Positions 1-64,000 of a DNA stretch of 64,000 bases are shown piece after piece. This DNA comes from an uncultured Gammaproteobacteria bacterium (lineage in GTDB: Bacteria; Patescibacteriota; Patescibacteriia; UBA9934): the NCBI GenBank assembly GCA_964452565.1, contig CAYVLY010000001.1, positions 224,351 to 288,350 on the forward strand, read 5' to 3'. Under the pieces are notes generated by a model. The model saw only the letters and a list, made by a program, of their open reading frames with translations, was not told the DNA's origin and made no database searches. The translations under genes were made by a program, and so were the position numbers. How positions within the stretch are numbered: the first letter of the stretch is position 1; the number at the start of each line of letters is the position of its first letter.

Positions 1-894
1 CCAAAGGATCATCTAGAGCTCTCAAAGGCGCTCAATCTCTTAGACACCGAGCGAGGCACAAAGGTTGCAGGTTTCAGAGGTTACTTCCTCAAGAATGATC
101 TTATGATGATGCACTTAGCGCTAATGACAATGGCGTTAACTAAACTTCAGGATAAGGGCTTTGAGCTTATGGCCTGCCCATCAATTGTTCGTGAGATGCC
201 ACTGATTGGATCAGGACACTTCCCAGGCGAACGCAGTGAGATCTACGAAGTGCAGGACTTTACAGACGGTAAAAAAGAAACAAAATACCTATCAGGTACC
301 AGTGAACCAGCACTGCTTGCATATCATGCTGACGAAGTATTGGACGAGAAAGATCTTCCAATTAAGCTGGCTGGCTTTTCATCATGTTATCGTCGCGAGA
401 TCGGATCTCACGGTAAAGATACAAAAGGCATCTATCGAGTTCATGAATTCCACAAGGTAGAGCAGGTTGTATTCTGCAAGAATAATGTTAAAGAGGGGTT
501 GGATTGGCTAGAAATAATAAGAAAGAATTCAGAAGAGCTTTTGCAAGAACTTGGGCTTCCATATCGAGTCGTAAGCATGTGCACTGGCGATATGGGAACA
601 GGGAAGTACAAAATGTACGACATTGAGACATGGATGCCATCTCGAAATGCATATGGAGAGACACACTCTGCATCATATCTAACAGACTGGCAGGCACGCA
701 GAATTGGAATTCGCTACAAAGACTCAGATGGAAACATACAGTTCGCGCATACCCTAAACAATACACTTATAGCATCACCTAGGATTCTTATTGCTATTTT
801 GGAGAACTTTCAACAGGAAGATGGGTCTGTGATTATCCCTGAGGTACTTCATAGCTACATGGGCGGCAAAGAACGGCTTATTCTTGCAAAATAG
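1..894 (+). CDS. serS: seryl-tRNA synthetase, C-terminal catalytic part (5-prime end outside window)
   Basis: Frame 1 is open from base 1. Class II aaRS core motifs are visible (GFRGYFLKND, TSEPAL, FSSCYRRE, GIYRVHEFHKVEQ); ends TAA at 894. Confidence 0.85.
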   Translation, partial: PKDHLELSKALNLLDTERGTKVAGFRGYFLKNDLMMMHLALMTMALTKLQDKGFELMACPSIVREMPLIGSGHFPGERSEIYEVQDFTDGKKETKYLSGTSEPALLAYHADEVLDEKDLPIKLAGFSSCYRREIGSHGKDTKGIYRVHEFHKVEQVVFCKNNVKEGLDWLEIIRKNSEELLQELGLPYRVVSMCTGDMGTGKYKMYDIETWMPSRNAYGETHSASYLTDWQARRIGIRYKDSDGNIQFAHTLNNTLIASPRILIAILENFQQEDGSVIIPEVLHSYMGGKERLILAK

Positions 895-2044
895 TATGGG
901 CTCAGAGCGGACAAAGACCTGGGTCGAGGTTGACGCAGGAGCATATCAACACAACATCCAAGCAATTCGGTCACTTCTGCAACCAGAGGTGACCTTTTGT
1001 TCTGTTATAAAAGCTAATGCTTATGGGTATGGGCTAAATACAATGGCCAAGCTTGGGCTTCAGAATAATCTCAAACATTTTGCAGTTGACTCAATCGACG
1101 AGGCTGAGCAACTTAGACGCATCACACCCGAATCAACAATATTCATTTTGGGATTCACTGTTGAAGATCGATTATCTGATGTTGTACGACTCGGATGTGT
1201 ACAAACCGTTTATGACGAACAAACGGTTCGCATTTTGGGCGAAGAGGCCATAAAACAACAAGTTCCGGCCCTTGTATCGATTAAAGTCGAAACCGGGACA
1301 CAGAGGCAAGGGATCAGTGAGCGCGACTTTAAGTATCTTCTCTCAGCAGTTGAAAAAGAAAAGGGAAGTGTAATGCTTGTAGGACTTGGATCGCACTTCT
1401 CATCTTCAGAAGATGTTACAAAACAACAGATTACTAAAGATCAAGATAATCGTTTTGAAGCCTACGTGACGGAATGTGATCAGTTTGGACTTAAACCAAC
1501 GTTCACTCACATATCGTGCAGCGCTTCGACTATTTTGTATCCAGAAACGCATAAATCACTTGTACGCATCGGACTATCACAATATGGCATGTGGCCATCT
1601 GAGGGCGTAAAGACTCAAAAGTCAAACAAGCAACCATCTTTCAAACTAAGGCCGATCATATCGTGGAAAACTTGCATAGCTCAAGTTAAAGATATTGGAA
1701 GCGGCATGCCAGTCGGGTATGATCAGACCTTTATTAGCGATCGTCCAATGCGCATTGCAGTATTGCCGGTTGGGTATTACGATGGACTTGTAAGAAGCTT
1801 ATCGCACAAATCACATGTGATTGTTAAGGGCCAAAAATGCCGCATTCTTGGCAATATTTGTATGAATATGTGCATTGTGGATATCTCTGTGCTACCACAG
1901 GTTAAACCCGGTGATGTAGCTACAATCTTGGGTCGGGATGGAATGCATGAGATTACGGCTGAAGATCATGCCAGGTGGTCTGATACGATTAACTATGAAG
2001 TTACGACGCGGATCAACCCACTGCTGCCGAGGGTGATTATCTAA
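884..2044 (+). CDS. alr: alanine racemase (PLP-dependent)
   Basis: VIKANAYGYG PLP-lysine motif near the N-terminus, about 386 aa, typical Alr length. Overlaps the serS stop by 11 nt. Confidence 0.8.
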   Translation: MQNSMGSERTKTWVEVDAGAYQHNIQAIRSLLQPEVTFCSVIKANAYGYGLNTMAKLGLQNNLKHFAVDSIDEAEQLRRITPESTIFILGFTVEDRLSDVVRLGCVQTVYDEQTVRILGEEAIKQQVPALVSIKVETGTQRQGISERDFKYLLSAVEKEKGSVMLVGLGSHFSSSEDVTKQQITKDQDNRFEAYVTECDQFGLKPTFTHISCSASTILYPETHKSLVRIGLSQYGMWPSEGVKTQKSNKQPSFKLRPIISWKTCIAQVKDIGSGMPVGYDQTFISDRPMRIAVLPVGYYDGLVRSLSHKSHVIVKGQKCRILGNICMNMCIVDISVLPQVKPGDVATILGRDGMHEITAEDHARWSDTINYEVTTRINPLLPRVII

Positions 2045-2053
2045 ATCTAAACC

Positions 2054-2159
2054 CTCCCCCTTACCAAGGGGGAGATGGAGGGGGTTTTGCCAGCGATCTT
2101 GATTCGATCGAATTCGATCAAACGGCAACCACCCCTAACCCCTCCTTGGGAAGGAGGGG
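2054..2159. repeat. composite GC-rich palindromic element: two inverted copies of the hairpin+GGGGGTTGCC unit flanking a GATCGAATTCGATC palindrome
   Basis: CTCCCCCTTACCAAGGGGGAG-ATGGAGGGGGTTTTGCC ... GCAACCACCCCTAA-CCCCTCCTTGGGAAGGAGGGG. The same unit recurs at 4870, 10419, 23710, 30051 and 54770/54828. Confidence 0.7.
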
Positions 2160-2167
2160 AACCGAAC

Positions 2168-3049
2168 ATGAAAAAACGCAACTTTTTAAAATCACACCAA
2201 GCTAGCATATACAAAAGGTCTCAATATGAGAACCCGCTTTTTGCGCACAAAAAACAAAAATCTTCTTGGAAAAAATACTTAGCCATCCCAGTCGCTATAT
2301 TCGTCCTGATTCTGATCGCATGGGGCTTGATAGTTATCCCTTGGCTTCGCATTAATACAATCAATGTCGAGGGCTTAGTTACTATTTATCCTGATTCAAT
2401 CGAACAGTCTGCATGGAACTTTATAGATAATCCTGTCCTAGGTGTTCTGCCTGGTGAGCATGTATGGTTCGTACGGCTTGAAAAGCTCCAGGAGGCCCTA
2501 AAAGACGAGTTTCAACTCAAGACGACTGAGGTGTCACGTGACAGTAGAACAATCAATATAGAGGCTTCTGAGCGCATTACACGCGCTGTATGGGTAACAA
2601 ATGATCAAATGTACTTCCTGGATTCTGATGGACTTGTTATAAGAGAGCTTTCTGAGCTTGAACGCGCTGAGGTTGAACAACAGATAAATACACAAATTGC
2701 TCCATCGCAAAGTTTGCAATCCACTGTTTTCACGATTTGGGATCTTGATAATCATGCAGTAGAGCTTGAAACTCAGATCGTATCTCCGATTCTTCTATCA
2801 ACAGTTGAAGAGTTTGATCAACTTTTACGAGATACTACCATTCAACCTATCTCTTACATCATCGACAATAAAGATGAGGTTTGGCTTACAATAAAATCAA
2901 CGCTTGGGGTTGATATATATTTAAACGGGGTAGGGGATGCACAAGAACAGTTTAACAATCTTCAGTTGATCATTGAGGAGTATCAGGATTCGATACATGA
3001 ATTAGAATATATCGATCTTCGATTTGGAAATAGGGTTTACGTAAGATAA
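2168..3049 (+). CDS. membrane-anchored cell-division protein, FtsQ/DivIB-like (POTRA-type)
   Basis: One N-terminal TM helix (YLAIPVAIFVLILIAWGLIVIPW), then an extracytoplasmic domain. The ATG at 2168 lies after the repeat element. The upstream part of the ORF (PPWEGGEP) is translation of the repeat. Confidence 0.45.
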   Translation: MKKRNFLKSHQASIYKRSQYENPLFAHKKQKSSWKKYLAIPVAIFVLILIAWGLIVIPWLRINTINVEGLVTIYPDSIEQSAWNFIDNPVLGVLPGEHVWFVRLEKLQEALKDEFQLKTTEVSRDSRTINIEASERITRAVWVTNDQMYFLDSDGLVIRELSELERAEVEQQINTQIAPSQSLQSTVFTIWDLDNHAVELETQIVSPILLSTVEEFDQLLRDTTIQPISYIIDNKDEVWLTIKSTLGVDIYLNGVGDAQEQFNNLQLIIEEYQDSIHELEYIDLRFGNRVYVR

Positions 3050-3630
3050 AGAGCCCCCTCCAACACTTGGAAAGAGGGGACCCGCCACGCGGGATACCGA
3101 TTTGTTGCCATGAACGCATAGCGTATAGGCTACCCTTAAAGGGCTAGACGCGCGGAACGCCACTGGCTATCACGGAGGACTGTTGAACATGTCTTACCAC
3201 GGTCCAGGGGTAGCAGGCCACCGAGCATTTCATTTGCCAGGGGAATGCACTATAGCGCAAAAGGCTATCATTGTCAAGGATCTTAGCATTAGAGAAGGGT
3301 AAACCGTGCTTTATGTTTTTATAAAATACTTAGTGTCGCACAATATATCTTATACGACACCACGGTATATTTCACGTGGTGTAGGGTACATGGGGTTACA
3401 AAATAGATGACCAGCTTTAGCGGATTTTTCCAGATTTTCACCTATAGTAGTAATTTCAAAATCAAAATTTATCTATATAAGATTTTTTATAAAGTACACG
3501 ATTATGTGTTCCAAAACAAAAAAAACACTATTCATATAGTGCTTCTCAACTCTGCTCTGTGCCCCCTTCCCGGGTCTGACCCCTCCCCCTCCCGCTTGTG
3601 TCGTAAAACGAAAAGAGCCTAAATCACCTT

Positions 3631-4845
3631 TTAGTTAACTAAATATAATTGGGGATCAACTGGTATTCCATTTTCACGAATCTCAAAGTGCAGATGAGGT
3701 CCTGTTGAAAATCCTGTACTTCCCTCATATCCGATGACATCCCCCCTGCTCACGTATTGATCAGCACCAACAGCTGCGCTACTCAAGTGAGCATAAAGTG
3801 TCGCATAACCATTAGCGTGGATGATCATCACATAGTTTCCATAAGATGATCCATATCGACTCCAAGCAACATATCCTGGTGCAGCTGCAACAACAGGTGT
3901 CCCCCAGTCAGTAGCAATATCAAGTCCGCTATGCTCCCAAAGATGTCTAAACGGATACGTTGGATCATGGAATGTTGCAGTTATTATTCCATCCATTGGC
4001 CATGTGAATACTGTTTCACCACCATACTCATCACTCTGAGAAATTACATCATCCATCTCAGCTTGAAGCGCTGCAATCTGCGTTGAGATATACTGCTGTT
4101 CCTGTCGCATTTCACTTAAAAGCACCATGTACTGCGCCTCTGAGGACTCAGTATAAGCTAGCAGTACATCTTTCGCCTGTGCCTGTGACTCAAGAACAGC
4201 CATTTGCGACTCAAGCTCACTTTCGAGCAACACTAGATCCTCAAGTCGATCCTCTTGATCAGCCTTATTCTGTTCTAAACGCTCTTTTGTTTCCTTGGTC
4301 TGATCAAGAGCGTTCTGAAGTTCTGCATTGATAGTTTCGAGATTCTCAACCTCAGAAAATAACTCATTAATATCATTTGAACTAAACAGAACCTCGATGA
4401 ATCCGATCTCGTCATTCTTATTCAACTCAAAGATCATCTCCTTGAGAATCTCCTTTTGCACAGCGATCTCAGCCTCTTGCTCTTTAATCTGCTCTTCCAA
4501 AAGCTGCACCTGAAGCTCCTGGGCTTCAATCTCCACCTGAGTTGCTTCAATGTCAAGCTCAGTCAATGCAACCTGGTTTTCGATCATTGCAATGTCAGTT
4601 TCAAGACTAGCAGCCTCTGAAGCATATTGATTGACTTTATCGCGATATTCATCGATCTTACTGTTAATCTGATCGATCTGTGACTTTCGCGCACTGATCT
4701 CATCCTGAAGCTCATTTAGATCATCTGCCTGTGCAAAAGTAAAGTCCGGAACAGAGCCATTTGCATACACAAAACCCGCACCCGACAAGCTCAGTACGGT
4801 TGATAAAACCAACACTACACCAGTAATGCGTTTTAATAAATTCAT
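3631..4845 (-). CDS. M23 family metallopeptidase (murein hydrolase activator/EnvC-NlpD-like) with N-terminal signal peptide and long coiled coil
   Basis: C-terminal LytM motifs (HxxxD ... HLHFE). The coiled-coil region is Q/E-rich. Confidence 0.8.
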   Translation of the reverse strand: MNLLKRITGVVLVLSTVLSLSGAGFVYANGSVPDFTFAQADDLNELQDEISARKSQIDQINSKIDEYRDKVNQYASEAASLETDIAMIENQVALTELDIEATQVEIEAQELQVQLLEEQIKEQEAEIAVQKEILKEMIFELNKNDEIGFIEVLFSSNDINELFSEVENLETINAELQNALDQTKETKERLEQNKADQEDRLEDLVLLESELESQMAVLESQAQAKDVLLAYTESSEAQYMVLLSEMRQEQQYISTQIAALQAEMDDVISQSDEYGGETVFTWPMDGIITATFHDPTYPFRHLWEHSGLDIATDWGTPVVAAAPGYVAWSRYGSSYGNYVMIIHANGYATLYAHLSSAAVGADQYVSRGDVIGYEGSTGFSTGPHLHFEIRENGIPVDPQLYLVN

Positions 4846-4869
4846 CTGATTCTATTATATCAGACTTGC

Positions 4870-4904
4870 GTCCCCCTTCCCAAGGGGGACAATAAGGGGT
4901 TGCC
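4870..4904. repeat. GC-rich palindromic element unit (GTCCCCCTTCCCAAGGGGGAC + AATAAGGGGTTGCC)
   Basis: Member of the dispersed family, intergenic between the M23 peptidase start and the 760-aa gene end. Confidence 0.7.
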
Positions 4905-4981
4905 ATTATCAGGTTGAACTATTTCTGAAAGCATGAATGCCGCCCTAGGCCATAGGCCCTGGACGGCGTGAGTTTCGCGTT

Positions 4982-7261
4982 TTACTTCCCTTCTTCACGC
5001 TCCTGAGCGAGCGCTAGGACTACGGTACGCATGGCTGTGTGCAGATCTCGCTGGCGCCGCGCCTCAGCAGTTTCCCTTTCGAGACGCTCGACTTCAGCAC
5101 GTGCCCTTGCGAGTTTCTCATCCTTGCGTGAGACCAACTGTTCGGCCTGCCTCGCTATGATTTGGATCTGCCTGCGGACTCCTTCCTCCATCAACGGTCC
5201 AAGCGTCTGCTCGAGCACAGTTGCAACCGGCCCTTCGACATCCCCTACCCGAATCCTAGGCTTAGAGACCTGGACCCGAGTTGCCGCATGTGATGCGCTC
5301 TCATCGATGAGCCTGGGCATTTCACTTTGCAGACATGCCCGTACAGCTGCTTCGATTGCCTCAGTCGGCACTTCAGGCTCAGGCACCTGGATCTGCTCAA
5401 GACGTGCGGCAAGTAGCTCATCAAGCAAGCCCCTTCCCTGCTCTCCGAGCAGAAATTCTTCAAGATGACCGCGAAGCGCCTCTCCTGACGGCTTCGCAAG
5501 TTCCAGCTCAGCCGGAGGATCTTCCGACGTAGCTACCATAGGCGAATTGCCAACAGGTGGTGCTACATCTTCGGCTGGAGCCACGGACGACTCAGGCGGA
5601 GGCGCCGGAGGATCACTGGAATCATCATCTGCTGGCGCCGGGGCTTCAGGCTCTTGCGCGGCCTGTGGGATTTCCCAGGCTTCCAGGTCGATAAGCTTCT
5701 CATGAACTACGCTAGCAGCCAGCTCGCTGATCGTACAACCGACACGTGATATGAGATCACGTATTACCTGTCGGTCATATGGCTTTTCTGGATTTCTATG
5801 CGGTACCAGGTTGACACCTAGCACGATACGCCAAACCGTACGGTGACGCGCAATCTGACCCAGCTTCTCCAGTAGCCCAACCTTCATCATAGCGTTGAGC
5901 GCCGCCGATGCGTTTTTCTGATTAGGCCATACATACCTGATCACTGATACTGCCAGCTCGGTTGGTAAACGCGCCGTGGATGGCCACCCGTGTTCCTTGA
6001 TCAGAATCAGAATCATGAGTTGCATCATTTCATATGCAGTTTTCGTGAACCCACTGACTTTGATAGAATCTTGCCCATCCGGATCCACTGGATCCTCGGA
6101 TGGCTCAGGCGGAGGCAGATCGTTGGCAGGCGGTGCTGCACCCTCAACGGGACTCGCGAGAGGCTCGAGCTGATCATCAGCCGGGTCCTCAGGCGTGGGC
6201 GGCGGAGGGTCACTAGGACCATCATCTTCCGGCGGAGGCGGATCGTCAGCTGGCTCTGAACCAGCAGGCGGCGCATCCTCGGGCGCATCCTCGGGTGCCG
6301 GCGGCGCAGGCTGATCGGCAGGCTCTTCAACCGGAGGCTCTTCTGGCTGCTTGCCAGGCGTCACCGGCTCTTCCCAATCCTCAACAAACAAAACGCCTCG
6401 ATCAACAGTCTGTTCTCCCATGGCACGTACCCGGTCGTCACTATAGACACCCAGGAATCCCCGAATGTCTGCCTCGCTGAACTCGACTTCTGGTCTGTAC
6501 TTCGGGATAAGACGTTTCCCGGGCAGGACACGCTGAATAGACAACCCACCCGAAGCACAACCAATTGGCTCAGTTAGGCTCTTTTGCTTCATGCCATCCA
6601 AGGGGACTCCTGGATTACCCGTCCTCGGATAGCAATAGCCCAAAATGTCATGCATGAACCTACTCGGGAGACGGGTAGCCGTAGGCCAATCGTATTCCGC
6701 AATCAGGATCGCAAGCATGAGTTGCATCATCTCGTAGGCCGACTTGACTGCCCCACTGACGACGATAGGCAGCTCTTTCTCCGCCTCAGGAAGATCCTCA
6801 GGCGGCTGATCAGCCGGTGGTTCCTCAGGTGGCGCTGGATCTTCAAGCGGAGGGTCACTAGGACCATCGTCTGCCGGTGGAGCCGGTGGTTCCTCAGGAT
6901 CATCAACTGGCGGCACCGGATCTGCTGGCGGCAAATACCGCGGGTCCTGCTTCAACTCATAACCATTGATGCGCGACTGCGCATCAGCGGCCTCGAGAAC
7001 CTGTACAATCACTGCTGGATCGATCGATCCGTCCAGATCAATGACCGTAACGTAGTTTGTGGCCCAATGTCTGAAACGCCTTACCAGCTGTCTTGGAATA
7101 TCATTACCACCTGCTTCTACCCATTTCAGGTATGCTCTCCATGTTCGCGGAGCGCCATCGTGTTTCAAAGCCTTCTCGAGCATGAAACCATAGCTCCAGC
7201 TGTTACGGCTCTGGATAGCGCGCTTGGTCTGCTCGGTCAGCTCGATTTCTGTCGTAGTCAT
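4982..7261 (-). CDS. hypothetical 760-aa protein with two homologous internal domains separated by Pro/Asp/Glu-rich low-complexity linkers, C-terminal coiled coil; GC-rich
   Basis: Long ORF at about 62% GC. The repeat is seen as VSGAVKSAYEMMQLMLAILIAEYDWPTATRLP versus VSGFTKTAYEMMQLMILILIKEHGWPSTARLP. The start at ATG 7261 (MTTTEIE) is chosen because a terminator hairpin at 7287-7320 separates it from the sigma gene. Confidence 0.55.
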   Translation of the reverse strand: MTTTEIELTEQTKRAIQSRNSWSYGFMLEKALKHDGAPRTWRAYLKWVEAGGNDIPRQLVRRFRHWATNYVTVIDLDGSIDPAVIVQVLEAADAQSRINGYELKQDPRYLPPADPVPPVDDPEEPPAPPADDGPSDPPLEDPAPPEEPPADQPPEDLPEAEKELPIVVSGAVKSAYEMMQLMLAILIAEYDWPTATRLPSRFMHDILGYCYPRTGNPGVPLDGMKQKSLTEPIGCASGGLSIQRVLPGKRLIPKYRPEVEFSEADIRGFLGVYSDDRVRAMGEQTVDRGVLFVEDWEEPVTPGKQPEEPPVEEPADQPAPPAPEDAPEDAPPAGSEPADDPPPPEDDGPSDPPPPTPEDPADDQLEPLASPVEGAAPPANDLPPPEPSEDPVDPDGQDSIKVSGFTKTAYEMMQLMILILIKEHGWPSTARLPTELAVSVIRYVWPNQKNASAALNAMMKVGLLEKLGQIARHRTVWRIVLGVNLVPHRNPEKPYDRQVIRDLISRVGCTISELAASVVHEKLIDLEAWEIPQAAQEPEAPAPADDDSSDPPAPPPESSVAPAEDVAPPVGNSPMVATSEDPPAELELAKPSGEALRGHLEEFLLGEQGRGLLDELLAARLEQIQVPEPEVPTEAIEAAVRACLQSEMPRLIDESASHAATRVQVSKPRIRVGDVEGPVATVLEQTLGPLMEEGVRRQIQIIARQAEQLVSRKDEKLARARAEVERLERETAEARRQRDLHTAMRTVVLALAQEREEGK

Positions 7262-7286
7262 CTCTCGCTCCGTTCGTTTTGGAAGT

Positions 7287-7320
7287 AAAAACGCTCTGCT
7301 TTCGCAGTGCGTTTTTTTAC
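7287..7320. terminator. intrinsic terminator hairpin (AAAAACGCTCTGC-TTTC-GCAGTGCGTTTTTTT) downstream of the ECF sigma gene on the minus strand
   Basis: Inverted repeat flanked by A/T runs on both sides. Confidence 0.5.
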
Positions 7321-7342
7321 CATTTTTATTACATTTCGTCAA

Positions 7343-8218
7343 TCAAGACTCTAATTCTGCTAGCCTCTTTTTTGCAGCAGCTAACTCTTCCTCTGCCTGC
7401 TTTAATTCCTTATCATTGAGCTCTATCTGGTCATCCAGTGCTGATATTAATTCCCCCAAGAAAGCCAGATACGCATCATCCCCCCTCAATTCAGCCTCTT
7501 GCTGCTCAAGCTCCTGTTCTGCCACCTCTGGTTCTTCCACTTCCTCAACTTCAGGCTCTTTGATCGATTCTTCGGCAACTGATGACTCTGGTTTTATAAG
7601 TCCAGCCTCCAAGGCCTCGGGTTGCAATAATCTCTTAAGCCTTTCTCTAGCATAGTACAAACGAGACATAACCGTACCTTCTGGAATATCCATTATCTCT
7701 GCAATTTCTTTATAGGCACGACCCTGGACTTCGCGCAATATAATAACTTGCCTTTGCTGTGGTGATAATTGACTCATTGCCCATTGAATCCTCTCTCCCA
7801 ACTCCTTTCCATGTACCTGATCGAAAGGCTGGTCAGGTCTTGTGTGTAAATCCCCTTCAATCTCAGTATCAATACGTTCATCAAACTCGGATGCTTGCCT
7901 TTTTTGCAGCCTACGAATCTCATCTATCGTTGCATTTATTGCGATTCTGTAAATCCAGGTTGAGAATGAAGCATCTTTTCGAAATCCACCAATATTTTTA
8001 TAAGCCTTTAGCATTACGTCCTGAGTAAGATCCTCTGCCTTTGCCCTATCTTTAATCATTCCAACAATATGAGCATAAATACGCCCACGATAAAGCTTTT
8101 GAAGCTCTTCCCAGGCCTTATGCTTCTCGTGTTCACTGCCTGATTCTTGAAGGATCGCAATTAGCTCCTTCTCTTGCGGATCCATCTCTCTTGGCTCTGT
8201 TTTTTCTCCCTTAGTCAT
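7343..8218 (-). CDS. ECF-type RNA polymerase sigma factor with about 100-aa acidic coiled-coil C-terminal extension
   Basis: Sigma-70 region 2 (DLTQDVMLKAY ... FSTWIYRIAINATIDEIR) and region 4 (YKEIAEIMDIPEGTVMSRLYYARERLK). Paralogous to the GC-rich sigma at 29314-29961. Confidence 0.8.
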   Translation of the reverse strand: MTKGEKTEPREMDPQEKELIAILQESGSEHEKHKAWEELQKLYRGRIYAHIVGMIKDRAKAEDLTQDVMLKAYKNIGGFRKDASFSTWIYRIAINATIDEIRRLQKRQASEFDERIDTEIEGDLHTRPDQPFDQVHGKELGERIQWAMSQLSPQQRQVIILREVQGRAYKEIAEIMDIPEGTVMSRLYYARERLKRLLQPEALEAGLIKPESSVAEESIKEPEVEEVEEPEVAEQELEQQEAELRGDDAYLAFLGELISALDDQIELNDKELKQAEEELAAAKKRLAELES

Positions 8219-8219
8219 A

Positions 8220-9683
8220 TTAACTTAATAAATCGATCGCATTATTTATCCTCTCAATTCCCTTTTCCTTTCCAAAAACCCACAAAAGTTCAAATGGTGA
8301 CGCAGACTTAGCAGCGCCAGAAAGAGCTACACGTAAAGGCCACAAGACATTACCGTTTTGCAGATCATTCTTTTCGATATAACCGCGCACTTCCCTTTCG
8401 ACCTCCTCAACATTTACAAAGTGCGCATCTTCCAGTGATTTGATAAACTCCTTGACCCCTTCAAGCTGAGCCTTGGCATCAGCCGCATCTGCCTTTTTCC
8501 AAACAAGAATCTCAGGATCATACTCAAACTCAGCGACATATGGCTCAAGCTTATCTTGAAGCTCATCTAATCGATTCACGCGCTCGCGTTCGACCACTAG
8601 AGCCCTCCTGATCATTTCATTATCAAGATCTACACTGACAAATGATCTTGCAACCTCTACAACCTCTTTAACCTCTAATTCTTTTATATACTGATTATTC
8701 ATCCAATCCAACTTTTCTATGTTCATCACGGCCCCGCTCTTTTTAACCTTGGAAAGATCGAATAGTTTGATGAGCTCATCAAAAGTATAAATCTCCCGAT
8801 CCCCTGTTGGGTTAAAGCCGAGCGTGCCAATGAAGTTTAAAAGCGCCTCAGGTAGATATCCTTTTTTGAGATAATCCTCAACAGCTACATCTCCTTGCCG
8901 CTTTGAAAGCTTTGTTTTATCAGGATTCAAAAGCAGTGGCACATGTGCAAACGTTGGCATATCAAATCCAAGCATGTTATAGAGCATTATGTGCTTTGGT
9001 GTTGATGAAAGCCACTCTTCACCGCGGATGATATGCGTAATCTTCATGAGCGCATCATCAACAACAACTGCTAGATGATAAGTTGGAAAGCCGTCAGACT
9101 TGAGAATCACCTGATCATCAACATCTTCATTTTTGAACTTGACCTTTCCACGCACAACATCCTCAAATACAGTCTCACCCTCAGGAACCTTCATACGCAC
9201 AACATGGGACTCGCCAGCATCGATCTTTGCTTTAACATTATCATCTGATAAGTCGCAACAGTGCCGATCATACTTTGGAGTTTGCTTTGTGGCACGCTGC
9301 TTCTCGCGCATCTCATCAAGTCGTTCTTTTGTACAGAAACAAAAGTATGCGTCGCCTTGTTCGATCAGCTTATCGATATACGGCTTGTAAATGTCGAGCC
9401 GCTTAGACTGAACATATGGGCCATGCTCGCCTTTTTCAATTATTGATCCATCTTCTTGTAAAACAGGACCCTCGTCAGGTTCAATCCCTACATCTTTAAA
9501 GGTCTTGAGGAGATTCTCAAGCGCACCTTCGACCTCACGGGTCTGGTCAGTGTCTTCGATTCGAAGTACAAACTGCCCGCCAGTCTGCTTTGCGAGAAAA
9601 TAATCAAAGAGCGCTGTGCGGAGCGTTCCGATATGAATATATCCTGTTGGACTAGGAGCCAATCTTGTTCGTGCTGGGGTCAT
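8220..9683 (-). CDS. gltX: glutamyl-tRNA synthetase
   Basis: HIGH-type motif PSPTGYIHIG, KMSK-type LSKRQG, 487 aa. Confidence 0.9.
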   Translation of the reverse strand: MTPARTRLAPSPTGYIHIGTLRTALFDYFLAKQTGGQFVLRIEDTDQTREVEGALENLLKTFKDVGIEPDEGPVLQEDGSIIEKGEHGPYVQSKRLDIYKPYIDKLIEQGDAYFCFCTKERLDEMREKQRATKQTPKYDRHCCDLSDDNVKAKIDAGESHVVRMKVPEGETVFEDVVRGKVKFKNEDVDDQVILKSDGFPTYHLAVVVDDALMKITHIIRGEEWLSSTPKHIMLYNMLGFDMPTFAHVPLLLNPDKTKLSKRQGDVAVEDYLKKGYLPEALLNFIGTLGFNPTGDREIYTFDELIKLFDLSKVKKSGAVMNIEKLDWMNNQYIKELEVKEVVEVARSFVSVDLDNEMIRRALVVERERVNRLDELQDKLEPYVAEFEYDPEILVWKKADAADAKAQLEGVKEFIKSLEDAHFVNVEEVEREVRGYIEKNDLQNGNVLWPLRVALSGAAKSASPFELLWVFGKEKGIERINNAIDLLS

Positions 9684-9757
9684 ACTATTTGCTTATCTTC
9701 CATCTCGAGCGAGCGGAGCGAGTCTAGAGATCCCTCGACTTCGCTCGGGATGGAGAA

Positions 9758-10609
9758 TTAATTTATACTTAATAACTGCTTAATAATCTCAGGCACGGTT
9801 TGTCGAACTGCCCTAACAAATCGTTTTGATCGAATCGTTTCGACAATAACGTACGCTGGAAACACAATACTAGCTTTTAGAATCCTACCAATCCTGCGTG
9901 GTTCTATCAATACACGCCAAACCCATTCAAGGCCTGCTTTACGCATCCATTTTGGGGCCCTCTTGTGCCTTCCAGAAATCATATCAAGCGCTCCGCCAAT
10001 ACCGATCATTATCTTTACGCTTGGAAGCTCATCCTTAAACTTCTGCATGAAGAACAATTGCTTTTTATGACCAAGCGCGATAGCGATGATATCGGGTTTG
10101 ATTTTCGTGATTTGATCAATAATACCCCCATCAATCGAGATCTCACCATCCTCGATCTTAACTACGCCTGGATCAATGAAATCAATGTGAACTTTTGAGG
10201 GCAACTTATTAATTGCCTCCTTTGCCACTTTCTTATCACCTCCAAACAATAAAACCCTCTTCCCTTCTCTCCCACATAATTCGATCAGCCTCTGAAGCGT
10301 ATCAACTCCTGTATGGCGGTTGCTTAACTTTCGATCAGTTAGAGCTGAAGTTGCAAATCGAAGCGCAACGCCATCAGGAAGGTTTAGGTTGGATTCTTGA
10401 AGCGCTGATCGAAATACGCCTCCCCCTTTCCCAAGGGGGGATACGGGGGGGTTGCCTGCATTCTTATCTCGAATCGCGTCAACTAACATTTCAGGATTTG
10501 GTGTTGCTATACATTGGGTCTGACCCCCACGCAGAAAAGAAACAAGCCGAGCTTCAAGTTCAGCCTTAGTTAAATCATCAATTCGAATATCAAAAAGCTC
10601 ATGCCTCAT
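9758..10609 (-). CDS. WecG/TagA/CpsF-family glycosyltransferase (N-acetylmannosaminyltransferase-like)
   Basis: C-terminal family signature GGALDMISGRHKRAPKWMRKAGLEWVWRVLIEPRR. Carries an in-frame copy of the palindromic element (encoding PLGKGGGV). Confidence 0.75.
   Translation of the reverse strand: MRHELFDIRIDDLTKAELEARLVSFLRGGQTQCIATPNPEMLVDAIRDKNAGNPPVSPLGKGGGVFRSALQESNLNLPDGVALRFATSALTDRKLSNRHTGVDTLQRLIELCGREGKRVLLFGGDKKVAKEAINKLPSKVHIDFIDPGVVKIEDGEISIDGGIIDQITKIKPDIIAIALGHKKQLFFMQKFKDELPSVKIMIGIGGALDMISGRHKRAPKWMRKAGLEWVWRVLIEPRRIGRILKASIVFPAYVIVETIRSKRFVRAVRQTVPEIIKQLLSIN
10419..10456. repeat. GC-rich palindromic element unit inserted in-frame inside the WecG/TagA-like CDS
   Basis: CCTCCCCCTTTCCCAAGGGGGGATACGGGGGGGTTGCC. 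The ORF reads through it. Confidence 0.7.
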
Positions 10610-10610
10610 A

Positions 10611-11021
10611 TTAGCGTCGCCAGAATGCGATAAGTGCGATTACTCCTCCGAGCAGATCCATTACAAAATCCATCATAGTATCTGCAATGCTTGGCTGATG
10701 CTTGAGCTCAATAGCCTTTGGAAAGATCTCATCAAGTAGAAACTCGTGCAGTTCCCATAGGATTCCAATTAGGGATACAAAACCAAGAACTATTCCTGGA
10801 ATCAACCACCAACTCAGGTGCTTTTGAAACCAACCCTTGAACTTCACATCATCTACACCCTCATTCCAAATCGCCAACCCGAGTGCACCCATGGCAAATC
10901 CCCCACCAATGTGCATTGGTATGTCATACCAATCAAGAATGTCGTAAAGCCCAAATAAGAGCCCCACAAAGTGAAAGACTAATACAATGGCAATAACCAA
11001 AAAAGCTTTTTTTAGTGTCAT
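10611..11021 (-). CDS. hypothetical small integral membrane protein
   Basis: 136-aa ORF with 3-4 hydrophobic helices, AT-rich codon usage like the backbone. Confidence 0.45.
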   Translation of the reverse strand: MTLKKAFLVIAIVLVFHFVGLLFGLYDILDWYDIPMHIGGGFAMGALGLAIWNEGVDDVKFKGWFQKHLSWWLIPGIVLGFVSLIGILWELHEFLLDEIFPKAIELKHQPSIADTMMDFVMDLLGGVIALIAFWRR

Positions 11022-11084
11022 AACAACCCTATTCTACGCTAAAATTCGAGGACAATCAATCCAGCACCTGGCAGCTGAACTTAG

Positions 11085-11111
11085 TTAGTTGAACTAAATT
11101 AGTTCAACTAA
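11085..11111. promoter_or_regulatory. 27-bp near-perfect palindrome TTAGTTGAACTAA-A-TTAGTTCAACTAA upstream of clpB (candidate operator)
   Basis: Perfect 13-bp arms. The GTTGAAC/GTTCAAC core is shared with a second palindrome at 42991-43027. Confidence 0.45.
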
Positions 11112-11140
11112 ACTGTGGATAAAATCTATTAACTCCCGTA

Positions 11141-11183
11141 AGTTGACGAAACTTAATTAGCACTCTATACTTGGGAGTGCTAA
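11141..11183 (+). promoter_or_regulatory. sigma-70-like promoter (TTGACG-N17-TATACT) overlapped by a perfect CIRCE element TTAGCACTC-N9-GAGTGCTAA (HrcA operator) for clpB
   Basis: CIRCE consensus matched 18/18 at 11157-11183. The -10 hexamer lies inside the spacer. Confidence 0.75.
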
Positions 11184-11194
11184 TTATACCAATT

Positions 11195-13834
11195 ATGATG
11201 CCGAATAACTTTACCTCAAAATCCCAAGAAGCCATTCAAGTGGCGCAAATGTTAGCCAATGAAAACGGTCAGCAAGCTGTCGATCCGATTCACTTACTAG
11301 CAAGCTTGATAAACCAAGACGACGGCATTATTCCTGCTCTTTTGCAAAAGATGCAGGTAGATACAAGTCGCCTCGTCAATCAAGTTGATCAGATCCTACA
11401 GACCCTTCCAAAAAACTTTGGATTCAACCAAGGCGGTATGGGACAGGTTCTCCTCTCCCCTGCCCTAGCAAAAACTCTTCAAAATAGCGCCAAGCAAGCA
11501 AAGCAATTTGGCGATGACTTTATTTCTACTGAACATCTATTTTTGGCTTTAATGCAAAACAAGCAGGTTGCCCAATTTCTATCCACGCAAGGAATTGAAA
11601 TAAAGGCAACTCTTGAATCTCTAAAAGATGTTCGCGGAAATCAAAAAGTGGATTCCGCAGATCCAGAGGCAAAGTTTCAGGCACTTGAAAAATACAGTTT
11701 GAATCTCACAGAATACGCACGCCAAGGAAAGCTCGATCCTGTAATCGGGCGTGATGAGGAAATTCGTCGACTTATGCAAGTTCTGGTTCGACGAACTAAG
11801 AACAACCCCGTGCTTATCGGAGAGGCTGGAGTTGGTAAAACAGCGATTGCTGAAGGTCTTGCTCAACGCATCGTAGCTGGTGATGTCCCTGAAATGCTCA
11901 AAGACCGTGAGATAATCGCGCTTGACCTTGGAGCACTTGTTGCAGGAACAAAGTTCCGTGGTGAATTTGAGGAGCGTCTAAAGGCTGTTGTTAAAGAAAT
12001 CGAGCAATCTGATGGAAAGATGATTTTGTTTATCGATGAGCTTCACAATCTCGTTGGCGCTGGAAAGGGTGAAGAAAGTCCAATGGACGCAAGCAACATG
12101 CTTAAACCTGCGCTTGCTCGTGGTGAAATGCGCGTTATCGGCGCAACAACTTTAAAGGAATATCAAAAACATATTGAAAAAGACGCTGCACTTGAGCGTC
12201 GATTCCAACCCGTGATGGTTGAAGAGCCGTCTGTACCTGATACGATCGCAATTCTTCGAGGAATTAAAGAGAAGTACGAAATTCACCATGGAGTCCGCAT
12301 TAGCGATACTGCACTAGTTTCAGCCGCAGAACTTTCAAACCGCTACATCACAGATCGATTCTTGCCAGATAAAGCGATCGATCTTATGGATGAGTCTGCC
12401 GCTGCCCTTCGCATGCAGATCGACTCCATGCCTGAGGACCTTGATCGACTTAAGCGTGAGGAAATGCGTCTTGAGATTGAGAAGCAGTCACTTTTAAAGG
12501 AAAAAGATAAGCGCTCAAAGCAACGTTTGGAAGAAATTGAAAAATCAATTGGTGATCTTAAAGAGCAATCATCTGAGCTTGAACTTAGATGGAAGAACGA
12601 AAAATCAATAATTCAAAAAATCAGGGATCTTAAAGACGAAATCGATAAGCTTACTAATGAATCTGATATTGAAGAACGTAAGGGTGACCTTCAAAAAGTC
12701 GCAGAGATTCGATATAGCGTGATTCCTAAAAAGCGCAAGGATCTTGAAAAAGCTCAAACTGAACTGAAGAACTTCCAAGAAGAGCGTGGTTTGCTTAAAG
12801 AAGAAATCGGCCCAGAGGAGATCGCTTCTATTGTTTCACGATGGACTCATATTCCGATAAGTAAAATGCTTCAAGGTGAGATGGAAAAGCTTGCAACCAT
12901 GGAAGAAGATCTAAAGGCGCGCGTTGTAGGTCAGGACGAAGCTATCACTGCGGTGAGCAATGCGCTGCGACGCTCGCGTGCAGGCATATCAGAAGAAAAA
13001 CGTCCAATCGGATCATTTATATTTCTCGGGCCAACTGGAGTTGGTAAAACTGAACTTGCAAAGGTTTTGGCAGATTTCATGTTTGACGATGATGAGGCGC
13101 TTATCCGCGTGGACATGTCTGAGTATATGGAAAAGCACAGTGTCAGCAAAATGATTGGATCGCCTCCTGGATACATTGGACATGATGAGGCTGGTCAGCT
13201 TACTGAGAAAGTCCGCCGACGCCCCTACTCTGTGATTTTGTTCGACGAGATTGAAAAGGCGCATCCAGATGTCTTTAACATGCTTCTGCAAGTACTTGAT
13301 GATGGGCACCTGACAGATGCCAAGGGTCGACGGGTAAACTTTAAGAACACGATCATCATTATGACTTCAAACATTGGATCAGAGTTTATCCTGAACTCTG
13401 AGAAGGCTGGTGGGATTGGTTTTGATGATGAGACTGTGCGTGAACACAATGAATCAAATGGAGTTAAGGATCGAGTAATGGAAATGATGCGGGAACAGTT
13501 CAAGCCAGAGTTTTTGAATCGTGTTGATGAGATTATCTTCTTTCATGCACTTTCTGAAAATCACATCGCTGATATTGTTCAGCTTCAGGTCGATCTTGTT
13601 GCGCAGCGTTTGAGTGAACAAAAACACATAATCGTGAAGGTAACTGAACGTGCAAAGAAATATCTTGCTAAAGAAGGATATGATCCTCAGTATGGCGCAC
13701 GGCCGCTAAAACGAATAATTCAACATCAGATACTTGATCCGCTTGCCATGAAGATAGTCCAGAGTGAAATTCCGGAGGATAGCGCAGTAACAATCGATGT
13801 AATCCAAGGTGAAGTAAAAATCACAGTTCGATAA
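11195..13834 (+). CDS. clpB: ATP-dependent chaperone ClpB (two AAA+ modules plus middle coiled coil)
   Basis: Two Walker A motifs ([16 protein letters not shown]), a long coiled-coil M-domain, about 880 aa. Start is set at the ATG pair at 11195 (the ORF track starts at an upstream TTG). Confidence 0.9.
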
Positions 13835-13840
13835 ACAATA

Positions 13841-13880
13841 GGACCTATAAGACATACTGGACTTATGGGTCTTTTTTGAT
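13841..13880 (+). terminator. intrinsic terminator of clpB (GACCTATAAG...CTTATGGGTC + TTTTTTGA)
   Basis: Hairpin followed by a T-run directly after the clpB stop. Confidence 0.6.
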
Positions 13881-14436
13881 CTTGACACATTTTCACCCAA
13901 ATGCTTTAATATCTTCACGTCCATTTTGGCTAAGAGGAGTCCCAGCGAGTGCCGCGTCACCAGGAGGTACGCGCCGCGCGTCGGAAAGCTGCAATCCTGC
14001 AGTAGTCGACACTGGCCTTTGAAGCCAGCAGCAACCAAAGCTCAAGGGATCGAGATAGCGACCGAGCCTCTTCTCAGCCAGGCTGCGGGGTAAAAGCAAA
14101 CAAGCTGATACCACCACAAACCCGGAGAGTCCTGGTTCCCAGGACGCAGACTACGGAGGACGGTGAGTCCCAACATGCGCGGTCTGACCGGTTCCTCGTC
14201 ACGTTCACCCCCATGGGTCCCTGTTCGTGGAGAAGTCGTGTGCGGTGAGGAAATTCGCATCTTCACCACCCCGCAGCCATCCTTTTCTCGTAAATCCTTC
14301 GTGGCATCTTCCCTGCCATCGCCAGCCTCCTCGCCTGAGGTCGACGCCACGTGGGTACAGAGCCACCTTTGCCTCGCACTGGTGGCTCTCTACTTTTTGG
14401 CGCTAAACAGCTAGCGTCTATTTTTTATAAAAAGAT

Positions 14437-14457
14437 ACCAACGTTTAACGTTGGTAG
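14437..14457 (-). terminator. 21-bp perfect palindrome TACCAACGTTTAACGTTGGTA followed on the minus strand by a U-run; identical copy at 62118-62138
   Basis: Identical sequence plus similar flanks (ATAAAAA) at two loci, each downstream of a minus-strand gene. Confidence 0.5.
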
Positions 14458-14682
14458 TGCAGGTACCACATCTTATTGAAATCCGCAACTGTGGATAACA
14501 CGTCCAGAACCCGGTGCTGGACTTGATTTATAAAAGCGAAACTCCTTTATTTATAAGATATTCTTTCCAAGGTTGAACCTTGAGTATTAGAGCTAATAAA
14601 ATAAGGATAAGCGAAACCCCCGCAGCGCGTAGCGTGCAGGGGTCACGGAAGAAGGGTTGAAGAAGGGGCGCGGGGCGTGGGA

Positions 14683-15189
14683 CTAGTCGTTGTCGATGTC
14701 GAGCCCGTTGTTGCGGACCCAGAAGTTGTCAACGTCTTCGTCTTCCCACTGGATCACCAGGACATCGCCCTGGGGCACCTCGTCGGAGAACATGATCTGG
14801 GGCGGCCCGTTGTCGAAGGCTACCTCACCCATGCACTCAGCGTCGAAGTGGCTGGGAACGCCGTAGAACAGGATATCCGCGTAGACGCCGTCCGTGTAGA
14901 CATCGCCCACCTGGCTGAACTCAGTCTCCCCATCATCGAAGATGCAGGTGACTTCCATCGAGCTCACGGTATAGCCCTGGTCGGCGAACTTCGAGTCCCA
15001 CATGATCCACACGGCATCGTCGGTCGTGCCGTAGTAGCTGCCACCGTTGCCGAGGCCGACATCGATGTCGCAGTCCCAGACGCCGTCCGCATTGTAGCCA
15101 CATGAGGCACCGCCAAACTCGAAGCACCCGGGGGTAGCGACGGTGGACAGGGCGAGGACAGCGGCGAGCAGGGTGTTGATCTTGGTCAT
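14683..15189 (-). CDS. hypothetical secreted Cys-containing protein (signal peptide, possible lipobox ATPGC); GC-rich
   Basis: RBS GGAGGAG upstream, N-terminal hydrophobic signal, acidic mature domain. The overlapping plus-strand ORF is judged spurious. Confidence 0.5.
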   Translation of the reverse strand: MTKINTLLAAVLALSTVATPGCFEFGGASCGYNADGVWDCDIDVGLGNGGSYYGTTDDAVWIMWDSKFADQGYTVSSMEVTCIFDDGETEFSQVGDVYTDGVYADILFYGVPSHFDAECMGEVAFDNGPPQIMFSDEVPQGDVLVIQWEDEDVDNFWVRNNGLDIDND

Positions 15190-15270
15190 TTTCTCTCATC
15201 TCCTCCTCGCCGCAGCGAGGCTGTTGGGGTCACTGGTGCGTCATGGTCGAAAGGTTCGACTCACATACGC

Positions 15271-15340
15271 TCCTATAGCATAGGAAAAAGTGGAGTGAGA
15301 GATATTTAAGGTGCGCTCTTTCCTATGCTTTAGGAGTGCT
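15271..15340. promoter_or_regulatory. two related palindromic boxes (TCCTATAGCATAGGA and TCCTATGCTTTAGGAG) about 45 bp apart upstream of the secreted-protein gene
   Basis: Box 1 is a perfect palindrome (CCTAT-AGC-ATAGG). Box 2 is the inverted near-copy. Confidence 0.4.
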
Positions 15341-15430
15341 ATGAGCTACTCTCAGATTTCGATGCTTGATCGAAGTCTGGGTGTAGCCCACCCGACGAGA
15401 TGCCGGGATGGGCGAATGAGAAAGGTGAGG

Positions 15431-15697
15431 CTAGCGGCGCCACTTGCGGAAGAGCCGGGTGCGCTTGAGTGCCTCGCGGATTCCGAGCTCGCGGCTGTTC
15501 TCAAAGTTCCTGACGGCCATGACCTGACCTTGCCGGATCTTTTCGAGTCGGCCGAGCTCGTTGCGGATGGCCGCGTTCAGCTCGTCGAGCTGGCTGCGAA
15601 GCCCTCTTGAGAGCTGCATGGGGCTGCCGTGACCAGGCAGGCTCACCCTTGCAGTCGTAGTGTAGAGAGCGACGAGCGTTGTTTCGATGCCTTTCAT
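15431..15697 (-). CDS. hypothetical 88-aa protein (GC-rich island)
   Basis: GGAG RBS 6 nt upstream of the ATG. No recognisable motif. Confidence 0.3.
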   Translation of the reverse strand: MKGIETTLVALYTTTARVSLPGHGSPMQLSRGLRSQLDELNAAIRNELGRLEKIRQGQVMAVRNFENSRELGIREALKRTRLFRKWRR

Positions 15698-15842
15698 GTC
15701 ATCTCCAAACTACCCTTGAGGCAGCTGGTGTTAGGGAGCGTTGTGCTTCCCACCAAAGGTCTCGATACTATTCAAGCTCTTTGGTGGGCCCACTCGATCG
15801 AGGATCGAGTGGGACGAGGAAGGAGGGGGAAGGAAGAAGGTG

Positions 15843-16007
15843 CTACATCAGGGCCTTGACCGCGGCGTCGAGCACGTGGCTGTGCTTGGTGCTGCCGACG
15901 AGGGCGAGCCACGCGATGGGGGCGATCATCAGTCCAGCAACGGCCAGGCCGCTCTGGATGGTGTGAGCCTTCATGCGGACGTGGAAGAGGACGGTATCGA
16001 GGGTCAT
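15843..16007 (-). CDS. hypothetical 54-aa single-pass membrane peptide (not in the ORF track, below its 60-aa cutoff)
   Basis: AAGGAG RBS 7 nt upstream of the ATG at 16007. The ORF encodes MTLDTVLFHVRMKAHTIQSGLAVAGLMIAPIAWLALVGSTKHSHVLDAAVKALM. Confidence 0.3.
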   Translation of the reverse strand: MTLDTVLFHVRMKAHTIQSGLAVAGLMIAPIAWLALVGSTKHSHVLDAAVKALM

Positions 16008-16460
16008 GGTGTTCTCCTTGGAGGGTCGAGTGTTTCAATCTGGCTAGATTACTATCTATTCAGGTTGAAGCACTCGACTACCTATAAAGAAAACCGCCTG
16101 AGTTTCTCGAAAATTGAGAGAACCAGGCGGTTTCCTACCACTCAGTAGATCCTTCGACTCGGCCTTTGGCCTCGCTCAGGATGACGAGTGATTTGCTTCT
16201 TTACCCAGAAGCTTGGGCTCTCTCTAGTTGTAATGTTCTGATCAAATCTGCCTTGCGACTCCTTGATCTTTACATGTAGTACTATAGCACAAAATGACAA
16301 GTTTGTCAAGAGCTGAGGCTGGATTTTGGGCTAAAATTGGCATATATTCTATAGGTAGTAGTAAGTAGGTAGTAGGCAGTAGATGGGCAGCCAATACATA
16401 CCCGGACTTATCTACTTATTACTTCCTACTACCCACTACCTGCGCTATAATAAGGCCACT

Positions 16461-17804
16461 ATGAAAAAGCTTGTCTTTGCCCTATTTCTGATAATACTAC
16501 TTCCTACTAAGTCCTTTGCTTTTGACCCAAATTACCTTATTTCTGACTGGGATTTTACTGACCCTTTTGCCCTGGACTTCAATCAAATCCAGCATTATTT
16601 AAATCGCGGATATCTAGGTGACTATCTAACTGAGGATTGGGAAGGCGATGACGCATATGCAACAAATATTGTATGGGAAACAGCTCAGACTCATGGCATA
16701 AGTCCAAAGGTACTCCTTGTCATGCTTCAAAAAGAGCAATCACTTGTTGAAGATGATGACCCATCAGATAGTCAACTTGACTGGGCAATGGGATATGCTG
16801 TGTGCGATTCTTGCTCGCATGACGATGAGGCGATCCAACGTTGGAAGGGCTTTGGAAAACAAGTGAACTCTGCTGCCATGCAGCTCACTGAAGGATATCT
16901 TGAAGATATTGAAAACTACGGAACCACCCAAGGTAAGTACGGACCAGGAGTTGATGTAGAGATCGATGACACAACTGTAACTCCGATCAATGCTGCGACT
17001 GCTGCACTCTACGCTTACACGCCCCACCTTCATGGCAATGAAAACTTTGTGACAATCTGGGATCGATGGTTTAGCACAGACTACCCAACAGGTTCACTTT
17101 TGCAGGCTGCAGGAGAAGCTGGGGTTTACTACATCGAATACGGATACAAGCGGCCAATCAATAGCTGGTCTGCCCTGCTCTCTCGCTTTAACTCTGATTT
17201 GATAATTACAGTTACTGCAGAGACTTTAGACAACTATCCAGATGGCCGCGCGATTGACTTCCCTAACTATTCCCTCCTGCAGGACGAGGACGATAACATC
17301 TATCTTCTCGTAGATGACGCTCTTCGGCCCTTTGACTCGATTGATACCTTCTACGCACTTGGCTTTAAGGATGATGAGTTGAATGAAATAGATAATGACG
17401 ATGTTGATCTGTACGACGAGGGATCAACAGTCACTGTTTCAACAGCCAGCGTGACTGGTGAGCTGGTTCAGCTTTCAACCAATGGAGCCTACTACTATCT
17501 GCAAGGTGGATATAGACATGCGGTTTTGACAGAGGATATTGCGCAAGCACGATTTGGATCTGCATCTCGAATGATCGAACCAGTCGAAGTTGAACAATAT
17601 ATCGAAGCAGAGCATCTATTAATTCCTGATGGATATCTGATAAAAACTACAACTGATGCCACTGTATACGTTGTAGCTGAGGGAGAAATACTTCCAATAG
17701 GTTCAGAAAGTGCATTTAGCTCGTTTGGATGGCAATGGGATGATATTATAGATGTATCTGCAGAAACCTTAGCGCTTCACCGCATTGGCGACTCAATCGA
17801 GTAA
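16461..17804 (+). CDS. hypothetical secreted protein; N-terminal region resembles lytic-transglycosylase/glycoside-hydrolase catalytic segment
   Basis: Signal peptide MKKLVFALFLIILLPTKSFA. The motif VLLVMLQKEQSLVED resembles SLT-type E-S catalytic motifs. Start is set at the ATG at 16461; the upstream part of the ORF is the GTAG/CTAC hairpin. Confidence 0.5.
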   Translation: MKKLVFALFLIILLPTKSFAFDPNYLISDWDFTDPFALDFNQIQHYLNRGYLGDYLTEDWEGDDAYATNIVWETAQTHGISPKVLLVMLQKEQSLVEDDDPSDSQLDWAMGYAVCDSCSHDDEAIQRWKGFGKQVNSAAMQLTEGYLEDIENYGTTQGKYGPGVDVEIDDTTVTPINAATAALYAYTPHLHGNENFVTIWDRWFSTDYPTGSLLQAAGEAGVYYIEYGYKRPINSWSALLSRFNSDLIITVTAETLDNYPDGRAIDFPNYSLLQDEDDNIYLLVDDALRPFDSIDTFYALGFKDDELNEIDNDDVDLYDEGSTVTVSTASVTGELVQLSTNGAYYYLQGGYRHAVLTEDIAQARFGSASRMIEPVEVEQYIEAEHLLIPDGYLIKTTTDATVYVVAEGEILPIGSESAFSSFGWQWDDIIDVSAETLALHRIGDSIE

Positions 17805-17844
17805 TCACTTTTATCACCTTTACCACTTCTACCACTTTGCTATT

Positions 17845-18636
17845 ATGCTAGTCTTTGCCGCACTAACTCCAAGCTCCCCCCTTCTCTTACCATCAATTCA
17901 TAAAGAAAAAGGGTTAAAGCTAAAGAAAACACTTGATGCCATGCAAGAACTTGCAGAAGAGCTTTATGCTTCGCGTCCTGATGTAATCTTGTTACTAAGT
18001 GAACATCCGACTACTTTTGAAGATGCGTTTTCAATAAACATAAGCAATCCATACAAGTTTGATGTATCTGCTTTTGGTGACCTTGGATTTGAACGAAAAC
18101 TTCATCCAGATATAGAAACAATTGACAGATTGCAGCGAAACCTTCGCAGCCAAAGCCAACCAGTAACTCTCACAACAGATGATGCACTTGACCATGGTTC
18201 TGCTGTTGCCATCGGTCTTCTGGCTGAAAAGCTTCCAAACATAAAACTTATTCCTATCACATATTCAAGCCTTGATGCCAAAGCACACTTTCAGTTTGGC
18301 CAGGCTCTAAAGGATGTTGTAATGAATTCGGACAAACGTATTGCGATTATTGCTTCTGGCGATTTGTCGCATGCTATTGAGAGCAAATCCCCTACTGGAT
18401 TTCATAAAGATGGAAAAGAATTTGATGATAAAATTAACGAGGTCGTAGCGCACAAAAATACGGCAGGCCTGATCGGAGTAGATCAAAGTATCACAGATAA
18501 TGCCCAGCAGACTGTATATCAACAGCTCTTGATTCTCTTTGGACTTTTGGAAAGGATCTCTGTAAAACCACAGATTCTAAGTTACGAAGCGCCGTTTGGC
18601 GTTGGATTCATGGTGACAAACTTTGTATTGAAATAG
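17845..18636 (+). CDS. class III extradiol dioxygenase-like protein (LigB/DODA/YgiD family fold)
   Basis: N-terminus MLVFAALTPSSPLL resembles the family start. An internal SGDLSH motif is present. Confidence 0.5.
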   Translation: MLVFAALTPSSPLLLPSIHKEKGLKLKKTLDAMQELAEELYASRPDVILLLSEHPTTFEDAFSINISNPYKFDVSAFGDLGFERKLHPDIETIDRLQRNLRSQSQPVTLTTDDALDHGSAVAIGLLAEKLPNIKLIPITYSSLDAKAHFQFGQALKDVVMNSDKRIAIIASGDLSHAIESKSPTGFHKDGKEFDDKINEVVAHKNTAGLIGVDQSITDNAQQTVYQQLLILFGLLERISVKPQILSYEAPFGVGFMVTNFVLK

Positions 18637-18637
18637 T

Positions 18638-20383
18638 ATGTACGCGCAAATCATCCCATTGGTGCGGATGCCAAGGAGGTTTGCGTTTTTTGATTATAAG
18701 ATTCCCGAGGGACTTGATATTCATATAGGTGATTTGGTTATCGCCCCGCTCAAAGGCCGACCTGTCTCAGGTATTGTACGATATGTTTCTGGCAAAACTG
18801 AGTTTGATAAGTTACATTTGATCGAAACGGTTCTTAAACCAGGCCTCATGTCAGTTGAGGATATCGAACGTCTCGAGCTTATTGCAGAGCAAATCCTCCA
18901 ATCCCCTGCTACTGTTTTTGCATCTACACTTCAAGGCATAACACATTCAAAATCGACCGAGCAAAAAACGCATGATGCTAAATCAGGGTCTATTGATAAG
19001 GCCACTGCTGAAGTAATTCGATCTGCTGTTGAGCAAAAAAATGCTTCAATTGAAACCAGCCTTGAAGGCTCGATAACTGCAATGCGGCTTGCAATACAAA
19101 AATCGAAAAATCAGATACTAATACTTTGCCCGCGTGAACGCGATGTTGAAATTATTTCAGAATTTTTGCCCATCCAGCACGCTCGATTACATGGCCATAC
19201 ATCTAAGGCAAAACGTAAATGGATCCTTGAGAATTGGCGATCTGGTGATCTAAAAGTATTAATCGGCACAAGGCAGGCATCACTCATTCCAGCACAGAGC
19301 ATCGAAACGATATTCATTTTTGATCCTCACAGCGAAGACCATGTAAGCTACAGCCGGAATCCAAGATATGATGCTCGACTCGCTGCCAAACTTCTTGCAA
19401 AGCAACACAATGCAAGTATCATTAGCTGCGGACCGCTCAGGATGGTCAAATCCGATTGTTCGATACACACGACTCCAAAAGCGCTATGCCAGATCATTGA
19501 CTTGAGCGACAAACAACAAAAAACAGGCATCCCATTGGTTTCTGAGACACTTCTTGAAAGCATCTCTGATTCTTTACAAAATGGCCAACCTGTGCTAATT
19601 TCCTACAACTGTAAAGGTGTTGCAAGGCATCTTCAGTGCCGATCATGTCATCATACGCCAATGTGTGGAACTTGCGGATCACAACCACATGTCCGCCTCA
19701 AAGATCTGGTCTGCCCAGTTTGCAACACTGAAATGTGGATTCCAAAAAACTGCCCGGGATGTGGTAAAGCAACATTAAGCACGCGTGGCATTGGGAATAA
19801 GAAAATAGCTGCAGAACTTACAAAGCACTTTCCAAAAGCAAAGATTGAAATTATTGACAAGGAACATTCACAAGAGTCAAACGCAGACATCCAGATTGTT
19901 ACTGAACATTACTTCCAAAGCGTCTATCAGCCCTTCGCTTCGAAAAGGTTCGGGCTTATTGCAGAGCTGATGGTTGAAAAATCACTTGGAAGCGATTATG
20001 AATCATCGATCATAACAGCTTATCGAATGCATCGACTCCTACACATGGCGCATCATCACAAGTCCCAATGTATCGTACAAACGTGGATGCCAAGCATAAT
20101 CAAACCAATGCTTGAACCAAAGACCTTTATCAAATCAGAATCTGAGCTACGTAAAAAGTATAAGCTTCCACCGTTTGCAGATCAGTTTGAGCTTTCTGGT
20201 AAAACAGACCAGATTTCTGAAGATATTAGATCGAATTGTATTGATCAAGATGGCAAGCTACTACTAACTACCGACCCAGAAGATCGAAACTCAATCATAA
20301 AAAAATTAAAAGAACTTCCAGACAGTGTTACAATACTGACGAAGTATAAATCTTATGACCCTACCAATCATCACAACTCCTGA
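18638..20383 (+). CDS. primosomal protein N-prime (PriA)-like, apparently lacking the Walker A ATPase motif
   Basis: PriA-type N-terminal 3-prime-DNA-binding region and a Cys-rich zinc ribbon (CRSCHHTPMCGTCGS ... CPVCNTEMWIPKNCPGCG). No GxGKT motif found. Confidence 0.55.
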   Translation: MYAQIIPLVRMPRRFAFFDYKIPEGLDIHIGDLVIAPLKGRPVSGIVRYVSGKTEFDKLHLIETVLKPGLMSVEDIERLELIAEQILQSPATVFASTLQGITHSKSTEQKTHDAKSGSIDKATAEVIRSAVEQKNASIETSLEGSITAMRLAIQKSKNQILILCPRERDVEIISEFLPIQHARLHGHTSKAKRKWILENWRSGDLKVLIGTRQASLIPAQSIETIFIFDPHSEDHVSYSRNPRYDARLAAKLLAKQHNASIISCGPLRMVKSDCSIHTTPKALCQIIDLSDKQQKTGIPLVSETLLESISDSLQNGQPVLISYNCKGVARHLQCRSCHHTPMCGTCGSQPHVRLKDLVCPVCNTEMWIPKNCPGCGKATLSTRGIGNKKIAAELTKHFPKAKIEIIDKEHSQESNADIQIVTEHYFQSVYQPFASKRFGLIAELMVEKSLGSDYESSIITAYRMHRLLHMAHHHKSQCIVQTWMPSIIKPMLEPKTFIKSESELRKKYKLPPFADQFELSGKTDQISEDIRSNCIDQDGKLLLTTDPEDRNSIIKKLKELPDSVTILTKYKSYDPTNHHNS

Positions 20384-20819
20384 TCCATTTCTAAAAGAAC
20401 GATCTAAGGAGATTACATTGGAACAACTGCAATCTAAAGAAATGCAGGAGTTTTTTGATGTGATGATTGAGACGATGATCGCTGAGGAAGGAATTGGGCT
20501 TGCAGCTCCACAGGTTGGGAAGCACTGGCGTGTGATTGTTGTGACATGGGAAGGAAAACCTCAAGTATTTGTAAACCCAGAAATCACAAAGCGCTCACTT
20601 CGAAAAGTAAAAAATGAAGAAGGATGTCTTTCTGTTCCAGGTTTAACAGGGATCGTGCAGCGACCTCGAGCGATTACACTTAAAGCCCTTAACCGAAACG
20701 GCGATGAAATTACCATCGAAACTGACACTTTTGAAGCTATTATCTTCCAACATGAGATCGACCATATCGATGGGATTCTTTTCATAGACCGCACATCAAA
20801 AATAATCCCGCAGGATTAG
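20355..20819 (+). CDS. def: peptide deformylase
   Basis: Motifs GIGLAAPQVG, EGCLSVPG, QHEIDHIDG. Confidence 0.9.
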   Translation: MTLPIITTPDPFLKERSKEITLEQLQSKEMQEFFDVMIETMIAEEGIGLAAPQVGKHWRVIVVTWEGKPQVFVNPEITKRSLRKVKNEEGCLSVPGLTGIVQRPRAITLKALNRNGDEITIETDTFEAIIFQHEIDHIDGILFIDRTSKIIPQD

Positions 20820-20820
20820 T

Positions 20821-21759
20821 ATGCTAAAGACTGTCTTTTTTGGAACACCCGAATTTGCAAAAAAATTCCTTGCTGCACTTCACGCAGATGAGGATTTTTC
20901 AATTGAAGCAGTGGTTTGTCAACCTGACAAGCCAGTTGGTAGAACAAAGACATTAACAGAGCCTGAGACCAAGATATTTGCTCAGGAAAATCACATCCCT
21001 GTTTTTCAACCAGAGAATCTTAGAATTTCAAATCTTTCTCAATATCTTAAAAGACTGGACGCTAACCTGTTTGTGATAATCTCTTATGGAAAGATAATCC
21101 CGCAGGAAATTCTCAATATTCCAAGACTTGGAACTATCAATGTCCACCCTTCCCCTTTGCCAAGATATCGTGGTCCATCACCAATACAATCAACAATCAT
21201 GAATCAAGAATCTGAAACTGCGGTTACCATCATGTTAATTGATAACAAAATGGACCATGGTCCAATATTGTCGCAAGAAAAGATTAAGATGGAACCAAAT
21301 GAAACGTCGACTAGTTTACGTGAGAAAGTCGTTGAGATTGGAGCCCCACTTTTGATTGATACGATTAAAAAATACGAAACCGATAAGATCAGGCCGCAAG
21401 AACAGGATCATGACTCTGCGACTTTTTGTAAAATGTTAACTAAGTCTGACGGTAATATAGACTGGAGCCGATCAGCTGAGGAAATCGATGCACAATATCG
21501 AGCACTCATTGAATGGCCCGGAGTTTATACAATTTGGAAGCGGGAAGATGATGATCCAACTATCAAAATCCACGAACTGCGAATCTCAGATCGGAAACTA
21601 GAGCCTGGAAAAGTAGAGATCGAGGGTAAGCAAATGTTTATCGGGACCAGTACTGACGCAATCGAAATAATCGAGTTGCAGCCTGAGAACAGCTCAATCA
21701 TGAAAGCCGAGGCCTTCATTCAGGGGCATCGAGAGATCCATGGTTCAATTCTAGGCTAA
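20821..21759 (+). CDS. fmt: methionyl-tRNA formyltransferase
   Basis: N-terminal formyltransferase domain (VFFGTPEFA ... NVHPSPLPRYRGPSPI), conserved def-fmt order. Confidence 0.9.
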   Translation: MLKTVFFGTPEFAKKFLAALHADEDFSIEAVVCQPDKPVGRTKTLTEPETKIFAQENHIPVFQPENLRISNLSQYLKRLDANLFVIISYGKIIPQEILNIPRLGTINVHPSPLPRYRGPSPIQSTIMNQESETAVTIMLIDNKMDHGPILSQEKIKMEPNETSTSLREKVVEIGAPLLIDTIKKYETDKIRPQEQDHDSATFCKMLTKSDGNIDWSRSAEEIDAQYRALIEWPGVYTIWKREDDDPTIKIHELRISDRKLEPGKVEIEGKQMFIGTSTDAIEIIELQPENSSIMKAEAFIQGHREIHGSILG

Positions 21760-21863
21760 AGCTGGTACAATAGTTGACAGATTAGCATTTCCATGCTAAT
21801 CTTCTTTGTTCTTTGAAACACAGGTGGGTAATTCTATTCAACCGCGTACGGAAGGAGAACTCC

Positions 21864-22322
21864 ATGAAACGCACCCTCACCCTGATCGTAATCCTGGCCA
21901 TTCTGGCCGCCCTGACCGGCTGTCCTAAGCAGACGCCCCCGGTGGTCTACAGCGTAGTGCCGGAAGTGACCAACGTCGAGCAAGCCGAGATCTCGCACCA
22001 CGACTACAATTGGGTGATCTTCGGTGCCGATAGTGTCACTATCGATCTGATCACCGAGAGCAGCTTCATGCCTCACACGGGCCAGCTTCACGAAGGCGTA
22101 CAATTCAATGACCAGTACTGGGTTATCCCCACGAACCTGAGCTCTGATCTGATCTACGAGATCCGCTGGAACGGATACGAACTAACCGCCAAGGATCATG
22201 ACGGCAAGTGGCTGTGTGTGGACCTCTGGGGTTGGTCCACAGACGGCGAGACCAAGCTCGCTGGTCCCAACGTCTACGGCCTGGTCTACGTCATCACCGA
22301 CGACATCGACAAATGCCAGTAG
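21864..22322 (+). CDS. hypothetical lipoprotein (GC-rich); signal peptide MKRTLTLIVILAILAALTGC
   Basis: Strong RBS GGAAGGAGAACTCC-ATG. Lipobox LTGC. The N-terminus is near-identical to the lipoprotein at 49096. Confidence 0.55.
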   Translation: MKRTLTLIVILAILAALTGCPKQTPPVVYSVVPEVTNVEQAEISHHDYNWVIFGADSVTIDLITESSFMPHTGQLHEGVQFNDQYWVIPTNLSSDLIYEIRWNGYELTAKDHDGKWLCVDLWGWSTDGETKLAGPNVYGLVYVITDDIDKCQ

Positions 22323-22371
22323 GCCATAGTTCATCTCGATCGTACTGGCGAAGAAACACAATCTTCGCCAC

Positions 22372-22420
22372 CCTCCTGTGTTTCAAACGAAAAAAACCAG
22401 CTTATAGCTGGTTTTTGGTT
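22372..22420 (+). terminator. tandem hairpins (GAAACACA...TGTGTTTC; AAAAAACCAGCTTATAGCTGGTTTTTGG) after the lipoprotein gene
   Basis: Perfect stem plus T-run. Confidence 0.6.
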
Positions 22421-24054
22421 TATTTCATGTTTGAAGTCGCAATTGGCACGGGCTGCTTTATGATTTTTTTCTTTTGAACTTCCTCAATGCCACTACGCCT
22501 CTTTTTTACAAACCCCTCCCAATCTATAAACGGCAAAACAAACAGCATCAAACTCAATCCAATCGGGTGATTTAAATATGGTGAGAACGTATGTGTCACA
22601 AATATCCCAACAATTCCAGCTACCATCCCCATTACAAGCCATTTATAGCCCCTGGATTGCGCTGTAAACCACCCAACACGCAAAAGTGACATAATATACC
22701 AAGCAAAGCCCGCGAGTCCCAGCAACCCCATTTTCAACCAAATATCATGCCAACCCCATTCAAATCTATAAGTAGTGTAAGCACCCCCATCTTCCTGCTC
22801 TAAAACTCGAGGATCTTCTGATTCATAAGTGACAGTTTCACCAAATCCTGAGCCTAGAATTGGGCTTGCGACTATCTCCTCCATCATTGGCTCAAGCAGA
22901 TTCCATCGACTAACAACCGCCTCAGAGCGACCAGTCTCTGACGATGTTTCAAAAAAGGCAGCATCGCTTAGATCTGGCCTTTCAGGAATGGGTATTTGAA
23001 CAATCATGATGATCACCAAAAATCCAACAATCGAAATGATTACACTGTTAAATGTCCTGGTTACAATCCAGACCTTTGCTCTGCCAAAAAACCAAGCGCT
23101 CACAAAAAGCATTAAACCACCAGCTATAATCCCCAAAATAAAACTTCTTGAAAGACTCAAGAACATTGTCATTATTGAAAATCCAAACACCAATCCAATA
23201 AACCACGGCATCTTACTCTTTCGCCACAAGTACATCATCGCTGAATAGGCTACAAGCACTCCAACCATTACCACTGTTTGTGCAGGCATGAAGATGCGAT
23301 ACCAATAATCACCTTCTATTGCAAGTCCGTACTTCAAAAGTGAGCTATTAAGTAAACTTGGCTCAGCACCAACAACCTGCAAAGTCACCTCAGCCAATCT
23401 TGAATCACGAACAAAAGTATAAAGGTTATGCAAATTGTCACCGTCAATGTGTGTGAATGCATAGGCTAATGCGATCGTAAAGCCAACAATCCATAAAACC
23501 GATGCGAAGAGCACTTGAAGGAGTTGCCTTTTCTGAGTCTGACCCCACTTGATCGTCAAGATTGGCAATAGGTATCCGATAACTACATAGCCATTAATAT
23601 CATCAAACGCGGCTAATAGATCATTTTGGATGAATCCAATGAATGTTCCGAGAGCTATAGCAGTGATCAATACAAGCCAGGGGACATCACGCATCCAGTT
23701 AAATCGAAAGGCAACCCCCTCTACCTCCCCCTTCGGAAGGGGGAGAACCTTATACAGCCACACGGCCATTACGATCACGAAAATCAGCATTCTGATCGAC
23801 AAGGAGAATCCAAACAACTCCACGTCAAGTAAATGGCCGTGGCCACCAACAAATATCTCAGCGAATGCTATCAACAATCCATTGATCGGCGACCGCCACG
23901 TTAATATCAAGGTGAAAACCCCAAATACGATGAACAAAGGCAATTCAAATCCAGTATCGCGCACAAAAAACGCTAAGGCATGCATAATACCGATCAAACT
24001 CAGTGTGATCCACATTGTATCTCCGATGAACTGCTTTTTGATATTCATAGTCAT
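22420..24054 (-). CDS. O-antigen ligase/polymerase-family (Wzy_C-like) polytopic membrane protein
   Basis: More than 10 predicted TM helices. Lies in the polysaccharide cluster and contains an in-frame palindromic element (encoding LPKGEVEG). Confidence 0.55.
   Translation of the reverse strand: MTMNIKKQFIGDTMWITLSLIGIMHALAFFVRDTGFELPLFIVFGVFTLILTWRSPINGLLIAFAEIFVGGHGHLLDVELFGFSLSIRMLIFVIVMAVWLYKVLPLPKGEVEGVAFRFNWMRDVPWLVLITAIALGTFIGFIQNDLLAAFDDINGYVVIGYLLPILTIKWGQTQKRQLLQVLFASVLWIVGFTIALAYAFTHIDGDNLHNLYTFVRDSRLAEVTLQVVGAEPSLLNSSLLKYGLAIEGDYWYRIFMPAQTVVMVGVLVAYSAMMYLWRKSKMPWFIGLVFGFSIMTMFLSLSRSFILGIIAGGLMLFVSAWFFGRAKVWIVTRTFNSVIISIVGFLVIIMIVQIPIPERPDLSDAAFFETSSETGRSEAVVSRWNLLEPMMEEIVASPILGSGFGETVTYESEDPRVLEQEDGGAYTTYRFEWGWHDIWLKMGLLGLAGFAWYIMSLLRVGWFTAQSRGYKWLVMGMVAGIVGIFVTHTFSPYLNHPIGLSLMLFVLPFIDWEGFVKKRRSGIEEVQKKKIIKQPVPIATSNMK
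23710..23745. repeat. GC-rich palindromic element unit (reverse orientation) in-frame within the O-antigen-ligase-like CDS
   Basis: GGCAACCCCCTCTACCTCCCCCTTCGGAAGGGGGAG. Confidence 0.7.
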
Positions 24055-24908
24055 CTACGCTTAATAAATGCTGCTAAATATCCTAATCCAACAAACACAG
24101 GTGCAAATACCCAAAGCACAACCCATGCAAGCCACCCCTCGTGCTTTCGGATGTACTTGCGCATACTCTGCCTTATCCACCTTTGTTTTCGAACAGTAGC
24201 AAGCTTATCAAACATATGCCCCTTGTGGTGCTCAATCTCTACATCTGCATAGTGCCGGATCTTCCACCCAGCGTCGTGCGTCATCTTGCAATAATCAACT
24301 TCCTCAAACCATATAAAATATTGCTCATCAAGATATCCAACTTGCTGGATCACCTCTCGACGAATAAACATGAACGCACCCATAATCGAATCCACATCCT
24401 GAGTCTCGTATGGATCTTTGCCGCGCATCATGTACTTGTCGATTATACGATTCTTTTTCATGAAATGCGGAACCTTGAGCATCACAAACAACTGATCAAG
24501 AAGCTTAGGAAATCGACGTATGCTTTCTTGAAGCGATCCATCCGGATACTTTATTAAGCAACTTGCAATACCAACCTTCGTATCATCATCTAAACGCGTA
24601 ATCATCTTAGCCAAAACATCAGGCTCAAATCGCGCATCAGGATTTAGCAGTAAAACATACCTCCCACGCGCAATCGACATCCCGCGATTAACTGCAGCAG
24701 CAAATCCAAGATTGTCTTTATTACGCAAATACGTAGCATGATCATATGACTGCAAAAGTCCACGAGTAGTATCACTCTGCCCATTATCAACTGTAATTAA
24801 CTCATAACTAACATCTTGCGACTTTTTTACAGAATCAAAACACGCCTTAAGAACATCCAAGTTCTCTTTGTATGTCACGACAATTATCGAAACATCTATT
24901 TCTTGCAT
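24051..24908 (-). CDS. family 2 glycosyltransferase
   Basis: N-terminal VSIIVVTYKE ... ITVDNGQSDTT DxD-type GT2 motifs. Confidence 0.8.
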   Translation of the reverse strand: MQEIDVSIIVVTYKENLDVLKACFDSVKKSQDVSYELITVDNGQSDTTRGLLQSYDHATYLRNKDNLGFAAAVNRGMSIARGRYVLLLNPDARFEPDVLAKMITRLDDDTKVGIASCLIKYPDGSLQESIRRFPKLLDQLFVMLKVPHFMKKNRIIDKYMMRGKDPYETQDVDSIMGAFMFIRREVIQQVGYLDEQYFIWFEEVDYCKMTHDAGWKIRHYADVEIEHHKGHMFDKLATVRKQRWIRQSMRKYIRKHEGWLAWVVLWVFAPVFVGLGYLAAFIKRR

Positions 24909-25615
24909 AACTTATGTTTTTTGCAAATAACTCGACGTGCTGCTTCGTACTTTTTAATACGCCTTGGCATCCATCCAAAAATCTGCCATGGGATCTTGTA
25001 TAAAAATGACGGAAGCCATGATGATCCAATGCGAGATTCACCGCTGATCTGTACGTTGCACAAAACTTCATTCACAAGCACCCCTTTCCTTCCCTGCGCT
25101 ACCATAGTAAGCCACACATCCCAATCCTGCAGACGTTTAATTTGTTCATCAAATCCTGGGAAATCCTTGGCGCGGACAAGTGACGATGTGTGGATGTAGT
25201 TTTTCTTTTTAAGTATCCCTGGGTCAAACTCAATACCTTTGAATGTCTTCCACCCAAACTTAAACGGACAGTATGCAAAACTCGCAGTTTGACCTTTCTG
25301 CAGTGCATCAAGCAACTTCTCAAGCATCTGTGGTTTCATAATCACGTCAGCATCGCAAAAAATCAGATACTCACCCTTGGCTTCTTTCCAGCCACGGTTG
25401 CGTGCTGGGTTTGGTCCTTTATTCTCCTGAGTGATTATCAAAATCTGATCTTTGAACTTTGATAAAACCTCCTGTGTATTATCAGTCGAGCCGTCATCAA
25501 CCACTATCACTTCAATATTTGGATAAGTCTGGGCTAAAACAGAATTCAAACATTCTGGCAATGCATCTGCATGCTGATACGTTGGAATTATAACTGAGAC
25601 CAGTGGCTTATTCAC
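24896..25615 (-). CDS. family 2 glycosyltransferase
   Basis: VSVIIPTYQHADALPECLNSVLAQTYPNIEVIVVDDGSTDNT. Confidence 0.8.
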   Translation of the reverse strand: MNKPLVSVIIPTYQHADALPECLNSVLAQTYPNIEVIVVDDGSTDNTQEVLSKFKDQILIITQENKGPNPARNRGWKEAKGEYLIFCDADVIMKPQMLEKLLDALQKGQTASFAYCPFKFGWKTFKGIEFDPGILKKKNYIHTSSLVRAKDFPGFDEQIKRLQDWDVWLTMVAQGRKGVLVNEVLCNVQISGESRIGSSWLPSFLYKIPWQIFGWMPRRIKKYEAARRVICKKHKLCKK

Positions 25616-26621
25616 AACCTAAAATCTTACGAAACTTCTTAAACTGCTTTTCACGCGTAAACTTTGACTTCACAAACTTTGATCCTGCCAAACCAATCTT
25701 TTTTCGACGATTCCTATCTTTTAGTTTCTTTATCGTCTTTTGGAGAGCCTCCTGTGAATCCTTAATTAAAAAGCCTGTTTCACCGTCCTTGATTGCCTCA
25801 TCAACGCCAGGGTGTCTTGTGGCAATCACAGGCACTTGAAAAAGCTGCGCTTCGATATAAACTATCCCAAACCCTTCACGATCTTCTTTTGATTTTGTTG
25901 TAGGCATTACAAATATATCTGACTTTGAGTAAAGATCAGGCAACTTTCGATCAGATACGCTTGAAAGTAGCTCAACGCGATCTTCAAGCTTGTGCGTTTC
26001 GATAAACTCAAGAATCTCAGACTTCATTATTCCGTCCCCCACAATCGTATAACTCAGGCTTGGATCACCTCTCACGAGCTCAAGAACCTTCATGTGCCCT
26101 TTACGCTCTACAAGCCGCGCCACAGTAAAAAGCCTGATCTCATCAGATTTTTTATGCTTCGCATGAATAAAGTTTGCAGCCTCGACAAATCCATCATGAA
26201 CAATCGGATATACAACCTCAATATCTACTCGATGCGTTAAGCTCGAAACTTCTCGATCAAGAGCCTTGCTGTTCGTCACTATCGTTTTTGCACGCATCAA
26301 AATCTTACGGAGCAGCCATTGCTTCCAGGCTGATCTACGAGCAAGATCAAAATCCATCCCATGCAAAATCACAATGTAGGGCTTCCTTGTAATCATTGAT
26401 GAAAGCCAACACATTGTTCCAATTGGCAAAACATGACTTGTGATGACTCCGTCCGATCGCTTCATCCGATTATATACAAACCACAGCAGTCCAATTCTGT
26501 TTGGTAATCGCTTCAAATGCTCGAGCTCAACACACTTACATGTTTTAACAAGTGACTCAAGATATCGCGCTACACCTCCCCTTTTCGGCGGATAATCATG
26601 TGTAATAAGCGTCCACTTCAT
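25608..26621 (-). CDS. family 1 (GT4-type) glycosyltransferase
   Basis: C-terminal EGFGIVYIEAQLFQVPVIAT ... GETGFL signature. Confidence 0.8.
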   Translation of the reverse strand: MKWTLITHDYPPKRGGVARYLESLVKTCKCVELEHLKRLPNRIGLLWFVYNRMKRSDGVITSHVLPIGTMCWLSSMITRKPYIVILHGMDFDLARRSAWKQWLLRKILMRAKTIVTNSKALDREVSSLTHRVDIEVVYPIVHDGFVEAANFIHAKHKKSDEIRLFTVARLVERKGHMKVLELVRGDPSLSYTIVGDGIMKSEILEFIETHKLEDRVELLSSVSDRKLPDLYSKSDIFVMPTTKSKEDREGFGIVYIEAQLFQVPVIATRHPGVDEAIKDGETGFLIKDSQEALQKTIKKLKDRNRRKKIGLAGSKFVKSKFTREKQFKKFRKILGCE

Positions 26622-26622
26622 A

Positions 26623-28062
26623 CTACGACCTCTTTGTTAACACCTTCCATCCCTCGCTAATATGGTCCTTTCTAATTGCACCTAAAGCAAATGTCATTGC
26701 AACATATACAATCGCGCCCAATGGAATCGATACAAGAATCGTACCAATGGGCTTTACCAAAACAACAACAAGTGCCATCACAATCGCAGACAAATAAATC
26801 TTATAGGTCGATCTGATCAGGTCGGAAACACGAACCTTAACTGCTGGGCACGCAAAGATCCACCCAGCCACAAACATGAATACAAAACTGATGATCGCTG
26901 CAATACATGCTCCAACAATCTCAAATCTCGGAATTAAGATAATATTTGCAATAACATTAATAACCATGGTGACCCCCATTATTCCCATCTTTATAGCCTG
27001 CTTATCGGTTGCATTGAGAAGCGATCCGATTGGAAAGTCTAAGAAAATAAATATCAAAACAAAGATCAAAACTTGAAGTGGAAGTGCTGAGCCAGCGAAC
27101 TCTGATCCATAGAATAGATCGATGACTTCAGGTGCCACGGCCCAGATCCCGAATACAATCGGTGCTCCAATCAAACTCACATACCAAAAAGCGTTCAAGA
27201 GAATTTGCTTCAACTGCTTTGGATCTTTTGAGTGAGCGCTCATTGTTGGATATAGCGCTGCGACAAAAGCTAATGGTATGAACTGGAATGCGTATGTCAA
27301 CTTATAAGCAACCGCATACAACCCAACAGCACCCTCATCCAAGATACGTTCAAGTATCACGCTATCTGCATATGAGTAAACCTTCACAAACGCTGCTGCC
27401 AAAAAGAATGCAAAAGCCATCTTTAGTGGCTTCCATCCCATTTGCCAGGTAGGGACTAATGACTTCCATCCAGCATTCTTAACAACACGTGAAGCTGAGA
27501 AAAGCATGTTCCAAATACTTCCAGTTGCAAGCGCGATTATCAAAAGTGGCAATGTAGCAACTCCGCTTAACAATAAAGTCACTCCAACTGTAGCTGTTAT
27601 TATCTGTCCTGCAAACAATCCAAGTGCCTCGTACTTAAGTTTATGTAATCCTCGGAGAACACCGTAGAAAGAAAGTGAGAGCGTGTCAGCTACAAGAATT
27701 AAAGTCGCAATACGTACCAAGGTCACTACAGTATCGCTGTAATTCAGAATCTCCGGCAAGAAGAATGCGATTGCTACTGTTATTGGAATGGTCACGACTT
27801 TAACTCCAAGAATTGTCCGCGACCACAGCTGAGCATTATCATTTTTTCGAGCTACCTCACGGATCAAAACCGATGTCATCCCAATATCATCTAGAACAAG
27901 GATGATCATCACAATCGCGAGAGCCAAAAAATAAGCACCAGTATCGTCAACGCCAATGAACCGCGCAATCATTGTAAAGTACAAAAAAGCAACGGTTTTT
28001 TGTCCAACCGAAGCCAATGTTAGATACAATGTATTCTGCGCTAATCGCGTTCCTGAACTCAT
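26623..28062 (-). CDS. polysaccharide/oligosaccharide flippase (Wzx, MOP superfamily)
   Basis: About 480 aa, 12-14 TM helices, in the cluster with the glycosyltransferases. Confidence 0.7.
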   Translation of the reverse strand: MSSGTRLAQNTLYLTLASVGQKTVAFLYFTMIARFIGVDDTGAYFLALAIVMIILVLDDIGMTSVLIREVARKNDNAQLWSRTILGVKVVTIPITVAIAFFLPEILNYSDTVVTLVRIATLILVADTLSLSFYGVLRGLHKLKYEALGLFAGQIITATVGVTLLLSGVATLPLLIIALATGSIWNMLFSASRVVKNAGWKSLVPTWQMGWKPLKMAFAFFLAAAFVKVYSYADSVILERILDEGAVGLYAVAYKLTYAFQFIPLAFVAALYPTMSAHSKDPKQLKQILLNAFWYVSLIGAPIVFGIWAVAPEVIDLFYGSEFAGSALPLQVLIFVLIFIFLDFPIGSLLNATDKQAIKMGIMGVTMVINVIANIILIPRFEIVGACIAAIISFVFMFVAGWIFACPAVKVRVSDLIRSTYKIYLSAIVMALVVVLVKPIGTILVSIPLGAIVYVAMTFALGAIRKDHISEGWKVLTKRS

Positions 28063-28164
28063 AAAGTACAACTATAATAGCGAAAATTGGGCTAAAAAGC
28101 AAAACGCTCCGCACCTCGAGGGGTACAGAACGTGGGACGAGCCAGAATGACAGAGTGTGCATGA

Positions 28165-28458
28165 TCAATCTCCACACGTGAGACGCGGCCTGACGAATTC
28201 TCTGAGCATTTCGTCGACTTCCAACCTATGAAGGAGTACCTTAGCCTGAGCTGTCAATTCCGTAACTCTCGCGATTTCGATCATACCCTGGCTATCCAGA
28301 GGTTCGCCAGGACGATCAGCCCGGTCAAGATAGGAGCCCTTACCATGGCACAGCGGGCACTCCGAGTCTGGCGCCTGCGGAATATACAAATCGGTCAAAG
28401 CTATCGTGCAAAAGCATGTCACACGCACCAGCCGATAGCGACCGTGTTCGTCAAGCAT
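28165..28458 (-). CDS. hypothetical zinc-ribbon protein (CxC...CxxC), GC-rich; possible anti-sigma partner
   Basis: AAGGAG RBS. Cysteine pattern VTCFC ... CPLCHG. Lies downstream of an ECF sigma gene but separated from it by a terminator hairpin. Confidence 0.35.
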   Translation of the reverse strand: MLDEHGRYRLVRVTCFCTIALTDLYIPQAPDSECPLCHGKGSYLDRADRPGEPLDSQGMIEIARVTELTAQAKVLLHRLEVDEMLREFVRPRLTCGD

Positions 28459-28585
28459 CCTTTTTCTCCTTGAAATGGTTCATTTTCAAGATAGCACACG
28501 GATCTTATAAAGCAAAACGCCCGGTACCATTCGGTAACCGGGCAGACCCGCACTGGTCGGTGTGGGCGTACGATACAGCGAACTC

Positions 28586-29155
28586 CTACCTGACTTCGTC
28601 CTCACGCTCGATTACAACCTTGGCTCTCTTACGAGCTCGGAATATGCGGTTCATCACCGTACCCAGGGGAAGTCCAAGCATTTCTGCAATCTCACGACAT
28701 TTGAGTTCATCATAAGAATACATACATAGAACCTGCCAATATATCGGGTTGTGATGGCTCATTTCTCGCTTCACCTGATGTAGGAGCTGCTGACTACGAG
28801 TTGCCCTTTCCTGGTCTGGGCTCTCATCCTCGAGCTGCCCAACAGCTTCAGCGCTAGTGCATTTATCCCAACGCACATTACGTCGATAGATATCAATGGC
28901 AATCCTTTGAGCAATAGTGCGAGCCCAGGGGCCGAACGGGCGTCTGGGATCATAGCTGCCAATACCCATCAGTATCTTGAGACATGTGACCTGCGCTACA
29001 TCTTGTGCGGATGGTGGATCACCAAGAATCTTCATGGCAATCTTGAACGCAAACGGCCAGGTGATGGTCAATACACGCTCCATGGCCTCTTTATCACCAG
29101 CCTTCGCCCTTGCGGCCAACTCCCTACTGACGAGCATTCCATTCCCCACGCGCAC
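28586..29155 (-). CDS. ECF-type RNA polymerase sigma factor (GC-rich island)
   Basis: Region 2 (DVAQVTCLKIL ... FGPWARTIAQRIAIDIYRR) and region 4 (YDELKCREIAEMLGLPLGTVMNRIFRARKR). Confidence 0.8.
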   Translation of the reverse strand: MRVGNGMLVSRELAARAKAGDKEAMERVLTITWPFAFKIAMKILGDPPSAQDVAQVTCLKILMGIGSYDPRRPFGPWARTIAQRIAIDIYRRNVRWDKCTSAEAVGQLEDESPDQERATRSQQLLHQVKREMSHHNPIYWQVLCMYSYDELKCREIAEMLGLPLGTVMNRIFRARKRAKVVIEREDEVR

Positions 29156-29313
29156 ACCGCCTCTCTCAGACTTGGTTAATGTTTTCTTTGAAGGGGTTGA
29201 AAAGACCGTATATTAAAAAACCGCCTATGTCAACAATAGAATTTGAAGCCAAAAAGCAAAGAACCGCGCCTCAAGGGACGCGGAACGTAAAATGACGCGA
29301 GAGGATCAGGACG

Positions 29314-29961
29314 CTACCTCAGATCCCTCAGGATCTGCTGCAGCCGCTTGCGGGCGTAGAAGAGCCGACTCATGACATCGCCCTCAGGGATATCCATGGC
29401 CTGGGCGATCTCCTTGTACGAGAACCCTTCGATCTCGCGCAGCAGGACCACTTGACGCTGCTGAGGACTGAGCTGCTGCAGGGCCTGTGCAATTCTGCGC
29501 ATGAGCTCAGCTCGTTGCTGATCTCGCCCCGGACTGCGGTGCAGATGATCAGGGTCCAGGAGTGAATCATCAACTCCGTCACTACCGATACGCTCATCGA
29601 ATTCGCTGGTCTTGACCCGGCTGTGCTTGCGGATGTAGTCGATAGTGACGTTCGAGGCGATCCGGTAAAGCCAGGTGTTGAATGAAGCCTCGAGCCTGAA
29701 TCCGCTGATGTTGCAATAGGCCTTTGCGAAGGTCTCCTGGACCAGATCACGAGCATCCTCGCGGTTGCGAATCATGCCATAGATGTGAGCGTAGATCCGA
29801 CCCTGGAAGCGATCAACCAGAACACGAAATAGCTCTAGCTCACCGCCTTGAATCCGCTCGACCAGCTGTCTGTCACCCAGTTCATCATATTGCTGCATCA
29901 GCTGCCTGCGCAGGCCTGCACACTCTCCTAGCACCTCGTCAGTGGATTCTTCGTCTTTCAT
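29314..29961 (-). CDS. ECF-type RNA polymerase sigma factor, GC-rich paralog of the sigma at 7343-8218
   Basis: Aligns along its length with the 7343 sigma (GRIYAHIxGMI ... SFxTWxYRIA ... SEFDERI ... LSPQQRQVxxLREIxG ... YKEIAxxMDIPEGxVMSRLxYARxRL). Start at ATG 29961 has a GAGGAGAG RBS. Confidence 0.8.
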   Translation of the reverse strand: MKDEESTDEVLGECAGLRRQLMQQYDELGDRQLVERIQGGELELFRVLVDRFQGRIYAHIYGMIRNREDARDLVQETFAKAYCNISGFRLEASFNTWLYRIASNVTIDYIRKHSRVKTSEFDERIGSDGVDDSLLDPDHLHRSPGRDQQRAELMRRIAQALQQLSPQQRQVVLLREIEGFSYKEIAQAMDIPEGDVMSRLFYARKRLQQILRDLR

Positions 29962-30050
29962 GTGCTCTCCTCTCGAGCCTCGGGTTGTACAATGGGACAC
30001 CCCAGATTAGCACAGAAAGGTGGGATTGTCAATGATACGATCAGATCCGA

Positions 30051-30088
30051 GACAACCCCCTCTATCTCCCCCTTCGAAAGGGGGAGCC
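30051..30088. repeat. GC-rich palindromic element unit (reverse orientation) upstream of the sigma gene
   Basis: GACAACCCCCTCTATCTCCCCCTTCGAAAGGGGGAGCC. Confidence 0.7.
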
Positions 30089-30147
30089 TTGTTTAAACGA
30101 AAAAACCGGCCGTATAACGACTGGTTTTTGCTTGTGTTTTGATCAAA

Positions 30148-30543
30148 TTATCGCTTTCTCCACTGCGTTGCTCGTCGAGCTCCACGAAGTCCGAATTTCT
30201 TTCGCTCTTTCTTTCGCGCATCACGAGTTAACATTCCATGCGCTTTAATTACAGGCTTGAAAGTCTCATCATACTTTACCAAAGCGCGGGCAATTCCGAG
30301 CTTTACAGCATCTGCCTGACCACTCTTCCCGCCTCCCACAACACGAACTGTCACATCCATGCTATCAAGCTTTCCAACTTCTTTAAGCGGTGAAGTAGCA
30401 ATTACTCGCTCCTGCTCAGTATTGAAGTGCTCTTTTATGTCCTTTTCGTTTATCGTAATCTTTCCAGATCCAGCTGGATACAAACGAACCTGTGCGATTG
30501 CTGTTTTTCGACGCCCAATTGTCTGATAGTACTTGTCACTCAT
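30148..30543 (-). CDS. rpsI: 30S ribosomal protein S9
   Basis: C-terminal RDARKKERKKFGLRGARRATQWRKR. Confidence 0.95.
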   Translation of the reverse strand: MSDKYYQTIGRRKTAIAQVRLYPAGSGKITINEKDIKEHFNTEQERVIATSPLKEVGKLDSMDVTVRVVGGGKSGQADAVKLGIARALVKYDETFKPVIKAHGMLTRDARKKERKKFGLRGARRATQWRKR

Positions 30544-30544
30544 A

Positions 30545-30901
30545 TTATGAAATCTTTAGCCGCTTCATTCGCTCAGTGCGGTGCTTAGTCTTTGGAAGCA
30601 TTCGTGAAACTGCAGCTTCAAGAACCTTTGCAGGATTCTCATTAAACATAACTTCCATTGTCTTTTCCTTAATTCCTCCAGGATATCCACTGTGATGGTA
30701 GTACTTTTTCTGCTCCATCTTCTTTCCAGTTACCTTAATCTTTTCGATATTTGTAACTTCAACAGCATCGCCAGAATCAATGTGTGGCTGATAGTCAGGC
30801 TTATGCTTTCCAATTAAATGATTAGCAATATCTACTGCCAATCGTCCAAGAATCTGATCAGCTGCATCTACCTTATAGATTTCACGCTTTATTTCTTCCA
30901 T
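30545..30901 (-). CDS. rplM: 50S ribosomal protein L13
   Basis: Conserved rplM-rpsI pair, typical L13 N-terminus. Confidence 0.9.
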   Translation of the reverse strand: MEEIKREIYKVDAADQILGRLAVDIANHLIGKHKPDYQPHIDSGDAVEVTNIEKIKVTGKKMEQKKYYHHSGYPGGIKEKTMEVMFNENPAKVLEAAVSRMLPKTKHRTERMKRLKIS

Positions 30902-30903
30902 AC

Positions 30904-31254
30904 TTACACTAATTCAATTTGCGCCATAGGAGCTCCATCACCTTGACGAGTTCCTAGCTTAGTAATTCGAGTATATCCACCTTTTCGATCCTTGAAGCGT
31001 GGTCCCAACACATCCATCAACTTATTAACTGGCTGCTCTGTTGGGAAATAGCCTAAAAGATATCGACGAGATGCCAGGTCTCCCTTTTTTGCTCGTGTAA
31101 TCAACCGCTCAACAACTGATCGCACCTGCTTTGCCTTTGTCTCTGTTGTTTTTACCTTTTCATAAACAACAACGCTAGTTGCCAAATCTCGTAGCAATGC
31201 TTTGCGGGCTGTTGCTGATCGCCCAAGTGTTTTAGTGGTCTTTCGATGACGCAT
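30904..31254 (-). CDS. rplQ: 50S ribosomal protein L17
   Basis: MRHRKTTKTLGRSATARKALLRDL ... typical L17. Confidence 0.95.
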   Translation of the reverse strand: MRHRKTTKTLGRSATARKALLRDLATSVVVYEKVKTTETKAKQVRSVVERLITRAKKGDLASRRYLLGYFPTEQPVNKLMDVLGPRFKDRKGGYTRITKLGTRQGDGAPMAQIELV

Positions 31255-31260
31255 AATTCT

Positions 31261-32064
31261 TTATTCCTCTGCACTCTCCTCCTTTACTTCTTCTACCTCT
31301 TCTGAGACCTCCTCTTGCACCTCTTCTGTATCAATAGGTGAATCTACGAGAGATGAGTGCTTAAATTGATTTTCTAGCCAATTAAAATGATTTAGGATTA
31401 CCTTTGTTGCCTGTTCTACAGCCTCCTGAGAAGTAATCGTTCCGTCTGTAGTGATATTCATGATGATCTTGTCATAGTTAGTGATTTCACCAACACGAGT
31501 GTTCTCAACCTTCATCCCAACATTCAATACTGGGCTAAAAATCGAATCTACTGCGATCAATCCTATTTCATTACCTGTATTATCTCGCTCCTCTGTTGGA
31601 ACAAATCCACGTCCTCGCTCTATAACAATGTCCATGTGGAACTTAACGTCCTTAGAGGTTATTGTTGCAATAACCATATCTGGATTTGCAATCTCTACAT
31701 CTGCATTTTTCTCAATATCTGCTCCAGTTATCTCTCCTGCCTTTCCTTCAACAGTAAGTGAGAGTGTTACTGGCTCATCAGAGTGAACCTTTAGGCGAAG
31801 TTGCTTTAGGTTCAAGATAATCTGCAATACATCCTCTTTAACTCCTTCAACTGTTGAAAACTCATGTTGAGCACCCTTAATCTTAACTCCAGTGACTGCT
31901 GCTCCCTCAAGGGAAGACAACATAACTCGGCGCAATGCATTTCCGATAGTTGTACCGTATCCATGGTGCAATGGTTCGATGGTGAGGATTTCCTCATGAT
32001 CCTGACTCCCTGGAGCGAAAGTCATTTTCGATGGTAGAAGAATGTTCTCCATATGATTTGGCAA
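31261..32064 (-). CDS. rpoA: DNA-directed RNA polymerase alpha subunit, N-terminal domain only (no alpha-CTD; acidic tail instead)
   Basis: The alpha-NTD dimerisation/assembly region is recognisable. The protein ends about 30 aa after the NTD with a Glu-rich tail. Confidence 0.85.
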   Translation of the reverse strand: MPNHMENILLPSKMTFAPGSQDHEEILTIEPLHHGYGTTIGNALRRVMLSSLEGAAVTGVKIKGAQHEFSTVEGVKEDVLQIILNLKQLRLKVHSDEPVTLSLTVEGKAGEITGADIEKNADVEIANPDMVIATITSKDVKFHMDIVIERGRGFVPTEERDNTGNEIGLIAVDSIFSPVLNVGMKVENTRVGEITNYDKIIMNITTDGTITSQEAVEQATKVILNHFNWLENQFKHSSLVDSPIDTEEVQEEVSEEVEEVKEESAEE

Positions 32065-32078
32065 AAAGTGGATTAGGT

Positions 32079-32711
32079 TTATCGTGAGTAGAACTCAACG
32101 ATTAGTTTTGGATCGTAAACCTCTTTGAGATCTTCCCCCTCTGGGATTCCTACAACTTTCCCTGTCATTTCAGCTGCATCAACATGCAACCAACCAGGAA
32201 TAGTCTGTCCTGCCAGTCTTTTCTCCAGGTCCTCAAAAAGCTTTTTTTCTTTTTTATTTCCACGAACAGCAACTACATCATCAACACGAACTTTGTATGA
32301 AGGGATGTTTACCTTTTGTCCGTTTACCTCAAAGATTGCATGACTAACCATCTGACGTGCCTGTGGACGAGTCTTGGCAAATCCAAGTCGATAGACAACA
32401 TTATCAAGTCGAGTCTCAAGCATTCTTGCAAGATTCTCAGAAGTGTTACCTTGCATTCGTGATGCTTTTTCAAAGTAATTTCGGAATTGCTTTTCCATTA
32501 TTCCATAAAGGCGCTTTGCCTTTTGCTTTTCACGCAACTGAGTTCCGTAAACTGAAATTCTAGTTCGTCTTCCTCTATTTCCCTGTGGAGAACCATGAAC
32601 ACCAGGCGCATATGGACGCTTTGCAATTACCTTCATTACTTTTGCAGAAGGTGAAAGAGCAACGCCCTCGCGTCGGCTCATCTTTGCTACTTTTTTCAAT
32701 GTCTTTCCCAT
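32079..32711 (-). CDS. rpsD: 30S ribosomal protein S4
   Basis: N-terminal SRREG and S4 domain. Confidence 0.9.
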   Translation of the reverse strand: MGKTLKKVAKMSRREGVALSPSAKVMKVIAKRPYAPGVHGSPQGNRGRRTRISVYGTQLREKQKAKRLYGIMEKQFRNYFEKASRMQGNTSENLARMLETRLDNVVYRLGFAKTRPQARQMVSHAIFEVNGQKVNIPSYKVRVDDVVAVRGNKKEKKLFEDLEKRLAGQTIPGWLHVDAAEMTGKVVGIPEGEDLKEVYDPKLIVEFYSR

Positions 32712-32722
32712 ATATCTTCAAG

Positions 32723-33190
32723 CTATACGCGTCGTGGTCGACGTGAACGACACCCGTTATGTGGAACTGGTGTTGTTTCCTTAATTGATGTGATATTTAG
32801 TCCCTTTGTATTCAATGATCGGAGTGCTGAATCGCGTCCATTTCCAATCCCTGTAACAAATACTTGTAATTCCTTCATTCCGAGTCTTTCAATCTGCTCT
32901 AAAACCTTTTCCACAACCTTACCAGCTGCGTATGGGGTAGCCTTTTTCGGTCCTCGGAATCCACAGTTTCCAGCACTTGCCCAAGCAAGAACGTTTCCGT
33001 TCTGATCTGTGATCGAAACAATTGTGTTATTCAAAGTTGCTTGAATGTAAGCTCGGCCACGTGGAACAGTGATATGTGAACGTCGCTTACCTTTAGCTGT
33101 TCGATAATACTTTTGCTGCTTCTTTGGCTGAGACTTTTCCACTACTGGCTTTTCCTCAACTGCAGGCTTTGTTGTTTTTTCTTCACTCAT
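32723..33190 (-). CDS. rpsK: 30S ribosomal protein S11 (with N-terminal Lys-rich extension)
   Basis: GRAYIQATLNNTIVSITDQNGNVLAWASAG ... S11 core. Confidence 0.9.
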   Translation of the reverse strand: MSEEKTTKPAVEEKPVVEKSQPKKQQKYYRTAKGKRRSHITVPRGRAYIQATLNNTIVSITDQNGNVLAWASAGNCGFRGPKKATPYAAGKVVEKVLEQIERLGMKELQVFVTGIGNGRDSALRSLNTKGLNITSIKETTPVPHNGCRSRRPRRV

Positions 33191-33200
33191 AACTCAAAAC

Positions 33201-33587
33201 TTAGGTCTTTGTGAGAACTCGGCGTCCGCTTCCAGCTGTTGACCGCTTGTTTCCACGAACTGTTCGTGAGTTAGTCTTTGTTCTCTGTCCCCGTACAGGT
33301 AGATTCTTAATGTGACGCAAGCCACGGTAACAACCAATGTCCTTAAGACGCTTAATATTCTGTAAAACCTCACGTCGCAGCTCACCTTCAACAGTGAATC
33401 CTTGATCTACAATTGCGCGGATCTTATTAACTTGATCATCTGTAAGATCCTTAACACGGATACTTTCATCAACCTGTGCCTGTTTTAGAATCTTTTTAGC
33501 GCCGGTTTTTCCAATACCATAAATATAGGTAAGTGAAATCACTACGCGTTTGTCAGATGGAATATTTACTCCTGAGATTCGTGCCAT
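33201..33587 (-). CDS. rpsM: 30S ribosomal protein S13
   Basis: [10 protein letters not shown] ... typical S13. Confidence 0.95.
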
Positions 33588-33596
33588 AATTCTTTA

Positions 33597-33710
33597 TTAG
33601 CCTTGTCGCTGTTTATGCTTAGGATTTTTACAAATAACGCGAACACGACCCTTGCGACGAATCACACGGCAATCGCGACACATTTTCTTTGCTGATGCTC
33701 GAACTTTCAT
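33597..33710 (-). CDS. rpmJ: 50S ribosomal protein L36 (38 aa; below ORF-track cutoff)
   Basis: Minus-strand translation [37 protein letters not shown] with the L36 zinc-ribbon CxxC...C...H. Confidence 0.85.
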
Positions 33711-33873
33711 ATTTCTTAAGGTTTAAAAGGTGATTAGATGTGATTAGAGGTGGCTAAAAGACATTGACCTTTCATCACTTTTAATCACTTCTCCATCCTT
33801 TCATCACTTTTCTAGATACACAAGATCACTCTGAAAAACCGAGTGATGTTGTTAAAGAAACGAGATGCCGTAC

Positions 33874-34089
33874 CTAGAACCGGTACGTGATTCGTCCTTT
33901 TGTCAGATCATAGGGGCTGATCTCGACTTTGACATCATCGCCAGGCATGATCCGGATACGAAACTTTCGTAACTTACCGGACAAGTGACCGATGATTTCT
34001 TGTTCATTTTCGAGCTTAATGCGGAAGTGTCCTGCAGGGAGAGACTCCTCTACAGATCCGCGCATCTCTATAAATTGCTTTTCTGCCAT
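33874..34089 (-). CDS. infA: translation initiation factor IF-1
   Basis: [67 protein letters not shown] is a full-length IF-1 S1-like fold. Confidence 0.9.
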
Positions 34090-34197
34090 AGGCGTGCGAA
34101 TAATACCAACTTTAGGCGTAAATGGCAAGAAAAGGAACGGCGCAAGTGTAAACCTTACGCTGTTTTTTGTCAACTTTCATGCTGTGGATTGAGTTTA

Positions 34198-36021
34198 TCA
34201 TCTCAAAACTGCCTTGATTCGACGAACTCCAGCGCTTGAAGCTTCTTCCTTTTTGATCTTAAATTTACCTAACTCTTGCGTATTTTCTACGTGCGGACCT
34301 CCGCAGATCTCAGAGGAGAACACTCCAAGCTTTTTATTTCCAATGCTAAAGACTTTTACCTGGTCAAGATCCTTGTATTTGTCACCAAAAATTCCGATAG
34401 CCCCAAGCTTCTTAGCCTCATCGACACTCATTGACTCACAGGTTACAGGCAAACCCTTTTCAATTTGTTCGTTAACGATCCGCTCAACCTCCTGCTTTTG
34501 CTCAGCTGTTACCTTCTTGGGATGTGAAAAATCAAATCTCAAACGCTCCGCAGTGATATTACTTCCCCGCTGCTCAACATGATTACCCAGCACGTTTCGA
34601 AGAGCCTGATGTATCAAATGCGTTGCAGTGTGAAGCTTTTTTGTTTCCTCTGAGTCTTCTGCCAACCCACCTTTGAACTTCTGCTCTGACCCAGCTCGCG
34701 ACAAGTCCCTGTGCTTTTCAAACTCGGCTTCAAATGCTTTGCGATCAACATGCTGCCCCTGCTCATGTACCATCTCTTCAGTCAACTCCAAAGGAAAGCC
34801 GTAACTCGCGTACAATAAAAACGCATCCTCGCCATCAATTACTCCCTTCTTCTTCAAAATCTTATTAAACGTCCGCTCGCCTTTTTCCAGGGTCTTACGG
34901 AACTTTTCTTCTTCAGATCGAAGTTCATTGATGATCGAGTCACGCTTTTGATCCAATTCTGAATAAACTTCTTCAAGCTCATCGATCACTACCATCGCAA
35001 TCTCATCTGTAAATACATCTCCAATCCCAATCTTCTTACCGCAACGAACAGCGCGTCGAATTAAACGTCGAAGAACATAACCCTGATCCTTGTTTGATGG
35101 AAGAATGCCATCTGACATTATCATCACAGTAGAACGAATATGATCTGCGATTATCCTCATTGAACGTACATCTTCATCCCAACAGTCTGGCTTTTCATCA
35201 AAACCAGCGTCACCTGGGCTAAAATGATATTTTTTATTTGATAGCTCTTCGATCTTTGAAATAATCCCATCAAACAACTCAGTCTCGTAAACACTCTTCT
35301 TGCCCTGCAGAACTGCAGCTGTACGCTCAAGGCCCATTCCTGTATCTACATTCTTGTTTTCAAGCTCTAAAACATTCCCGTCTTTATCACGATAAAACTC
35401 CATGAATACGTTATTCCAAATTTCAACCCATTGATCATCTTCAGCATCAAACTTCTCAGGCGCATCGCCTTCACCTGTCCAATAGAAGATCTCAGTATCT
35501 GGCCCTTGTGGTCCAACATTCTTTCCACCTGCTGGCCACCAGTTATCTTCTTTTCCAAGTTTTTCGATTCGAGCCTCAGGAACTCCAAGCTCAATCCACT
35601 TATCGAATGAGGCTTGATCAAACTCGGAATCCTTATCACCTTCAAAAACAGAAACAGCCAGCTTGCCCTTATCAATCCCAAGCCACTTATCAGAAGTCAA
35701 AAACTCCCAGCTCATCTCAATTGACTCATCCTTGAAATAGTCACCAAGTGACCAGTTTCCTAGCATTTCGAAAAAAGTGAGATGTGTATCATCTCCAACT
35801 TCATCAATATCACCTGTTCGTACACACTTTTGATAATTAACCAATCGATTTCCCTGCGGATGTTCCTCACCCATCAAATAAGGCACAAGTGGCTGCATTC
35901 CGGCAGTATTGAACAAAACAGATGGATCGTTCTCAGGTATTAAAGATGCTGAAGGAATCTCGGCATGATCCTTTGATTTGAAAAATTCAATATATTTCTT
36001 TCGAAGTTCGTTTGCTTTCAT
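34198..36021 (-). CDS. alaS: alanyl-tRNA synthetase, short form (607 aa, lacks long C-terminal domain)
   Basis: N-terminal class II AlaRS catalytic motifs (FNTAGMQPLVPY, FEMLGNWSLGDYFK) and editing-domain HxxxH region. Confidence 0.85.
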   Translation of the reverse strand: MKANELRKKYIEFFKSKDHAEIPSASLIPENDPSVLFNTAGMQPLVPYLMGEEHPQGNRLVNYQKCVRTGDIDEVGDDTHLTFFEMLGNWSLGDYFKDESIEMSWEFLTSDKWLGIDKGKLAVSVFEGDKDSEFDQASFDKWIELGVPEARIEKLGKEDNWWPAGGKNVGPQGPDTEIFYWTGEGDAPEKFDAEDDQWVEIWNNVFMEFYRDKDGNVLELENKNVDTGMGLERTAAVLQGKKSVYETELFDGIISKIEELSNKKYHFSPGDAGFDEKPDCWDEDVRSMRIIADHIRSTVMIMSDGILPSNKDQGYVLRRLIRRAVRCGKKIGIGDVFTDEIAMVVIDELEEVYSELDQKRDSIINELRSEEEKFRKTLEKGERTFNKILKKKGVIDGEDAFLLYASYGFPLELTEEMVHEQGQHVDRKAFEAEFEKHRDLSRAGSEQKFKGGLAEDSEETKKLHTATHLIHQALRNVLGNHVEQRGSNITAERLRFDFSHPKKVTAEQKQEVERIVNEQIEKGLPVTCESMSVDEAKKLGAIGIFGDKYKDLDQVKVFSIGNKKLGVFSSEICGGPHVENTQELGKFKIKKEEASSAGVRRIKAVLR

Positions 36022-36394
36022 ACCGCTCTAGGATAGCGCAATGGCTGAGGTTTTTCAATTGCAAACGACGGCTCGAGGGCCGTCGCAAGTTAGGCAGTGC
36101 CTGGCCGGGGGATCCACCGGCATTCGTGGATGCCTTTTGGGCATATTCATTACGCTTGACATCAGATCAAGAGATTGCACTTATCAACAGAGGTACAATT
36201 TTTTCATCTGACAGCTCGCACCACTAGTAGTGCGGTATTCCGCACAAAAGTTCCCAATCAGGGCATGGGGTCTCAATACCCCCGGATCGTTAGATCCTAT
36301 GTAGGTAGCTACATCAACATGATGAACACGTTTGGTTGTAGAAAGCGCCGCAAAACGACGCATGCAATATAAATCTAGCAAATTATCAAAAAAA

Positions 36395-36515
36395 ATCAAC
36401 CCCCTCTTATAGCACTGCAGCAACGTTGAACTAGTGAGTAGGCGTTTGGCGAGAGAGATGCCAGACATCTACTCGCCAACGTGCTGTAGCGCTATAACAA
36501 GGGGTTATCAGACAA
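36395..36515. other. about 120-nt long imperfect hairpin with nested inner hairpin in the alaS-murJ intergenic region (candidate structured RNA)
   Basis: AACCCCCTCTTATAGCACTGCAGCAACGTTG ... CAACGTGCTGTAGCGCTATAACAAGGGGTT, with inner TTGGCGAG ... CTCGCCAA. Confidence 0.35.
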
Positions 36516-36548
36516 TCAAATTACCAGGTATTTGCGTAAAAGTCAAGT

Positions 36549-38156
36549 CTAAATTTGGGTCACAATAGACTCCTGAGGCTTGTGTTTCTTAAAGAAACGC
36601 TTTTTCAGTCCTGCAACAAAATCAACCATTTCCTTACTCTTTAATGCATATGCGCTTAATACATAAGCAATCATACCAACTCCACCTGCTATCATAAGTT
36701 GTGCAAACACGCCCCAGAACGTATCAAGCGTTATCCAATCTACAACTAAGTACTTCATTCCCTGGGCGCAAAATGCACAAATCACTCCTGCCAAGCTCAT
36801 CTTCCAAAGAGATTTCAAAATAATCAGCTCCTGCAGGCTTCCCATTTTCACGCGTAGTGACACCCACAAAAGTATGAACTGAACTGTTACTGCTATTGAG
36901 TACGCTATTCCAAGTCCCAGAACTTCAAGTTCATCTGTAAGGACAACTGCTGAGAGCCCAAACACGATCGCAGCGATCAATCCATAAATGAATGGTGCCT
37001 TTGTATTCCCCTGTGCAAAGTACATGCGCACCAGCAAGTAAATCAAAGACTGGACAATGAGCGTGATGACAAAGAACCCGAGAGTATTAGCTGTCAAAAT
37101 AGTAGCCTCCCAATCAAACTCTCCTGCTCCAACCACAAGTCGAACTACCTGTGCTCGTAACAAAATGAACAGTATCGTTGCTGGCACTAAAAACAAAAGC
37201 ATCTGACGCGCTGTTTTTGAAAACGTATTAACAAGATCTTTTTTCTTTCCTTGATTGTAAAGCTCACACAAAGTCGGAAAAGCAGCTACAGCGTACGATA
37301 CCCCGATCACACCAACTGCAAAGAAGTTTAGGTTATAAGCAAACTGCAAAATCGTTACTGATCCAACTGCCAATGTCGATGCAATTATCGTCATCAATAA
37401 GAAGTTGACTTGATTTACTGCAAGACCAAGCACGCGCGGCACCATGTGCTTCAATGTGTACTTAACGTCTGAGTCTTTGAACCTCAAAAGCAACCGATAC
37501 TTGAAGCCAAGAGCATTAACCCCAACATACTGAAGAACTAAGTGGAGAAATGCACCGAGAACAACACCCCATGCCAGTCCTGCATCACCTAAAACAGGTG
37601 CAAAGAAAAACACTCCTGCAATTATTCCAAGGTTATAGAAAATCGGCGCCAAAGAATACAAAAAGAAATTCTTGGCACCTTGCAATACAGATCCAAAGAC
37701 CATCGATATACAAAGTAGGAACTGCGCGCCAAACATCACCCGCGCCATTTGGGCTAAAGACTCTTGCTTGCTAGCGTCGAATCCCGGAGCAATCACGCTT
37801 GAGAGCGGTTCGATAAAAACGATACCTAATAGAATCAAACCTCCGAATCCTAGAACTAACAAGTTCAAAACCTTATTGGTCAACTCCCATTCTTTTTCAT
37901 TCTTTGTTTTCCGAAAATACTTTGTGAAAAGTGGGATAAAGCTTGCACTCAAGGCTCCAACAACCATTAACTGAAATAGGAGGTCAGGAATTCTGAAGGC
38001 TGCAAAGTAAACATCAAGTGTGTCTCCTGCACCAAAAGCACCAGCTAAAATTCTATCGCGAATAAAGCCAACCAAACGAGAAAGAACAGAAAACGAGGCG
38101 ACGATGGCCGCCGCACTCGTTATTGTCTCTGATCTACCTTTAAACCACTGAATCAT
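36549..38156 (-). CDS. murJ: lipid II flippase MurJ
   Basis: 535 aa, 14 TM, conserved N-terminal RDxxxAxxFG motif. Confidence 0.8.
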   Translation of the reverse strand: MIQWFKGRSETITSAAAIVASFSVLSRLVGFIRDRILAGAFGAGDTLDVYFAAFRIPDLLFQLMVVGALSASFIPLFTKYFRKTKNEKEWELTNKVLNLLVLGFGGLILLGIVFIEPLSSVIAPGFDASKQESLAQMARVMFGAQFLLCISMVFGSVLQGAKNFFLYSLAPIFYNLGIIAGVFFFAPVLGDAGLAWGVVLGAFLHLVLQYVGVNALGFKYRLLLRFKDSDVKYTLKHMVPRVLGLAVNQVNFLLMTIIASTLAVGSVTILQFAYNLNFFAVGVIGVSYAVAAFPTLCELYNQGKKKDLVNTFSKTARQMLLFLVPATILFILLRAQVVRLVVGAGEFDWEATILTANTLGFFVITLIVQSLIYLLVRMYFAQGNTKAPFIYGLIAAIVFGLSAVVLTDELEVLGLGIAYSIAVTVQFILLWVSLRVKMGSLQELIILKSLWKMSLAGVICAFCAQGMKYLVVDWITLDTFWGVFAQLMIAGGVGMIAYVLSAYALKSKEMVDFVAGLKKRFFKKHKPQESIVTQI

Positions 38157-39442
38157 GCTTTTTTCTTAGGAGCTGTCTTCTTTTTCGTTGTTCGTTTTTT
38201 TGTAGGCTTCTTAGCCACCCTCTTTTTTACTGGTGCTTTCTTGACCAATGGCTTTACTACTTCCGGTTCTACCTTCTTTTCGATCTTAGTCTGTTTCTTC
38301 TTAGGTTTCTTGGCGATCGTTGCAATTGATAGAAGCAGCAGAATAATTAGCAGCCCAATAATAATCTGAACAAAAGGATTTGCCAAATGGAAGAATGAGA
38401 TTGAAATCTCCTGCACGTCTTCATGCACTACCCCATCACTATCAACAAGACTTAATCGAACTTCATAAACTCCAGGATTTTGATATTCATGCGCCACGCT
38501 TTCTTGAACCGACGATGTTCCATCTCCAAAATCCCAACTCAAGCTTTCATAAGTAGATGATTGCGCCAAAGACTGGAATGCATATGTTTTCCATCCTTCG
38601 CGCACATATACAAATGAAGCATTTGGTGACACATGCAATAACGCTCCAGATGATCGCTCGATAACAGTCTCTTCTACCTCGCCCTCATCATCTTCACCCC
38701 CAACCCCTTGATCAACCTCTTCACTCTGAGCATCCTCTTCAATTAGATCAAGGATCTCCTCCAACTCTTCCTCTGGAAAAAGCTCTACAATGATCTCATC
38801 TGCAACGAGCTCATGCACAGTCTCATCAGTTGGCGCTGCATCTTCTGAATCATCATATCCATCACCATCAGTGTCAGCGGTTTCTGGATCAGTTCCTAAC
38901 TCAGCCTCAACATCATCGTCAAGACCATCATTATCATCGTCATCATCACAGGCATTACCCACCCCATCACCATCAGTATCTTCTTGCGATGTATTTGAAA
39001 TATCTGGACAGTTATCTTCATCGTCATCCACTCCATCACCATCGTCATCTATTATAATCGAGAACAACGCAGTTAACGCCTCGTCATTTGAACTATTCGT
39101 ATCCTGAGGGTCAGTTCCTTTGATAAGCGCGCGGATATTAAAACTATCTTGAAAAGGAATCTCAAAATCAACCCATGCCTCTTCATTAGCACCATCTGCC
39201 ACCAGTGTTACAACCTGGCTTGAGTCAATTATGTCGCTTGCATTGTAAAAAGCAACATATCCACTAATGTCTGTATCTCCCGTGTTACGAACTTTAATAT
39301 AAATTCGCACTGTTTCTCCAGCAACAAATGTATCTGTTGAAAATCGAATGTCCGAAGAGCTAATCGACATGTCAGGACTTGATGCCATCGCTGAGATCGG
39401 CACTACGAGTGCCAAGAGCGCGATAAATAGTATCTTTTTCAT
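38153..39442 (-). CDS. cell-surface protein: signal peptide, thrombospondin type-3 Ca-binding repeats, PKD-like domain, C-terminal TM anchor and Lys-rich tail
   Basis: DxDGDGxxDxxD repeats, WDFGDGTSS PKD motif, C-terminal KKPKKK tail. Start at ATG 39442 avoids overlap with the pduL-like gene. Confidence 0.6.
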   Translation of the reverse strand: MKKILFIALLALVVPISAMASSPDMSISSSDIRFSTDTFVAGETVRIYIKVRNTGDTDISGYVAFYNASDIIDSSQVVTLVADGANEEAWVDFEIPFQDSFNIRALIKGTDPQDTNSSNDEALTALFSIIIDDDGDGVDDDEDNCPDISNTSQEDTDGDGVGNACDDDDDNDGLDDDVEAELGTDPETADTDGDGYDDSEDAAPTDETVHELVADEIIVELFPEEELEEILDLIEEDAQSEEVDQGVGGEDDEGEVEETVIERSSGALLHVSPNASFVYVREGWKTYAFQSLAQSSTYESLSWDFGDGTSSVQESVAHEYQNPGVYEVRLSLVDSDGVVHEDVQEISISFFHLANPFVQIIIGLLIILLLLSIATIAKKPKKKQTKIEKKVEPEVVKPLVKKAPVKKRVAKKPTKKRTTKKKTAPKKKA

Positions 39443-39447
39443 AAGCA

Positions 39448-40023
39448 CTAATCTAAAAGTCTTGCATGCACAGATCTTGTTATCCACAGATCTCGTGCAT
39501 AATCTGATGTTATCTCAATTCGTAATTGATAGGTAGGGTGTACTCGGACAACTACCCCCTCGAGAACTTGGGGTTTCTGTGTGAGCACCTCGATCGACAC
39601 CTCATCACCATTCATAATCCCAAGGGTTTGAGCATCGCCCGGTGAACAAAGTAGATGAGGCATCGTAACGATCAAGCCTTTTTCCAACTTCACTTCACCT
39701 TCATGACCTACAAGTTTGCATGACTTTGCATCTGACACGTCCCCTGATCGAACTTCTTGCGGGTCAAACCCAAGATAAGCAGCTTCAATCTTTGTAACTT
39801 CAACATGGCTCTTTTCCCAATGCGGCCCCAAGACTCGAAGTTTAATACTTCTTTTGAGCCGGCCATATACCTCAACTGTCTCATCACAAACATACTGACC
39901 GGTTTGTGATAGATTCCCTGCTACAGTCATTGCATATCCAGATCCAAAAAGAGCTATCTGATCTTTTTCAGATAGAAAGACGTGGGACGGAACGATGTCA
40001 ACAGGGATCGGACGCATAGGCAT
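39448..40023 (-). CDS. PduL/EutD-like phosphate acyltransferase (phosphotransacylase)
   Basis: Collinear similarity to PduL along the protein (IPVDIVPSHVFL, GQYVCDETVEVYG, LRVLGP, two-repeat beta-barrel architecture). Confidence 0.6.
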   Translation of the reverse strand: MPMRPIPVDIVPSHVFLSEKDQIALFGSGYAMTVAGNLSQTGQYVCDETVEVYGRLKRSIKLRVLGPHWEKSHVEVTKIEAAYLGFDPQEVRSGDVSDAKSCKLVGHEGEVKLEKGLIVTMPHLLCSPGDAQTLGIMNGDEVSIEVLTQKPQVLEGVVVRVHPTYQLRIEITSDYARDLWITRSVHARLLD

Positions 40024-40093
40024 TTGTCATTCTGAGTGCAACGAAGAATCTACTTAAGTGGATCCTTCACTTCGTTCAGGATGACAAAAAGCA

Positions 40094-41005
40094 TTACTTT
40101 CTTCTATCAATAAACCAAATTAAGAACCAGAACCCGATTAGTGACGCAATAATGATCATCGTTACTCGGCCAACATCATCAGCATATGGTAAGTCCGATA
40201 CGTTCATTCCATAATAACTTGCGATCAGAGTCGGCGGCATTAGTACTACCGAAATGATCGTGAGTAACCGAATGATCTCGTTCGTGCGGTGTGACAAGAG
40301 CGCTTCATTTACATCAAACAAACCATCAACAATATTTTTCAGATTGTCTGTGATAACCCACATGCCATCAAGCGTATCTTTCAAATCGTCGAAGTATACA
40401 TCAAGATCACTTGGCATAAAGCTCTTCTTGGCGTTCCCCATCTGCGATACGATAATCCGCTGTGGATCGATAACATGGCGCAGAAACAGCAAGTTTCGAC
40501 GCAATGTCCCAAGGCTTCGCGTTGTTCGCTTTCTATGTCGAGAATGTAGTTCATCTTCAAGTGTCTGAGTCTCGCGAGACAAAACCTTCAAAACTGACTT
40601 TGCATCTCGGAAAACATAATCAAGCAGCTTATAGACAAAATATCCTGTTGACTTACCCAATGCGTCACGCCTAAGACCAGTGCTTTTTGTTGCACGCGCA
40701 AAATAGCGATCAATTGCATCGATCTTTTCACGTGTGACAGTCACCACCTCCTTTGCGCTAACAAAAATCGCAACATCTGCTTTTTCGATCCTGTCACTTG
40801 CTGCGTTGTAATATGGAATCGCGAAAATCCCAAACAAGTAATACTTGTAAACATCCAACTTTGGCAGCTCTGCCATTTCCCTAATGTCATCAAAATCAAG
40901 AGGATGGAACTTGAAATCTTTTTGCAAAAACTCAATATCATGGTCCGTATACTTGGACACATGATGCCAGACGAATTTCTTTCCCTTTAGTTCCTTATGA
41001 GCCAT
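40094..41005 (-). CDS. corA: CorA-family Mg/Co transporter
   Basis: C-terminal two TM helices with YGMNV signature. Confidence 0.8.
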   Translation of the reverse strand: MAHKELKGKKFVWHHVSKYTDHDIEFLQKDFKFHPLDFDDIREMAELPKLDVYKYYLFGIFAIPYYNAASDRIEKADVAIFVSAKEVVTVTREKIDAIDRYFARATKSTGLRRDALGKSTGYFVYKLLDYVFRDAKSVLKVLSRETQTLEDELHSRHRKRTTRSLGTLRRNLLFLRHVIDPQRIIVSQMGNAKKSFMPSDLDVYFDDLKDTLDGMWVITDNLKNIVDGLFDVNEALLSHRTNEIIRLLTIISVVLMPPTLIASYYGMNVSDLPYADDVGRVTMIIIASLIGFWFLIWFIDRRK

Positions 41006-41067
41006 GCTTCCTCCTTATTTCTTATGACAAAATTATATCATAAACACGATCATCAATCGAAACAAAA

Positions 41068-41127
41068 AACCACCCGCACGTGTCGGGTGGTTTTTCACTA
41101 ACGACCCGATCGGGTCGTTAGTGAAAA
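41068..41127. terminator. two consecutive strong hairpins (ACCACCCGCACGTGTCGGGTGGTTTTT; 28-nt perfect palindrome CACTAACGACCCGATCGGGTCGTTAGTG)
   Basis: Bidirectional terminator architecture between corA and the next gene. Confidence 0.55.
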
Positions 41128-41129
41128 TA

Positions 41130-41822
41130 TTATTTTTCATTCAATACTTTCTCCTCCTTCTTAACTTCCGAATCCAACAACTTTCGATATCGCCTAAAGC
41201 CCAGCAACGCGAATATCAAAAATGAAATAACAAGTATTCCAGCCAAGTTGATCAGGAATAACTCCGATGCGTCTCGCATTAATCCCCAATCAGTTCCCCC
41301 AAGCCCAATTCCAACTGTAACTAAAGGCGGCAGCAAAGCAACAGATATCGCGATACCTGTAACAACTTCTTTAACTCCCTCATACGAAATAGCGAAGGCT
41401 GCGGCAGCTCCTGCGGCAAGCGCTACTGGAAACATGAATCCTATGTTTGTAGTTTGAATGATTTCACGTGATGCTCCAAGCGGGACATAGAAAAATGTAA
41501 TAACCATTGCTGTAACGATCGCGATCACCATTGAAAAGAAAATACTTAGGAACGACATCCGTAACATTCGAAAGTCAAGGACCAGAAATCCCATACTAAG
41601 TCCAAGAATCGGCCATAGCAATGGCGCTACCAACATCGCACCGATCACAACAGCCGGGCTGTCATTCAATAGTCCAAGAGTGGCGATCACGCTGGAGATA
41701 AAAATCAAGACTAAAAAAATCTTACGCGGTGAACTTTCCTCCACAAGCTTTTTTATAACCTTTGGCTGATCTACGATCTGCGGGTTAAAAAGCTTATTTT
41801 TCTTTGTGCCTACCATAACCAA
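41130..41822 (-). CDS. hypothetical polytopic membrane protein (DUF389-like hydrophobic domain)
   Basis: 230 aa, 5-6 TM helices. Confidence 0.45.
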   Translation of the reverse strand: MVMVGTKKNKLFNPQIVDQPKVIKKLVEESSPRKIFLVLIFISSVIATLGLLNDSPAVVIGAMLVAPLLWPILGLSMGFLVLDFRMLRMSFLSIFFSMVIAIVTAMVITFFYVPLGASREIIQTTNIGFMFPVALAAGAAAAFAISYEGVKEVVTGIAISVALLPPLVTVGIGLGGTDWGLMRDASELFLINLAGILVISFLIFALLGFRRYRKLLDSEVKKEEKVLNEK

Positions 41823-42531
41823 ATTTATATTTGAATCTTTTGTGTTTAATTGGACCTATAAATAACAGGTGCAATTCACCTAATATATATTTTACCGCGA
41901 TTGATAGCCTTCCGTCACGCTCCATCCTGCGGATAGAAACTGGAACCTTCACATTCTTCAAAAATCCAAACTTCGCCCCTGCCTTTACTGCTCTCATTGC
42001 ATAGTCATGATCTTCGCAAAACTCAACATCCTCATCAAAGCCTTTTATATCATCATGTAGAGATTTTTTCACAAAAATACAAAAGCCTGGAGTATGCGGA
42101 TGTACCGACCTCCACATTCGAACATATTTGTTATAAACCCAATGCGAAAACCTATCCCATGCATTTCCCTTAATCGGATAAACATCAGCGGTTGCAATAT
42201 CAAGGTTTCGATCTTGAAAAGACTTCCAAGCTTTTTCCAAAAACTTCTTGTCAGTAAGTTCAACGTCCGCATCAAGAAATAAAAGATAATCTGTTTTTGC
42301 GGCTGCTGCCCCAAAATTGCGTCCACGCGATGGCAAACCACCTTCAACAACTCGAGCTCCACTGTCGATCGCAATCTTAACTGTTTCATCTTTTGAACGA
42401 GCATCTGCAACAACAATCTCAGCAGGCTGAAGGGTCTGGCGCTTAATCGAACCCAAAAGCCGCGGAAGATACTCTTCCTCGTTGTATGTGATGATAATTA
42501 CCGAGAACTGTTTCATATCTAAAGTATACAA
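41794..42531 (-). CDS. family 2 glycosyltransferase
   Basis: FSVIIITYNEEEYLPRLLGSIKRQ ... VVADARSKDET. Confidence 0.8.
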   Translation of the reverse strand: MYTLDMKQFSVIIITYNEEEYLPRLLGSIKRQTLQPAEIVVADARSKDETVKIAIDSGARVVEGGLPSRGRNFGAAAAKTDYLLFLDADVELTDKKFLEKAWKSFQDRNLDIATADVYPIKGNAWDRFSHWVYNKYVRMWRSVHPHTPGFCIFVKKSLHDDIKGFDEDVEFCEDHDYAMRAVKAGAKFGFLKNVKVPVSIRRMERDGRLSIAVKYILGELHLLFIGPIKHKRFKYKFGYGRHKEK

Positions 42532-42990
42532 CTAATCTGTGTTCTGGGTTCTGCCTTCTGAGTTCTGTAACACATACATCGCTACCCCACTTGCAACCGA
42601 TACGTTAAGCGACCGTTTCTTGTCCATTGGAATCTCAACAATACCATCGAGCTTGTCGCGCGTTTCTTTATCAATTCCTTCGACCTCATTGCCAAGCACG
42701 AGCGCTATCTTTAAACTCTCGATCGAGTCGATGCTCTGAGCCTCTTTACCGGTCTCAAGTCCAAGAATTTGATATCTATCTGATCTGAGCTTTTCGAAAA
42801 TCTCATCAATACTTCCCTGCTCCCAGTCGACAATCTCCTCAGCGCCAAGTGCAACCTTGGCGATCTCCTTACGCGGAGGTGTTGCAGTTATCCCTGTGAG
42901 ATAGAGCTTTTCAACTCCAAAAGCAGCGCAATTCCTAAAAATCGCACCAACATTATGCAAACTTCGAATATTATGAGCAATAACTATCAT
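42532..42990 (-). CDS. SpoU-family (TrmH/TrmL-like) RNA 2-prime-O-methyltransferase
   Basis: SPOUT motifs LVLGNEVEGI and SLNVSVASGVAMY. Confidence 0.75.
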   Translation of the reverse strand: MIVIAHNIRSLHNVGAIFRNCAAFGVEKLYLTGITATPPRKEIAKVALGAEEIVDWEQGSIDEIFEKLRSDRYQILGLETGKEAQSIDSIESLKIALVLGNEVEGIDKETRDKLDGIVEIPMDKKRSLNVSVASGVAMYVLQNSEGRTQNTD

Positions 42991-43027
42991 AGTTGAACCA
43001 TTTCAGTTGAACTAAAATGGTTCAACT
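42991..43027. promoter_or_regulatory. palindrome AGTTGAACCATTT-N11-AAATGGTTCAACT (spacer itself contains AGTTGAAC)
   Basis: Perfect 13-bp arms. The core is shared with the clpB-upstream palindrome. Confidence 0.4.
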
Positions 43028-43129
43028 AACTTCTGGTGCGATTATCGCAGGAATCTTGATTATTCTCAACTATTACGCTACTCTCCGTGCAGTTAGTCCG
43101 CCCCATCCCCAACCTCTCATGGAGCATTC

Positions 43130-43747
43130 ATGTCTGATTCAGAACCCCCTCCCATACCCAGCGTGAAACTGCCCTATCGAGTTCACGAGGGTGAAAATCT
43201 CGGGAACACTGAGCAACGCAAGGCTGGAAAGCTCAAAAGCATCGTGGTCGACTCAACACTTGGCCTTATGCTTGGAACTCATTTTGCAAACCTGGACGCA
43301 CAAGTCCTCAACAAGCAAGATGAAGGACGCCTCAAGAATCGCTGCTTTCCAATTGGCGATCTCGCAATAGAAGGAGCAAGTCTCAACGGCACTGGTAGCG
43401 TGCACATGATCTTTGGAGAAAATGTGGCGCACTGCGTCATTGCGGGCATAGCCATCGAACGCGTTGTGATCAACTACGAGACTGGCATGACCTGGCGCGA
43501 GCTAGCCTGGCGCCTCAATGGCTATGCCCGCTACAGAATCGATGTCATCTGGGAAGCTGCCCGTGAGGCTGGCGCCCCGTTCCCCGGACACGAAGAAGAC
43601 CCCAATCCTCCTGCTCCAGAACCTGAGCCTGGTCCTAACTACATCGAACGGCTTTCGAGCAAGTCACCGCCACCCATTCAAGCCAGCTCCCCTATGCCTG
43701 GCCCGAGCGATGGTAAGCGGGAGCTCCCAGTCCTACTTCACGTATAG
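43130..43747 (+). CDS. hypothetical protein with Pro-rich C-terminus (GC-rich island)
   Basis: GGAG RBS, high GC3, terminator hairpin CCGTCCCGA...TCGGGACGG at about 43770-43810. Confidence 0.4.
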   Translation: MSDSEPPPIPSVKLPYRVHEGENLGNTEQRKAGKLKSIVVDSTLGLMLGTHFANLDAQVLNKQDEGRLKNRCFPIGDLAIEGASLNGTGSVHMIFGENVAHCVIAGIAIERVVINYETGMTWRELAWRLNGYARYRIDVIWEAAREAGAPFPGHEEDPNPPAPEPEPGPNYIERLSSKSPPPIQASSPMPGPSDGKRELPVLLHV

Positions 43748-43849
43748 CGACTGACCGGTCTAGCTGCAGCCCGTCTAACGTCCGTCCCGACACTCTCGGG
43801 ACGGTTCATGCTTTTAAAAACCAACAACTTGATCTATACTCGCCACACT

Positions 43850-44980
43850 ATGAACTCCCCCTGCCCTAACAAAGAAGTCTGTGGATCTTGCGGATGGTCG
43901 CATATCCCATATGATAAGCAGCTTGAACAAAAGCTTTCTGACATAAACGGAAGCTTTAAGTTGAAGAAACTTGATCTTAGATGTGAGGAGATCCTGCCTG
44001 CAATGAAAATCGAGCACTATCGCAATCGCATGGATTTTGTAATTGATTTTGAGGGTCGTGTTGGTCTTAGGCAAAAAGGTAAATGGTGGCGTGTGATTGA
44101 TGATCATACCTGCTTTATTGCAGATAAAAAAATCGAAAAGCATTTTAAACAAGTACGCGACTGGACCAAAACTGCAGGTCTTACTTTCTTTGATCGAAAA
44201 GCGCATACTGGGCTTCTTCGATATGCCGTGATCCGATCAACTTCGATCGGTCAAACCATGATAAACATTGTTACAAGTGCACCGACCAATAAAGTCGAAG
44301 AAGATCGTATTCAATTAGCACTCGATGAGCTCGTGCAGCTTGCCAACCCAACAACATTAATCTGGTCGATAAATCACACAATTTCTGATGTATCTTTTGG
44401 GGATGAACTTCAGACCATCTCAGGCCCAGGATATATCGAAGAAGAATTCGATGAAATCAAATATCGAATCTCGCCAAACGCCTTTTTCCAAACAAATCTG
44501 GATACTGCGCCTTTATTACTTAAAACAGTGCAGAAGTTTATCGGCAATGCATCAAATAAGACCATTCTTGATCTTTACTGCGGAACTGGGTTCTTTTCTA
44601 TCGCATTAGCAAAGGACGTAAAGAAAACGATCGGAGTAGAACTTGTACCCGAGGCAATCGAGGACGCCAAAGTAAATGCCGAACTCAACAATGTCGAAGT
44701 TGAATACCACGATGCAAAGACTGAGGAGTTTGATTGGAAAGATTTGAATCCTGATATTTTGATCCTTGATCCGCCCAGATCTGGAATGCACGACAAGGCT
44801 CTTCAAGATGTGATCGATGCACGGCCGCCAGAGATCATCTATATATCGTGCAACTATAAAAACTTTGCTCGTGAACTAGTCGAGCTTCAAAAGTATTATC
44901 AAGTTGACAAGATGCGCGCAATCGACATGTTTCCGCACACTCCACATATTGAATTGATTACAAAGCTCGAACTAAAATAA
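43850..44980 (+). CDS. 23S rRNA (uracil-5)-methyltransferase RlmD/RumA family (Fe-S cluster + SAM MTase)
   Basis: N-terminal Cys cluster CGSCGW, SAM motif LDLYCGTGFF, DPPRSG. Confidence 0.8.
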   Translation: MNSPCPNKEVCGSCGWSHIPYDKQLEQKLSDINGSFKLKKLDLRCEEILPAMKIEHYRNRMDFVIDFEGRVGLRQKGKWWRVIDDHTCFIADKKIEKHFKQVRDWTKTAGLTFFDRKAHTGLLRYAVIRSTSIGQTMINIVTSAPTNKVEEDRIQLALDELVQLANPTTLIWSINHTISDVSFGDELQTISGPGYIEEEFDEIKYRISPNAFFQTNLDTAPLLLKTVQKFIGNASNKTILDLYCGTGFFSIALAKDVKKTIGVELVPEAIEDAKVNAELNNVEVEYHDAKTEEFDWKDLNPDILILDPPRSGMHDKALQDVIDARPPEIIYISCNYKNFARELVELQKYYQVDKMRAIDMFPHTPHIELITKLELK

Positions 44981-45412
44981 TGATTTCGATAACCACTTGG
45001 GTGCGACTCCGTCCCCCAAACCCCTGCCTACCGGCAGGCAGGCCCAGGGCCCCATTTCTTTGAAGCAGCAAAGAAATTGGGAAAAGAAACTGCTAGCCAC
45101 AGTGCTGCGCTGTCCATGCATTACCCCTGACATACAAACGGGCATTTTGAGCTCCATTTGTTTATATGGATAAATGTCACGCAAAATGCTATTCCGTTCT
45201 CCTGCCCGGGGATAAGCATGAACGTGCTCGCAGTGTGGCTAAGATGAGAAAAGAAGCGCGTTTGCGCTTCTTTTTATCTCGTTAACTCAGAAAATTTTCA
45301 GAATTGTGTGTATCGCTAGGAGACAACCGAGCAAGTCGCGAGCCGTACTAAAATGTACGGTGAGCGAGTAGCGGAGGTTTCGATACCGCGATACGCCGAT
45401 TCTGGATGTTTA

Positions 45413-45787
45413 CTACTCAAACCACTTCCATTGTGGTCGCATAAATAGGTACGTAATCAACAACCCAAGGAATCCAAATATTGCTGTCCAAAGCGATACC
45501 CCTGCAACCAGGTTAAGGATAAACGCTAGAACTGTTGTTCCGATTAATGCCTGGAATGCCCACATCTTCCACTGCCAGATGAAGATCAATAACACGAAAT
45601 TAGCCACACCGATAAGACCCATGATAAACATGATCCATCCTGGCATGACTAGGTATGCTGATGACAATAAAGATCCTAGGTTTGCAAGCGCTGCCCATGC
45701 TGCTCCGATCATCATCAGAACGAGCCAAATACTAAGTCCAACATTGCGCTTCTTTGCCTTTGGACTTGGTTTAATATTTTCTACCAT
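45413..45787 (-). CDS. hypothetical small membrane protein (4 TM)
   Basis: 124-aa ORF with hydrophobic helices. Confidence 0.45.
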   Translation of the reverse strand: MVENIKPSPKAKKRNVGLSIWLVLMMIGAAWAALANLGSLLSSAYLVMPGWIMFIMGLIGVANFVLLIFIWQWKMWAFQALIGTTVLAFILNLVAGVSLWTAIFGFLGLLITYLFMRPQWKWFE

Positions 45788-45861
45788 AGTTTTTGGTTAA
45801 GATTTTTTATGTGCTTAGTATATCTTTTGTATGATGTTCGCGGAAAACCTTCTGTGGACAA

Positions 45862-45890
45862 TTGACGCGATCTTTTTTCCGTGTTACAAA
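45862..45890 (+). promoter_or_regulatory. sigma-70-like promoter TTGACG-N17-TACAAA for the tandem small-protein family
   Basis: Same architecture as the promoter at 57541-57569. Confidence 0.45.
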
Positions 45891-45924
45891 GATTGCCACA
45901 CTTCAGTGGAACGGAGAAATCTCA

Positions 45925-46257
45925 ATGCTCTCTGACAATCTCATGCTCGCGCGTATGCAGCGACACGGACTCGCTGGCAGAATCCCACACGAAACCAAAG
46001 GCACAATCCAAGCGCTCGTCGCGCTTCGTCGTCCCCCTGGCCTACACCGTCTGCGCACTACTGCAAGACGTACGATCAAACTCTTCACCCTGGGTCGCAT
46101 GGGCCACAGGGACGACGGGCGCTACGGCCGAGTCTACGCTGCCAAGCGCAACTGCATTCGAGCCAAGATCCCGTCCGGGGTCATCGAGGGCGTCTTCCCA
46201 GAGGGCCCGAGCTGCTCAGAGATCGCCTGGCAGGAGATCTTCGTAGGCCTTTGGTAG
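45925..46257 (+). CDS. hypothetical small protein, family member A (motifs ALVALRRPP ... VFPEGPS)
   Basis: GGAGAAATCTCA-ATG RBS. Shares motifs with the two downstream paralogs. Confidence 0.45.
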   Translation: MLSDNLMLARMQRHGLAGRIPHETKGTIQALVALRRPPGLHRLRTTARRTIKLFTLGRMGHRDDGRYGRVYAAKRNCIRAKIPSGVIEGVFPEGPSCSEIAWQEIFVGLW

Positions 46258-46309
46258 AGGTCACAGAACACCTTCAAGCCTTCAACCGGCAACCCGGGAA
46301 AGGAGAACG

Positions 46310-46759
46310 ATGGACTACAGAAAACACCATATGCAAGATCGGCACCACGTAGTGCCACCAAGCCAGATGCTGCGGCGTGCACATCGTCTGCTCGCGCATA
46401 GCGATGAACAAAACGCCGTACTCGTAGCAGACAGAAACCTACGCGCCCTGGTCAAGATGAGACGTCCGCGCAAAGGACACTGGCTGAGCGACAGAGTCAC
46501 GATCCTGTGCGAAGGCCTCGGCCTGGAGGATCCTGACGAAACGCGGGGGGAGGAGATCGGGGCGCTCAAGCTCGCCTGCCAAGAAGCTGGTATGGCACCC
46601 TGGGCCATCAACCACGTCTTCCCGGAATGTCCGATGGATGTCGATGAGCCGATAGAAGAGCCCGACGCCAGGCGCATCGGCCCAATCGAGCGCCTCCGCC
46701 TCGCCAAGCTGCGTTTCTGGATGGCAGTCGACAATAGCTTCGGCCCCACCACCTCATGA
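46310..46759 (+). CDS. hypothetical small protein, family member B (ALVKMRRPR ... VFPECP)
   Basis: AAAGGAGAACG-ATG RBS. Followed by the hairpin ACGACCACCCTTCTCGGGTGGTCGC. Confidence 0.45.
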   Translation: MDYRKHHMQDRHHVVPPSQMLRRAHRLLAHSDEQNAVLVADRNLRALVKMRRPRKGHWLSDRVTILCEGLGLEDPDETRGEEIGALKLACQEAGMAPWAINHVFPECPMDVDEPIEEPDARRIGPIERLRLAKLRFWMAVDNSFGPTTS

Positions 46760-46776
46760 TCGCACCACGTTTCCTC

Positions 46777-46801
46777 ACGACCACCCTTCTCGGGTGGTCG
46801 C
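46777..46801 (+). terminator. hairpin ACGACCACCCTTCTCGGGTGGTCGC; identical 25-nt copy at 47391-47415
   Basis: Exact duplicate after members B and C of the tandem family. Confidence 0.55.
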
Positions 46802-46879
46802 CATACTTCAAGGTTGACTGGGCCCGACTTTCGTGCTATAACTTTCAACCACCCTAGTAGATCAATCAAGGAGGCCCTC

Positions 46880-47359
46880 TTGGTCACCCTCTACAAATTC
46901 ATGCCCCAGGTGGAATTCGCAACCCCAATGCACCAGCGCATCTATGACTGCTGGAACGATGGGCGCATTCCACAGACACAGCAGGCAGCGAAGGCCATAG
47001 GCGCACTCTACAGGTTGCGCCGAACCACGCGCCTGCGCTGTGTACGCGACTGGATCACAGAATGGATCGATACCGCCTTCGAGCAGAGCCCCAACGAAGC
47101 GCTGATGGCCCGACGCAACGCAGTCAGAGATGCCAAGGCAGCATGTGCCAAGGCCGGTATCCCGCTCGAGGTCATCGACTGCATCTTCCCAGAAGGCCCA
47201 AGCGCCCTGAATGCGAAGAGCTACGGAAGGCAGGTGGACATCGAGCCTGAGCAGCAGACTAGGCAGGCTGCCGAAGAACCGCGCCGCAGTATCTTCCAGC
47301 GATTCCACCTCTGGCGCGAACGCCAGCGCCACGCTACGCACATGGATGGCACCCGCTGA
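46880..47359 (+). CDS. hypothetical small protein, family member C (ALYRLRRTT ... IFPEGPS)
   Basis: AGGAGG 5 nt upstream of the TTG at 46880. Shares motifs with A and B. Confidence 0.4.
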   Translation: MVTLYKFMPQVEFATPMHQRIYDCWNDGRIPQTQQAAKAIGALYRLRRTTRLRCVRDWITEWIDTAFEQSPNEALMARRNAVRDAKAACAKAGIPLEVIDCIFPEGPSALNAKSYGRQVDIEPEQQTRQAAEEPRRSIFQRFHLWRERQRHATHMDGTR

Positions 47360-47527
47360 CCTTGTCCTGACCCTCGAGTCAAGGACAGCTACGACCACCC
47401 TTCTCGGGTGGTCGCTTGCTTTCTAACCAATGGTTTACAGTCTATAATAAATGTGATAGCTTCTAAGGCCCCTTCAACCCCCAACGAGCCCAATCGTAGA
47501 TCCGTCGATGGGCTTGGAGAACATAAA

Positions 47528-47923
47528 ATGAGCATGTTCGAAGAATGCCTCAAAAACACCTACTTCAACGTATCAGCGCTGATCGTAACCTTCTTCGTAA
47601 CCCGTATCATCCCCGCAAGCGACCCCTCTGGCTTCATGAGCAGCTCCATGAACACAAAGGGAATGTACTTGATTATGTACATTGGGGTCATCATCATGGT
47701 CGCAGCCGCATTCAACAAGGAAAAATCGAGACTCACATACGCATGCGCTGGAGTGGGTCTAGGACTCTGCTTCCCAATTGTGGGTAACATGCTATTCAGT
47801 GGCATGTTCATCGCCTTGCTGGCCAACGCAGCCATCGTGGTCATCATGATCGTGGCAGCAAACATCGTGGAATACAAGATGGACGAGATAGCCTACATCG
47901 AGCGTCCAGACGACTTCTACTAG
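47528..47923 (+). CDS. hypothetical small membrane protein
   Basis: ATG at 47528 (MSMFEECL), 3-4 TM helices, terminator GCGCCCCGCACTTGGGGCGC + T-run after the stop. Confidence 0.45.
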   Translation: MSMFEECLKNTYFNVSALIVTFFVTRIIPASDPSGFMSSSMNTKGMYLIMYIGVIIMVAAAFNKEKSRLTYACAGVGLGLCFPIVGNMLFSGMFIALLANAAIVVIMIVAANIVEYKMDEIAYIERPDDFY

Positions 47924-47973
47924 CCCTCGCTACTCCGCAACCGTCGCGCCCCGCACTTGGGGCGCTTGTGCTT

Positions 47974-48004
47974 TTATCCATAGCGAGGTCCAACCTCCAG
48001 GAGG
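47974..48004. other. 31-bp perfect inverted repeat CGAGGTCCAACCTCC-A-GGAGGTTGGACCTCG upstream of era
   Basis: 15-bp perfect arms with a 1-nt spacer. Confidence 0.5.
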
Positions 48005-48057
48005 TTGGACCTCGGAACAAAACTTCTGTATCCTGCCTACTGTATACTATTACCACT

Positions 48058-64000: not shown

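Follow-up and report, generated by a model that had tools for sequence, protein, structure and literature searches.

An orphan protein with a duplicated, predicted winged-helix module encoded beside an ECF sigma factor

The orphan gene, its sigma factor neighbour and the DNA between them

The window, meaning the whole stretch of 64,000 nucleotides that was analysed, carries at 4982..7261 of its minus strand (stop codon included) a gene for an orphan protein of 759 aa plus stop, as delimited from the list of open reading frames, its translation and the comparison of pN with pS against an orthologue. Translation would start from an ATG at 7261, with a ribosome binding site (GGAG, 7271-7268) 7 nt upstream, and an identical protein is already recorded, both in an NCBI contig of 709,517 bp and in a Logan assembly. 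The protein is acidic as a whole (pI 4.5, net charge -60), has 4 Cys and no transmembrane helix, and is soluble, cytoplasmic and confined to a very small lineage. The initial annotation recognised no family in it, and we likewise obtained no match in Pfam, NCBIfam, PHROG, PADLOC (no defence-system match) or PDB sequences; a PDB profile search returned chance-level matches only, and Rfam, at a permissive threshold, no RNA family in the orphan-gene region or in the next GC islet.

Long chance reading frames arise in GC-rich DNA, and several antisense frames of 60-234 aa overlap the gene, both of which would fit a spurious open frame. Against the orthologue, however, the claimed frame shows a saturated pS of 0.87 and a pN of 0.22-0.33, and purifying selection thus acts on the protein; moreover, the orthologue is recognisable at the protein level by the same module and C-terminus, and the ribosome binding site is a proper one. 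The ORF is a genuine coding gene. The GC jump described earlier is also real, although the figures attached to it (about 62% against about 45%) are not, the coding sequence having 56.8% GC (60-67% in the linkers only) and the sigma gene 43.5%. An assembly chimera does not explain it, because a second assembly of the same sample (Logan) is 100% identical over 11,531 nt spanning both junctions, and L002, a related genome, has the same step, its orthologue being GC-enriched too. The reading of this region as a chance frame or a chimera is thus already refuted.

The upstream neighbour (7343..8218, minus strand; 291 aa) had been taken for an ECF sigma factor, and rightly so: it has sigma-70 regions 2 and 4 only (PF04542, 1.1e-16; PF08281, 1.3e-16) and scores 112 bits against TIGR02937, above the superfamily cut-off of 42.9. 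The gene starts 1 nt after the gltX stop. Its product carries a C-terminal extension of ~90 aa, acidic (net charge -22) and ending in a heptad-repeat helix in which 86% of the a/d positions are hydrophobic (P 0.003); no Pfam domain was found beyond residue ~200, nor an extension of the SnoaL, TPR or Cys-rich type. Among the homologues listed, the extension is common only to this sigma factor and its L002 orthologue, the other 118 covering 54-69% of the query (the core only). Two of these other homologues were checked (L010 and L012), and each is followed by an uncharacterised protein of 422-446 aa with no Pfam match; the one translated, from L010, has a C-terminal transmembrane segment, as in membrane anti-sigmas.

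The two genes are separated by a conserved intergenic region (7262..7345, minus strand), about 83% identical to the L002 spacer. It holds a promoter-like element, TTGACG (7342-7337) followed after 17 nt by TGgTAAAAA (-10 at 7319-7314), and then, at 7313-7290, a terminator-like hairpin whose T-run reaches 7287, with a fold of -18.3 kcal/mol (z -2.7). This hairpin was not flagged by a simple scanner; relative to L002 it shows one compensatory change (A-T to T-A), and three further stem substitutions keep or improve pairing. Because a conserved terminator-like hairpin lies between them, the orphan gene and the sigma gene are probably not co-transcribed. Directly 3' of the orphan stop codon, a GC-rich 13-bp hairpin (4939..4967, minus strand), read from the sequences and also present in L002, where one C-G pair has become T-A by compensatory change, is the probable terminator of the orphan gene. 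The TGA stop of the sigma gene happens to be in frame with an extended TTG ORF, a hint of a read-through fusion of the two; we regard this as coincidence, because the frame is not kept in L002 and genes in the window are read normally with TGA as stop.

A duplicated module, acidic linkers and a conserved C-terminus

The N-terminal domain (aa 1-105; 6947..7261, minus strand) is predicted to be helical, with five helices at a pLDDT of about 50, and is near-neutral (pI 8.05). It is missing from the orthologous protein, P0009, and nothing similar was found in the window, L002 or L008, or in the third and more distant relative, P0010; on comparison, there was no support for this domain or the N-terminus of P0010 as further degenerate copies of the module. 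The three Pro/Asp/Glu linkers reported at the outset are real: linker 1 (aa 106-162; 6776..6946) has 22 Pro and a net charge of -16, linker 2 (aa 306-397; 6071..6346) 33 Pro, a net charge of -28 and neither Lys nor Arg, and linker 3 (aa 541-592; 5486..5641) 14 Pro and a net charge of -10, all on the minus strand. Linker 1, predicted to be disordered and with a GC1 of 0.95, shares with linker 2 the motif DDGPSDPP, encoded in both by an identical 22-nt stretch (direct repeat D2); linker 3 has DDDSSDPP, for which the P0009 counterpart is DSSQDEP.

Module 1 (aa 163-305; 6347..6775, minus strand), delimited by the repeat alignment and with a profile match of 1.5e-59, and module 2 (aa 398-540; 5642..6070, minus strand) are products of an internal domain duplication. 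An alignment of residues ~166-300 to ~400-535 covers 134 aa with 32% identity (E 2e-25), and its Smith-Waterman score is 235, shuffled sequences giving 35 +/- 6. The duplication is seen in the DNA too, where direct repeats of 70-71% identity lie in frame at distances of 702 and 645 nt. The duplication had been claimed beforehand; its units are ~135 aa each, however, and not ~100 aa. Each module has a predicted basic winged-helix core (aa 163-250, pI 8.7; aa 398-482, pI 10.2), in contrast to the very acidic linkers, and a tail, ~55 aa in module 1, ending in WEEP in module 1 and WEIP in module 2. The single module of P0009 most resembles module 2.

As the criterion for a winged helix-turn-helix (wHTH) we used a three-helix bundle followed by a beta-hairpin wing (H1-[S1]-H2-H3-S2-W1-S3). 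The AlphaFold2 model of module 2 shows this topology, with helices at 5-25, 35-45 and 52-61 and strands at 65-72 and 75-80; the pLDDT of this part is 62-79, the whole-model mean 62 and the pTM 0.59, and confidence is moderate because the alignment is shallow (4 rows). A full-length model from 3 sequences (pLDDT 40) was uninformative save for the C-terminal helix. From the module model, the first ~85 residues of each ~135-aa module are predicted to fold as a basic winged helix. Tentative fold matches include the DNA-binding winged helices of MCM8, ORC/Cdc6, MarR, Rep initiators, TcpK and MukF, and also JetA, JetB and plasmid and phage Rep winged helices. At the level of sequence, Pfam gave no match even at E 10, whether searched with the full-length protein, one of its modules, P0009 or P0010, and no Pfam or NCBIfam membership in a curated HTH/WH family was found. 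The suggestion of a winged-helix-like module therefore holds as a fold prediction of moderate confidence, but not as membership in such a sequence family.

The likeness to winged helix-turn-helix proteins (MarR/ArsR-type regulators, MCM8/ORC/Cdc6, MukF, plasmid Rep) is one of predicted fold. Unlike them, the orphan modules lie outside every Pfam and NCBIfam HTH/WH sequence profile, add a conserved tail of ~50 aa ending in W-E-x-P, are parted by acidic disordered linkers of 60-90 aa, and have a recognition helix without conserved basic residues; in the alignment of four module copies a conserved basic recognition helix is absent, and what is conserved lies mostly in the core (W-P, R-L, P, N, L, G). 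As in KITE proteins (ScpB, MukE, JetB), two predicted winged-helix modules occur in one chain, and MukF, JetA and JetB are among the fold matches. Unlike in KITE proteins, however, the modules are not contiguous but ~230 residues apart with a 92-aa linker between them, the orthologue P0009 has one module only, profiles of ScpB and MukE gave no match, and genes for kleisin or SMC are absent from the neighbourhood (the neighbours being the sigma factor and an M23 peptidase).

The C-terminal region (aa 593-759; 4985..5485, minus strand) is helical by AlphaFold2 prediction, with four short helices and then a long Arg/Glu-rich helix at aa 678-757 (pLDDT 64-86). The protein had been said to end in a coiled coil; a helix of ~80 residues is confidently predicted, but the coiled coil is unproven, because its heptad pattern is no better than that of shuffles (simple test, P about 0.5-0.6). 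Conservation is highest in the last 64 aa, which share 64% identity with the C-terminus of P0009 while the modules reach 33-37%, and such identity in a fast-evolving protein suggests a conserved interaction surface.

A protein of this build could bind DNA independently of the sigma factor, as a transcription regulator peculiar to this lineage or as a factor that organises the nucleoid or chromosome, an alternative that we consider possible, if somewhat unlikely. The C-terminal helix would then oligomerise the protein and so present several basic modules on flexible acidic tethers, which might auto-inhibit or tune binding. The predicted fold with its matches to MCM8, ORC/Cdc6, MarR, Rep initiators, TcpK and MukF and the basic cores argue for such a role, as do the gene's own conserved promoter-like element, ribosome binding site and terminator, which would make it a separate transcription unit. 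It sits less well with the strong acidity of the whole protein, with conservation that falls mostly on core residues and includes no basic recognition helix, with the C-terminal helix rather than the winged helix as the best-conserved part, and with the lack of any Pfam HTH/WH match even at E 10.

Relatives, gene order and GC-rich islets

When 1.84 billion representative proteins were searched exhaustively with phmmer, P0009 and P0010 were the only relatives to emerge, so that the remote-homology search proposed in the initial annotation did yield homologues, but no known family. P0009, of 300 aa, is encoded at the syntenic position in the related genome L002 and is the orthologue; it has one module and the same C-terminal helix, and its gene likewise follows that of a 291-aa ECF sigma factor. 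The common slot reads ClpB, DUF2238, WecG, GltX, ECF sigma, X, M23, FtsQ, Alr, SerRS, and the P0009 slot was seen in six contigs listed (five from JGI metagenomes, one from a Logan run). P0010 comes from a genome of ~52% GC, lacks the C-terminal helix and has no sigma factor nearby; adjacency to an ECF sigma factor, which was to be checked across homologues, therefore holds in two closely related genomes but not for P0010. Other searches added little. A word-indexed search with the whole protein gave 8000 candidates, none significant, and missed the query itself, probably because it was swamped by Pro/Glu words, and the same search with the module alignment gave nothing; the 90% cluster representative of the protein is an unrelated 52-aa fragment. 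A module pattern scan of genome contigs found the P0010 locus only, two pattern scans of metagenome contigs (module; C-terminal helix) and one of viral contigs found nothing, and tblastn gave no match in phage and plasmid records.

Between the window and the related genome, the sigma factor is 49% identical and the orphan modules 33-37%, against 75-91% for the neighbours; judged by these identities, both the sigma factor and the orphan protein are evolving much faster than the genes around them. Gene order is the same across the whole ~17 kb compared. Adjacency alone is thus weak evidence, because it comes from two related genomes in which order is conserved throughout, and DNA binding without the sigma factor would take the place beside it as mere conserved gene order of two close genomes, a view that P0010, with no sigma gene nearby, also favours.

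The orphan gene is one of many GC-rich features. GC3 is 0.53 in the gene against 0.38-0.41 in backbone genes, and the window contains ~10 GC-rich islets, about a quarter of its length, encoding mostly orphan proteins; at least two hold the same position in the related genome. An ECF sigma factor encoded in one islet shares 70% identity with that of a GC-rich genome. The gene could be a passenger on foreign, GC-rich DNA, perhaps a replication-initiator-like or other mobile-element gene in decay, with no integrated host function. The elevated GC3, the number of similar islets, the islet sigma factor, the ~52% GC genome of P0010 (the only other relative) and the plasmid and phage Rep winged helices among the fold matches would all fit such an origin. 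We nonetheless find it improbable, given an orthologue in the same position where backbone proteins are 75-91% identical, purifying selection on the protein, conserved flanking regulatory elements, the lack of relatives among phage records, viral contigs and plasmids and of defence matches, and the absence of tRNA and integrase genes on either side. The conserved position of at least two islets is not comfortably accounted for by horizontal transfer, whether recent or ancient.

A putative partner of the sigma factor

Our own, tentative reading is that the orphan protein is a dedicated soluble partner or regulator of the adjacent ECF sigma factor; a sigma-independent DNA-binding role is nearly as likely. 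The sigma factor, whose terminal acidic amphipathic heptad helix is a unique feature, would be expressed constitutively along with gltX. The orphan protein would dock on it, possibly on the extension, through its conserved helical C-terminal region, while the tethered winged-helix modules would bind DNA (or RNA polymerase), so that the protein may hold back or direct the sigma factor and fill the place of the putative membrane anti-sigma found beside its closest homologues. Contact with the sigma factor, DNA binding and the direction of regulation are what we infer here.

Several observations are consistent with this partnership: synteny with the sigma gene, with P0009 in the same slot; the fast evolution that the two proteins share, together with the conserved last 64 aa; the co-occurrence of sigma extension and orphan protein, in two genomes only among the homologues listed; and the strong heptads of the extension and the contrast of basic cores with acidic linkers. 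ECF neighbourhoods typically encode a regulator, and soluble anti-sigmas unlike those described are expected to exist (PMC7826278). Against a partnership stand the lack of an anti-sigma domain, HxxxCxxC, CxxC or transmembrane helix in the orphan protein, the conserved terminator-like hairpin between the genes, and P0010, which has neither a nearby sigma factor nor the C-terminal helix. Synteny, too, comes from two related genomes whose order is conserved over ~17 kb anyway, and homology between the sigma extension and the orphan C-terminus was rejected, since their alignment scores equal those of shuffles. Moreover, C-terminally extended ECF sigma factors usually lack a separate anti-sigma (PMC7826278).

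Among the ways in which ECF sigma factors are regulated, C-terminal extensions rank second in frequency (PMC7826278). Like those of ECF41, ECF42, ECF56 and ECF238 (PMC7826278), the neighbouring sigma factor extends ~90 aa beyond sigma-4; unlike them, its extension consists of acidic low-complexity sequence and a heptad helix with no Pfam domain, and a conserved gene accompanies it downstream, whereas ECFs with extensions usually have no partner. The orphan protein, for its part, resembles soluble ECF anti-sigmas in being encoded directly downstream of the sigma gene and in being soluble, helical and fast-evolving together with its sigma factor, and differs from them in that its gene is probably a separate transcription unit. 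Among soluble ECF anti-sigmas, RsrA and ChrR have a zinc-binding class I ASD, and NepR and CnrY are short and helical. Unlike the RsrA/ChrR type, the orphan protein has no anti-sigma domain (zf-HC2, RskA; Pfam, NCBIfam) and no HxxxCxxC. We know of no described anti-sigma with winged-helix modules, which the orphan protein is predicted to have.

More speculatively, and in our estimate rather unlikely, the sigma factor with its acidic coiled-coil tail and the tandem winged-helix/acidic-linker protein could form an undescribed soluble sigma-control module that replaces a membrane anti-sigma in a small-genome lineage and couples sequestration or delivery of the sigma factor to DNA binding; the gene may also exemplify GC-rich, fast-evolving orphans held at fixed positions in a low-GC genome, e.g. 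by recurrent import from a GC-rich partner organism or by GC-biased conversion. If the protein does regulate its neighbour, it would represent a structurally new class of anti- or co-sigma factors, built of winged helices and acidic tethers, and would illustrate how the membrane-signalling version can be substituted in a reduced genome; if it is merely a lineage-specific DNA-binding protein, it would be of local interest only. Whatever its function, this is a family with three detectable members in about 1.8 billion sequences that is yet under selection, and the gene points to a wider oddity of this genome, its GC-rich islets with mostly orphan proteins.

Coding frame, duplication and relatives

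The 759-aa orphan protein is encoded on the minus strand at 4982-7261, starting from an ATG at 7261 with a GGAG 7 nt upstream. The internal tandem duplication claimed in the initial annotation was borne out, with residues ~166-300 and ~400-535 sharing 32% identity across 134 aligned positions (E 2e-25), and the repeat giving a Smith-Waterman score of 235 vs 35 ± 6 in 500 shuffles. At the DNA level it appears as in-frame direct repeats (spacing 702 and 645 nt, 70-71% identity), including an identical 22-nt stretch that codes for DGPSDPP in linkers 1 and 2. A conserved W-E-x-P closes each module, directly before an acidic linker; linkers 1, 2 and 3 contain 22, 33 and 14 prolines with net charges of -16, -28 and -10, and the pI of the whole protein is 4.5. 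Neither a transmembrane segment (maximum Kyte-Doolittle 19-residue mean 1.39) nor a Cys/His motif was found in its sequence.

An exhaustive phmmer search against 1.84 billion representative proteins returned only two relatives, P0009 (300 aa; single module, acidic linker and the same C-terminal helix) and P0010 (396 aa; single module, located at the C-terminus), giving a family of three detectable members whose module is outside all curated families. The genome bearing P0010 (~52% GC) has a 64-70% GC stretch (L008 7084-9189) that adjoins a cluster of five T4SS-pilin-like genes and encodes a protein of 701 aa without a Pfam match.

GC content is 56.8% for the CDS vs 43.5% for the neighbouring sigma gene, and the ~62% initially reported holds for the linkers, not for the whole CDS. 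It has two sources, amino-acid composition (GC1 0.71 overall, 0.80-0.95 in linkers) and the third codon position (GC3 0.53 vs 0.38-0.41 for backbone genes), and P0009 is likewise offset within its own genome (GC3 0.43 vs 0.27-0.39). The identical protein is on record from an NCBI contig of 709,517 bp and from the Logan assembly of run SRR8146440, whose contig matches window positions 4759-16289 at 100% identity and spans both junctions of the gene. Comparison of the target with P0009 shows saturation at synonymous sites (pS 0.87) and a pN of 0.22 (C-terminus) to 0.33 (module), which places the frame under purifying selection. Together, the Logan identity, this selection and the P0009 offset exclude both a non-coding ORF and, for the GC jump, a chimera.

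Predicted fold of the module and C-terminal helix

AlphaFold2 modelling of the module from a four-row alignment (mean pLDDT 62, pTM 0.59) predicted helices H1, H2 and H3, then a beta-hairpin and two short helices, which supports, at the level of predicted fold, the earlier guess of a winged-helix-like repeat. The module cores are basic (pI 8.7 and 10.2 in the target, 9.5 in P0009), and the positions invariant in the four module copies look structural rather than like a conserved basic recognition helix. A DNA-binding or organising role without the sigma factor is an unlikely reading in itself, yet almost as likely as a partnership with that factor.

The full-length model was poor (pLDDT 40), except for a continuous Arg/Glu-rich helix at 678-757 (ARARAEVERLERETAEARRQRD; pLDDT 64-86), in which no significant continuous heptad pattern was found. 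Of the coiled-coil end proposed initially, the long C-terminal helix was thus retained in prediction and the continuous coiled coil was not; the helix may be single, an interrupted coiled coil, or partner-binding.

A conserved slot among GC-rich islets

The slot of P0009 in the related genome (locus L002), read from the six contigs shown (five JGI metagenomes and one Logan run), is identical to that of the target: ClpB, DUF2238, WecG, GltX, ECF sigma (291 aa), P0009, M23 peptidase, FtsQ-like, Alr and SerRS. Identity between the two genomes is 75-91% for the backbone (ClpB, M23, GltX, Alr, FtsQ, DUF2238), 49% for the sigma factor, 33-37% for the target repeat modules, and 64% for the last 64 target residues. 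This orthology, the purifying selection, and the finding of no phage, plasmid or defence match for the target all argue against the view that the gene came from a foreign selfish element and has no host function, which we regard as improbable.

The window has ~43% GC and about ten islets at 52-56% GC (~16 kb in total, about a quarter of the window), at 4776-7300, 13826-16225, 21676-22450, 28051-30200, 43076-43950, 45826-48100, 48876-50775, 51601-52700 and 56876-58150. Islet GC3 is 0.52-0.85 vs 0.38-0.41 in the backbone, and almost all encoded proteins are orphans with no Pfam or PHROG match. Two islets within the L002-syntenic stretch have high GC in the window and in L002 alike, and their divergence far outpaces that of the backbone; neither recent nor old HGT fits the islets well.

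Several further features were observed. In the second islet, 171 nt (15218-15388) are 85% identical to L002, the rest being barely alignable; this stretch has inverted repeats (CCTATAGCATAGGAAA ... TTTCCTATGCTTTAGG) between divergent ORFs, and is therefore probably a conserved regulatory region, with no Rfam match. An ORF at 14683-15189 (minus) is the window's most extreme codon-usage outlier (GC3 0.85); its acidic product resembles a signal peptide at the N-terminus and contains a lipobox-like TPGC. At 45862-47359 (plus), three small GC-rich ORFs in a row (131, 149 and 181 aa), weakly homologous to each other and sharing the motif AG-[IM]-P-x-x-V-I-x-x-[IV]-F-P-E-[GC]-P, look like a tandem orphan gene family. 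The window's only tRNA (tRNA-Ser, anticodon TGA, 51666-51742) lies at the left edge of islet 51601-52700, which could be an integration site. The palindrome CCCCTT-NNN-AAGGGG has 14 matches vs 0.9 expected (sites include 2057, 2142, 4873, 10424, 23728, 30069, 54787 and 54824), with two copies at islet borders and some inside ORFs. A palindrome-containing unit of ~110 nt (2052-2159) matches several L002 intergenic sites at 83-95% identity, suggesting a REP/MITE-like element common to the lineage.

The neighbouring sigma factor and a possible partnership

The gene upstream of the target (7343-8218, minus) is a bona fide ECF sigma factor, starting 1 nt after the gltX stop (6 nt in L002). Its ~90-aa C-terminal extension, common to the L002 sigma alone among the 120 homologues listed, runs from an acidic stretch (net charge -22) into a helix whose heptad pattern is strong (a/d positions 86% hydrophobic, P 0.003). 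The two nearest outside homologues inspected (L010 and L012) both lie after polA, and next after each comes a protein of 422-446 aa for which Pfam gave no match; the one translated, from L010, has a C-terminal transmembrane segment, as in canonical membrane anti-sigmas. The sigma TGA stop (7343-7345) is in frame with an extended, TTG-start target ORF (4982-7342), and read-through would give a fusion of sigma and winged-helix protein; L002 does not keep the frame, and the arrangement is probably coincidence. Within one GC-rich islet, the minus strand at 28165-30000 encodes two further ECF sigma factors (29314-30000 and 28586-29155) and, after them, a 97-aa ORF product that contains the motif CPLCHGKG (28165-28458). 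The sigma at 29314-30000 is 55% identical to that at 7343-8218 and 70% identical to one from a GC-rich genome, which lies after polA and before a protein with a C-terminal transmembrane segment.

The 81-nt sigma-target spacer is ~83% identical between the window and L002, far above either flanking coding region. It comprises TTGAC(G/T), 17 nt and TGgTAAAAA; a 10-bp hairpin with a GNAA/GTAA loop and T-run (-18.3 kcal/mol, z -2.7); and the GGAG ribosome-binding site. In the hairpin stem one A-T pair is replaced by T-A in a compensatory change, and three further substitutions keep or improve pairing; a single internal mismatch kept a simple terminator scanner from flagging it. Just past the target stop codon lies a second hairpin, GC-rich and 13 bp long, which is conserved in L002 with a compensatory change. 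With these elements the target appears to form a transcription unit of its own that is insulated from gltX-sigma, a suggestive picture drawn from two distinct sequences.

Tentatively, we infer that the target is a soluble partner or regulator of the neighbouring sigma. Against this, it has no anti-sigma domain or zinc motif, it is probably transcribed separately, no sigma lies near the distant relative P0010, the synteny is known from two genomes alone whose gene order is generally conserved, and ECFs with a C-terminal extension usually lack a separate anti-sigma (PMC7826278). We favour the partner or regulator reading because adjacency to the sigma is conserved, both proteins evolve fast while the target's C-terminal helix is conserved, the target co-occurs with the sigma's unique heptad extension, and it would stand in for the membrane anti-sigma encoded next to the nearest homologues of that sigma. 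ECF neighbourhoods typically code for the regulator, and soluble anti-sigmas of still undetected kinds probably exist (PMC7826278). The winged-helix fold itself is common; it is the combination of such modules on long acidic tethers with a conserved terminal helix, beside a coiled-coil-tailed ECF sigma, that we could match to no described system.

Follow-up and report, generated by a model that had tools for sequence, protein, structure and literature searches.

An ECF sigma factor of a CPR bacterium with a polyacidic linker and a predicted coiled-coil helix behind region 4

A gene in a 64,000-nt stretch of DNA (hereafter the window), which is part of a 709,517-bp NCBI contig, was described in an earlier note as encoding an ECF sigma factor with a long, Glu-rich helical tail behind region 4. 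This poses the questions of whether the tail is a genuine part of the protein, what it might do, and how this sigma factor (SigA) is related to a second, GC-rich one (SigB) encoded 21 kb away. The gene content includes peptidoglycan synthesis (MurF, PBP2, MurJ), ClpB, PriA, DusB and a ribosomal operon. The lineage in which SigA is fixed is narrow and consists of CPR bacteria with small genomes that resemble Uhrbacteria, a label taken from one short marker, i.e., IF-1, whose 90%-identity cluster holds a 'Candidatus Uhrbacteria bacterium' protein as well as that of a sister genome. The positions of the features discussed are compiled in Table 1.

Table 1 Features in and around the sigma factor genes of the window (residue numbers refer to SigA)
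Feature	Position	Strand	Remarks
sigA, 291-aa ECF sigma factor with C-terminal extension	7343..8218	-	stop codon 7343-7345; single ORF; Pfam and NCBIfam ECF matches
Sigma region 2, residues 42-106	7901..8095	-	PF04542 Sigma70_r2, 60.8 bits, E = 1.1e-16; AlphaFold pLDDT >90
Sigma region 4, residues 143-194	7637..7792	-	PF08281 Sigma70_r4_2, 60.4 bits, E = 1.3e-16
Acidic disordered linker of the tail, residues 199-233	7520..7624	-	net charge -10; pLDDT <50 at 215-230
Conserved helical module of the tail, residues 234-291	7346..7519	-	short helix 234-246 and 43-residue heptad helix 248-290
gltX (glutamyl-tRNA synthetase)	8220..9683	-	Pfam tRNA-synt_1c, E = 4.5e-108
Sigma-70-type extended -10 promoter, TTGACG-N14-TGGTAAAAA	7314..7342	-	begins directly after the sigA stop codon
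GNRA-loop hairpin CGCACTGC-GAAA-GCAGAGCG, then T5	7287..7311	-	likely intrinsic terminator of the gltX-sigA unit
Gene of the 759-aa neighbour, GC-rich	4982..7261	-	N-terminal domain, two ~135-aa domain copies, C-terminal coiled coil; GC3 0.52
Two copies of the ~135-aa domain in the 759-aa protein	6364-6769 and 5665-6070	-	domains separated by Pro/Glu/Asp-rich linkers
C-terminal coiled coil of the 759-aa protein	~4985-5191	-	
sigB, 215-aa GC-rich ECF sigma factor without tail	29314..29961 (ORF to 30000)	-	Pfam; ends directly after region 4
sigB promoter, sigma-70-type extended -10, TTGACA-N14-TGCTAATCT	30004..30032	-	
sigC, third, more distant ECF sigma factor, 189 aa	28586..29155	-	Pfam r2 and r4 matches; TIGR02937 82 bits
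Gene of a 97-aa protein with four Cys (CxC ... CxxCH)	28165..28458	-	without Pfam, NCBIfam or PHROG family

Besides the Pfam domains for regions 2 and 4, SigA matches the NCBIfam model for ECF-type sigma-70 factors (TIGR02937) with 112 bits (cutoff 42.9), and neither database detects a region 1 or region 3 domain, as is the case for ECF (group IV) proteins. The family-invariant residues of region 4 (G181, V183-L187, A190 and R191) are retained. Scores with every specific curated NCBIfam equivalog model stay far below the respective cutoffs (e.g., RpoE TIGR02939, 113.5 vs 236; SigW TIGR02948, 108.7 vs 243; PRK12513, 131 vs 206). The AlphaFold2 model, calculated from an alignment of 64 sequences (mean pLDDT 85.8, pTM 0.45), displays confidently predicted sigma2 and sigma4 domains (core pLDDT >90), and the best Foldseek matches of this core in the PDB are AlgU, SigH, SigW and RpoE (E ~1e-9 to 1e-7, ~190 aligned columns), with NepR and CnrY complexes also among the structural neighbours. 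Sequence and predicted fold identify SigA as a functional sigma factor of group IV (ECF), its type being that of RpoE, AlgU and SigW. With a GC content of 43 % and a GC3 of 0.38, sigA falls within the range of the housekeeping genes in the window (GC3 ~0.30-0.45).

Behind region 4 the reading frame continues for ~93 residues (199-291), of which 32 % are Asp or Glu, resulting in a net charge of -22 (-13 in the tail of the ortholog from the sister genome, P0002). Residues 205-233 are predicted by AlphaFold2 to be disordered, and the two helices that follow are predicted with pLDDT values of 88-96. The longer one comprises six uninterrupted heptads (residues 251-289), i.e., more than the at least four heptads with hydrophobic a and d positions taken to define a coiled coil; the a positions are occupied by L251, I258, I265, L272, L279 and L286, the d positions by L254, L261, N268, A275, A282 and L289. 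The character of both positions is kept in P0002, where the central Asn is replaced by Asp. This pattern is the canonical signature of a predicted coiled coil. Since the alignment underlying the model is thin over the tail and the pTM amounts to only 0.45, the position that the helix takes with respect to the core lacks support, and the docking of the extension on regions 2 and 4 envisaged in the earlier note did not yield a confident global arrangement. The tail has no Pfam match at E values up to 0.01 (SnoaL, TPR and zf-HC2 included), confirming the previous remark that it is unlike the extensions of ECF41 and ECF42, and a sequence scan revealed neither a cysteine nor a hydrophobic or transmembrane span. 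PDB sequence searches with a profile of the tail returned noise only and no relative, and similarity to a known anti-sigma domain was detected neither with Pfam nor by PDB sequence search nor by hhalign and shuffle comparison.

A tail of this kind might have no function and stem from read-through or from a past gene fusion, for instance to the anti-sigma gene of an ancestor, or it might be a separate ORF joined on by mis-assembly or a frameshift, and its limitation to two lineages as well as the low complexity of the linker would agree with such an origin. However, the SigA protein recurs with 100 % identity in an independent assembly (P0001), and two Logan assemblies, each built from a single sequencing run, show 100 % identity to the window along 11.5 kb that include sigA with the GC-rich gene beside it and along 19 kb that include sigB, sigC and flanking ribosomal genes. 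Because these single-run assemblies are identical, the AT/GC mosaic of the window is not chimeric and the tail is not due to a sequencing frameshift. The latter also follows from P0002, which carries the same tail at the same length of 291 aa. P0002 is 49 % identical to SigA, is the sole close relative covering its full length, and is encoded in a syntenic region: as in the window, ClpB is followed by the divergently oriented genes for DUF2238, WecG, gltX, the sigma factor, an unassigned protein and an M23 peptidase. Identity between the two orthologs amounts to ~52 % in the core, drops to 11/35 positions (31 %) in linker 199-233 and reaches 31/58 (53 %) in helical module 234-291, where the shared residues include EAELRxDDxYLxFLxxLISAL and AAKKxLxELES. 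With dS being saturated, dN is 0.38 in the helical module compared to 0.29-0.31 in sigma2 and sigma4, from which purifying selection on the tail can be deduced. Thus, an ortholog with saturated synonymous sites has kept length, heptads and module identity. Derivation of the tail by fusion from the N-terminus of the anti-sigma-like proteins found in the donor clade of SigB (see below) was considered and rejected, as no similarity was detectable (z <1, hhalign probability 0.2%). A functionless extension or an artefact is, on the evidence of the compared sequences, very improbable and essentially excluded, and the suspicion that the extension represents a separate, frameshifted ORF can be laid aside; what had been described as an ECF sigma factor with in-frame extension holds for the 291-aa frame at 7343-8218.

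The tail is also rare. A HMMER profile built from full-length SigA and P0002 and searched against 1.84 billion protein representatives retrieved only P0001 and P0002 as matches extending past profile position ~250, the next-best match (183 bits) stopping at position ~204. Viral contigs, searched with the full-length sigma alignment, contained tail-less relatives only. A scan of metagenome contigs with the tail alignment gave no match, although the JGI contigs already known were missed by it as well. Unrelated C-terminal additions are borne by further sigma factors of the broad subfamily to which SigA belongs, namely extra sigma4-like HTH domains or charged tails; therefore, appending of sequence after region 4 is recurrent in this subfamily. 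In sum, the tail of SigA is genuine, under selection, rare and confined to two known lineages.

The genomic context of sigA is similar in both genomes. The gap between the stop codon of gltX and the start codon of sigA measures 1 nt in the window and 6 nt in the sister genome, and in both, sigA therefore appears to close a housekeeping operon and to be expressed with it. No recognisable anti-sigma gene was detected by Pfam and NCBIfam in the neighbourhood, which comprises gltX, WecG, DUF2238, the unassigned 759-aa protein and the M23 peptidase. The 80-nt spacer 3' of sigA is conserved to an unusual degree, with 54/64 intergenic positions identical to the sister genome (compared to ~68 % in the adjacent 3' coding end of gltX). 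It harbours a sigma-70-type extended -10 promoter (TTGACG-N14-TGGTAAAAA); sites of this type number 7 in the window, where 0.3 are expected from shuffled sequences, and this promoter is conserved in the sister genome. Next to it lies the hairpin, which overlaps with the site where transcription of the following gene is expected to begin; the folding z-scores of the hairpin are -2.7 in the window and -3.4 in the sister genome, the base changes of the latter strengthening the stem. The hairpin is likely to terminate the gltX-sigA transcript, while transcripts of the next gene, started by the overlapping promoter within the 5' arm of the hairpin, would escape termination. Because of this terminator-like hairpin between them, sigA and the downstream gene are probably not co-transcribed, unlike classical sigma/anti-sigma pairs. 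A search for ECF-type promoters (AAC-N16-18-CGT; GAACTT...TCTGA) did not reveal a target promoter of SigA, since all matches but one were located inside genes. The sole intergenic candidate lies upstream of the sister sigma factor gene and is not conserved in the window, so that the cognate AAC...CGT-type motifs formerly anticipated upstream of neighbouring genes did not materialise as a conserved element.

The gene of the 759-aa protein downstream of sigA has been remodelled. Its counterpart in the sister genome, encoded right after the sigma factor there, is only 300 aa long and has one copy of the ~135-aa domain. Identity between the two proteins amounts to 38 % in the domains and to 61 % in the C-terminal 67 aa, which represent the best-conserved part. 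The 759-aa protein has no Pfam, NCBIfam or PHROG match; a homolog search with it yielded no scoring hit, probably being swamped by low-complexity candidates, and viral contigs contained no relative. Scanning of metagenome contigs with the alignment of the downstream protein likewise gave no match and again missed the known JGI contigs, and a PDB sequence search with a profile of its domain returned noise only. An initial impression by eye of a winged-helix fold in this domain was dropped in view of an AlphaFold pLDDT of 51 and meaningless Foldseek matches. Also discarded was the idea that a 503-aa ECF sigma factor, P0235, which shares 40 % identity with the core of SigA and has an extension of 300 aa that is GC-rich, represents a Rosetta-stone fusion of sigma factor and downstream protein, since hhalign assigned a probability of 0.2% and shuffling gave z <=2.8, the latter for one 13-residue motif only. 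Nevertheless, its conserved C-terminal coiled coil and its persistence beside the sigma factor despite remodelling of the rest make the 759-aa protein the most obvious candidate for a coiled-coil partner. The adjacency of the two genes carries little weight in this respect, because both genomes are syntenic across the whole region.

From these features, we infer that the tail may be a module for post-translational control and docking. With its start codon abutting the housekeeping gene gltX, sigA would be expressed constitutively, and because no recognisable anti-sigma factor is encoded nearby, control would be needed after translation. The flexible polyacidic linker would tether the six-heptad amphipathic helix, and pairing of the latter with another helix would gate the access of the sigma factor to RNA polymerase or DNA. 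We tentatively favour, with less than even confidence, intermolecular pairing, the best candidate partner being the C-terminal coiled coil, conserved to an equal degree, in the product of the gene directly downstream. Intermolecular pairing is put first because the heptads argue for a helical partner of similar length, which is absent from the sigma core. The level of the downstream protein could be set independently, since its gene has its own promoter.

Instead of meeting a partner, the tail could act within the same molecule, as suggested in the earlier note and in a logic akin to that of ECF41; this idea is reasonable, yet we regard it as somewhat unlikely. Here, either the amphipathic helix would fold back and cover the core-binding surfaces that sigma2 and sigma4 offer, or the polyacidic linker would shield the DNA-binding face of sigma4 in a manner resembling region 1.1 of primary sigma factors, and release would follow upon a signal or proteolysis. 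Such autoinhibition would be in line with the missing anti-sigma gene near sigA and with the observation that extensions of ECF sigma factors typically stand in for an anti-sigma factor and touch the core domains (PMC7826278, PMC8999054). It would further agree with the existence of two-helix anti-sigma factors, given the NepR and CnrY complexes among the structural neighbours of the core, with the position of the strongly acidic tail beside the basic sigma4 helix, and with the broad conserved hydrophobic face formed by the YLxFLxxLISAL motif. However, a docked state is without model support in view of the low pTM and the 30-residue disordered linker, sequence similarity extends to no anti-sigma domain (including the anti-sigma-like N-termini of the donor clade), and a run of six regular heptads would be expected in a coiled coil between molecules rather than in a helix that docks. 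Homo-oligomerisation of SigA, yielding a storage form or bridging two holoenzymes, or a role in localisation, each without a dedicated partner, appears improbable. In dimeric leucine zippers, a polar residue is buried at a central core position, and the Asn/Asp of SigA and P0002 occupies just such a position in the heptad repeat. On the other hand, many e and g positions are acidic (D262, D269, E271, E276 and E278), disfavouring a parallel homodimer, and we know of no dimeric ECF sigma factor acting via a C-terminal zipper; the review PMC8999054 uses neither the word 'dimer' nor the word 'coiled'.

The second sigma factor, SigB, shares 55 % identity with SigA over 161 aa (E = 5e-59), so that both align over the core as reported before, and the Glu-rich helical tail is indeed confined to the AT-rich copy. 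Their compositional contrast was also recognised correctly, even if the GC contents given (about 45 and 60 %) deviate from the measured ones (43 and 56 %); at the third codon position, GC3 is 0.66 in sigB. The SigB protein, too, is identical in an independent assembly (P0017), where the same genes surround it. Its closest relatives are sigma factors of 235-238 aa, with identities of 70-72 % by BLASTP and of 67-71 % when the trimmed core columns of the tree alignment are counted; GCA_046766335.1 is one genome of this clade. Two loci of this clade sampled at the DNA level have a GC content of 69-70 % (GC3 of the sigma factor genes 0.87-0.90) and display the same gene order, in which PolA and the sigma factor are followed by a ~445-aa single-pass membrane anti-sigma-like protein and a ~165-aa protein. 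In a neighbour-joining tree, SigB nests inside the high-GC clade, whereas a long branch of their own is shared by SigA and P0002, with an identity of 44-49 % to the clade. In the sister genome, the slot that holds sigB, sigC and the gene of the 97-aa protein in the window is filled by a gene for a 172-aa PaaX_M-like protein, located between rpsI and a polysaccharide-synthase gene on the same 82-kb contig as P0002.

One could argue that SigA and SigB are recent in-genome paralogs differing merely by local composition, given an identity of 55 % and the fact that, within this genome, both count among each other's closest relatives. But SigB is nested, at 67-72 % identity, among sigma factors of ~70 % GC genomes, to which SigA is only 44-49 % identical; the sister genome possesses sigA but a PaaX_M-like gene in place of sigB; and the GC3 values differ (0.66 vs 0.38) despite similar amino acid sequences. 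In-genome paralogy is hardly credible on these sequence comparisons and essentially excluded. Hence, of the two relationships proposed at the outset, paralogs or xenologs, the latter is retained; the two proteins nevertheless belong to one broad subfamily, as evident from their mutual similarity and the neighbour-joining tree, rather than to unrelated ECF groups. SigB is a xenolog that was imported later, with a high-GC, Myxococcota-like clade as donor, and came without the membrane anti-sigma partner of that clade; the GC-rich cargo slot that it occupies is variable and species-specific. For SigA, the same broad subfamily may be the source, either through a much older transfer or vertically.

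Next to sigB, the third ECF sigma factor reported previously was recovered with both Pfam regions; SigC is 30 % identical to SigA, and the GC3 of its gene is 0.52. The 'zinc-ribbon protein' mentioned along with it possesses the Cys motif (positions 15, 17, 34 and 37; CPLCHGKG), which renders a zinc ribbon plausible, if unproven by a Pfam match. Terminator-like repeats are located 3' of sigC and 3' of the gene of the 97-aa protein; together with the own promoter of sigB, they let the island appear to be made of separate, host-adapted transcription units. No flanking repeats pointing to site-specific insertion were observed around the SigB island, and the island (28100-30120) has no plasmid match. 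In a PHROG scan of SigC and eight further island proteins, the latter had no family and SigC matched a generic sigma family only.

Taken further, one may speculate, at rather long odds, that the SigA tail and the adjacent protein constitute an undescribed soluble sigma-control pair in CPR bacteria, and that the GC-rich orphan genes record gene flow from the hosts of an episymbiont. The coiled coil fused to the sigma factor would then be captured or released by the one at the C-terminus of a GC-rich 'cargo' protein of modular build, and the many promoter-equipped GC-rich orphans inserted between housekeeping genes would include a sigma factor from a Myxococcota-like donor. To our knowledge, transcriptional regulation in CPR bacteria is almost unstudied. 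The worked-out types of ECF extension are few (SnoaL, TPR, Cys-rich and fused anti-sigma), and an extension composed of polyacidic linker and coiled coil would add a different physical principle, i.e., partner pairing or charge shielding instead of ligand or metal sensing. The practical weight is limited by the occurrence of the tail in two known lineages and by its so far only predicted function. SigB provides a concrete, datable case in which a streamlined genome took up a regulatory gene from a donor of high GC, and the mosaic of GC-rich cargo genes around the sigma factors is arguably the more unusual feature of the window.

C-terminal extensions rank second in frequency among the ways in which ECF sigma factors are regulated and usually correlate with the absence of an anti-sigma factor; the groups listed carry SnoaL (ECF41, ECF56 and ECF294), TPR (ECF42) or Cys-rich (ECF238, ECF287 and ECF288) extensions, besides anti-sigma-fused groups (PMC7826278; PMC8999054). 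A coiled-coil extension is not mentioned in the main texts of the ECF classification paper and the review ('coiled' 0 times; PMC7826278, PMC8999054). Like these proteins, SigA combines a minimal sigma2-sigma4 core with a fused extension of >50 aa in the absence of an adjacent anti-sigma gene. Its extension differs from the known types, however, in consisting of a disordered polyacidic linker and a heptad helix, with no SnoaL, TPR, Cys-rich, DUF1835 or transmembrane element. In ECF41, ECF56, ECF294 and ECF295, the extension is SnoaL-like, i.e., an alpha+beta barrel, as opposed to the linker with two helices in SigA, which has no Pfam match. Tetratricopeptide repeats as in ECF42 have no counterpart in one short and one long helix without TPR match, and the Cys-rich extensions of ECF238 (CorE), ECF287 and ECF288 contrast with a tail devoid of cysteine. 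Neither the zf-HC2/RskA-type anti-sigma domain nor the transmembrane helices that follow sigma4 in ECF48/52/53 and ECF263 occur in the tail. Lacking SnoaL, TPR, Cys-rich and transmembrane elements, SigA is not of the ECF41, ECF42 or ECF238 type.

The best structural and profile matches to the SigA core are sigma factors of the RpoE/AlgU/SigW/SigH type, which are controlled by separate anti-sigma factors (RseA, MucA, RsiW and RshA, respectively). This pattern is followed by the closest relatives of SigB, with their gene for a single-pass membrane anti-sigma-like protein downstream. SigA departs from it in having a tail instead of an anti-sigma gene and in scoring far below the equivalog cutoffs. 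Short helical elements that bind sigma2 and sigma4 are known from the two-helix anti-sigma factors NepR and CnrY and from the coiled-coil anti-sigma factor RsiG, which the tail of SigA resembles by analogy only, these being separate proteins to which no sequence similarity of the tail was found. The tail of SigA is thus best filed as a different type of extension within the known class of those ECF sigma factors that bear C-terminal regulatory extensions.

GC-rich DNA is interspersed throughout the window in 13 segments of at least 250 bp each (larger ones listed in the table), which together make up ~22% of its length and have a mean GC content of 55.6%, whereas the remainder averages 42.7%. 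Syntenic housekeeping genes flank these segments on both sides. The slots between rpsI and the polysaccharide synthase gene and between MurJ and alaS are occupied by other genes in the sister genome, the syntenic relative carrying the SigA ortholog, some of them likewise GC-elevated. The two sigma factors aside, a Pfam scan of 11 ORFs from these islands returned no match; GC3 of the scanned ORFs is 0.52–0.85. Several segments possess a host-type promoter of their own (TTGACA-N14-TGnTA).

Two sets of GC-rich genes have sequence features in common: (i) three tandem GC-rich ORFs without any family match, which look like paralogs judging by common motifs near the C-terminus, e.g., RRP(R/P)... and V(I/F)PE(G/C)P(S/M), and (ii) small predicted lipoproteins (GC3 of 0.77–0.85) whose signal peptides and lipoboxes hardly differ (MKRTL...L(T/V)GCPKQ), the genes of which are preceded at 21.8 kb and 49.1 kb by a strong sigma-70-type promoter.

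Coordinates of the features discussed (window positions unless a locus is named)
Feature	Position
GC-rich segment	4925-7250
GC-rich segment	13925-16195
GC-rich segment	21851-22338
GC-rich segment	28120-30119
GC-rich segment	43100-43841
GC-rich segment	45911-48010
GC-rich segment	49069-50661
GC-rich segment	51751-52593
GC-rich segment	57012-58119
Tandem GC-rich ORFs	45862-47359
Predicted lipoproteins	21864-22322, 49096-49440, 14683-15189
Membrane protein following sigma gene	L089 8799-10139, L092 3751-5082, L009 10689-11606
sigA 3' spacer	7262-7342 (also L002 10877-10953)
P0235	L095 5844-7355 (GCA_964645815.1)
CIRCE operator	11157-11183
beta-CASP/MBL nuclease	53344-54765

SigB, the tail-less GC-rich ECF sigma factor, has high-GC relatives in which the gene after the sigma encodes a conserved membrane protein that crosses the membrane once and bears the motif LLxRCE...AT in its N-terminal part. 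This protein has no match in Pfam and likely represents an uncharacterised, predicted anti-sigma family.

The spacer downstream of sigA, the ECF sigma gene adjoining gltX, is conserved and compact with promoter and terminator overlapping, the predicted transcription start of the following gene lying within the upstream unit's terminator hairpin, in its 5' arm. P0235, encoded on a contig of 45% GC, is an ECF sigma factor (40% identical to the SigA core) fused to a GC-rich extension of 300 aa that contains an acidic linker and carries a coiled coil at its C-terminus. Its architecture is similar to that of sigA plus the neighbouring gene, but the comparisons gave no support for homology of the extension.

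A perfect CIRCE operator (TTAGCACTC-N9-GAGTGCTAA) is located between the divergently oriented clpB and DUF2238 genes and is also retained in the sister genome. This implies that clpB would be subject to heat-shock control of the HrcA type.

Among NCBIfam models, the beta-CASP/MBL nuclease matched best that of the 'type VII CRISPR-associated Cas14' (402 bits vs. a cutoff of 800), and also aCPSF1; it is probably merely an RNase J/CPSF-like enzyme.

Follow-up and report, generated by a model that had tools for sequence, protein, structure and literature searches.

Our main finding is that a short repeat has most probably entered, in frame, a glycosyltransferase gene of the WecG/TagA/CpsF family in an uncultured, Uhrbacteria-like member of the Patescibacteria. 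The inserted copy, GCCTCCCCCTTTCCCAAGGGGGGATACGGGGGGGTTGCC (positions 10418-10456), belongs to a dispersed family of three-block units of the intrastrand triplex type. The same units flank compact cassettes that encode a DUF559 nuclease, which would drive the spread of the repeat. We give this reading as a whole a probability of about 70%. The stretch of DNA that was analyzed, referred to as the window, is 64,000 nucleotides in length, and the features discussed are collected in Table 1.

A preliminary description of the window had placed a palindromic element within a WecG/TagA-like ORF, in frame and without splitting the gene. This is what we find, with the start of the element one base from the position 10419 given there. 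The ORF is uninterrupted and its product matches the Pfam family Glyco_tran_WecG (E = 3.4e-42). Read from the minus strand, the unit encodes (NA)GNPPVSPLGKGGG, and the insert comprises 15 residues, NAGNPPVSPLGKGGG (residues 50-64), which agrees with the earlier estimate of about 12-17 residues between conserved blocks. It is missing in 23 of 25 WecG homologs, syntenic orthologs among them, and the solved structure of TagA (7MPK) aligns with a gap of 15 residues at the same position. All family-invariant columns of the 25 homologs, including T36, D79, R98 and Q184, are kept in the window protein. In the AF2 model (mean pLDDT of 91.8) the only low block is formed by residues 51-60. The insert is rich in Pro, Gly and Ser; it separates two helices and precedes the catalytic Asp. 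Alignment with orthologs and mapping onto the model thus bear out the loop that had been anticipated: the insert is predicted to be disordered and the enzyme otherwise intact. Reading through the unit in frame is possible because the length of the insert is divisible by three and stop codons are nearly absent from all frames of the G/C-rich sequence (five or six of the six frames per unit are open); the frame used here is stop-free.

One of the orthologs, P0008, carries an insert at the same site, as would be expected if the extra peptide were an ancestral or independently evolved loop that resembles the repeat by coincidence. However, the termini of the P0008 insert are those of the unit, with its loop enlarged by additional sequence, and the DNA of the window insert is a recognizable copy of the family. 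The lack of the insert in most homologs and in TagA also speaks against an ancestral loop. We consider this explanation highly improbable, together with its variant in which the ORF is a pseudogene or an artefact of assembly. The ORF is full length with its invariant residues in place, and an identical protein is found in two independent assemblies (NCBI and Logan), so the ORF is not an assembly artefact. The WecG copy of the repeat is itself partly decayed. Its fold is no better than that of shuffled sequences (z = 0.15 and -0.45) and it may be inert by now.

The hairpin core of the repeat occurs at five sites in the window when up to three mismatches are allowed, compared with 0.04 expected by chance. 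Repeat finding followed by manual orientation retrieved eight copies in the 64 kb, two of them genic and six intergenic, and four of the intergenic copies form two inverted doublets. Each unit consists of a pyrimidine arm (S1), a loop of 3-4 nt, a complementary purine arm (S2), a spacer and a purine block (S3) that is the mirror image of S2. In the window copies S1, S2 and S3 are each 9 nt in length and the spacer is 3 nt, except for the 4-nt spacer of the decayed WecG copy. The units are G/C-rich, have a total length of 37-39 nt and carry a conserved tail, GTTGCC, with the terminus TTGCC in this lineage. There are two sub-types, A (core CTCCCCCTT/AAGGGGGAG/GAGGGGGTT) and B (core CCCCTCCTT/AAGGAGGGG/GGGG[AT]GGTT), which are found solo or combined as A+B inverted doublets.

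Table 1 Genes and repeat units in the 64-kb window
Feature	Coordinates	Strand	Description
WecG/TagA/CpsF-family glycosyltransferase gene	9758..10609	-	283 aa, uninterrupted; reads through a unit
O-antigen ligase/Wzy_C-like membrane protein gene	22420..24054	-	Hosts the second in-frame unit
Unit in WecG/TagA-like gene	10418..10456	+	S1 CCTCCCCCTT, loop TCCC, S2 AAGGGGGG, spacer ATAC, S3 GGGGGGGTT, tail GCC
Unit in ligase-like gene, intact A-type	23709..23745	-	CTCCCCCTT-CCG-AAGGGGGAG-GTA-GAGGGGGTT-GCC
A-type unit	2052..2091	+	Left half of tail-to-tail doublet; 8 nt past the alanine racemase stop codon
B-type unit (CCCCTCCTT/AAGGAGGGG/GGGGTGGTT)	2123..2160	-	Right half of tail-to-tail doublet; plus-strand arm AAGGAGGGG ends 8 nt upstream of ATG 2168 of an FtsQ/DivIB-like gene
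Solo unit, third block decayed	4868..4905	+	Intergenic; neighbors are two co-directional minus-strand genes (786-aa protein of unknown function, M23 peptidase)
Solo unit, intact A-type	30050..30086	-	Between ORF 30148-30543 and an ECF-type sigma factor gene
B-type unit	54768..54804	-	Left half of head-to-head doublet; GGAGG in S3 sits 8 nt upstream of GTG 54765 of a beta-CASP RNase gene
A-type unit	54819..54856	+	Right half of head-to-head doublet; divergent intergenic region before a Dus gene

The mirror relationship between S2 and S3 extends beyond the window. Out of 225 unbiased hairpins, 77 score 9/9, compared with 15 expected when the S3 blocks are swapped among hairpins, and the rule holds in each of at least seven sequence types, whose A positions are shifted. 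The units go beyond the palindrome of the earlier description in having a third, mirror-symmetric purine block. An alternative hairpin between S1 and S3 was rejected, since Watson-Crick pairing reaches only 6-7 of the 9 positions and fails at the discriminating ones. The A+B doublets have a predicted fold with z of about -4, a value that is based on Watson-Crick folding only and so describes the hairpin part (z = -3.97 for the doublet at 2052-2160 and -3.57 for that at 54768-54856). The hairpin of the solo intact A-type unit has z = -2.84. Neither a target-site duplication nor a defined boundary of the insertion was established for the copies; GCC...GCC brackets the WecG copy and not the other copies. 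No Rfam family matched the window at gathering thresholds; with the cutoff relaxed to E <= 10, the surroundings of one doublet gave nothing but noise. Literature searches with sequence strings returned unrelated primer matches only, and the element was not described in the literature retrieved on Patescibacteria palindromes, small dispersed repeats, or REP/RAYT and Vsr-like systems.

Intrastrand-triplex repeats of the BoxC/PIT/TMECO kind have been known since the 1990s. E. coli, other Enterobacteria and Cyanobacteria contain them in large numbers, and they are tied to genome instability; to our knowledge, neither an origin nor a means of spread is known for them. Based on their architecture, from which a triplex is predicted, the units described here are of this kind, with a different core sequence. 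TMECO consists of three 9-nt blocks separated by a first loop of 3-6 nt and a second of 3 nt, about 37 nt in total (consensus CCCTCNCCC-N3-6-GGGNGAGGG-N3-GGGNGAGGG), its pairs are always A+B inverted, and its triplex was demonstrated in vitro by CD and NMR (Holder et al. 2015, PMC4666352, where Hoyne and Maher 2000 and 2002 are cited as earlier papers on the triplex motif). The window copies share the succession of pyrimidine block, complementary purine block and mirror purine block (G.G-C, A.A-T and T.A-T triads) and the dimensions (9-nt stems, loops, ~37 nt). The two groups of repeats are also alike in being G/C-rich and abundant in Cyanobacteria and Proteobacteria, with many near-identical dispersed copies, loops more variable than stems, presence/absence variation between relatives, and two sub-types that combine as A+B inverted doublets, as in both window doublets.

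The units also depart from the published repeats. Their core is CTCCCCCTT or CCCCTCCTT rather than CCCTCNCCC, so that they constitute a different sequence family with the same architecture. The present units occur in Patescibacteria and many other phyla. In E. coli K-12, TMECO is reported to be always intergenic (PMC4666352). In contrast, two of the eight window copies, as well as copies in the WecG and PriA genes of L002, are in frame inside intact ORFs. Finally, the published work found no mobility function near TMECO sites (PMC4666352), whereas here a DUF559 nuclease gene is nested between units.

The tolerance of an in-frame repeat had earlier been taken as the hallmark of elements of the Rickettsia palindromic (RPE) type. 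RPEs, reportedly described by Ogata et al. in 2000, are about 100-150 bp in length, are confined to Rickettsia and have no third mirror block; we know of no nuclease gene associated with them. The comparison holds for behavior and not for membership: in both cases a selfish-looking palindromic repeat is tolerated in frame in intact ORFs, with the insert in a surface loop. Identity with RPEs was rejected, given the unit length of 37-39 nt, the Uhrbacteria-like Patescibacteria host and the presence of the same unit across many phyla, and we expect no relationship in sequence.

The O-antigen-ligase-like gene, previously proposed as a second case, does read through a unit, which it translates as LPLPKGEVEGVA. 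Orthologs of its product belong to PF04932 (Wzy_C/O-antigen ligase); the window protein had no Pfam match at E <= 0.001. The database protein (P0121) is 542 aa in length, and the true start of the ORF may therefore be two codons downstream. The unit forms a perfect 9-bp hairpin (z = -1.78). The same peptide in orthologs from genomes that lack the element had been regarded as evidence against an insertion. WecG orthologs mostly do not share the peptide and ligase-like orthologs do, but the genomes of the latter keep the element intact at the DNA level. Since these orthologs carry the element itself, the shared peptide is not a refutation. Across four orthologs, 9 of 11 invariant codons inside the unit are nucleotide-identical, compared with 41 of 254 in the remainder of the gene (p = 6.5e-6). 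Synonymous sites are conserved in the three blocks, while the loop and the spacer vary. In L129, the same site is occupied by a B-type unit. We conclude that the ligase-like insertion is probably older than that in WecG, and either common to the orthologs or repeatedly renewed. In-frame insertions recur in this Uhrbacteria-like lineage. The WecG gene of L002 contains an in-frame doublet at a different site from the window's insert, and its PriA gene contains three inserts. Coding insertions of triplex-type units appear not to have been reported before.

More than 119 exact matches to the unit were found across many phyla, compared with about 0.004 expected by our own arithmetic. A+B doublets are also present in L002 and in other phyla. 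Only six viral contigs carry the exact unit, and thus phages are no obvious main vector.

Conservation of the three blocks at synonymous sites, with a variable loop and spacer, could also indicate that the units are structural or regulatory DNA that benefits the host (in translation initiation, transcription, replication pausing or supercoiling) and is kept by selection. Coding copies would then be useful as a DNA structure or as a loop, and DUF559 would merely be a regulated gene. Consistent with this, two start codons in the window are preceded, at a distance of 8 nt, by Shine-Dalgarno-like sequences that belong to arms of units, and in ORF-bearing copies S3 is often 3-27 nt upstream of the DUF559 start codon. 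However, the latter distances, which bear on whether S3 could be a dedicated ribosome-binding site of the DUF559 ORF, are broadly distributed and not fixed. Copies occur in every kind of context, at positions that are mostly not common to relatives, and different unit types occupy one coding site in different genomes, as seen in the ligase-like gene. The presence of the same DNA unit across phyla looks like horizontal spread. Published assays of the E. coli elements detected neither promoter nor terminator activity, and nothing in where these elements lie pointed to a general role in regulation (PMC4666352). Overall, we regard a regulatory or structural function as an unlikely reason for the persistence of the units.

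The units are also associated with DUF559 genes. In 119 loci chosen by the presence of a unit, DUF559 was the only recurrent non-housekeeping ORF and no transposase family recurred. Each of the five DUF559 ORFs in these loci has a unit (+) directly upstream, and four of the five also have an inverted unit downstream. In the reverse test, in which loci were chosen by protein only, units were found within 200 nt in 66 of 80 DUF559 loci, all of which belong to the subfamily of the query and so do not represent all DUF559 proteins. Unit density is 4.21 per kb near the DUF559 ORF and 0.11 per kb farther away, and orientation is consistent: the units face inward in a tight geometry, and some overlap the stop codon. 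DUF559 copies in Uhrbacteria and other Patescibacteria have the same flanking arrangement. The proteins encoded between units are single-domain proteins of 113-128 aa that match PF04480 (E down to 7e-34). Profile matches include 3HRL (1.9e-27) and 3R3P (8.6e-6). The latter is the catalytic domain of the homing endonuclease I-Bth0305I, which has been placed in the same PD-(D/E)XK group as DUF559 (PMC3424549). In E. coli, a perfect TMECO lies about 170 nt downstream of ycjD, whose stop codon is overlapped by a decayed unit; there is a single ycjD locus per genome, and no ycjD remnants were found beside solitary E. coli TMECO copies.

These patterns suggest that the repeat units travel with a small DUF559 nuclease gene. 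In many phyla the units form inward-facing ends on compact cassettes for this Vsr-like PD-(D/E)XK nuclease of roughly 115-125 aa, and the link between such a nuclease and triplex-type repeats seems to be previously unreported. No DUF559 gene was detected in the window or in the fetched loci of relatives (best E = 0.18), and none on the host contig among the best 120 homologs listed.

The absence of a nuclease gene from the window would be compatible with a different origin, in which the units are REP/MITE-like sequences mobilized by an ordinary transposase (RAYT-type Y1 or IS) whose gene lies at another place in the genome, and DUF559 is a passenger or a preferred landing site. The doublet organization resembles REPINs, and a single gene flanked by inverted repeats is the exact arrangement of RAYT genes (PMC3116915, PMC3337134). 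Nevertheless, it is DUF559, and no transposase family, that recurs in the unit-selected loci, and the units are tightly arranged around it, some of them overlapping the stop codon. No transposase or integrase remnants were found near TMECO sites (PMC4666352), and the unannotated islands of the window, in which a transposase was sought, had no Pfam matches. The units are also without the conserved GTAG or CGTC tetranucleotide head by which REP superfamilies are defined (PMC3733652). We therefore consider movement by a conventional transposase quite improbable.

Compared with REP/REPIN-RAYT systems, the units share short G/C-rich hairpins, high copy number, a small enzyme gene between inverted units, and inverted doublets, which are the replicating unit in those systems; here, either doublets or single units may replicate. 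The flanked gene, however, encodes a PD-(D/E)XK Vsr-like nuclease in place of a Y1/HUH tyrosine transposase. The units also possess a third block of the triplex type, and copies occur inside genes. Inheritance of REPIN-RAYT systems is described as mostly vertical (PMC3116915, PMC3337134), whereas the present unit is common to many phyla. There are also parallels with Vsr-like EDxHD homing endonucleases (I-Bth0305I, PMC3239194). The DUF559 ORFs found between units in other genomes have a Vsr-like catalytic fold and, as with homing endonuclease genes, occupy some copies of a sequence of which 'empty' copies are also found. In contrast to the EDxHD enzymes, the DUF559 proteins encoded here are single-domain, without the NUMOD DNA-binding region, and their ORFs lie between repeat units and are continuous, not inside introns or inteins as far as noted.

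Under the nuclease-driven reading that we favor, the ORF-less doublets and solo units of the window would be non-autonomous relatives of the DUF559 cassettes. The nuclease may cut at the units, in folded or duplex form, and repair from other copies would then spread, renew and homogenize them. Cutting followed by repair would explain both the nucleotide-level conservation in coding DNA and the different unit types at the same site. The association by itself leaves the direction of cause undecided, and a role of the nuclease in mobilizing or maintaining the units is what we infer from it. A wider proposal, which we advance tentatively and at somewhat less than even odds, is that BoxC/PIT/TMECO repeats represent the termini, and miniature forms, of a very small selfish element of ~0.45-0.5 kb. 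The element would encode a single-domain DUF559 nuclease that recognizes the folded or duplex unit and drives its copying, homogenization, horizontal spread across phyla and in-frame colonization of essential genes in reduced Patescibacteria, and YcjD would be the cognate TMECO enzyme.

In this uncultured bacterium with its streamlined genome, two cell-envelope genes contain loops derived from a repeat and apparently remain intact, indicating that short mobile DNA can remodel proteins even in tiny genomes. The association with DUF559, including ycjD of E. coli, provides a concrete candidate for the missing mobility function of triplex-type repeats, and one that is testable in a model organism. 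If confirmed, it would represent a new repeat-plus-nuclease system, parallel to REPIN-RAYT but with another enzyme fold and a non-B DNA structure.

The repeat that lies in frame in the WecG/TagA-like gene belongs to a family of 37-39-nt, G/C-rich units built of three blocks, S1, S2 and S3. Repeat finding with manual orientation gave eight copies in the window, two within ORFs and six intergenic, and four of these six form two doublets of inverted units. The hairpin core has five matches in the window at ≤3 mismatches versus 0.04 expected from shuffles. Doublets always combine one unit of sub-type A with one of sub-type B. A perfect 9-bp hairpin is the predicted fold of intact copies, and for the doublets the fold is far stronger than in shuffles (z = -3.97 and -3.57); the WecG copy, which is partly decayed, has a fold z of about 0. 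The spacer of the tail-to-tail doublet (2100-2122) holds a perfect 18-nt palindrome, TTGATCGAATTCGATCAA, and similar spacers occur in doublets of Uhrbacteria (locus L070) and of locus L002 (10903-11013), from a relative.

Repeat units of the window and their parts (window positions)
Feature	Position or sequence	Orientation	Context
Unit	2052-2091	+	Intergenic; tail-to-tail doublet 2052-2160
Unit	2123-2160	-	Intergenic; tail-to-tail doublet 2052-2160
Unit	4868-4905	+	Intergenic
Unit	10418-10456	+	Within WecG/TagA-like ORF; GCCTCCCCCTTTCCCAAGGGGGGATACGGGGGGGTTGCC
Unit	23709-23745	-	Within O-antigen-ligase-like ORF; intact
Unit	30050-30086	-	Intergenic
Unit	54768-54804	-	Intergenic; head-to-head doublet 54768-54856
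Unit	54819-54856	+	Intergenic; head-to-head doublet 54768-54856
S1, 9-nt pyrimidine arm	e.g. CTCCCCCTT		Oriented copies
Loop between S1 and S2	3-4 nt		
S2, purine arm complementary to S1	AAGGGGGAG		
Spacer between S2 and S3	3 nt		
S3, second purine block	GAGGGGGTT		
Tail	GCC		This lineage
Sub-type A	CTCCCCCTT/AAGGGGGAG/GAGGGGGTT		
Sub-type B	CCCCTCCTT/AAGGAGGGG/GGGG[A/T]GGTT		

Units lie in frame inside intact genes, and the preliminary description was right to see here a repeat tolerated in frame. The minus-strand ORF 9758-10609 (283 aa) runs uninterrupted through its unit, as the preliminary description had proposed, and its product is a WecG/TagA/CpsF-family glycosyltransferase (PF03808, E = 3.4e-42); the identical protein is recorded in two independent assemblies, one of them from a 709,517-bp contig. 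Residues NAGNPPVSPLGKGGG have no counterpart in 23 of 25 aligned homologs, some of these insert-free homologs being positional orthologs whose contigs share the gene order ClpB-DUF2238-WecG-GltX-sigma. In the ortholog P0008 the insert at this site is longer; its DNA shares the unit's termini and has ~42 additional bases in the loop. Judged from the alignment, the WecG insert is a true insertion. It is predicted to form a disordered loop within an otherwise intact enzyme, because the homologs lack it, the TagA structure 7MPK shows a 15-residue gap exactly at its position, the AlphaFold2 model (mean pLDDT 91.8, pTM 0.89) shows low confidence in just one stretch, residues 51-60, which separates helix 39-50 from helix 65-72, and the protein keeps columns invariant in all 25 homologs, such as T36, D79, R98 and Q184. 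Read-through is tolerated because nearly all frames of a unit are stop-free (5 or 6 of 6) and the insert length is a multiple of three. At sites that already hold a unit, some orthologs have much longer inserts, for example the WecG of L001 (590-1453), whose unit loop is ~42 bases longer, and the ligase orthologs P0128 and P0129, which suggests nested or expanding insertions.

The O-antigen-ligase-like gene, previously put forward as a second case, is a real in-frame case with a history unlike that of WecG, as its orthologs share both the peptide and the DNA blocks. The minus-strand ORF 22420-24054 translates its unit as LPLPKGEVEGVA; annotation places its orthologs in the O-antigen ligase family (PF04932), and the nearest named ones are from Candidatus Uhrbacteria. 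The peptide at this site is LPLPKGE[I/R/L]EG in orthologs of 64-74% identity and a degenerate or longer form of it in others; remoter homologs are shorter by 8-10 residues, and a fifth ortholog has a B-type unit there. In four orthologs the three blocks are identical in DNA, synonymous positions included, while the loop and the spacer codon vary, the latter non-synonymously (GTA, ATA, CGA, TTA). Units in coding DNA are thus conserved at the nucleotide level: at positions where the four orthologs share an invariant amino acid, 9/11 codons are nucleotide-identical in the unit versus 41/254 elsewhere in the gene (Fisher p = 6.5e-6). Because of this excess, the unit appears to be held or renewed as nucleotide sequence and not for its peptide.

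Insertion into genes recurs in the lineage. The WecG gene of L002 has an entire A+B doublet in frame, at a site other than the window's, and its PriA has three in-frame inserts that are found in none of three orthologs, the window's PriA included; one is an intact unit (…SPLLKGELEGV…) and another resembles the other reading orientation (…NPKATPSTSPLGSG…). Intergenic unit positions are mostly unshared between the window and L002, a comparison therefore consistent with gain and loss.

The unit is found across many phyla. The exact pattern (24 specified bases) occurs in more than 119 stretches of species-representative genomes, where ~0.004 matches are expected by chance (our own arithmetic). The matches listed include Patescibacteria, Cyanobacteria, Planctomycetota, Poribacteria, Gammaproteobacteria, Cloacimonadota, Ignavibacteria and others, with many matches per genome in several genomes, and the head-to-head B+A doublet was found repeatedly across these phyla. 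By its sequence, the unit is not private to one lineage. In filamentous Cyanobacteria (L007, L024, L029, L041, L052, L073, L080, L107, L112 and L116) it sits within a longer conserved composite, with a second hairpin (AGCCCTCCCCTTGCAAAGGGGAGGGAAC) upstream and a conserved flank (…CTTGTGTGTACACCGTAGC…) downstream.

The three blocks have a triplex-type architecture. In 225 unique pyrimidine-arm hairpins from loci not chosen by the unit pattern, S3 was compared with S2 under a mirror rule (G opposite G; A or T opposite A). The rule scored 9/9 in 77 and 8/9 in 22 hairpins, versus 15 and 26 when S3 was swapped among hairpins, and it is followed by seven or more sequence types whose A positions are shifted. 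Watson-Crick pairing of S1 with S3 reached just 6-7 of 9. This pattern points to the class II purine-motif intrastrand triplexes of BoxC, PIT and TMECO. In E. coli the motif measures 37 nt in all, its blocks of 9 nt being separated by loops of 3-6 and 3 nt; K-12 has 23 copies, classed as A or B, whose five inverted pairs each unite one A with one B, and triplex formation was demonstrated in vitro by CD and NMR (PMC4666352). The motif is always intergenic; the paper associates it with no transposon, phage or plasmid and reports no remnants of a transposase or integrase in its vicinity (PMC4666352). The window units are of the same kind with a different core sequence, their triplex architecture being read from that sequence. 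Among intrastrand triplex repeats they represent a new sequence variant, neither TMECO itself nor the Rickettsia palindromic elements (RPE) to whose type they had been likened, a label that holds as an analogy only.

Units are tightly associated with genes for DUF559, a family of small Vsr-like PD-(D/E)XK nucleases. Among 2,419 ORFs from 119 loci chosen by the unit alone, the sole recurrent non-housekeeping family was a 113-123 aa protein assigned to DUF559 (PF04480, E = 6e-31 to 7e-34). A unit (+) lies immediately 5' of the start codon in 5/5 of these ORFs and an inverted unit (-) follows the stop in 4/5 (the exception is L050), so that in four cases the ORF occupies the spacer of a tail-to-tail doublet; three of the four are flanked by direct repeats of the whole head-to-head doublet. 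In the reverse direction, 80 metagenomic loci were fetched by DUF559 peptide patterns alone. A strict structural detector placed a unit ≤160 nt from the ORF in 45/80 loci (34 upstream, mostly (+); 31 downstream, mostly (-)), and a tolerant one found units ≤200 nt away in 66/80, with 4.21 units per kb near the ORF versus 0.11 per kb farther off in the same loci. The same layout occurs in Uhrbacteria (P0316/L210), Magasanikbacteria (L095) and another Patescibacteria genome (L212). Searched against solved structures, the DUF559 profile hits 3HRL (1.9e-27) and 3R3P (8.6e-6), the latter being the catalytic domain of the prototypic Vsr-like EDxHD homing endonuclease, I-Bth0305I (PMC3239194); a PD-(D/E)XK survey places Vsr, DUF559 and these structures in one group (PMC3424549). 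No DUF559 gene was found in the window or in its relatives' loci, and no DUF559 protein of the window's genome was recognisable among the top 120 homologs.

In E. coli K-12 (L219, NC_000913.3, 1351040-1351830) a decayed unit overlaps the stop codon of the DUF559 gene ycjD. Downstream lies a duplicate of its own 3' fragment, then another decayed unit, and a perfect type-A TMECO lies ~170 nt 3' of the gene, a proximity with a chance of ~0.002 (our own arithmetic, from 23 copies per 4.64 Mb). TMECO copies that stand alone in E. coli have no ycjD remnants beside them. ycjD sits at the sapF-fabI locus, where other phylogroups have the eefRABCD efflux operon (PMC12817139).

The window has other features of note. 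Four paralogous small tandem ORFs of 131-181 aa (45862-47923; repeat family D4) lie in a 57% G+C island and have no Pfam match, and two of them are followed by an identical hairpin, CGACCACCC-TTCTC-GGGTGGTCG (46778-46800, 47392-47414). At 14000-16200, likewise 57% G+C, ORFs overlap on the two strands, and neither Pfam nor Rfam gave a match. A tRNA-Ser(TGA) at 51666-51742 precedes a 51-nt direct repeat (51802-51852 and 52219-52269, 92% identical); 51666-52269 may mark the border of an integrated element. Within these 64 kb of a seemingly very small genome lie three genes of the ECF-type sigma-70 family (7343-8218, 28586-29155, 29314-30000).

The main alternative is that units are structural or regulatory DNA useful to the host, and in two window units a purine block resembling a Shine-Dalgarno sequence indeed lies 8 nt ahead of a start codon. 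At 2151-2170 a B unit supplies such a sequence, because its purine arm AAGGAGGGG ends 8 nt ahead of ATG 2168, in the frame of an FtsQ/DivIB-like ORF whose listed start (2075) falls inside the doublet; the unit's own arm CCCCTCCTT could sequester it. At 54763-54780 (minus strand) S3 of a B unit (GGGGAGG) puts GGAGG 8 nt 5' of GTG 54765, the start codon of a beta-CASP/RNase-J-like gene. However, units lie in varied contexts, and no such role emerged when the E. coli elements were tested in published work (PMC4666352).

We favor mobility driven by the nuclease, in which the cassette with the ORF would be autonomous, and the doublets and single units would be its non-autonomous relatives. The candidate DUF559 nuclease would cut at units, and repair from other copies would spread and homogenise them. 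Such cutting and repair would account for blocks that are conserved while loops vary freely, for the replacement of A by B at one site and for inserts that have expanded where a unit was already present; no target duplication could be defined at unit insertions. Titles and abstracts of the literature on DUF559, ycjD and later intrastrand triplexes gave no link between triplex-type repeats and this nuclease, and we could not find either behavior, colonisation of coding sequence or a nested DUF559 nuclease gene, reported. The nested DUF559 gene is a testable candidate for the unexplained spread of triplex repeats, those of E. coli included.

What the first reader, a model, noticed from the sequence alone, without database searches (positions are those of the whole stretch)
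11085..11183. clpB carries a textbook CIRCE/HrcA operator plus a second upstream palindrome whose core recurs elsewhere
TTAGCACTC-N9-GAGTGCTAA (11157-11183) is a perfect CIRCE overlapping the -10 of a TTGACG-N17-TATACT promoter. About 50 bp upstream is a 27-bp palindrome TTAGTTGAACTAA-A-TTAGTTCAACTAA. A related palindrome AGTTGAACCATTT-N11-AAATGGTTCAACT lies at 42991-43027, between the SpoU methyltransferase gene and a GC-rich gene. The shared GTTGAAC core suggests a second dimeric regulator with a small regulon.
Basis: partly seen in the sequence, partly recalled or inferred. Interest (0 to 1): 0.5.

Follow-up and report, generated by a model that had tools for sequence, protein, structure and literature searches.

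The report
Real CIRCE operator plus intergenic repeat copy
The clpB chaperone gene of this ultra-small (Candidatus Uhrbacteria) bacterium carries a genuine, lineage-conserved heat-shock operator (CIRCE), but the second palindrome upstream looks like one copy of a small hairpin-forming intergenic repeat that comes and goes between close relatives, not the operator of a second regulator.

Summary

**CIRCE (supported).** The perfect CIRCE at 11157-11183 encloses the -10 hexamer of the clpB promoter. About 40 of 80 Patescibacteria clpB loci carry a CIRCE in the same place: the arms are conserved and the spacer is free. It occurs nowhere else in about 600 kb of those loci. No hrcA gene lies in the window, and the rest of the genome could not be read.

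**Second palindrome (reinterpreted).** It is the core of a roughly 55-nt composite element:
- a DnaA-box-like head, TTATCCACAG;
- two or three 13-nt palindromic boxes (nnRGT-N3-ACYnn) in 14-17-nt register.

Copies lie at 11069-11126 (-), 42988-43045 (-) and 47970-48024 (+).

In relatives:
- The same element sits in the SpoU leader in sister lineages, with different box sequences. It is absent from more distant relatives, whose SpoU has a leaderless-like start.
- The clpB/DUF2238 gap is compact and element-free in L147 and is differently filled in L001, L144, L145 and L146.

The neighbouring genes (clpB, DUF2238, TrmH-like SpoU, era) share no functional theme.

**Verdict.** It is most likely a lineage-restricted REP/MITE-like repeat. 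A regulon operator is not excluded. Interest is modest.

The parts
11143..11171 (+). clpB sigma-70-type promoter: TTGACG (11143-11148), 17-nt spacer, TATACT (11166-11171)
   Evidence: Promoter scan, 10/12 match. The same -35 and -10 are conserved in L001, L002, L144, L146 and L147.
11157..11183 (.). Perfect CIRCE (TTAGCACTC-N9-GAGTGCTAA). The -10 hexamer lies in its spacer.
   Evidence: Single match in the window, 0 expected. A CIRCE is present upstream of clpB in about 40 of 80 related loci. Arms carry 1.3-2.0 bits per position and the spacer 0.2-0.9 bits. No CIRCE occurs elsewhere in those loci.
11195..13834 (+). clpB (879 aa)
   Evidence: Pfam: Clp_N, AAA, AAA_lid_9, AAA_2, ClpB_D2-small. 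93% identical to the ClpB of a Candidatus Uhrbacteria MAG.
11069..11126 (-). Repeat copy W1. On the minus strand it reads TTATCCACAG-TT-TAGTTGAACTAA-TT-TAGTTCAACTAA-CT-AAGTTCAGCT.
   Evidence: nhmmer match to the element profile, alignment A3. It lies within a 75-nt stretch that is missing from the compact gap of L147.
11085..11111 (.). The 27-bp palindrome: two 13-nt boxes at 11085 and 11099. A degenerate third box, GCAGCTGAACTTA, is at 11071-11083.
   Evidence: Predicted hairpin -14.5 kcal/mol, z = -3.9.
11113..11122 (-). DnaA-box-like head TTATCCACAG (perfect TTATCCACA 9-mer)
   Evidence: The same head precedes the boxes in relatives.
11031..11059 (-). Promoter of the divergent DUF2238 membrane-protein gene (10611-11021): TTGATT-17-TAGAAT
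   Evidence: Promoter scan. Family PF09997 as precomputed for identical protein P0121.
42988..43045 (-). Repeat copy W2, in the SpoU leader. Three boxes (42989, 43003, 43017) form a 39-bp palindrome (42990-43028) that ends at the SpoU ATG.
   Evidence: RNA hairpin -23.4 kcal/mol, z = -7.8. It lies between the conserved SpoU promoter and the ATG.
43041..43069 (-). SpoU promoter TTGAGA-17-(TG)GATAAT, conserved in the relatives L134, L137, L139/L140 and recognisably in L141
47970..48024 (+). Repeat copy W3, upstream of era: TTATCCATAG + GAGGTCCAACCTC + GAGGTTGGACCTC (31-bp perfect palindrome 47984-48014)
   Evidence: Hairpin -27.1 kcal/mol, z = -6.1. The downstream gene has the GTPase + KH_2 architecture typical of Era.
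14569..14581 (.). Single box of the same type, AAGGTTGAACCTT, about 70 nt from another TTATCCACAG (14489-14498)

Best explanation
Two unrelated things sit side by side.

(1) clpB is transcribed from a sigma-70-type promoter whose -10 hexamer lies inside the spacer of a perfect CIRCE. A bound HrcA dimer would cover the -10 and the transcription start and so repress clpB until heat stress releases it. This arrangement is inherited across the lineage. The sequence and its conservation are shown; HrcA binding is inferred.

(2) The upstream 27-bp palindrome is the body of one copy of a roughly 55-nt, lineage-restricted, hairpin-forming intergenic repeat. The head is the DnaA-box-like TTATCCACAG. 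The body is two or three 13-nt palindromic boxes, nnRGT-N3-ACYnn, in 14-17-nt register. The copy was inserted into an ancestrally compact divergent promoter region. The GTTGAAC core shared with the SpoU locus reflects common descent of repeat copies, not a regulon.

By inference only, the element spreads or turns over by a hairpin-dependent, REP/MITE-like mechanism. Its box array lies roughly 65-105 bp, and its DnaA-box-like head about 56-65 bp, upstream of the inferred clpB start, so it is probably irrelevant to the conserved heat-shock control. The head could still bind DnaA.
For: CIRCE:
- Unique perfect match, 0 expected.
- It overlaps the promoter's -10.
- About 40 of 80 Patescibacteria clpB loci have a CIRCE within 400 bp upstream (39 of the 40 within 240 bp), with conserved arms and a variable spacer. 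In 18 of those 40 the spacer again starts with TAnnnT.
- No CIRCE occurs anywhere else in about 600 kb of those loci.

Repeat:
- W1 and W2 share 46 nt at 76% identity, with the same box order and the same orientation. Over the roughly 55-nt element they are 43/51 identical.
- A third copy, W3, and a single box also exist. There are 9 perfect 5-3-5 boxes against 1.9 in shuffles.
- All copies fold into strong triloop hairpins.
- Sister lineages have the same head-plus-boxes architecture in the SpoU leader but with GGGAGTCCAACTCCC-type boxes and 15- or 17-nt spacing.
- More distant relatives lack it and have -10 + about 7 nt + ATG.
- In the clpB/DUF2238 gap, L147 is compact and element-free, and the window carries a 75-nt extra stretch. 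L001 has two copies in the opposite orientation plus a different palindrome. L144 and L146 hold inserted ORFs instead, and L145 and L002 have no element.
- L139 and L140 differ by an insertion of about 150 bp flanked by a duplicated 37-nt element.
- The window holds other intergenic repeat families too.
- The neighbouring genes have no common function.
Against: - Only three copies could be counted, because only 64 kb of this genome was available. A true repeat family should be much larger genome-wide.
- No transposase or RAYT was found in the window.
- Two loci, the clpB gap and the SpoU leader, are occupied in both the window genome and its sister genome (L001/L134). This could instead mean conserved regulatory sites that co-evolve with a binding protein.
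- The AGT-N3-ACT core of the boxes is conserved while the flanks co-vary symmetrically, which a dimeric protein could also explain.
- The excess similarity between copies within the window (84%) over positional counterparts in relatives (69-80%) is small for such short sequences.
- hrcA itself was not seen.
Confidence: 0.55

Rival explanations
1. The boxes are operators of a second, lineage-specific dimeric DNA-binding regulator that acts with HrcA on clpB and on a small regulon (SpoU or the 205-aa gene, era). This would be analogous to the HspR/HAIR plus HrcA/CIRCE dual control of epsilonproteobacteria.
For: - The geometry GTTGAAC-N7-GTTCAAC matches the 7-N7-7 layout of HAIR. In C. jejuni, arrays of HspR sites lie upstream of core promoters that carry a CIRCE at the transcription start (PMC7464140).
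- The AGT-N3-ACT core is conserved across lineages, with symmetric flanks.
- The same two loci are occupied in two sister genomes.
- The spacing from the last box to the -35 is similar for clpB (31 bp) and for the 205-aa gene (36 bp). The second -35 is my own reading of the sequence.
Against: - Identity to HAIR is only 8/14, and there is no HAIR-like site in the window (best match 3 mismatches, inside the clpB coding region) or upstream of clpB in the relatives at up to 2 mismatches.
- Pfam scans of nearly all window ORFs found no MerR/HspR, CtsR or other candidate regulator. tblastn with remembered HspR, HrcA and CtsR sequences also found nothing.
- The clpB-upstream copy is not conserved in L002, L144, L145, L146 or L147.
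- Spacing varies from 14 to 17 nt, and half of the half-site positions differ between genomes whose ClpB is 93% identical.
- Position relative to promoters is inconsistent.
- The target genes are functionally unrelated.
Confidence: 0.2
2. A DnaA-linked module. The TTATCCACAG head is a functional high-affinity DnaA box and the adjacent hairpin boxes assist it. The module would couple transcription of the flanking genes to DnaA, or titrate DnaA.
For: - There are three perfect TTATCCACA 9-mers in the window, and all three are followed by G (my expectation of about 0.5 by chance is a rough estimate).
- The head sits 7 nt after the -10 of the SpoU promoter in L134, L137 and L140, a roadblock position.
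- TGTCCACAG or TTTCCACAGG abuts the clpB -35 in L001 and L144.
- Other TATCCACA sites in the window also sit next to palindromes, at 14489 and 62139.
- TGTTATCCACAG recurs in E. coli DnaA and oriC papers (titles and counts only; the papers were not read).
Against: - The head is degenerate or lost in W2 (CACCAGAAG), while the boxes are kept.
- Single isolated boxes are weak evidence of DnaA regulation.
- Nothing about DnaA explains the phased palindromic boxes.
- No binding data exist.
Confidence: 0.12
3. An RNA-level element. The palindromes act as 5'-UTR hairpins that control mRNA stability or translation. The clearest case is SpoU, where the 18-bp stem ends at the AUG.
For: - W2 lies between the conserved SpoU promoter and the ATG.
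- Strong predicted hairpins in the SpoU leaders of the window and L137 (-23.4 and -33.5 kcal/mol, z = -7.8 and -5.4); those of L134 and L140 fold no better than shuffles (z = -1.8 and -0.2).
- The stems differ in sequence between lineages but a hairpin is kept in each.
Against: - W1 and W3 lie upstream of the promoters of all their neighbouring genes, so no transcript is expected to contain them.
- The distance from hairpin to AUG is not conserved: 0 nt in the window, about 25 nt in L134 and L140.
- There is no Rfam match, even at E <= 1.
Confidence: 0.1

Closest known systems
CIRCE / HrcA heat-shock operator (consensus TTAGCACTC-N9-GAGTGCTAA, first studied in Bacillus subtilis; PMC7464140)
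   Same: A perfect 9-N9-9 consensus that overlaps the core promoter of a chaperone gene. The arms are conserved and the spacer is free across orthologous promoters.
   Different: The target is clpB rather than groESL or dnaK. The -10 hexamer is built into the CIRCE spacer, a layout repeated in many Patescibacteria. hrcA was not found in the window. No paper in the searched library links HrcA with Patescibacteria in substance: one search returned none, another returned a single incidental co-mention in an oral-microbiota paper.
HAIR / HspR operator arrays co-occurring with CIRCE (Campylobacter jejuni, Helicobacter pylori, Streptomyces; PMC7464140)
   Same: A 7-N7-7 inverted repeat, with several adjacent sites upstream of a core promoter that carries a CIRCE. 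clpB is a classical HspR target in those organisms.
   Different: Arms are GTTGAAC/GTTCAAC against CTTGAGT/ACTCAAG, 8/14 identical. The site is not conserved upstream of clpB in relatives. No MerR-type gene was seen. The same element also sits at SpoU and era.
REP/BIME- and MITE-like intergenic palindromic repeats of bacteria (from general knowledge)
   Same: Short, hairpin-forming, strictly intergenic, with several copies per genome. Presence, orientation and copy number vary between close relatives, and the sequence is genome-specific.
   Different: It has a DnaA-box-like head and phased 13-nt sub-palindromes. Only three copies are visible in 64 kb. No RAYT or transposase and no target-site duplication were identified.
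DnaA box (TTATCCACA)
   Same: A perfect 9-mer at 11114-11122, with the extended form TGTTATCCACAGG in relatives.
   Different: It is isolated rather than part of an oriC-like cluster, it is fused to palindromic boxes, and it is dispensable in copy W2.

Membership tests
CIRCE/HrcA operator | 9-N9-9 inverted repeat matching TTAGCACTC-N9-GAGTGCTAA | tested here: met
   27/27 defined positions match at 11157-11183. It is unique in the window, with 0 expected.
CIRCE/HrcA operator | Located at the promoter or 5' end of a chaperone or protease gene | tested here: met
   It overlaps the -10 of TTGACG-17-TATACT, 11 nt before the clpB ATG.
CIRCE/HrcA operator | Conserved at orthologous promoters, with constrained arms and a free spacer | tested here: met
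   About 40 of 80 clpB loci. Arms 1.3-2.0 bits, spacer 0.2-0.9 bits. None elsewhere in about 600 kb.
CIRCE/HrcA operator | hrcA gene present in the genome | not testable with these tools
   No HrcA domain in any window ORF scanned, and no tblastn hit with a remembered B. subtilis HrcA in the window or loci. The rest of the 709-kb contig could not be fetched.
CIRCE/HrcA operator | HrcA binding and heat-inducible derepression | not testable with these tools
   Needs experiments.
HAIR/HspR operator | Match to CTTGAGT-N7-ACTCAAG | tested here: not met
   The geometry is the same but only 8/14 bases match. At up to 3 mismatches the window has one match, inside clpB coding sequence; at up to 2 mismatches the relatives have none in clpB upstream regions.
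HAIR/HspR operator | MerR-family hspR gene | tested here: inconclusive
   None in the window by Pfam or by tblastn. The rest of the genome was not seen.
HAIR/HspR operator | Conserved upstream of heat-shock genes in related genomes | tested here: not met
   Absent upstream of clpB in L002-L080 and in L144-L147.
CtsR operator | Tandem heptads GGTCAAA-N3-GGTCAAA | tested here: not met
   No site near clpB. The only match within 2 mismatches is about 760 nt from the far end of the window (minus-strand scan), nowhere near clpB. The period here is 14 nt, not 10.
REP/MITE-like intergenic repeat | Several related copies, all intergenic | tested here: met
   W1, W2 and W3 plus a single box at 14569.
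REP/MITE-like intergenic repeat | Stable hairpin or palindrome | tested here: met
   -14.5 to -27.1 kcal/mol, z from -3.9 to -7.8.
REP/MITE-like intergenic repeat | Presence, orientation or copy number varies at orthologous sites in close relatives | tested here: met
   clpB gap: window 1 copy, L001 2 copies in the opposite orientation, L147/L145/L002 none, L144/L146 ORF inserts. SpoU leader: present in the subclade, absent in L141-143. L139 and L140 are polymorphic.
REP/MITE-like intergenic repeat | High copy number genome-wide and/or a cognate transposase (RAYT, TnpA) | not testable with these tools
   Only 64 kb was available. No transposase domain in the window. The profile finds no further copies in about 710 kb of other Patescibacteria loci.
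DnaA box | TTATCCACA 9-mer | tested here: met
   Perfect at 11114-11122. There are three perfect copies in the window. Binding by DnaA was not tested.

The most novel reading that the evidence does not exclude
The DnaA-box-headed palindromic element is a previously undescribed, target-selective mobile or regulatory module of a Uhrbacteria subclade. It inserts at promoter-proximal hot spots, including between the -10 and the start codon of an ancestrally leaderless-like gene. These are the same hot spots where variable GC-rich gene cassettes come and go. The element would either mark recombination sites for those cassettes or tie expression of the flanking genes to DnaA.
Probability: 0.15. Interest if true: 0.6.

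Novelty: new member of a known kind. Interest (0 to 1): 0.3.

Why it matters
Gene regulation in the ultra-small, mostly uncultured Patescibacteria is almost unstudied.

The conserved CIRCE built around the clpB -10 shows that at least one classical heat-shock circuit, HrcA-type repression, is retained there. It also gives a concrete promoter and operator to test.

The reinterpretation of the second palindrome is a caution against inferring regulons from shared palindrome cores in genomes whose intergenic regions are full of small repeats.

It also points to recurrent insertion hot spots next to promoters (the clpB/DUF2238 gap and the SpoU/methyltransferase gap). These may be of interest for how such reduced genomes acquire variable GC-rich genes.

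Tried and rejected
- **Metagenome scan** and **viral scans** with box patterns. They returned only noise: 23S rRNA, tandem repeats and coding sequence. One Firmicutes-type ICE or prophage (L082/L084) has three AGTTSAAC boxes in 14-nt register next to a 78-aa Xre-like gene (my reading of its sequence). That gene has no homolog in the window, so I treat the match as coincidence.
- **HspR/HAIR and CtsR.** The sequence tests were not met. No homologs were found by Pfam or tblastn.
- **ECF-sigma promoter reading** (TGAAC as a -35). Three ECF sigma genes are in the window. However, the spacing from GAAC to the next GTT is 7 or 21 nt, not 16-18, so I rejected it on reading the sequence.
- **Known RNA families.** Rfam, both at gathering thresholds and at E <= 1, finds nothing at any copy in the window or in L001, L134, L137 or L140.
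- **Origin of replication.** The DnaA boxes are isolated and there is no cluster.
- **More copies.** An nhmmer profile of the element finds only its own training copies in 711 kb of held sequence.
- **Literature.** No substantive paper links HrcA with Patescibacteria or CPR in the searched library; the few co-mentions found are incidental.
- **A minus-strand extended -10** (TGGTATAAT, 11190-11182) that would put CIRCE at +1 of a DUF2238-directed transcript. It is not conserved in L001 or L002, so it is probably chance.
- **Fetching the rest of this genome.** The exact-protein look-up returned only a 3.9-kb Logan contig identical to the window.

Full report
**Organism and setting.** The ORF after the site (ATG 11195 to 13834) is ClpB. 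Its closest relatives are Candidatus Uhrbacteria MAGs, 93% identical in L001 and 85% in L002, followed by other Patescibacteria. Upstream and divergent lie three genes:
- a 136-aa membrane protein (10611-11021, minus strand; DUF2238 by the precomputed Pfam of identical protein P0121);
- a WecG-type glycosyltransferase;
- GltX.

**Observation check.**
- The CIRCE at 11157-11183 is the only match in the window even with three mismatches allowed, against none in shuffles.
- The promoter scan gives TTGACG-17-TATACT at 11143-11171, so the -10 hexamer lies inside the CIRCE spacer.
- The 27-bp palindrome (11085-11111) has perfect 13-nt arms.
- The second site is really a 39-bp palindrome, 42990-43028.
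- GTTSAAC heptamers exactly 14 nt apart occur three times, against 0.003 expected.

**CIRCE.** I scanned the 80 clpB loci retrieved from one genome per species. About 40 have a CIRCE within a few hundred bases upstream of clpB.
- The arm positions carry 1.3-2.0 bits and the spacer 0.2-0.9 bits.
- Five loci carry the symmetric variant TTATCACTC...GAGTGATAA.
- In 18 of the 40 the spacer again begins with a TAnnnT -10-like hexamer.
- No other CIRCE occurs anywhere in those roughly 600 kb.
- Alignments with the closest relatives show that the -35, the CIRCE and the -10 are the conserved block of this intergenic region.

This is the signature of a functional operator under selection. By established knowledge of CIRCE (consensus and role as quoted in PMC7464140), it is bound by an HrcA dimer, which here would occlude the -10 and the transcription start.

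The missing piece is hrcA itself.
- Pfam scans of essentially all sizeable window ORFs found none.
- tblastn with a remembered B. subtilis HrcA found nothing in the held sequence.
- The rest of the genome could not be fetched. Identical proteins show it exists in NCBI as a 709,517-bp contig.
- No substantive paper in the searched library links HrcA with Patescibacteria; the only co-mentions are incidental.

**Anatomy of the second palindrome.**
- Each 13-mer, TTAGTT[G/C]AACTAA, is itself a 6-1-6 palindrome.
- Both loci hold three such boxes in exact 14-nt register: 11071 (degenerate), 11085 and 11099; and 42989, 43003 and 43017.
- The two loci share 46 nt at 76% identity in the same orientation, with the same order of G/C centres.
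- Immediately beside the clpB-locus boxes is a perfect DnaA-box 9-mer. On the minus strand the locus reads TTATCCACAG-TT-box-TT-box-CT-box.
- A third locus, upstream of era, has TTATCCATAG followed by GAGGTCCAACCTC and GAGGTTGGACCTC, forming a 31-bp perfect palindrome (47984-48014).
- Perfect 5-3-5 boxes of the form nnRGT-N3-ACYnn occur 9 times, against 1.9 in shuffles.

**Relatives: the SpoU locus.** I fetched SpoU loci of close relatives through protein look-ups.
- The SpoU promoter, TTGAGAAwAATCAAGATTCCTGnnATAAT, is conserved in all the closer ones and in the window (43069-43041, minus strand).
- In L134 (the same genome as L001), L137 and L139/L140, the -10 is followed by TGTTATCCACAGGAAGCT. 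Then come two or three boxes of a different sequence type (GGGAGTCCAACTCCC, GGAAGTCCAACTC, GAGAGTTAAACTCCC) at 15- or 17-nt spacing, and then the ATG.
- The window has the same architecture with its own AT-rich boxes and a decayed head.
- In more distant relatives (L141-L143) there is no element at all: -10, about 7 nt, ATG. The element is therefore an insertion in a subclade.
- L139 and L140, otherwise nearly identical, differ by an insertion of about 150 bp flanked by a duplicated 37-nt piece of the element.

**Relatives: the clpB/DUF2238 gap.** I fetched four more gaps.
- L147 has a compact gap with back-to-back promoters and no element. The window carries a 75-nt extra stretch there that contains the element.
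- L001 has two head-plus-box copies in the opposite orientation. It also has a different palindrome, CTGTGGACAGAGGTTGAACCTCTGTCCACAG, and a terminator remnant.
- L144 and L146 carry inserted ORFs (GC-rich by eye in L144) with that terminator.
- L145 and L002 have no element upstream, though several relatives have hairpin-rich inserts in the clpB 5' UTR.
- None of the other 78 clpB loci has the motif. A profile of the element finds nothing beyond its training copies in 711 kb.

The clpB-upstream copy is therefore not a conserved part of clpB control.

**Structure.** Every window copy folds into a long triloop hairpin centred on a box: W2 at -23.4 kcal/mol (z = -7.8), W3 at -27.1 and W1 at -14.5. 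The leaders of relatives keep a hairpin of different sequence, though those of L134 and L140 fold no better than shuffles. There is no Rfam match, even at permissive thresholds.

**Interpretation.** I favour a lineage-restricted REP/MITE-like intergenic repeat over an operator of a second regulator, for these reasons:
- the copies have variable presence, orientation, copy number and spacing;
- the box sequence is genome-specific;
- the position relative to promoters is inconsistent;
- the neighbouring genes are functionally unrelated;
- other repeat families are present in the same intergenic regions.

The regulon idea is not excluded.
- Two loci are occupied in both sister genomes.
- The AGT-N3-ACT core is conserved with symmetric flanks.
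- The layout resembles HspR/HAIR arrays upstream of CIRCE promoters.
- Against this, the HAIR sequence test fails (8/14) and there are no HAIR sites upstream of clpB in the window or the relatives.
- No candidate regulator gene was found.

A DnaA-linked role for the head and an RNA-level role for the SpoU copy remain minor possibilities.

**Searches that led nowhere.** The metagenome and viral pattern scans returned only chance matches. The ICE-borne Xre-like lead has no homolog in the window.

**Verdict.**
- The CIRCE interpretation is supported, as a new member of a well-known kind in a phylum where it appears undocumented.
- The second-regulator interpretation is not supported, and a repeat element is the better reading (confidence about 0.55).
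- Overall interest is modest (0.3).

Noticed in passing
window 4982-7342, 14042-16008, 21813-22322, 28586-30000, 43130-43747, 45862-47359, 49096-49440, 51842-52605, 56942-57478: GC-rich islands (0.51-0.66 GC against about 0.42 for the backbone). They hold small ORFs without Pfam matches, at least some preceded by Shine-Dalgarno-like sequences. The native genes I looked at have weak or no SD. This suggests acquired genes.
   Followed up: partly
window 7343-8218, 28586-29155, 29314-30000 (all minus strand): Three ECF-type sigma factor genes in 64 kb of a reduced genome. Two lie in a GC-rich island. One is followed by a 786-aa GC-rich repetitive ORF (4982-7342).
   Followed up: no
SpoU/methyltransferase gap (window 43050-43800; L134 2553-3776; L137 1732-2178; L141 973-1335; L143 1061-1381) and clpB/DUF2238 gap (L144 780-1376; L146 about 900-1290): The same two intergenic hot spots hold different small ORFs in different relatives and are empty in others (L142; window and L147). 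The SpoU-gap ORFs are measurably GC-richer (0.48-0.55). L001 keeps only a terminator remnant.
   Followed up: partly
window 2054-2160, 10412-10457, 23709-23745, 30050-30086, 54768-54853; also L138 about 1880-1960: A REP-like GC-rich hairpin repeat family, AACCCCCTCTAyCTCCCCCTTCGGAAGGGGGAG, with at least seven copies. One copy lies inside the annotated 5' part of the WecG ORF, which suggests that gene starts further downstream.
   Followed up: no
window 14437-14457 and 62116-62136: The identical palindrome TACCAACGTTTAACGTTGGTA occurs at two loci. Each is followed by a T-run and sits near a TATCCACA motif. It may be a terminator or another repeat family.
   Followed up: no
window 41092-41127: A perfect 36-bp palindrome, TTTTCACTAACGACCCGA/TCGGGTCGTTAGTGAAAA, directly after a terminator-like hairpin (41065-41095) between DUF389 and CorA. 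L134 has two extra genes at this position.
   Followed up: no
window 31261-32064 (minus strand): RpoA is only 267 aa, and Pfam finds only the N-terminal and insert domains. There is no alpha C-terminal domain, which would bear on UP-element and class-I activation.
   Followed up: no
between the CIRCE and the clpB ATG in L001, L002, L144, L145, L146 (window 11184-11194 for comparison): The clpB 5' UTR is 11 nt in the window and L147. It carries unrelated inserts of about 80-150 nt in five close relatives, hairpin-rich at least in L145 and L146.
   Followed up: partly
L141 1490-1503, L142 1485-1503, L143 1485-1503: In more distant relatives SpoU has -10 + about 7 nt + ATG. This is a leaderless-like start that the element insertion disrupted in the subclade containing the window.
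   Followed up: partly
window 45852-45860 (minus strand) and L134 534-542: TCAATTGTCCACAG is conserved between the window and its sister genome, about 45 nt upstream of a TATACT -10. This is a possible conserved DnaA-type site without boxes.
   Followed up: no
L082 1342-1400 and L084 2535-2600: A Firmicutes-type ICE or prophage has three AGTTSAAC-like boxes in 14-nt register between a 47-aa ORF and a 78-aa Xre-like gene. This is probably an operator array unrelated to the window.
   Followed up: partly

Follow-up and report, generated by a model that had tools for sequence, protein, structure and literature searches.

Three GC-rich genes lying in tandem upstream of era encode a family of paralogous proteins, the FPExP family, known only from a narrow clade of Candidatus Uhrbacteria (CPR/Patescibacteria), the group to which the host is assigned from Era neighbours. 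In the 64-kb window, the whole stretch of DNA analysed here, their locus is one of about nine GC-rich, fast-evolving, promoter-equipped cassettes, a broader pattern that holds more interest than the family does. The joint explanation that we favour, with moderate confidence, is that the genes are old, clade-restricted paralogs in fixed-site cassettes whose products act as intracellular nucleic-acid-binding accessory or regulatory factors. The family is new in one sense only, namely that no known family or fold can be assigned to it; we claim no new mechanism.

Three genes in tandem

The locus contains the following features.

45817-45822, minus strand: inferred -10 (TATACT) in a divergent promoter of the 124-aa membrane-protein gene at 45413-45787
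45862-45890, plus strand: predicted A-B promoter, TTGACG-N17-TACAAA (-35 TTGACG, 14 nt, extended -10 TGT TACAAA)
45913-45916, plus strand: gene A Shine-Dalgarno, GGAG, 8 nt ahead of its ATG start codon at 45925
45925-46257, plus strand: member A, 110 aa, pI 11.3; the minimal family form, of an A-like subfamily with a GHRDD motif
46301-46305, plus strand: Shine-Dalgarno AGGAG of gene B
46310-46759, plus strand: member B, 149 aa, pI 6.7; the most divergent copy (FPECPM)
46777-46801, plus strand: hairpin 1, after B; 9-bp GC-rich stem and 5-nt loop, then CCAUACUU
46814-46842, plus strand: predicted gene C promoter (-35 TTGACT, 14 nt, extended -10 TGC TATAAC)
46868-46874, plus strand: gene C Shine-Dalgarno, AAGGAGG, 5 nt ahead of its TTG start codon at 46880
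46880-47359, plus strand: member C, 159 aa, pI 9.5; of a C-like subfamily with a C-terminal helix RFxLWRERQ
47391-47415, plus strand: hairpin 2, after C; identical to hairpin 1, then UUGCUUUCU
47528-47923, plus strand: next gene in the same GC-rich island, a 131-aa predicted membrane protein (GC3 0.71), not a family member
47946-47965: terminator of that 131-aa membrane-protein gene itself

The homologous ORFs A, B and C all exist on the plus strand where the initial annotation had placed them, and gene calls on an independent assembly agree in number and length (110, 149 and 159 aa); member B is also found in an NCBI record, a 709,517-bp contig. Their GC is 0.60-0.62 in a genome of GC 0.42. 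The TTG start of gene C is supported because the aligned N-termini of its homologs read MYTxLxxM. The coding signal on which the annotation had made its proposal depend is present: GC by codon position follows the pattern of coding DNA (GC3, at 0.70-0.74, exceeds GC1, which exceeds GC2), and dN/dS against orthologs is 0.25-0.48.

Chance ORFs in GC-rich non-coding or structured-RNA DNA could in principle mimic such an array. Long shadow ORFs do run on the opposite strand at 46315-46887 and 46862-47398, and one dataset calls a minus-strand ORF over the homologous region. This alternative is nonetheless effectively refuted: amino-acid motifs are kept despite saturated synonymous divergence, codon-position GC is that of coding DNA, each ORF has a suitably spaced Shine-Dalgarno site before it, AF2 gives confident models, and Rfam has no match on the island. 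A, B and C are real genes of one paralogous family.

Proper alignment of the three proteins gives 16 invariant columns, including L..(L/M)RR and FPE.P, and the shared motifs described initially persist in it. Their exact wording holds in part. FPEGPS is exact in A and C, but B departs from it as listed above; ALxxLRR fits A (ALVALRR) and C (ALYRLRR) but not B (ALVKMRR); and the AG(I/M)P block breaks down in A, which has RAKIP. A six-frame motif scan of the window finds FPE[GC]P only in these three genes, and the wider family shares the invariant core R-x7-K-x2-C-x2-A-x10-F-P-E-x-P.

The family proteins are small, soluble and arginine-rich, with a fold predicted to be all-helical. The members found span 94-198 aa and pI 5.7-11.3; seven of the 12 distinct members have a pI of 9-11.3, arginine content is 8.5-16.7%, and neutral or acidic members exist (B, and P0012 at pI 5.7). 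C-terminal tails are short and hydrophobic in A and of mixed charge in B and C. AF2 models member A with six helices (pLDDT 76, pTM 0.66) and member C as all-alpha (pLDDT 77 overall, above 90 in the core), and no signal peptide or transmembrane segment was found in the family. An internal duplication, pairing N-terminal and C-terminal helix-turn-helix units, was considered and rejected (hhalign score 9.5, P 0.13).

Database matches and range of the family

Searches of Pfam, NCBIfam, PHROGs and PADLOC returned nothing significant for any of the 12 members, the family consensus had no match in Pfam, and Foldseek gave no structural match at E<1. The earlier statement that no known family was recognisable therefore stands for Pfam, NCBIfam, PHROGs, PADLOC and PDB. 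For member C alone there was a sub-threshold Pfam match to DUF4760 (E 0.015) and a best PHROGs match to tail fibre assembly (E 0.0026, against a threshold of E<=1e-3).

Relatives are few. An exhaustive HMMER search of 1.84e9 protein representatives recovered 12 proteins at E<=1e-3, three of them A, B and C themselves, and distinct relatives number about ten among these 1.84 billion sequences. Word-indexed protein searches with 3- and 12-sequence alignments were too coarse, returning only the query genes and two known relatives. A related-locus search of genome contigs with A1 gave no match, a false negative given that the L002 and L003 contigs there carry relatives. Metagenomes and viral contigs were scanned with a hand-made degenerate codon pattern. 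The metagenome scan yielded six true loci, all on contigs of 43-48% GC, and two of these are the very loci known from Uhrbacteria MAGs; the viral-contig scan yielded no match to the family.

In this range the FPExP family resembles the lineage-specific ORFan families of CPR bacteria, which are likewise small and unannotated and have no homologs beyond a narrow clade. Small unannotated proteins are common in Patescibacteria genomes. The FPExP orphans differ in being GC-rich relative to the core, kept in position and served by near-consensus promoters, whereas orphan, young and accessory genes are usually AT-rich. Were the family a mere orphan, it would add one more uncharacterised protein family to the CPR and be of use chiefly for marking a small Uhrbacteria clade.

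Position, age and rate of evolution

Wherever its context is known, the family occupies one locus, in the order TrmA-like gene, membrane protein, family, Era. It follows the TrmA-like methyltransferase gene (and the divergent membrane-protein gene, where present) and lies upstream of era, with one to three copies per locus. The neighbours in five assemblies are SpoU, the TrmA-like gene, a small membrane protein, a Na+/H+ exchanger and Era. In one lineage an IS256-family element is inserted beside a family gene.

The initial annotation had read the array as a recent tandem duplication, a view that gives way on two counts. First, A, B and C are only 25-34% identical to one another, with saturated dS (0.9-1.4), and orthologs of both the A-like and the C-like members occur in other Uhrbacteria; the duplications therefore predate those species. 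Second, the identical hairpins after B and C, which had been taken as the sign of recency, carry the same GACCACCC/GGGTGGTC stem that follows family genes in other species, and their identity reflects conservation or conversion. That the paralogs are diverging was rightly noted.

Comparison with flanking genes shows that the family evolves several-fold faster than the neighbouring core. Family orthologs across species are 38-45% identical, against 89% for Era, 83% for the TrmA-like protein and 66% for the membrane protein. Orthologs of member A (P0011 in L002 and P0009 in L009) are 40-45% identical to it, with dN/dS about 0.3, and those of member C in L002, L009 and L014 are 38-45% identical, with dN/dS 0.27-0.48. 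All values of dN/dS are below 1.

Promoters, transcription units and hairpins

Both predicted promoters have the elements of a sigma-70 promoter with an extended -10: a TTGACA-like -35, 17-nt spacing, and TGn followed by a TATAAT-like -10. Four species, represented by the window, L002, L009 and L014, share TTGAC and TGnTAnAAA unchanged in the A-B promoter; a simple consensus scan missed this site because the last base of its second hexamer is not T. The gene C promoter matches TTGAC-N15-TGnTAnAA exactly, and in L002 and L009 the second family gene has a counterpart of this promoter upstream. On the other side of the A-B promoter, the block TAGTAT that we read as the divergent -10 is also invariant in the intergenic alignment of the four species.

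Conservation of TTGAC-N15-TGnTAnAA in four species backs the earlier proposal that the family has its own promoter. That proposal had a single promoter driving all three genes, however, and we find two, one shared by A and B and one belonging to C. The 52-nt A-B spacer contains neither a match to the promoter motif nor a hairpin, and B is accordingly read as co-transcribed with A. The window would thus hold two transcription units of the family, A-B and C.

The 25-nt hairpin ACGACCACCCTTCTCGGGTGGTCGC occurs exactly twice, after B and after C, against an expectation of 0, in agreement with its original description. The two copies fold at -18 (hairpin 1) and -21.8 kcal/mol (hairpin 2), with z about -4.5 and -6.0, and they differ in what follows, a U-rich tract being present after the C hairpin and absent after the B hairpin. 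Lacking that tract, hairpin 1 would be at best a weak terminator, and a terminator scan did not call it. The scan calls hairpin 2 terminator-like, and it is probably the intrinsic terminator of gene C.

The stem is kept across species with compensatory changes. In an alignment of nine hairpins from six genomes, 92.6% of cells are paired and four pairs are changed on both sides; the GACCACCC/GGGTGGTC stem in other species carries, in one case, a compensatory A-U to G-C change. Orthologous hairpins have a lineage-typical tail, UUGUGCUUU. The conserved 3' hairpin of family mRNAs would be primarily a terminator and might also serve as a recognition element. A hairpin-like palindrome upstream of era was considered as a further candidate and set aside, as it is not conserved in the closest relatives.

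GC-rich cassettes across the window

Each family unit can be viewed as a self-contained cassette of -35 and extended -10 promoter, Shine-Dalgarno site, ORF and GC-rich hairpin. The family island has a GC of 0.57-0.63 against a background of 0.42, with sharp boundaries. The GC-rich island of the initial annotation is thus real but not unique, since the window contains about nine. Together they make up a class of fast-evolving genes, GC-rich (0.52-0.63) and for the most part orphans, that lie between conserved core genes which are AT-rich. Most genes of this class sit behind the same type of promoter: TTGAC-N15-TGnTAnAA has eight matches in the window against 1.5 expected, and seven of the eight lie 15-76 nt upstream of a GC-rich ORF.

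Sharp boundaries, a GC of 0.60 against 0.42, and promoter-gene-terminator units reminiscent of phage morons would also suit recently acquired foreign DNA, either an island gained by horizontal transfer or a moron cluster in the style of a prophage, with a GC-rich source. We consider such an origin quite improbable. GC-rich positional orthologs exist in species whose Era is 83-89% identical, and the island is therefore old. Moreover, no homolog turned up outside these Uhrbacteria among the 1.84e9 representatives or in the motif scan of viral contigs, neither an integrase nor a tRNA junction nor direct repeats mark the island borders in the window, and the same window has some nine comparable islands dispersed among its core genes. 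The likeness to morons is real in that both have their own promoter, a hairpin terminator and a base composition sharply unlike that of their neighbours. Unlike morons, the family units are chromosomal, sit among housekeeping genes with no prophage, keep fixed positions across species, and have no PHROGs match at E<=1e-3 and none in the viral-contig motif scan.

If this two-class architecture is general, it would pair an AT-rich conserved core with GC-rich fast cassettes that carry strong promoters at fixed sites, contrary to the usual rule that young and accessory genes are AT-rich. It would then raise testable questions of how CPR bacteria come by their lineage-specific genes, of biased gene conversion and of selection acting on mRNA structure.

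Possible functions

In our favoured explanation, the family proteins would be small intracellular factors that bind RNA, the ribosome or DNA in an accessory or regulatory role. We infer nucleic-acid binding from a basic, helical, helix-turn-helix-like core that marginally resembles bS21, from the invariant Arg/Lys positions and from the lack of export signals. Small helix-turn-helix DNA-binding regulators (TrpR-like proteins, DnaA domain IV, the DeoR N-terminal domain) are among the closest known systems. Counted against binding are the neutral or acidic members, the absence of any match in the family to helix-turn-helix or RNA-binding Pfam models, and the empty Foldseek result at E<1.

The initial annotation had instead proposed an immunity- or effector-type accessory module, and a diversifying immunity, effector or anti-phage role can draw on several features: fast evolution, one to three copies and tandem paralogs, atypical base composition, an autonomous promoter and terminator, and the IS256-family insertion noted above. 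Of these, only fast evolution and copy-number variation are compatible with such a role, and neither is specific to it. We judge this role unlikely. None of the 12 members matches a PADLOC family, and Pfam, NCBIfam and PHROGs likewise give no significant match, toxin and immunity families included. The proteins have no signal peptide or transmembrane segment, and the motif scan of viral contigs gave no match. No toxin, secretion, nuclease or ATPase partner is encoded nearby; the neighbours are syntenic housekeeping genes (tRNA m5U methyltransferase-like, membrane protein, Na+/H+ exchanger, Era). Across species the locus is inherited stably in place and is not mobile, and dN/dS stays below 1 throughout.

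The sole functional lead, and a marginal one, is the resemblance of the K-x2-C-x2-AG...FPExP core to ribosomal protein bS21. In a family profile search against PDB sequences, the top 8-12 matches are all bS21 (E 0.054-0.28, best 0.054-0.06), and the match is ungapped, with K, C, KAG, EV and F-E-P-[ST] in register with E. coli bS21 residues 15-41. The core as aligned reads A-x-R-x2-K-x2-C-x-K-A-G-[IV]-x2-E-V-x4-F-x-E-x-P-[ST]. Aligned by hhalign with a bS21 set that was at first only gammaproteobacterial and more than 80% identical, the family scores 27.5 (P 2.5e-4); with a set broadened by bS21 genes from phage-collection records, it scores 22.1 (probability 10%, P 3e-3). Column-permuted nulls (100 permutations) reach maxima of 19.8 and 15.4, below both scores.

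These matches could mean that the family consists of bS21-derived paralogs, with a divergent bS21 module as their C-terminal half and a helical extension joined to it at the N-terminus. Such proteins would be variable accessories of the 30S platform, docking near the anti-Shine-Dalgarno region in a lineage where canonical bS21 often goes undetected. We regard this origin as doubtful. In its favour, besides the in-register profile match and an hhalign score above all 100 permuted controls, family members are the best matches to E. coli bS21, albeit weakly (E 0.4-0.6), among ~1,900 six-frame ORFs from the window and loci. The family proteins and bS21 are both small and helical, with the same order of elements (helix, AG turn, short helix, F-x-E-x-P-[ST] turn, helix), and downstream of the locus is era, the product of which acts at the 3' end of the 16S rRNA. 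bS21 paralogs, in multiple copies, are known in other organisms. Phage-encoded bS21 copies are also known (PMC9723584), and Parcubacteria are reported to lack S21 frequently, CPR S21 tending to be enlarged (bioRxiv 10.1101/2022.01.07.475337).

Against a bS21 origin, no member and no family consensus matches PF01165 at E<=10, no NCBIfam S21 model gives a match at E<=1, the family goes undetected by a broad bS21 HMM, and the stronger match is limited to gammaproteobacterial bS21, falling as given above with the broader set. The proteins differ as well. Whereas bS21 is about 55-90 aa, strongly basic and ends in a K/R-rich helix, the family is two to three times longer, spans the wide pI range given above and adds a conserved N-terminal helical domain. 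Its predicted form is a globular bundle without the basic RNA-contacting residues, the RRRE of helix 2 being replaced by hydrophobic/acidic VIDxI, and without a K/R-rich tail. Ribosomal proteins such as bS21 evolve slowly, unlike a family present in few species at one to three copies, with orthologs 38-45% identical where Era is 89%.

A bolder combination, in which the clade keeps a genome-wide set of GC-rich, fast-evolving cassettes with near-consensus promoters and conserved hairpins at fixed sites among AT-rich core genes, the FPExP family is a bS21-derived module duplicated and diversified into interchangeable ribosome- or RNA-binding accessory proteins, and the hairpin may serve as a recognition or feedback element for them, strikes us as a long shot. 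Should the bS21 link prove true, the family would represent natural, duplicated and diversifying ribosome-accessory proteins in ultra-small bacteria that often have no detectable bS21.

Three paralogs form a narrowly distributed protein family

Three neighboring plus-strand genes in the window encode a real paralog family, hereafter FPExP:

45925-46257 (+), member A, 110 aa
46310-46759 (+), member B, 149 aa
46880-47359 (+), member C, 159 aa, TTG start

All three open reading frames (ORFs) were found exactly where the initial annotation had placed them, and each is called as a gene in an independent Logan assembly of the same organism. The motifs it had described persist under proper alignment with MAFFT, which leaves 16 columns invariant across A, B and C, including a mid-protein L..(L/M)RR and a near-C-terminal FPE.P. 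In detail, FPEGPS is exact in A and C, but B reads FPECPM, and A carries RAKIP in place of the AG(I/M)P motif. Across all six frames of the 64-kb window, FPE[GC]P is restricted to these ORFs. Coding signal is present, with GC3 (0.70–0.74) exceeding GC1 (0.61–0.69) and GC2 (0.43–0.50). The minus-strand ORFs at 46315-46887 and 46862-47398 are shadow ORFs, typical for GC-rich coding DNA.

An exhaustive HMMER profile search of 1.84 billion representatives returned 12 proteins at E ≤ 1e-3, comprising the three query genes and nine relatives (E 8e-20 to 3e-8). A degenerate codon pattern was also built from the invariant core, R-x7-K-x2-C-x2-A-x6-[IV]-x2-[IVLFM]-F-P-E-x-P, and run against sequence collections. 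The pattern matched A, B and C in the window (0 expected) and seven loci in the JGI metagenome collection, six of them true members, on contigs of 43–48% GC; it matched no loci among 2.9 million viral contigs. Era, the GTPase encoded in the flanking sequence (48058-48927), shares 89% identity with its counterpart in a Candidatus Uhrbacteria MAG (L002) and 83% with those of three more Uhrbacteria/Patescibacteria MAGs, and one family member is recorded on a 709,517-bp NCBI contig. These findings place the host among CPR bacteria with small genomes. By these searches, the family is genuine and limited to a handful of closely related Uhrbacteria.

The duplications are old

The cluster had been taken for a recent tandem duplication, which the divergence of its genes contradicts. 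Paralogs in the window share 25–34% identity with saturated dS (0.9–1.4), whereas orthologous pairs are closer, at 38–55% identity (dN 0.41–0.65, dN/dS 0.25–0.48); the duplications are therefore older than the divergence of these species. Core genes in the same genomes are far more similar: 83–95% identity for Era, 73–83% for a TrmA-like protein and 66–69% for the neighboring membrane protein. The family evolves several-fold faster than its neighbors, yet under purifying selection.

Recency had also been read from an identical 25-nt hairpin after B and after C. The hairpin, ACGACCACCCTTCTCGGGTGGTCGC, indeed has exactly two copies, at 46777-46801 and 47391-47415 (0 expected), and its fold, a stem of 9 bp, has an energy of −18 to −21.8 kcal/mol (z −4.5 to −6.0). 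Its identity does not mark recency, since the same stem is kept in other species with compensatory changes. The stem GACC(A/G)CCC...GGG(T/C)GGTC also lies 3' of family genes at four related loci, with a compensatory A-U to G-C change in L009, a G-U pair in L014, a near-identical hairpin, loop included, in L026, and a copy split by an insertion sequence in L003; other family copies are followed by related ACCGCC(C)U stems. Among nine hairpins compared, 92.6% of cells pair, against 25–54% in slid controls, and four pairs are altered on both sides. When B and C are aligned at their 3' ends, the perfectly identical hairpin is flanked by sequence of ~60% identity with indels, pointing to selection or gene conversion on the hairpin itself. 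Only the C hairpin has a U-rich tail and a terminator-like call. Downstream of the B hairpin the sequence reads CCAUACUU, which may permit read-through into C.

The insertion in L003 (5713-6875) is an AT-rich (0.35 GC) IS256-family element that interrupts the terminator hairpin of the locus's only family gene. It encodes a transposase matching PF00872 (Mutator family) and has 20-bp inverted repeats reading TACCGTTAAATTTTGGGTGC; the flanking duplication spans ~11 bp (CACCCGGGTGG). The upstream junction is also read in L023, L024, L027 and L028.

A conserved locus with its own promoters

Wherever flank suffices, gene order is constant: SpoU-type methylase, GC-rich orphan gene, TrmA-like tRNA methyltransferase, 124-aa membrane protein on the opposite strand, family genes, Na+/H+ exchanger, GC-rich membrane protein and Era. 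The 124-aa protein gene is missing in L003. In relatives, the exchanger gene (PF00999) sits between the family genes and era (minus strand; L002 7877-9262, L003 6992-8452, L009 8575-9960); it is absent from the window, where the interval holds a GC3-rich 131-aa membrane-protein gene (47528-47923). Family copies number three in the window, two each in L002 and L009, and one in L003. L002 and L009 carry a C-like gene followed by an A-like one. A-like members have a GHRDD motif in common. C-like members are recognizable by an MYTxLxxM N-terminus, by PSEKIExRR and by an RFxLWRERQ helix at the C-terminus; nearer to B is a third group, made up of proteins P0008 and P0010 and the L003 member.

Conservation of the intergenic region 5' of the first family gene exceeds that of coding sequence. 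The promoter proposed there holds up: TTGAC (−35) and, at 17-nt spacing, TGnTAnAAA (extended −10) show no variation among the window, L002, L009 and L014. The family promoters escaped a consensus scan that expects T as the last base of the −10 hexamer, where theirs have A or C. The same intergenic region also contains a TAGTAT block, which reads TATACT on the opposite strand and is probably the −10 of the divergent membrane-protein gene. Promoters of the same architecture precede gene C (46814-46842, +) and the second family gene in L002 and L009, and a TGGACA variant precedes the single L003 gene. B has a Shine-Dalgarno site, and the 52-nt spacer between A and B contains neither promoter nor hairpin. 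We read the locus as two probable transcription units, A-B and C.

Intrinsic terminators of this lineage share a (C)TTGTGCTTT tail on GC stems that differ with compensatory changes:

window 47946-47974
L002 ~9940-9975
L003 ~8560-8595
L009 8017-8048

A perfect 15-bp inverted repeat, CGAGGTCCAACCTCC / GGAGGTTGGACCTCG, lies at 47984-48014 in the window, 44 nt upstream of the era start codon, and includes CCTCC/GGAGG. It is not conserved in L002 or L003; L004 and L005 have a different CCTCC/GGAGG hairpin at the equivalent position.

Helical, Arg-rich proteins with a marginal resemblance to bS21

As initially reported, the proteins belong to no known family, being recognized by none of Pfam, PHROGs, NCBIfam and PADLOC; Rfam gives no match on the family DNA. 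AlphaFold2 models built with a 12-sequence alignment are all-helical for C (mean pLDDT 77, >90 in two conserved blocks; pTM 0.59) and for A (six helices; pLDDT 76, pTM 0.66). Family proteins are Arg-rich (8.5–16.7% R) and mostly, not uniformly, basic (pI 11.3 for A, 9.5 for C, 6.7 for B), with no export signals or transmembrane segments. Internal duplication was tested and rejected.

When the family profile was compared with all PDB sequences, every top match was ribosomal protein bS21 (E 0.054–0.06, ~16 bits), with 12- and 15-sequence profiles alike. The core V-R-a-a-K-a-a-C-l-K-A-G-i-a-a-E-V-i-d-k-i-F-P-E-g-P-s aligns ungapped and in register to E. coli bS21 residues 15–41, whose order of helix, turn, short helix, turn and helix is the one predicted for the family. 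With hhalign, the family scored 27.5 (P 2.5e-4) against gammaproteobacterial bS21 and 22.1 (P 3e-3) once the set was widened with Firmicutes-type, Bacteroidota-type and phage bS21 from phage-collection records, in both cases above all 100 column-permuted controls (maxima 19.8 and 15.4). However, neither any member nor the family consensus matches PF01165, and a search with a broad bS21 HMM misses the family. The proteins do not retain the basic residues found in helix 2 of bS21, nor its K/R tail. In size, copy number, evolutionary rate and narrowness of distribution, the family does not resemble a ribosomal protein. S21 reportedly often goes undetected in Parcubacteria, and CPR S21 proteins are reported to tend toward larger size (preprint 10.1101/2022.01.07.475337), which is compatible with the bS21 idea and not evidence for it. 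Overall, true bS21 ancestry seems to us unlikely.

Formally, the family is new, with no assignable known family or fold. The basic, helix-turn-helix-like character and marginal bS21 resemblance hint that its members may bind nucleic acid (RNA, ribosome or DNA). The suggested immunity or effector role is without evidence, and PADLOC gives no match. We propose that the family is of old origin, passed on vertically and evolving rapidly, and that its small helical proteins are intracellular and expressed from autonomous cassettes.

FPExP belongs to a class of GC-rich genes

Orphan families are frequent in CPR genomes, so the family itself is of moderate significance; more notable is a window-wide class of GC-rich cassettes, mostly with one promoter type. 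The genes do form a GC-rich island, as first described (GC 0.57–0.63 versus ~0.42 in surrounding genes), but it is not special, being one of about nine.

GC-rich islands in the window (approximate positions)
4.5-7.5 kb
13.5-16.5 kb
21.8-22.3 kb
28-30.5 kb
43.1-43.7 kb
45.9-47.9 kb (A, B, C)
49-50.6 kb
51.7-52.6 kb
56.9-58.1 kb

Islands reach 0.52–0.63 GC, with GC3 up to 0.85, amid AT-rich core genes of ~0.42 GC. Their ORFs are mostly orphan; Pfam matches among the scanned GC-rich ORFs were limited to a pair of tandem ECF sigma factors and one histidine-phosphatase-like protein. GC-rich genes are 27–45% identical to positional orthologs in related Uhrbacteria, themselves GC-rich, versus 56–95% for AT-rich core genes in the same genomes. 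The motif TTGAC-N15-TGnTAnAA (≤1 mismatch) has eight matches in the window, against 1.5 expected.

Matches to TTGAC-N15-TGnTAnAA
7315-7342 (-)
13882-13909 (+)
16282-16309 (-)
45862-45889 (+)
46814-46841 (+)
49503-49530 (+)
56923-56950 (+)
57541-57568 (+)

Seven of the eight sit 15–76 nt 5' of a GC-rich ORF, and downstream of each of the five exact matches the DNA has a GC content of 0.52 or more, against a background in which 19% of 300-nt windows reach 0.50 GC. GC-rich genes look like autonomous cassettes behind strong promoters. Promoter enrichment, orphan status and low ortholog identity together indicate a class of genes in this lineage that are GC-rich, quickly evolving and for the most part orphan. 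They keep fixed places among conserved AT-rich genes, and most have a near-consensus promoter; FPExP is one tandemly expanded example. Recent horizontal transfer is disfavored because positions are conserved and no outside homolog was found.

The ECF-type sigma factor genes of this class (28586-29155 and 29314-30000, both minus strand) encode Sigma70_r2 and r4_2 domains; no adjoining anti-sigma gene was identified. The window's only tRNA gene, tRNA-Ser(TGA) at 51666-51742, edges the GC-rich island at 51700-52600, which holds two orphan ORFs.
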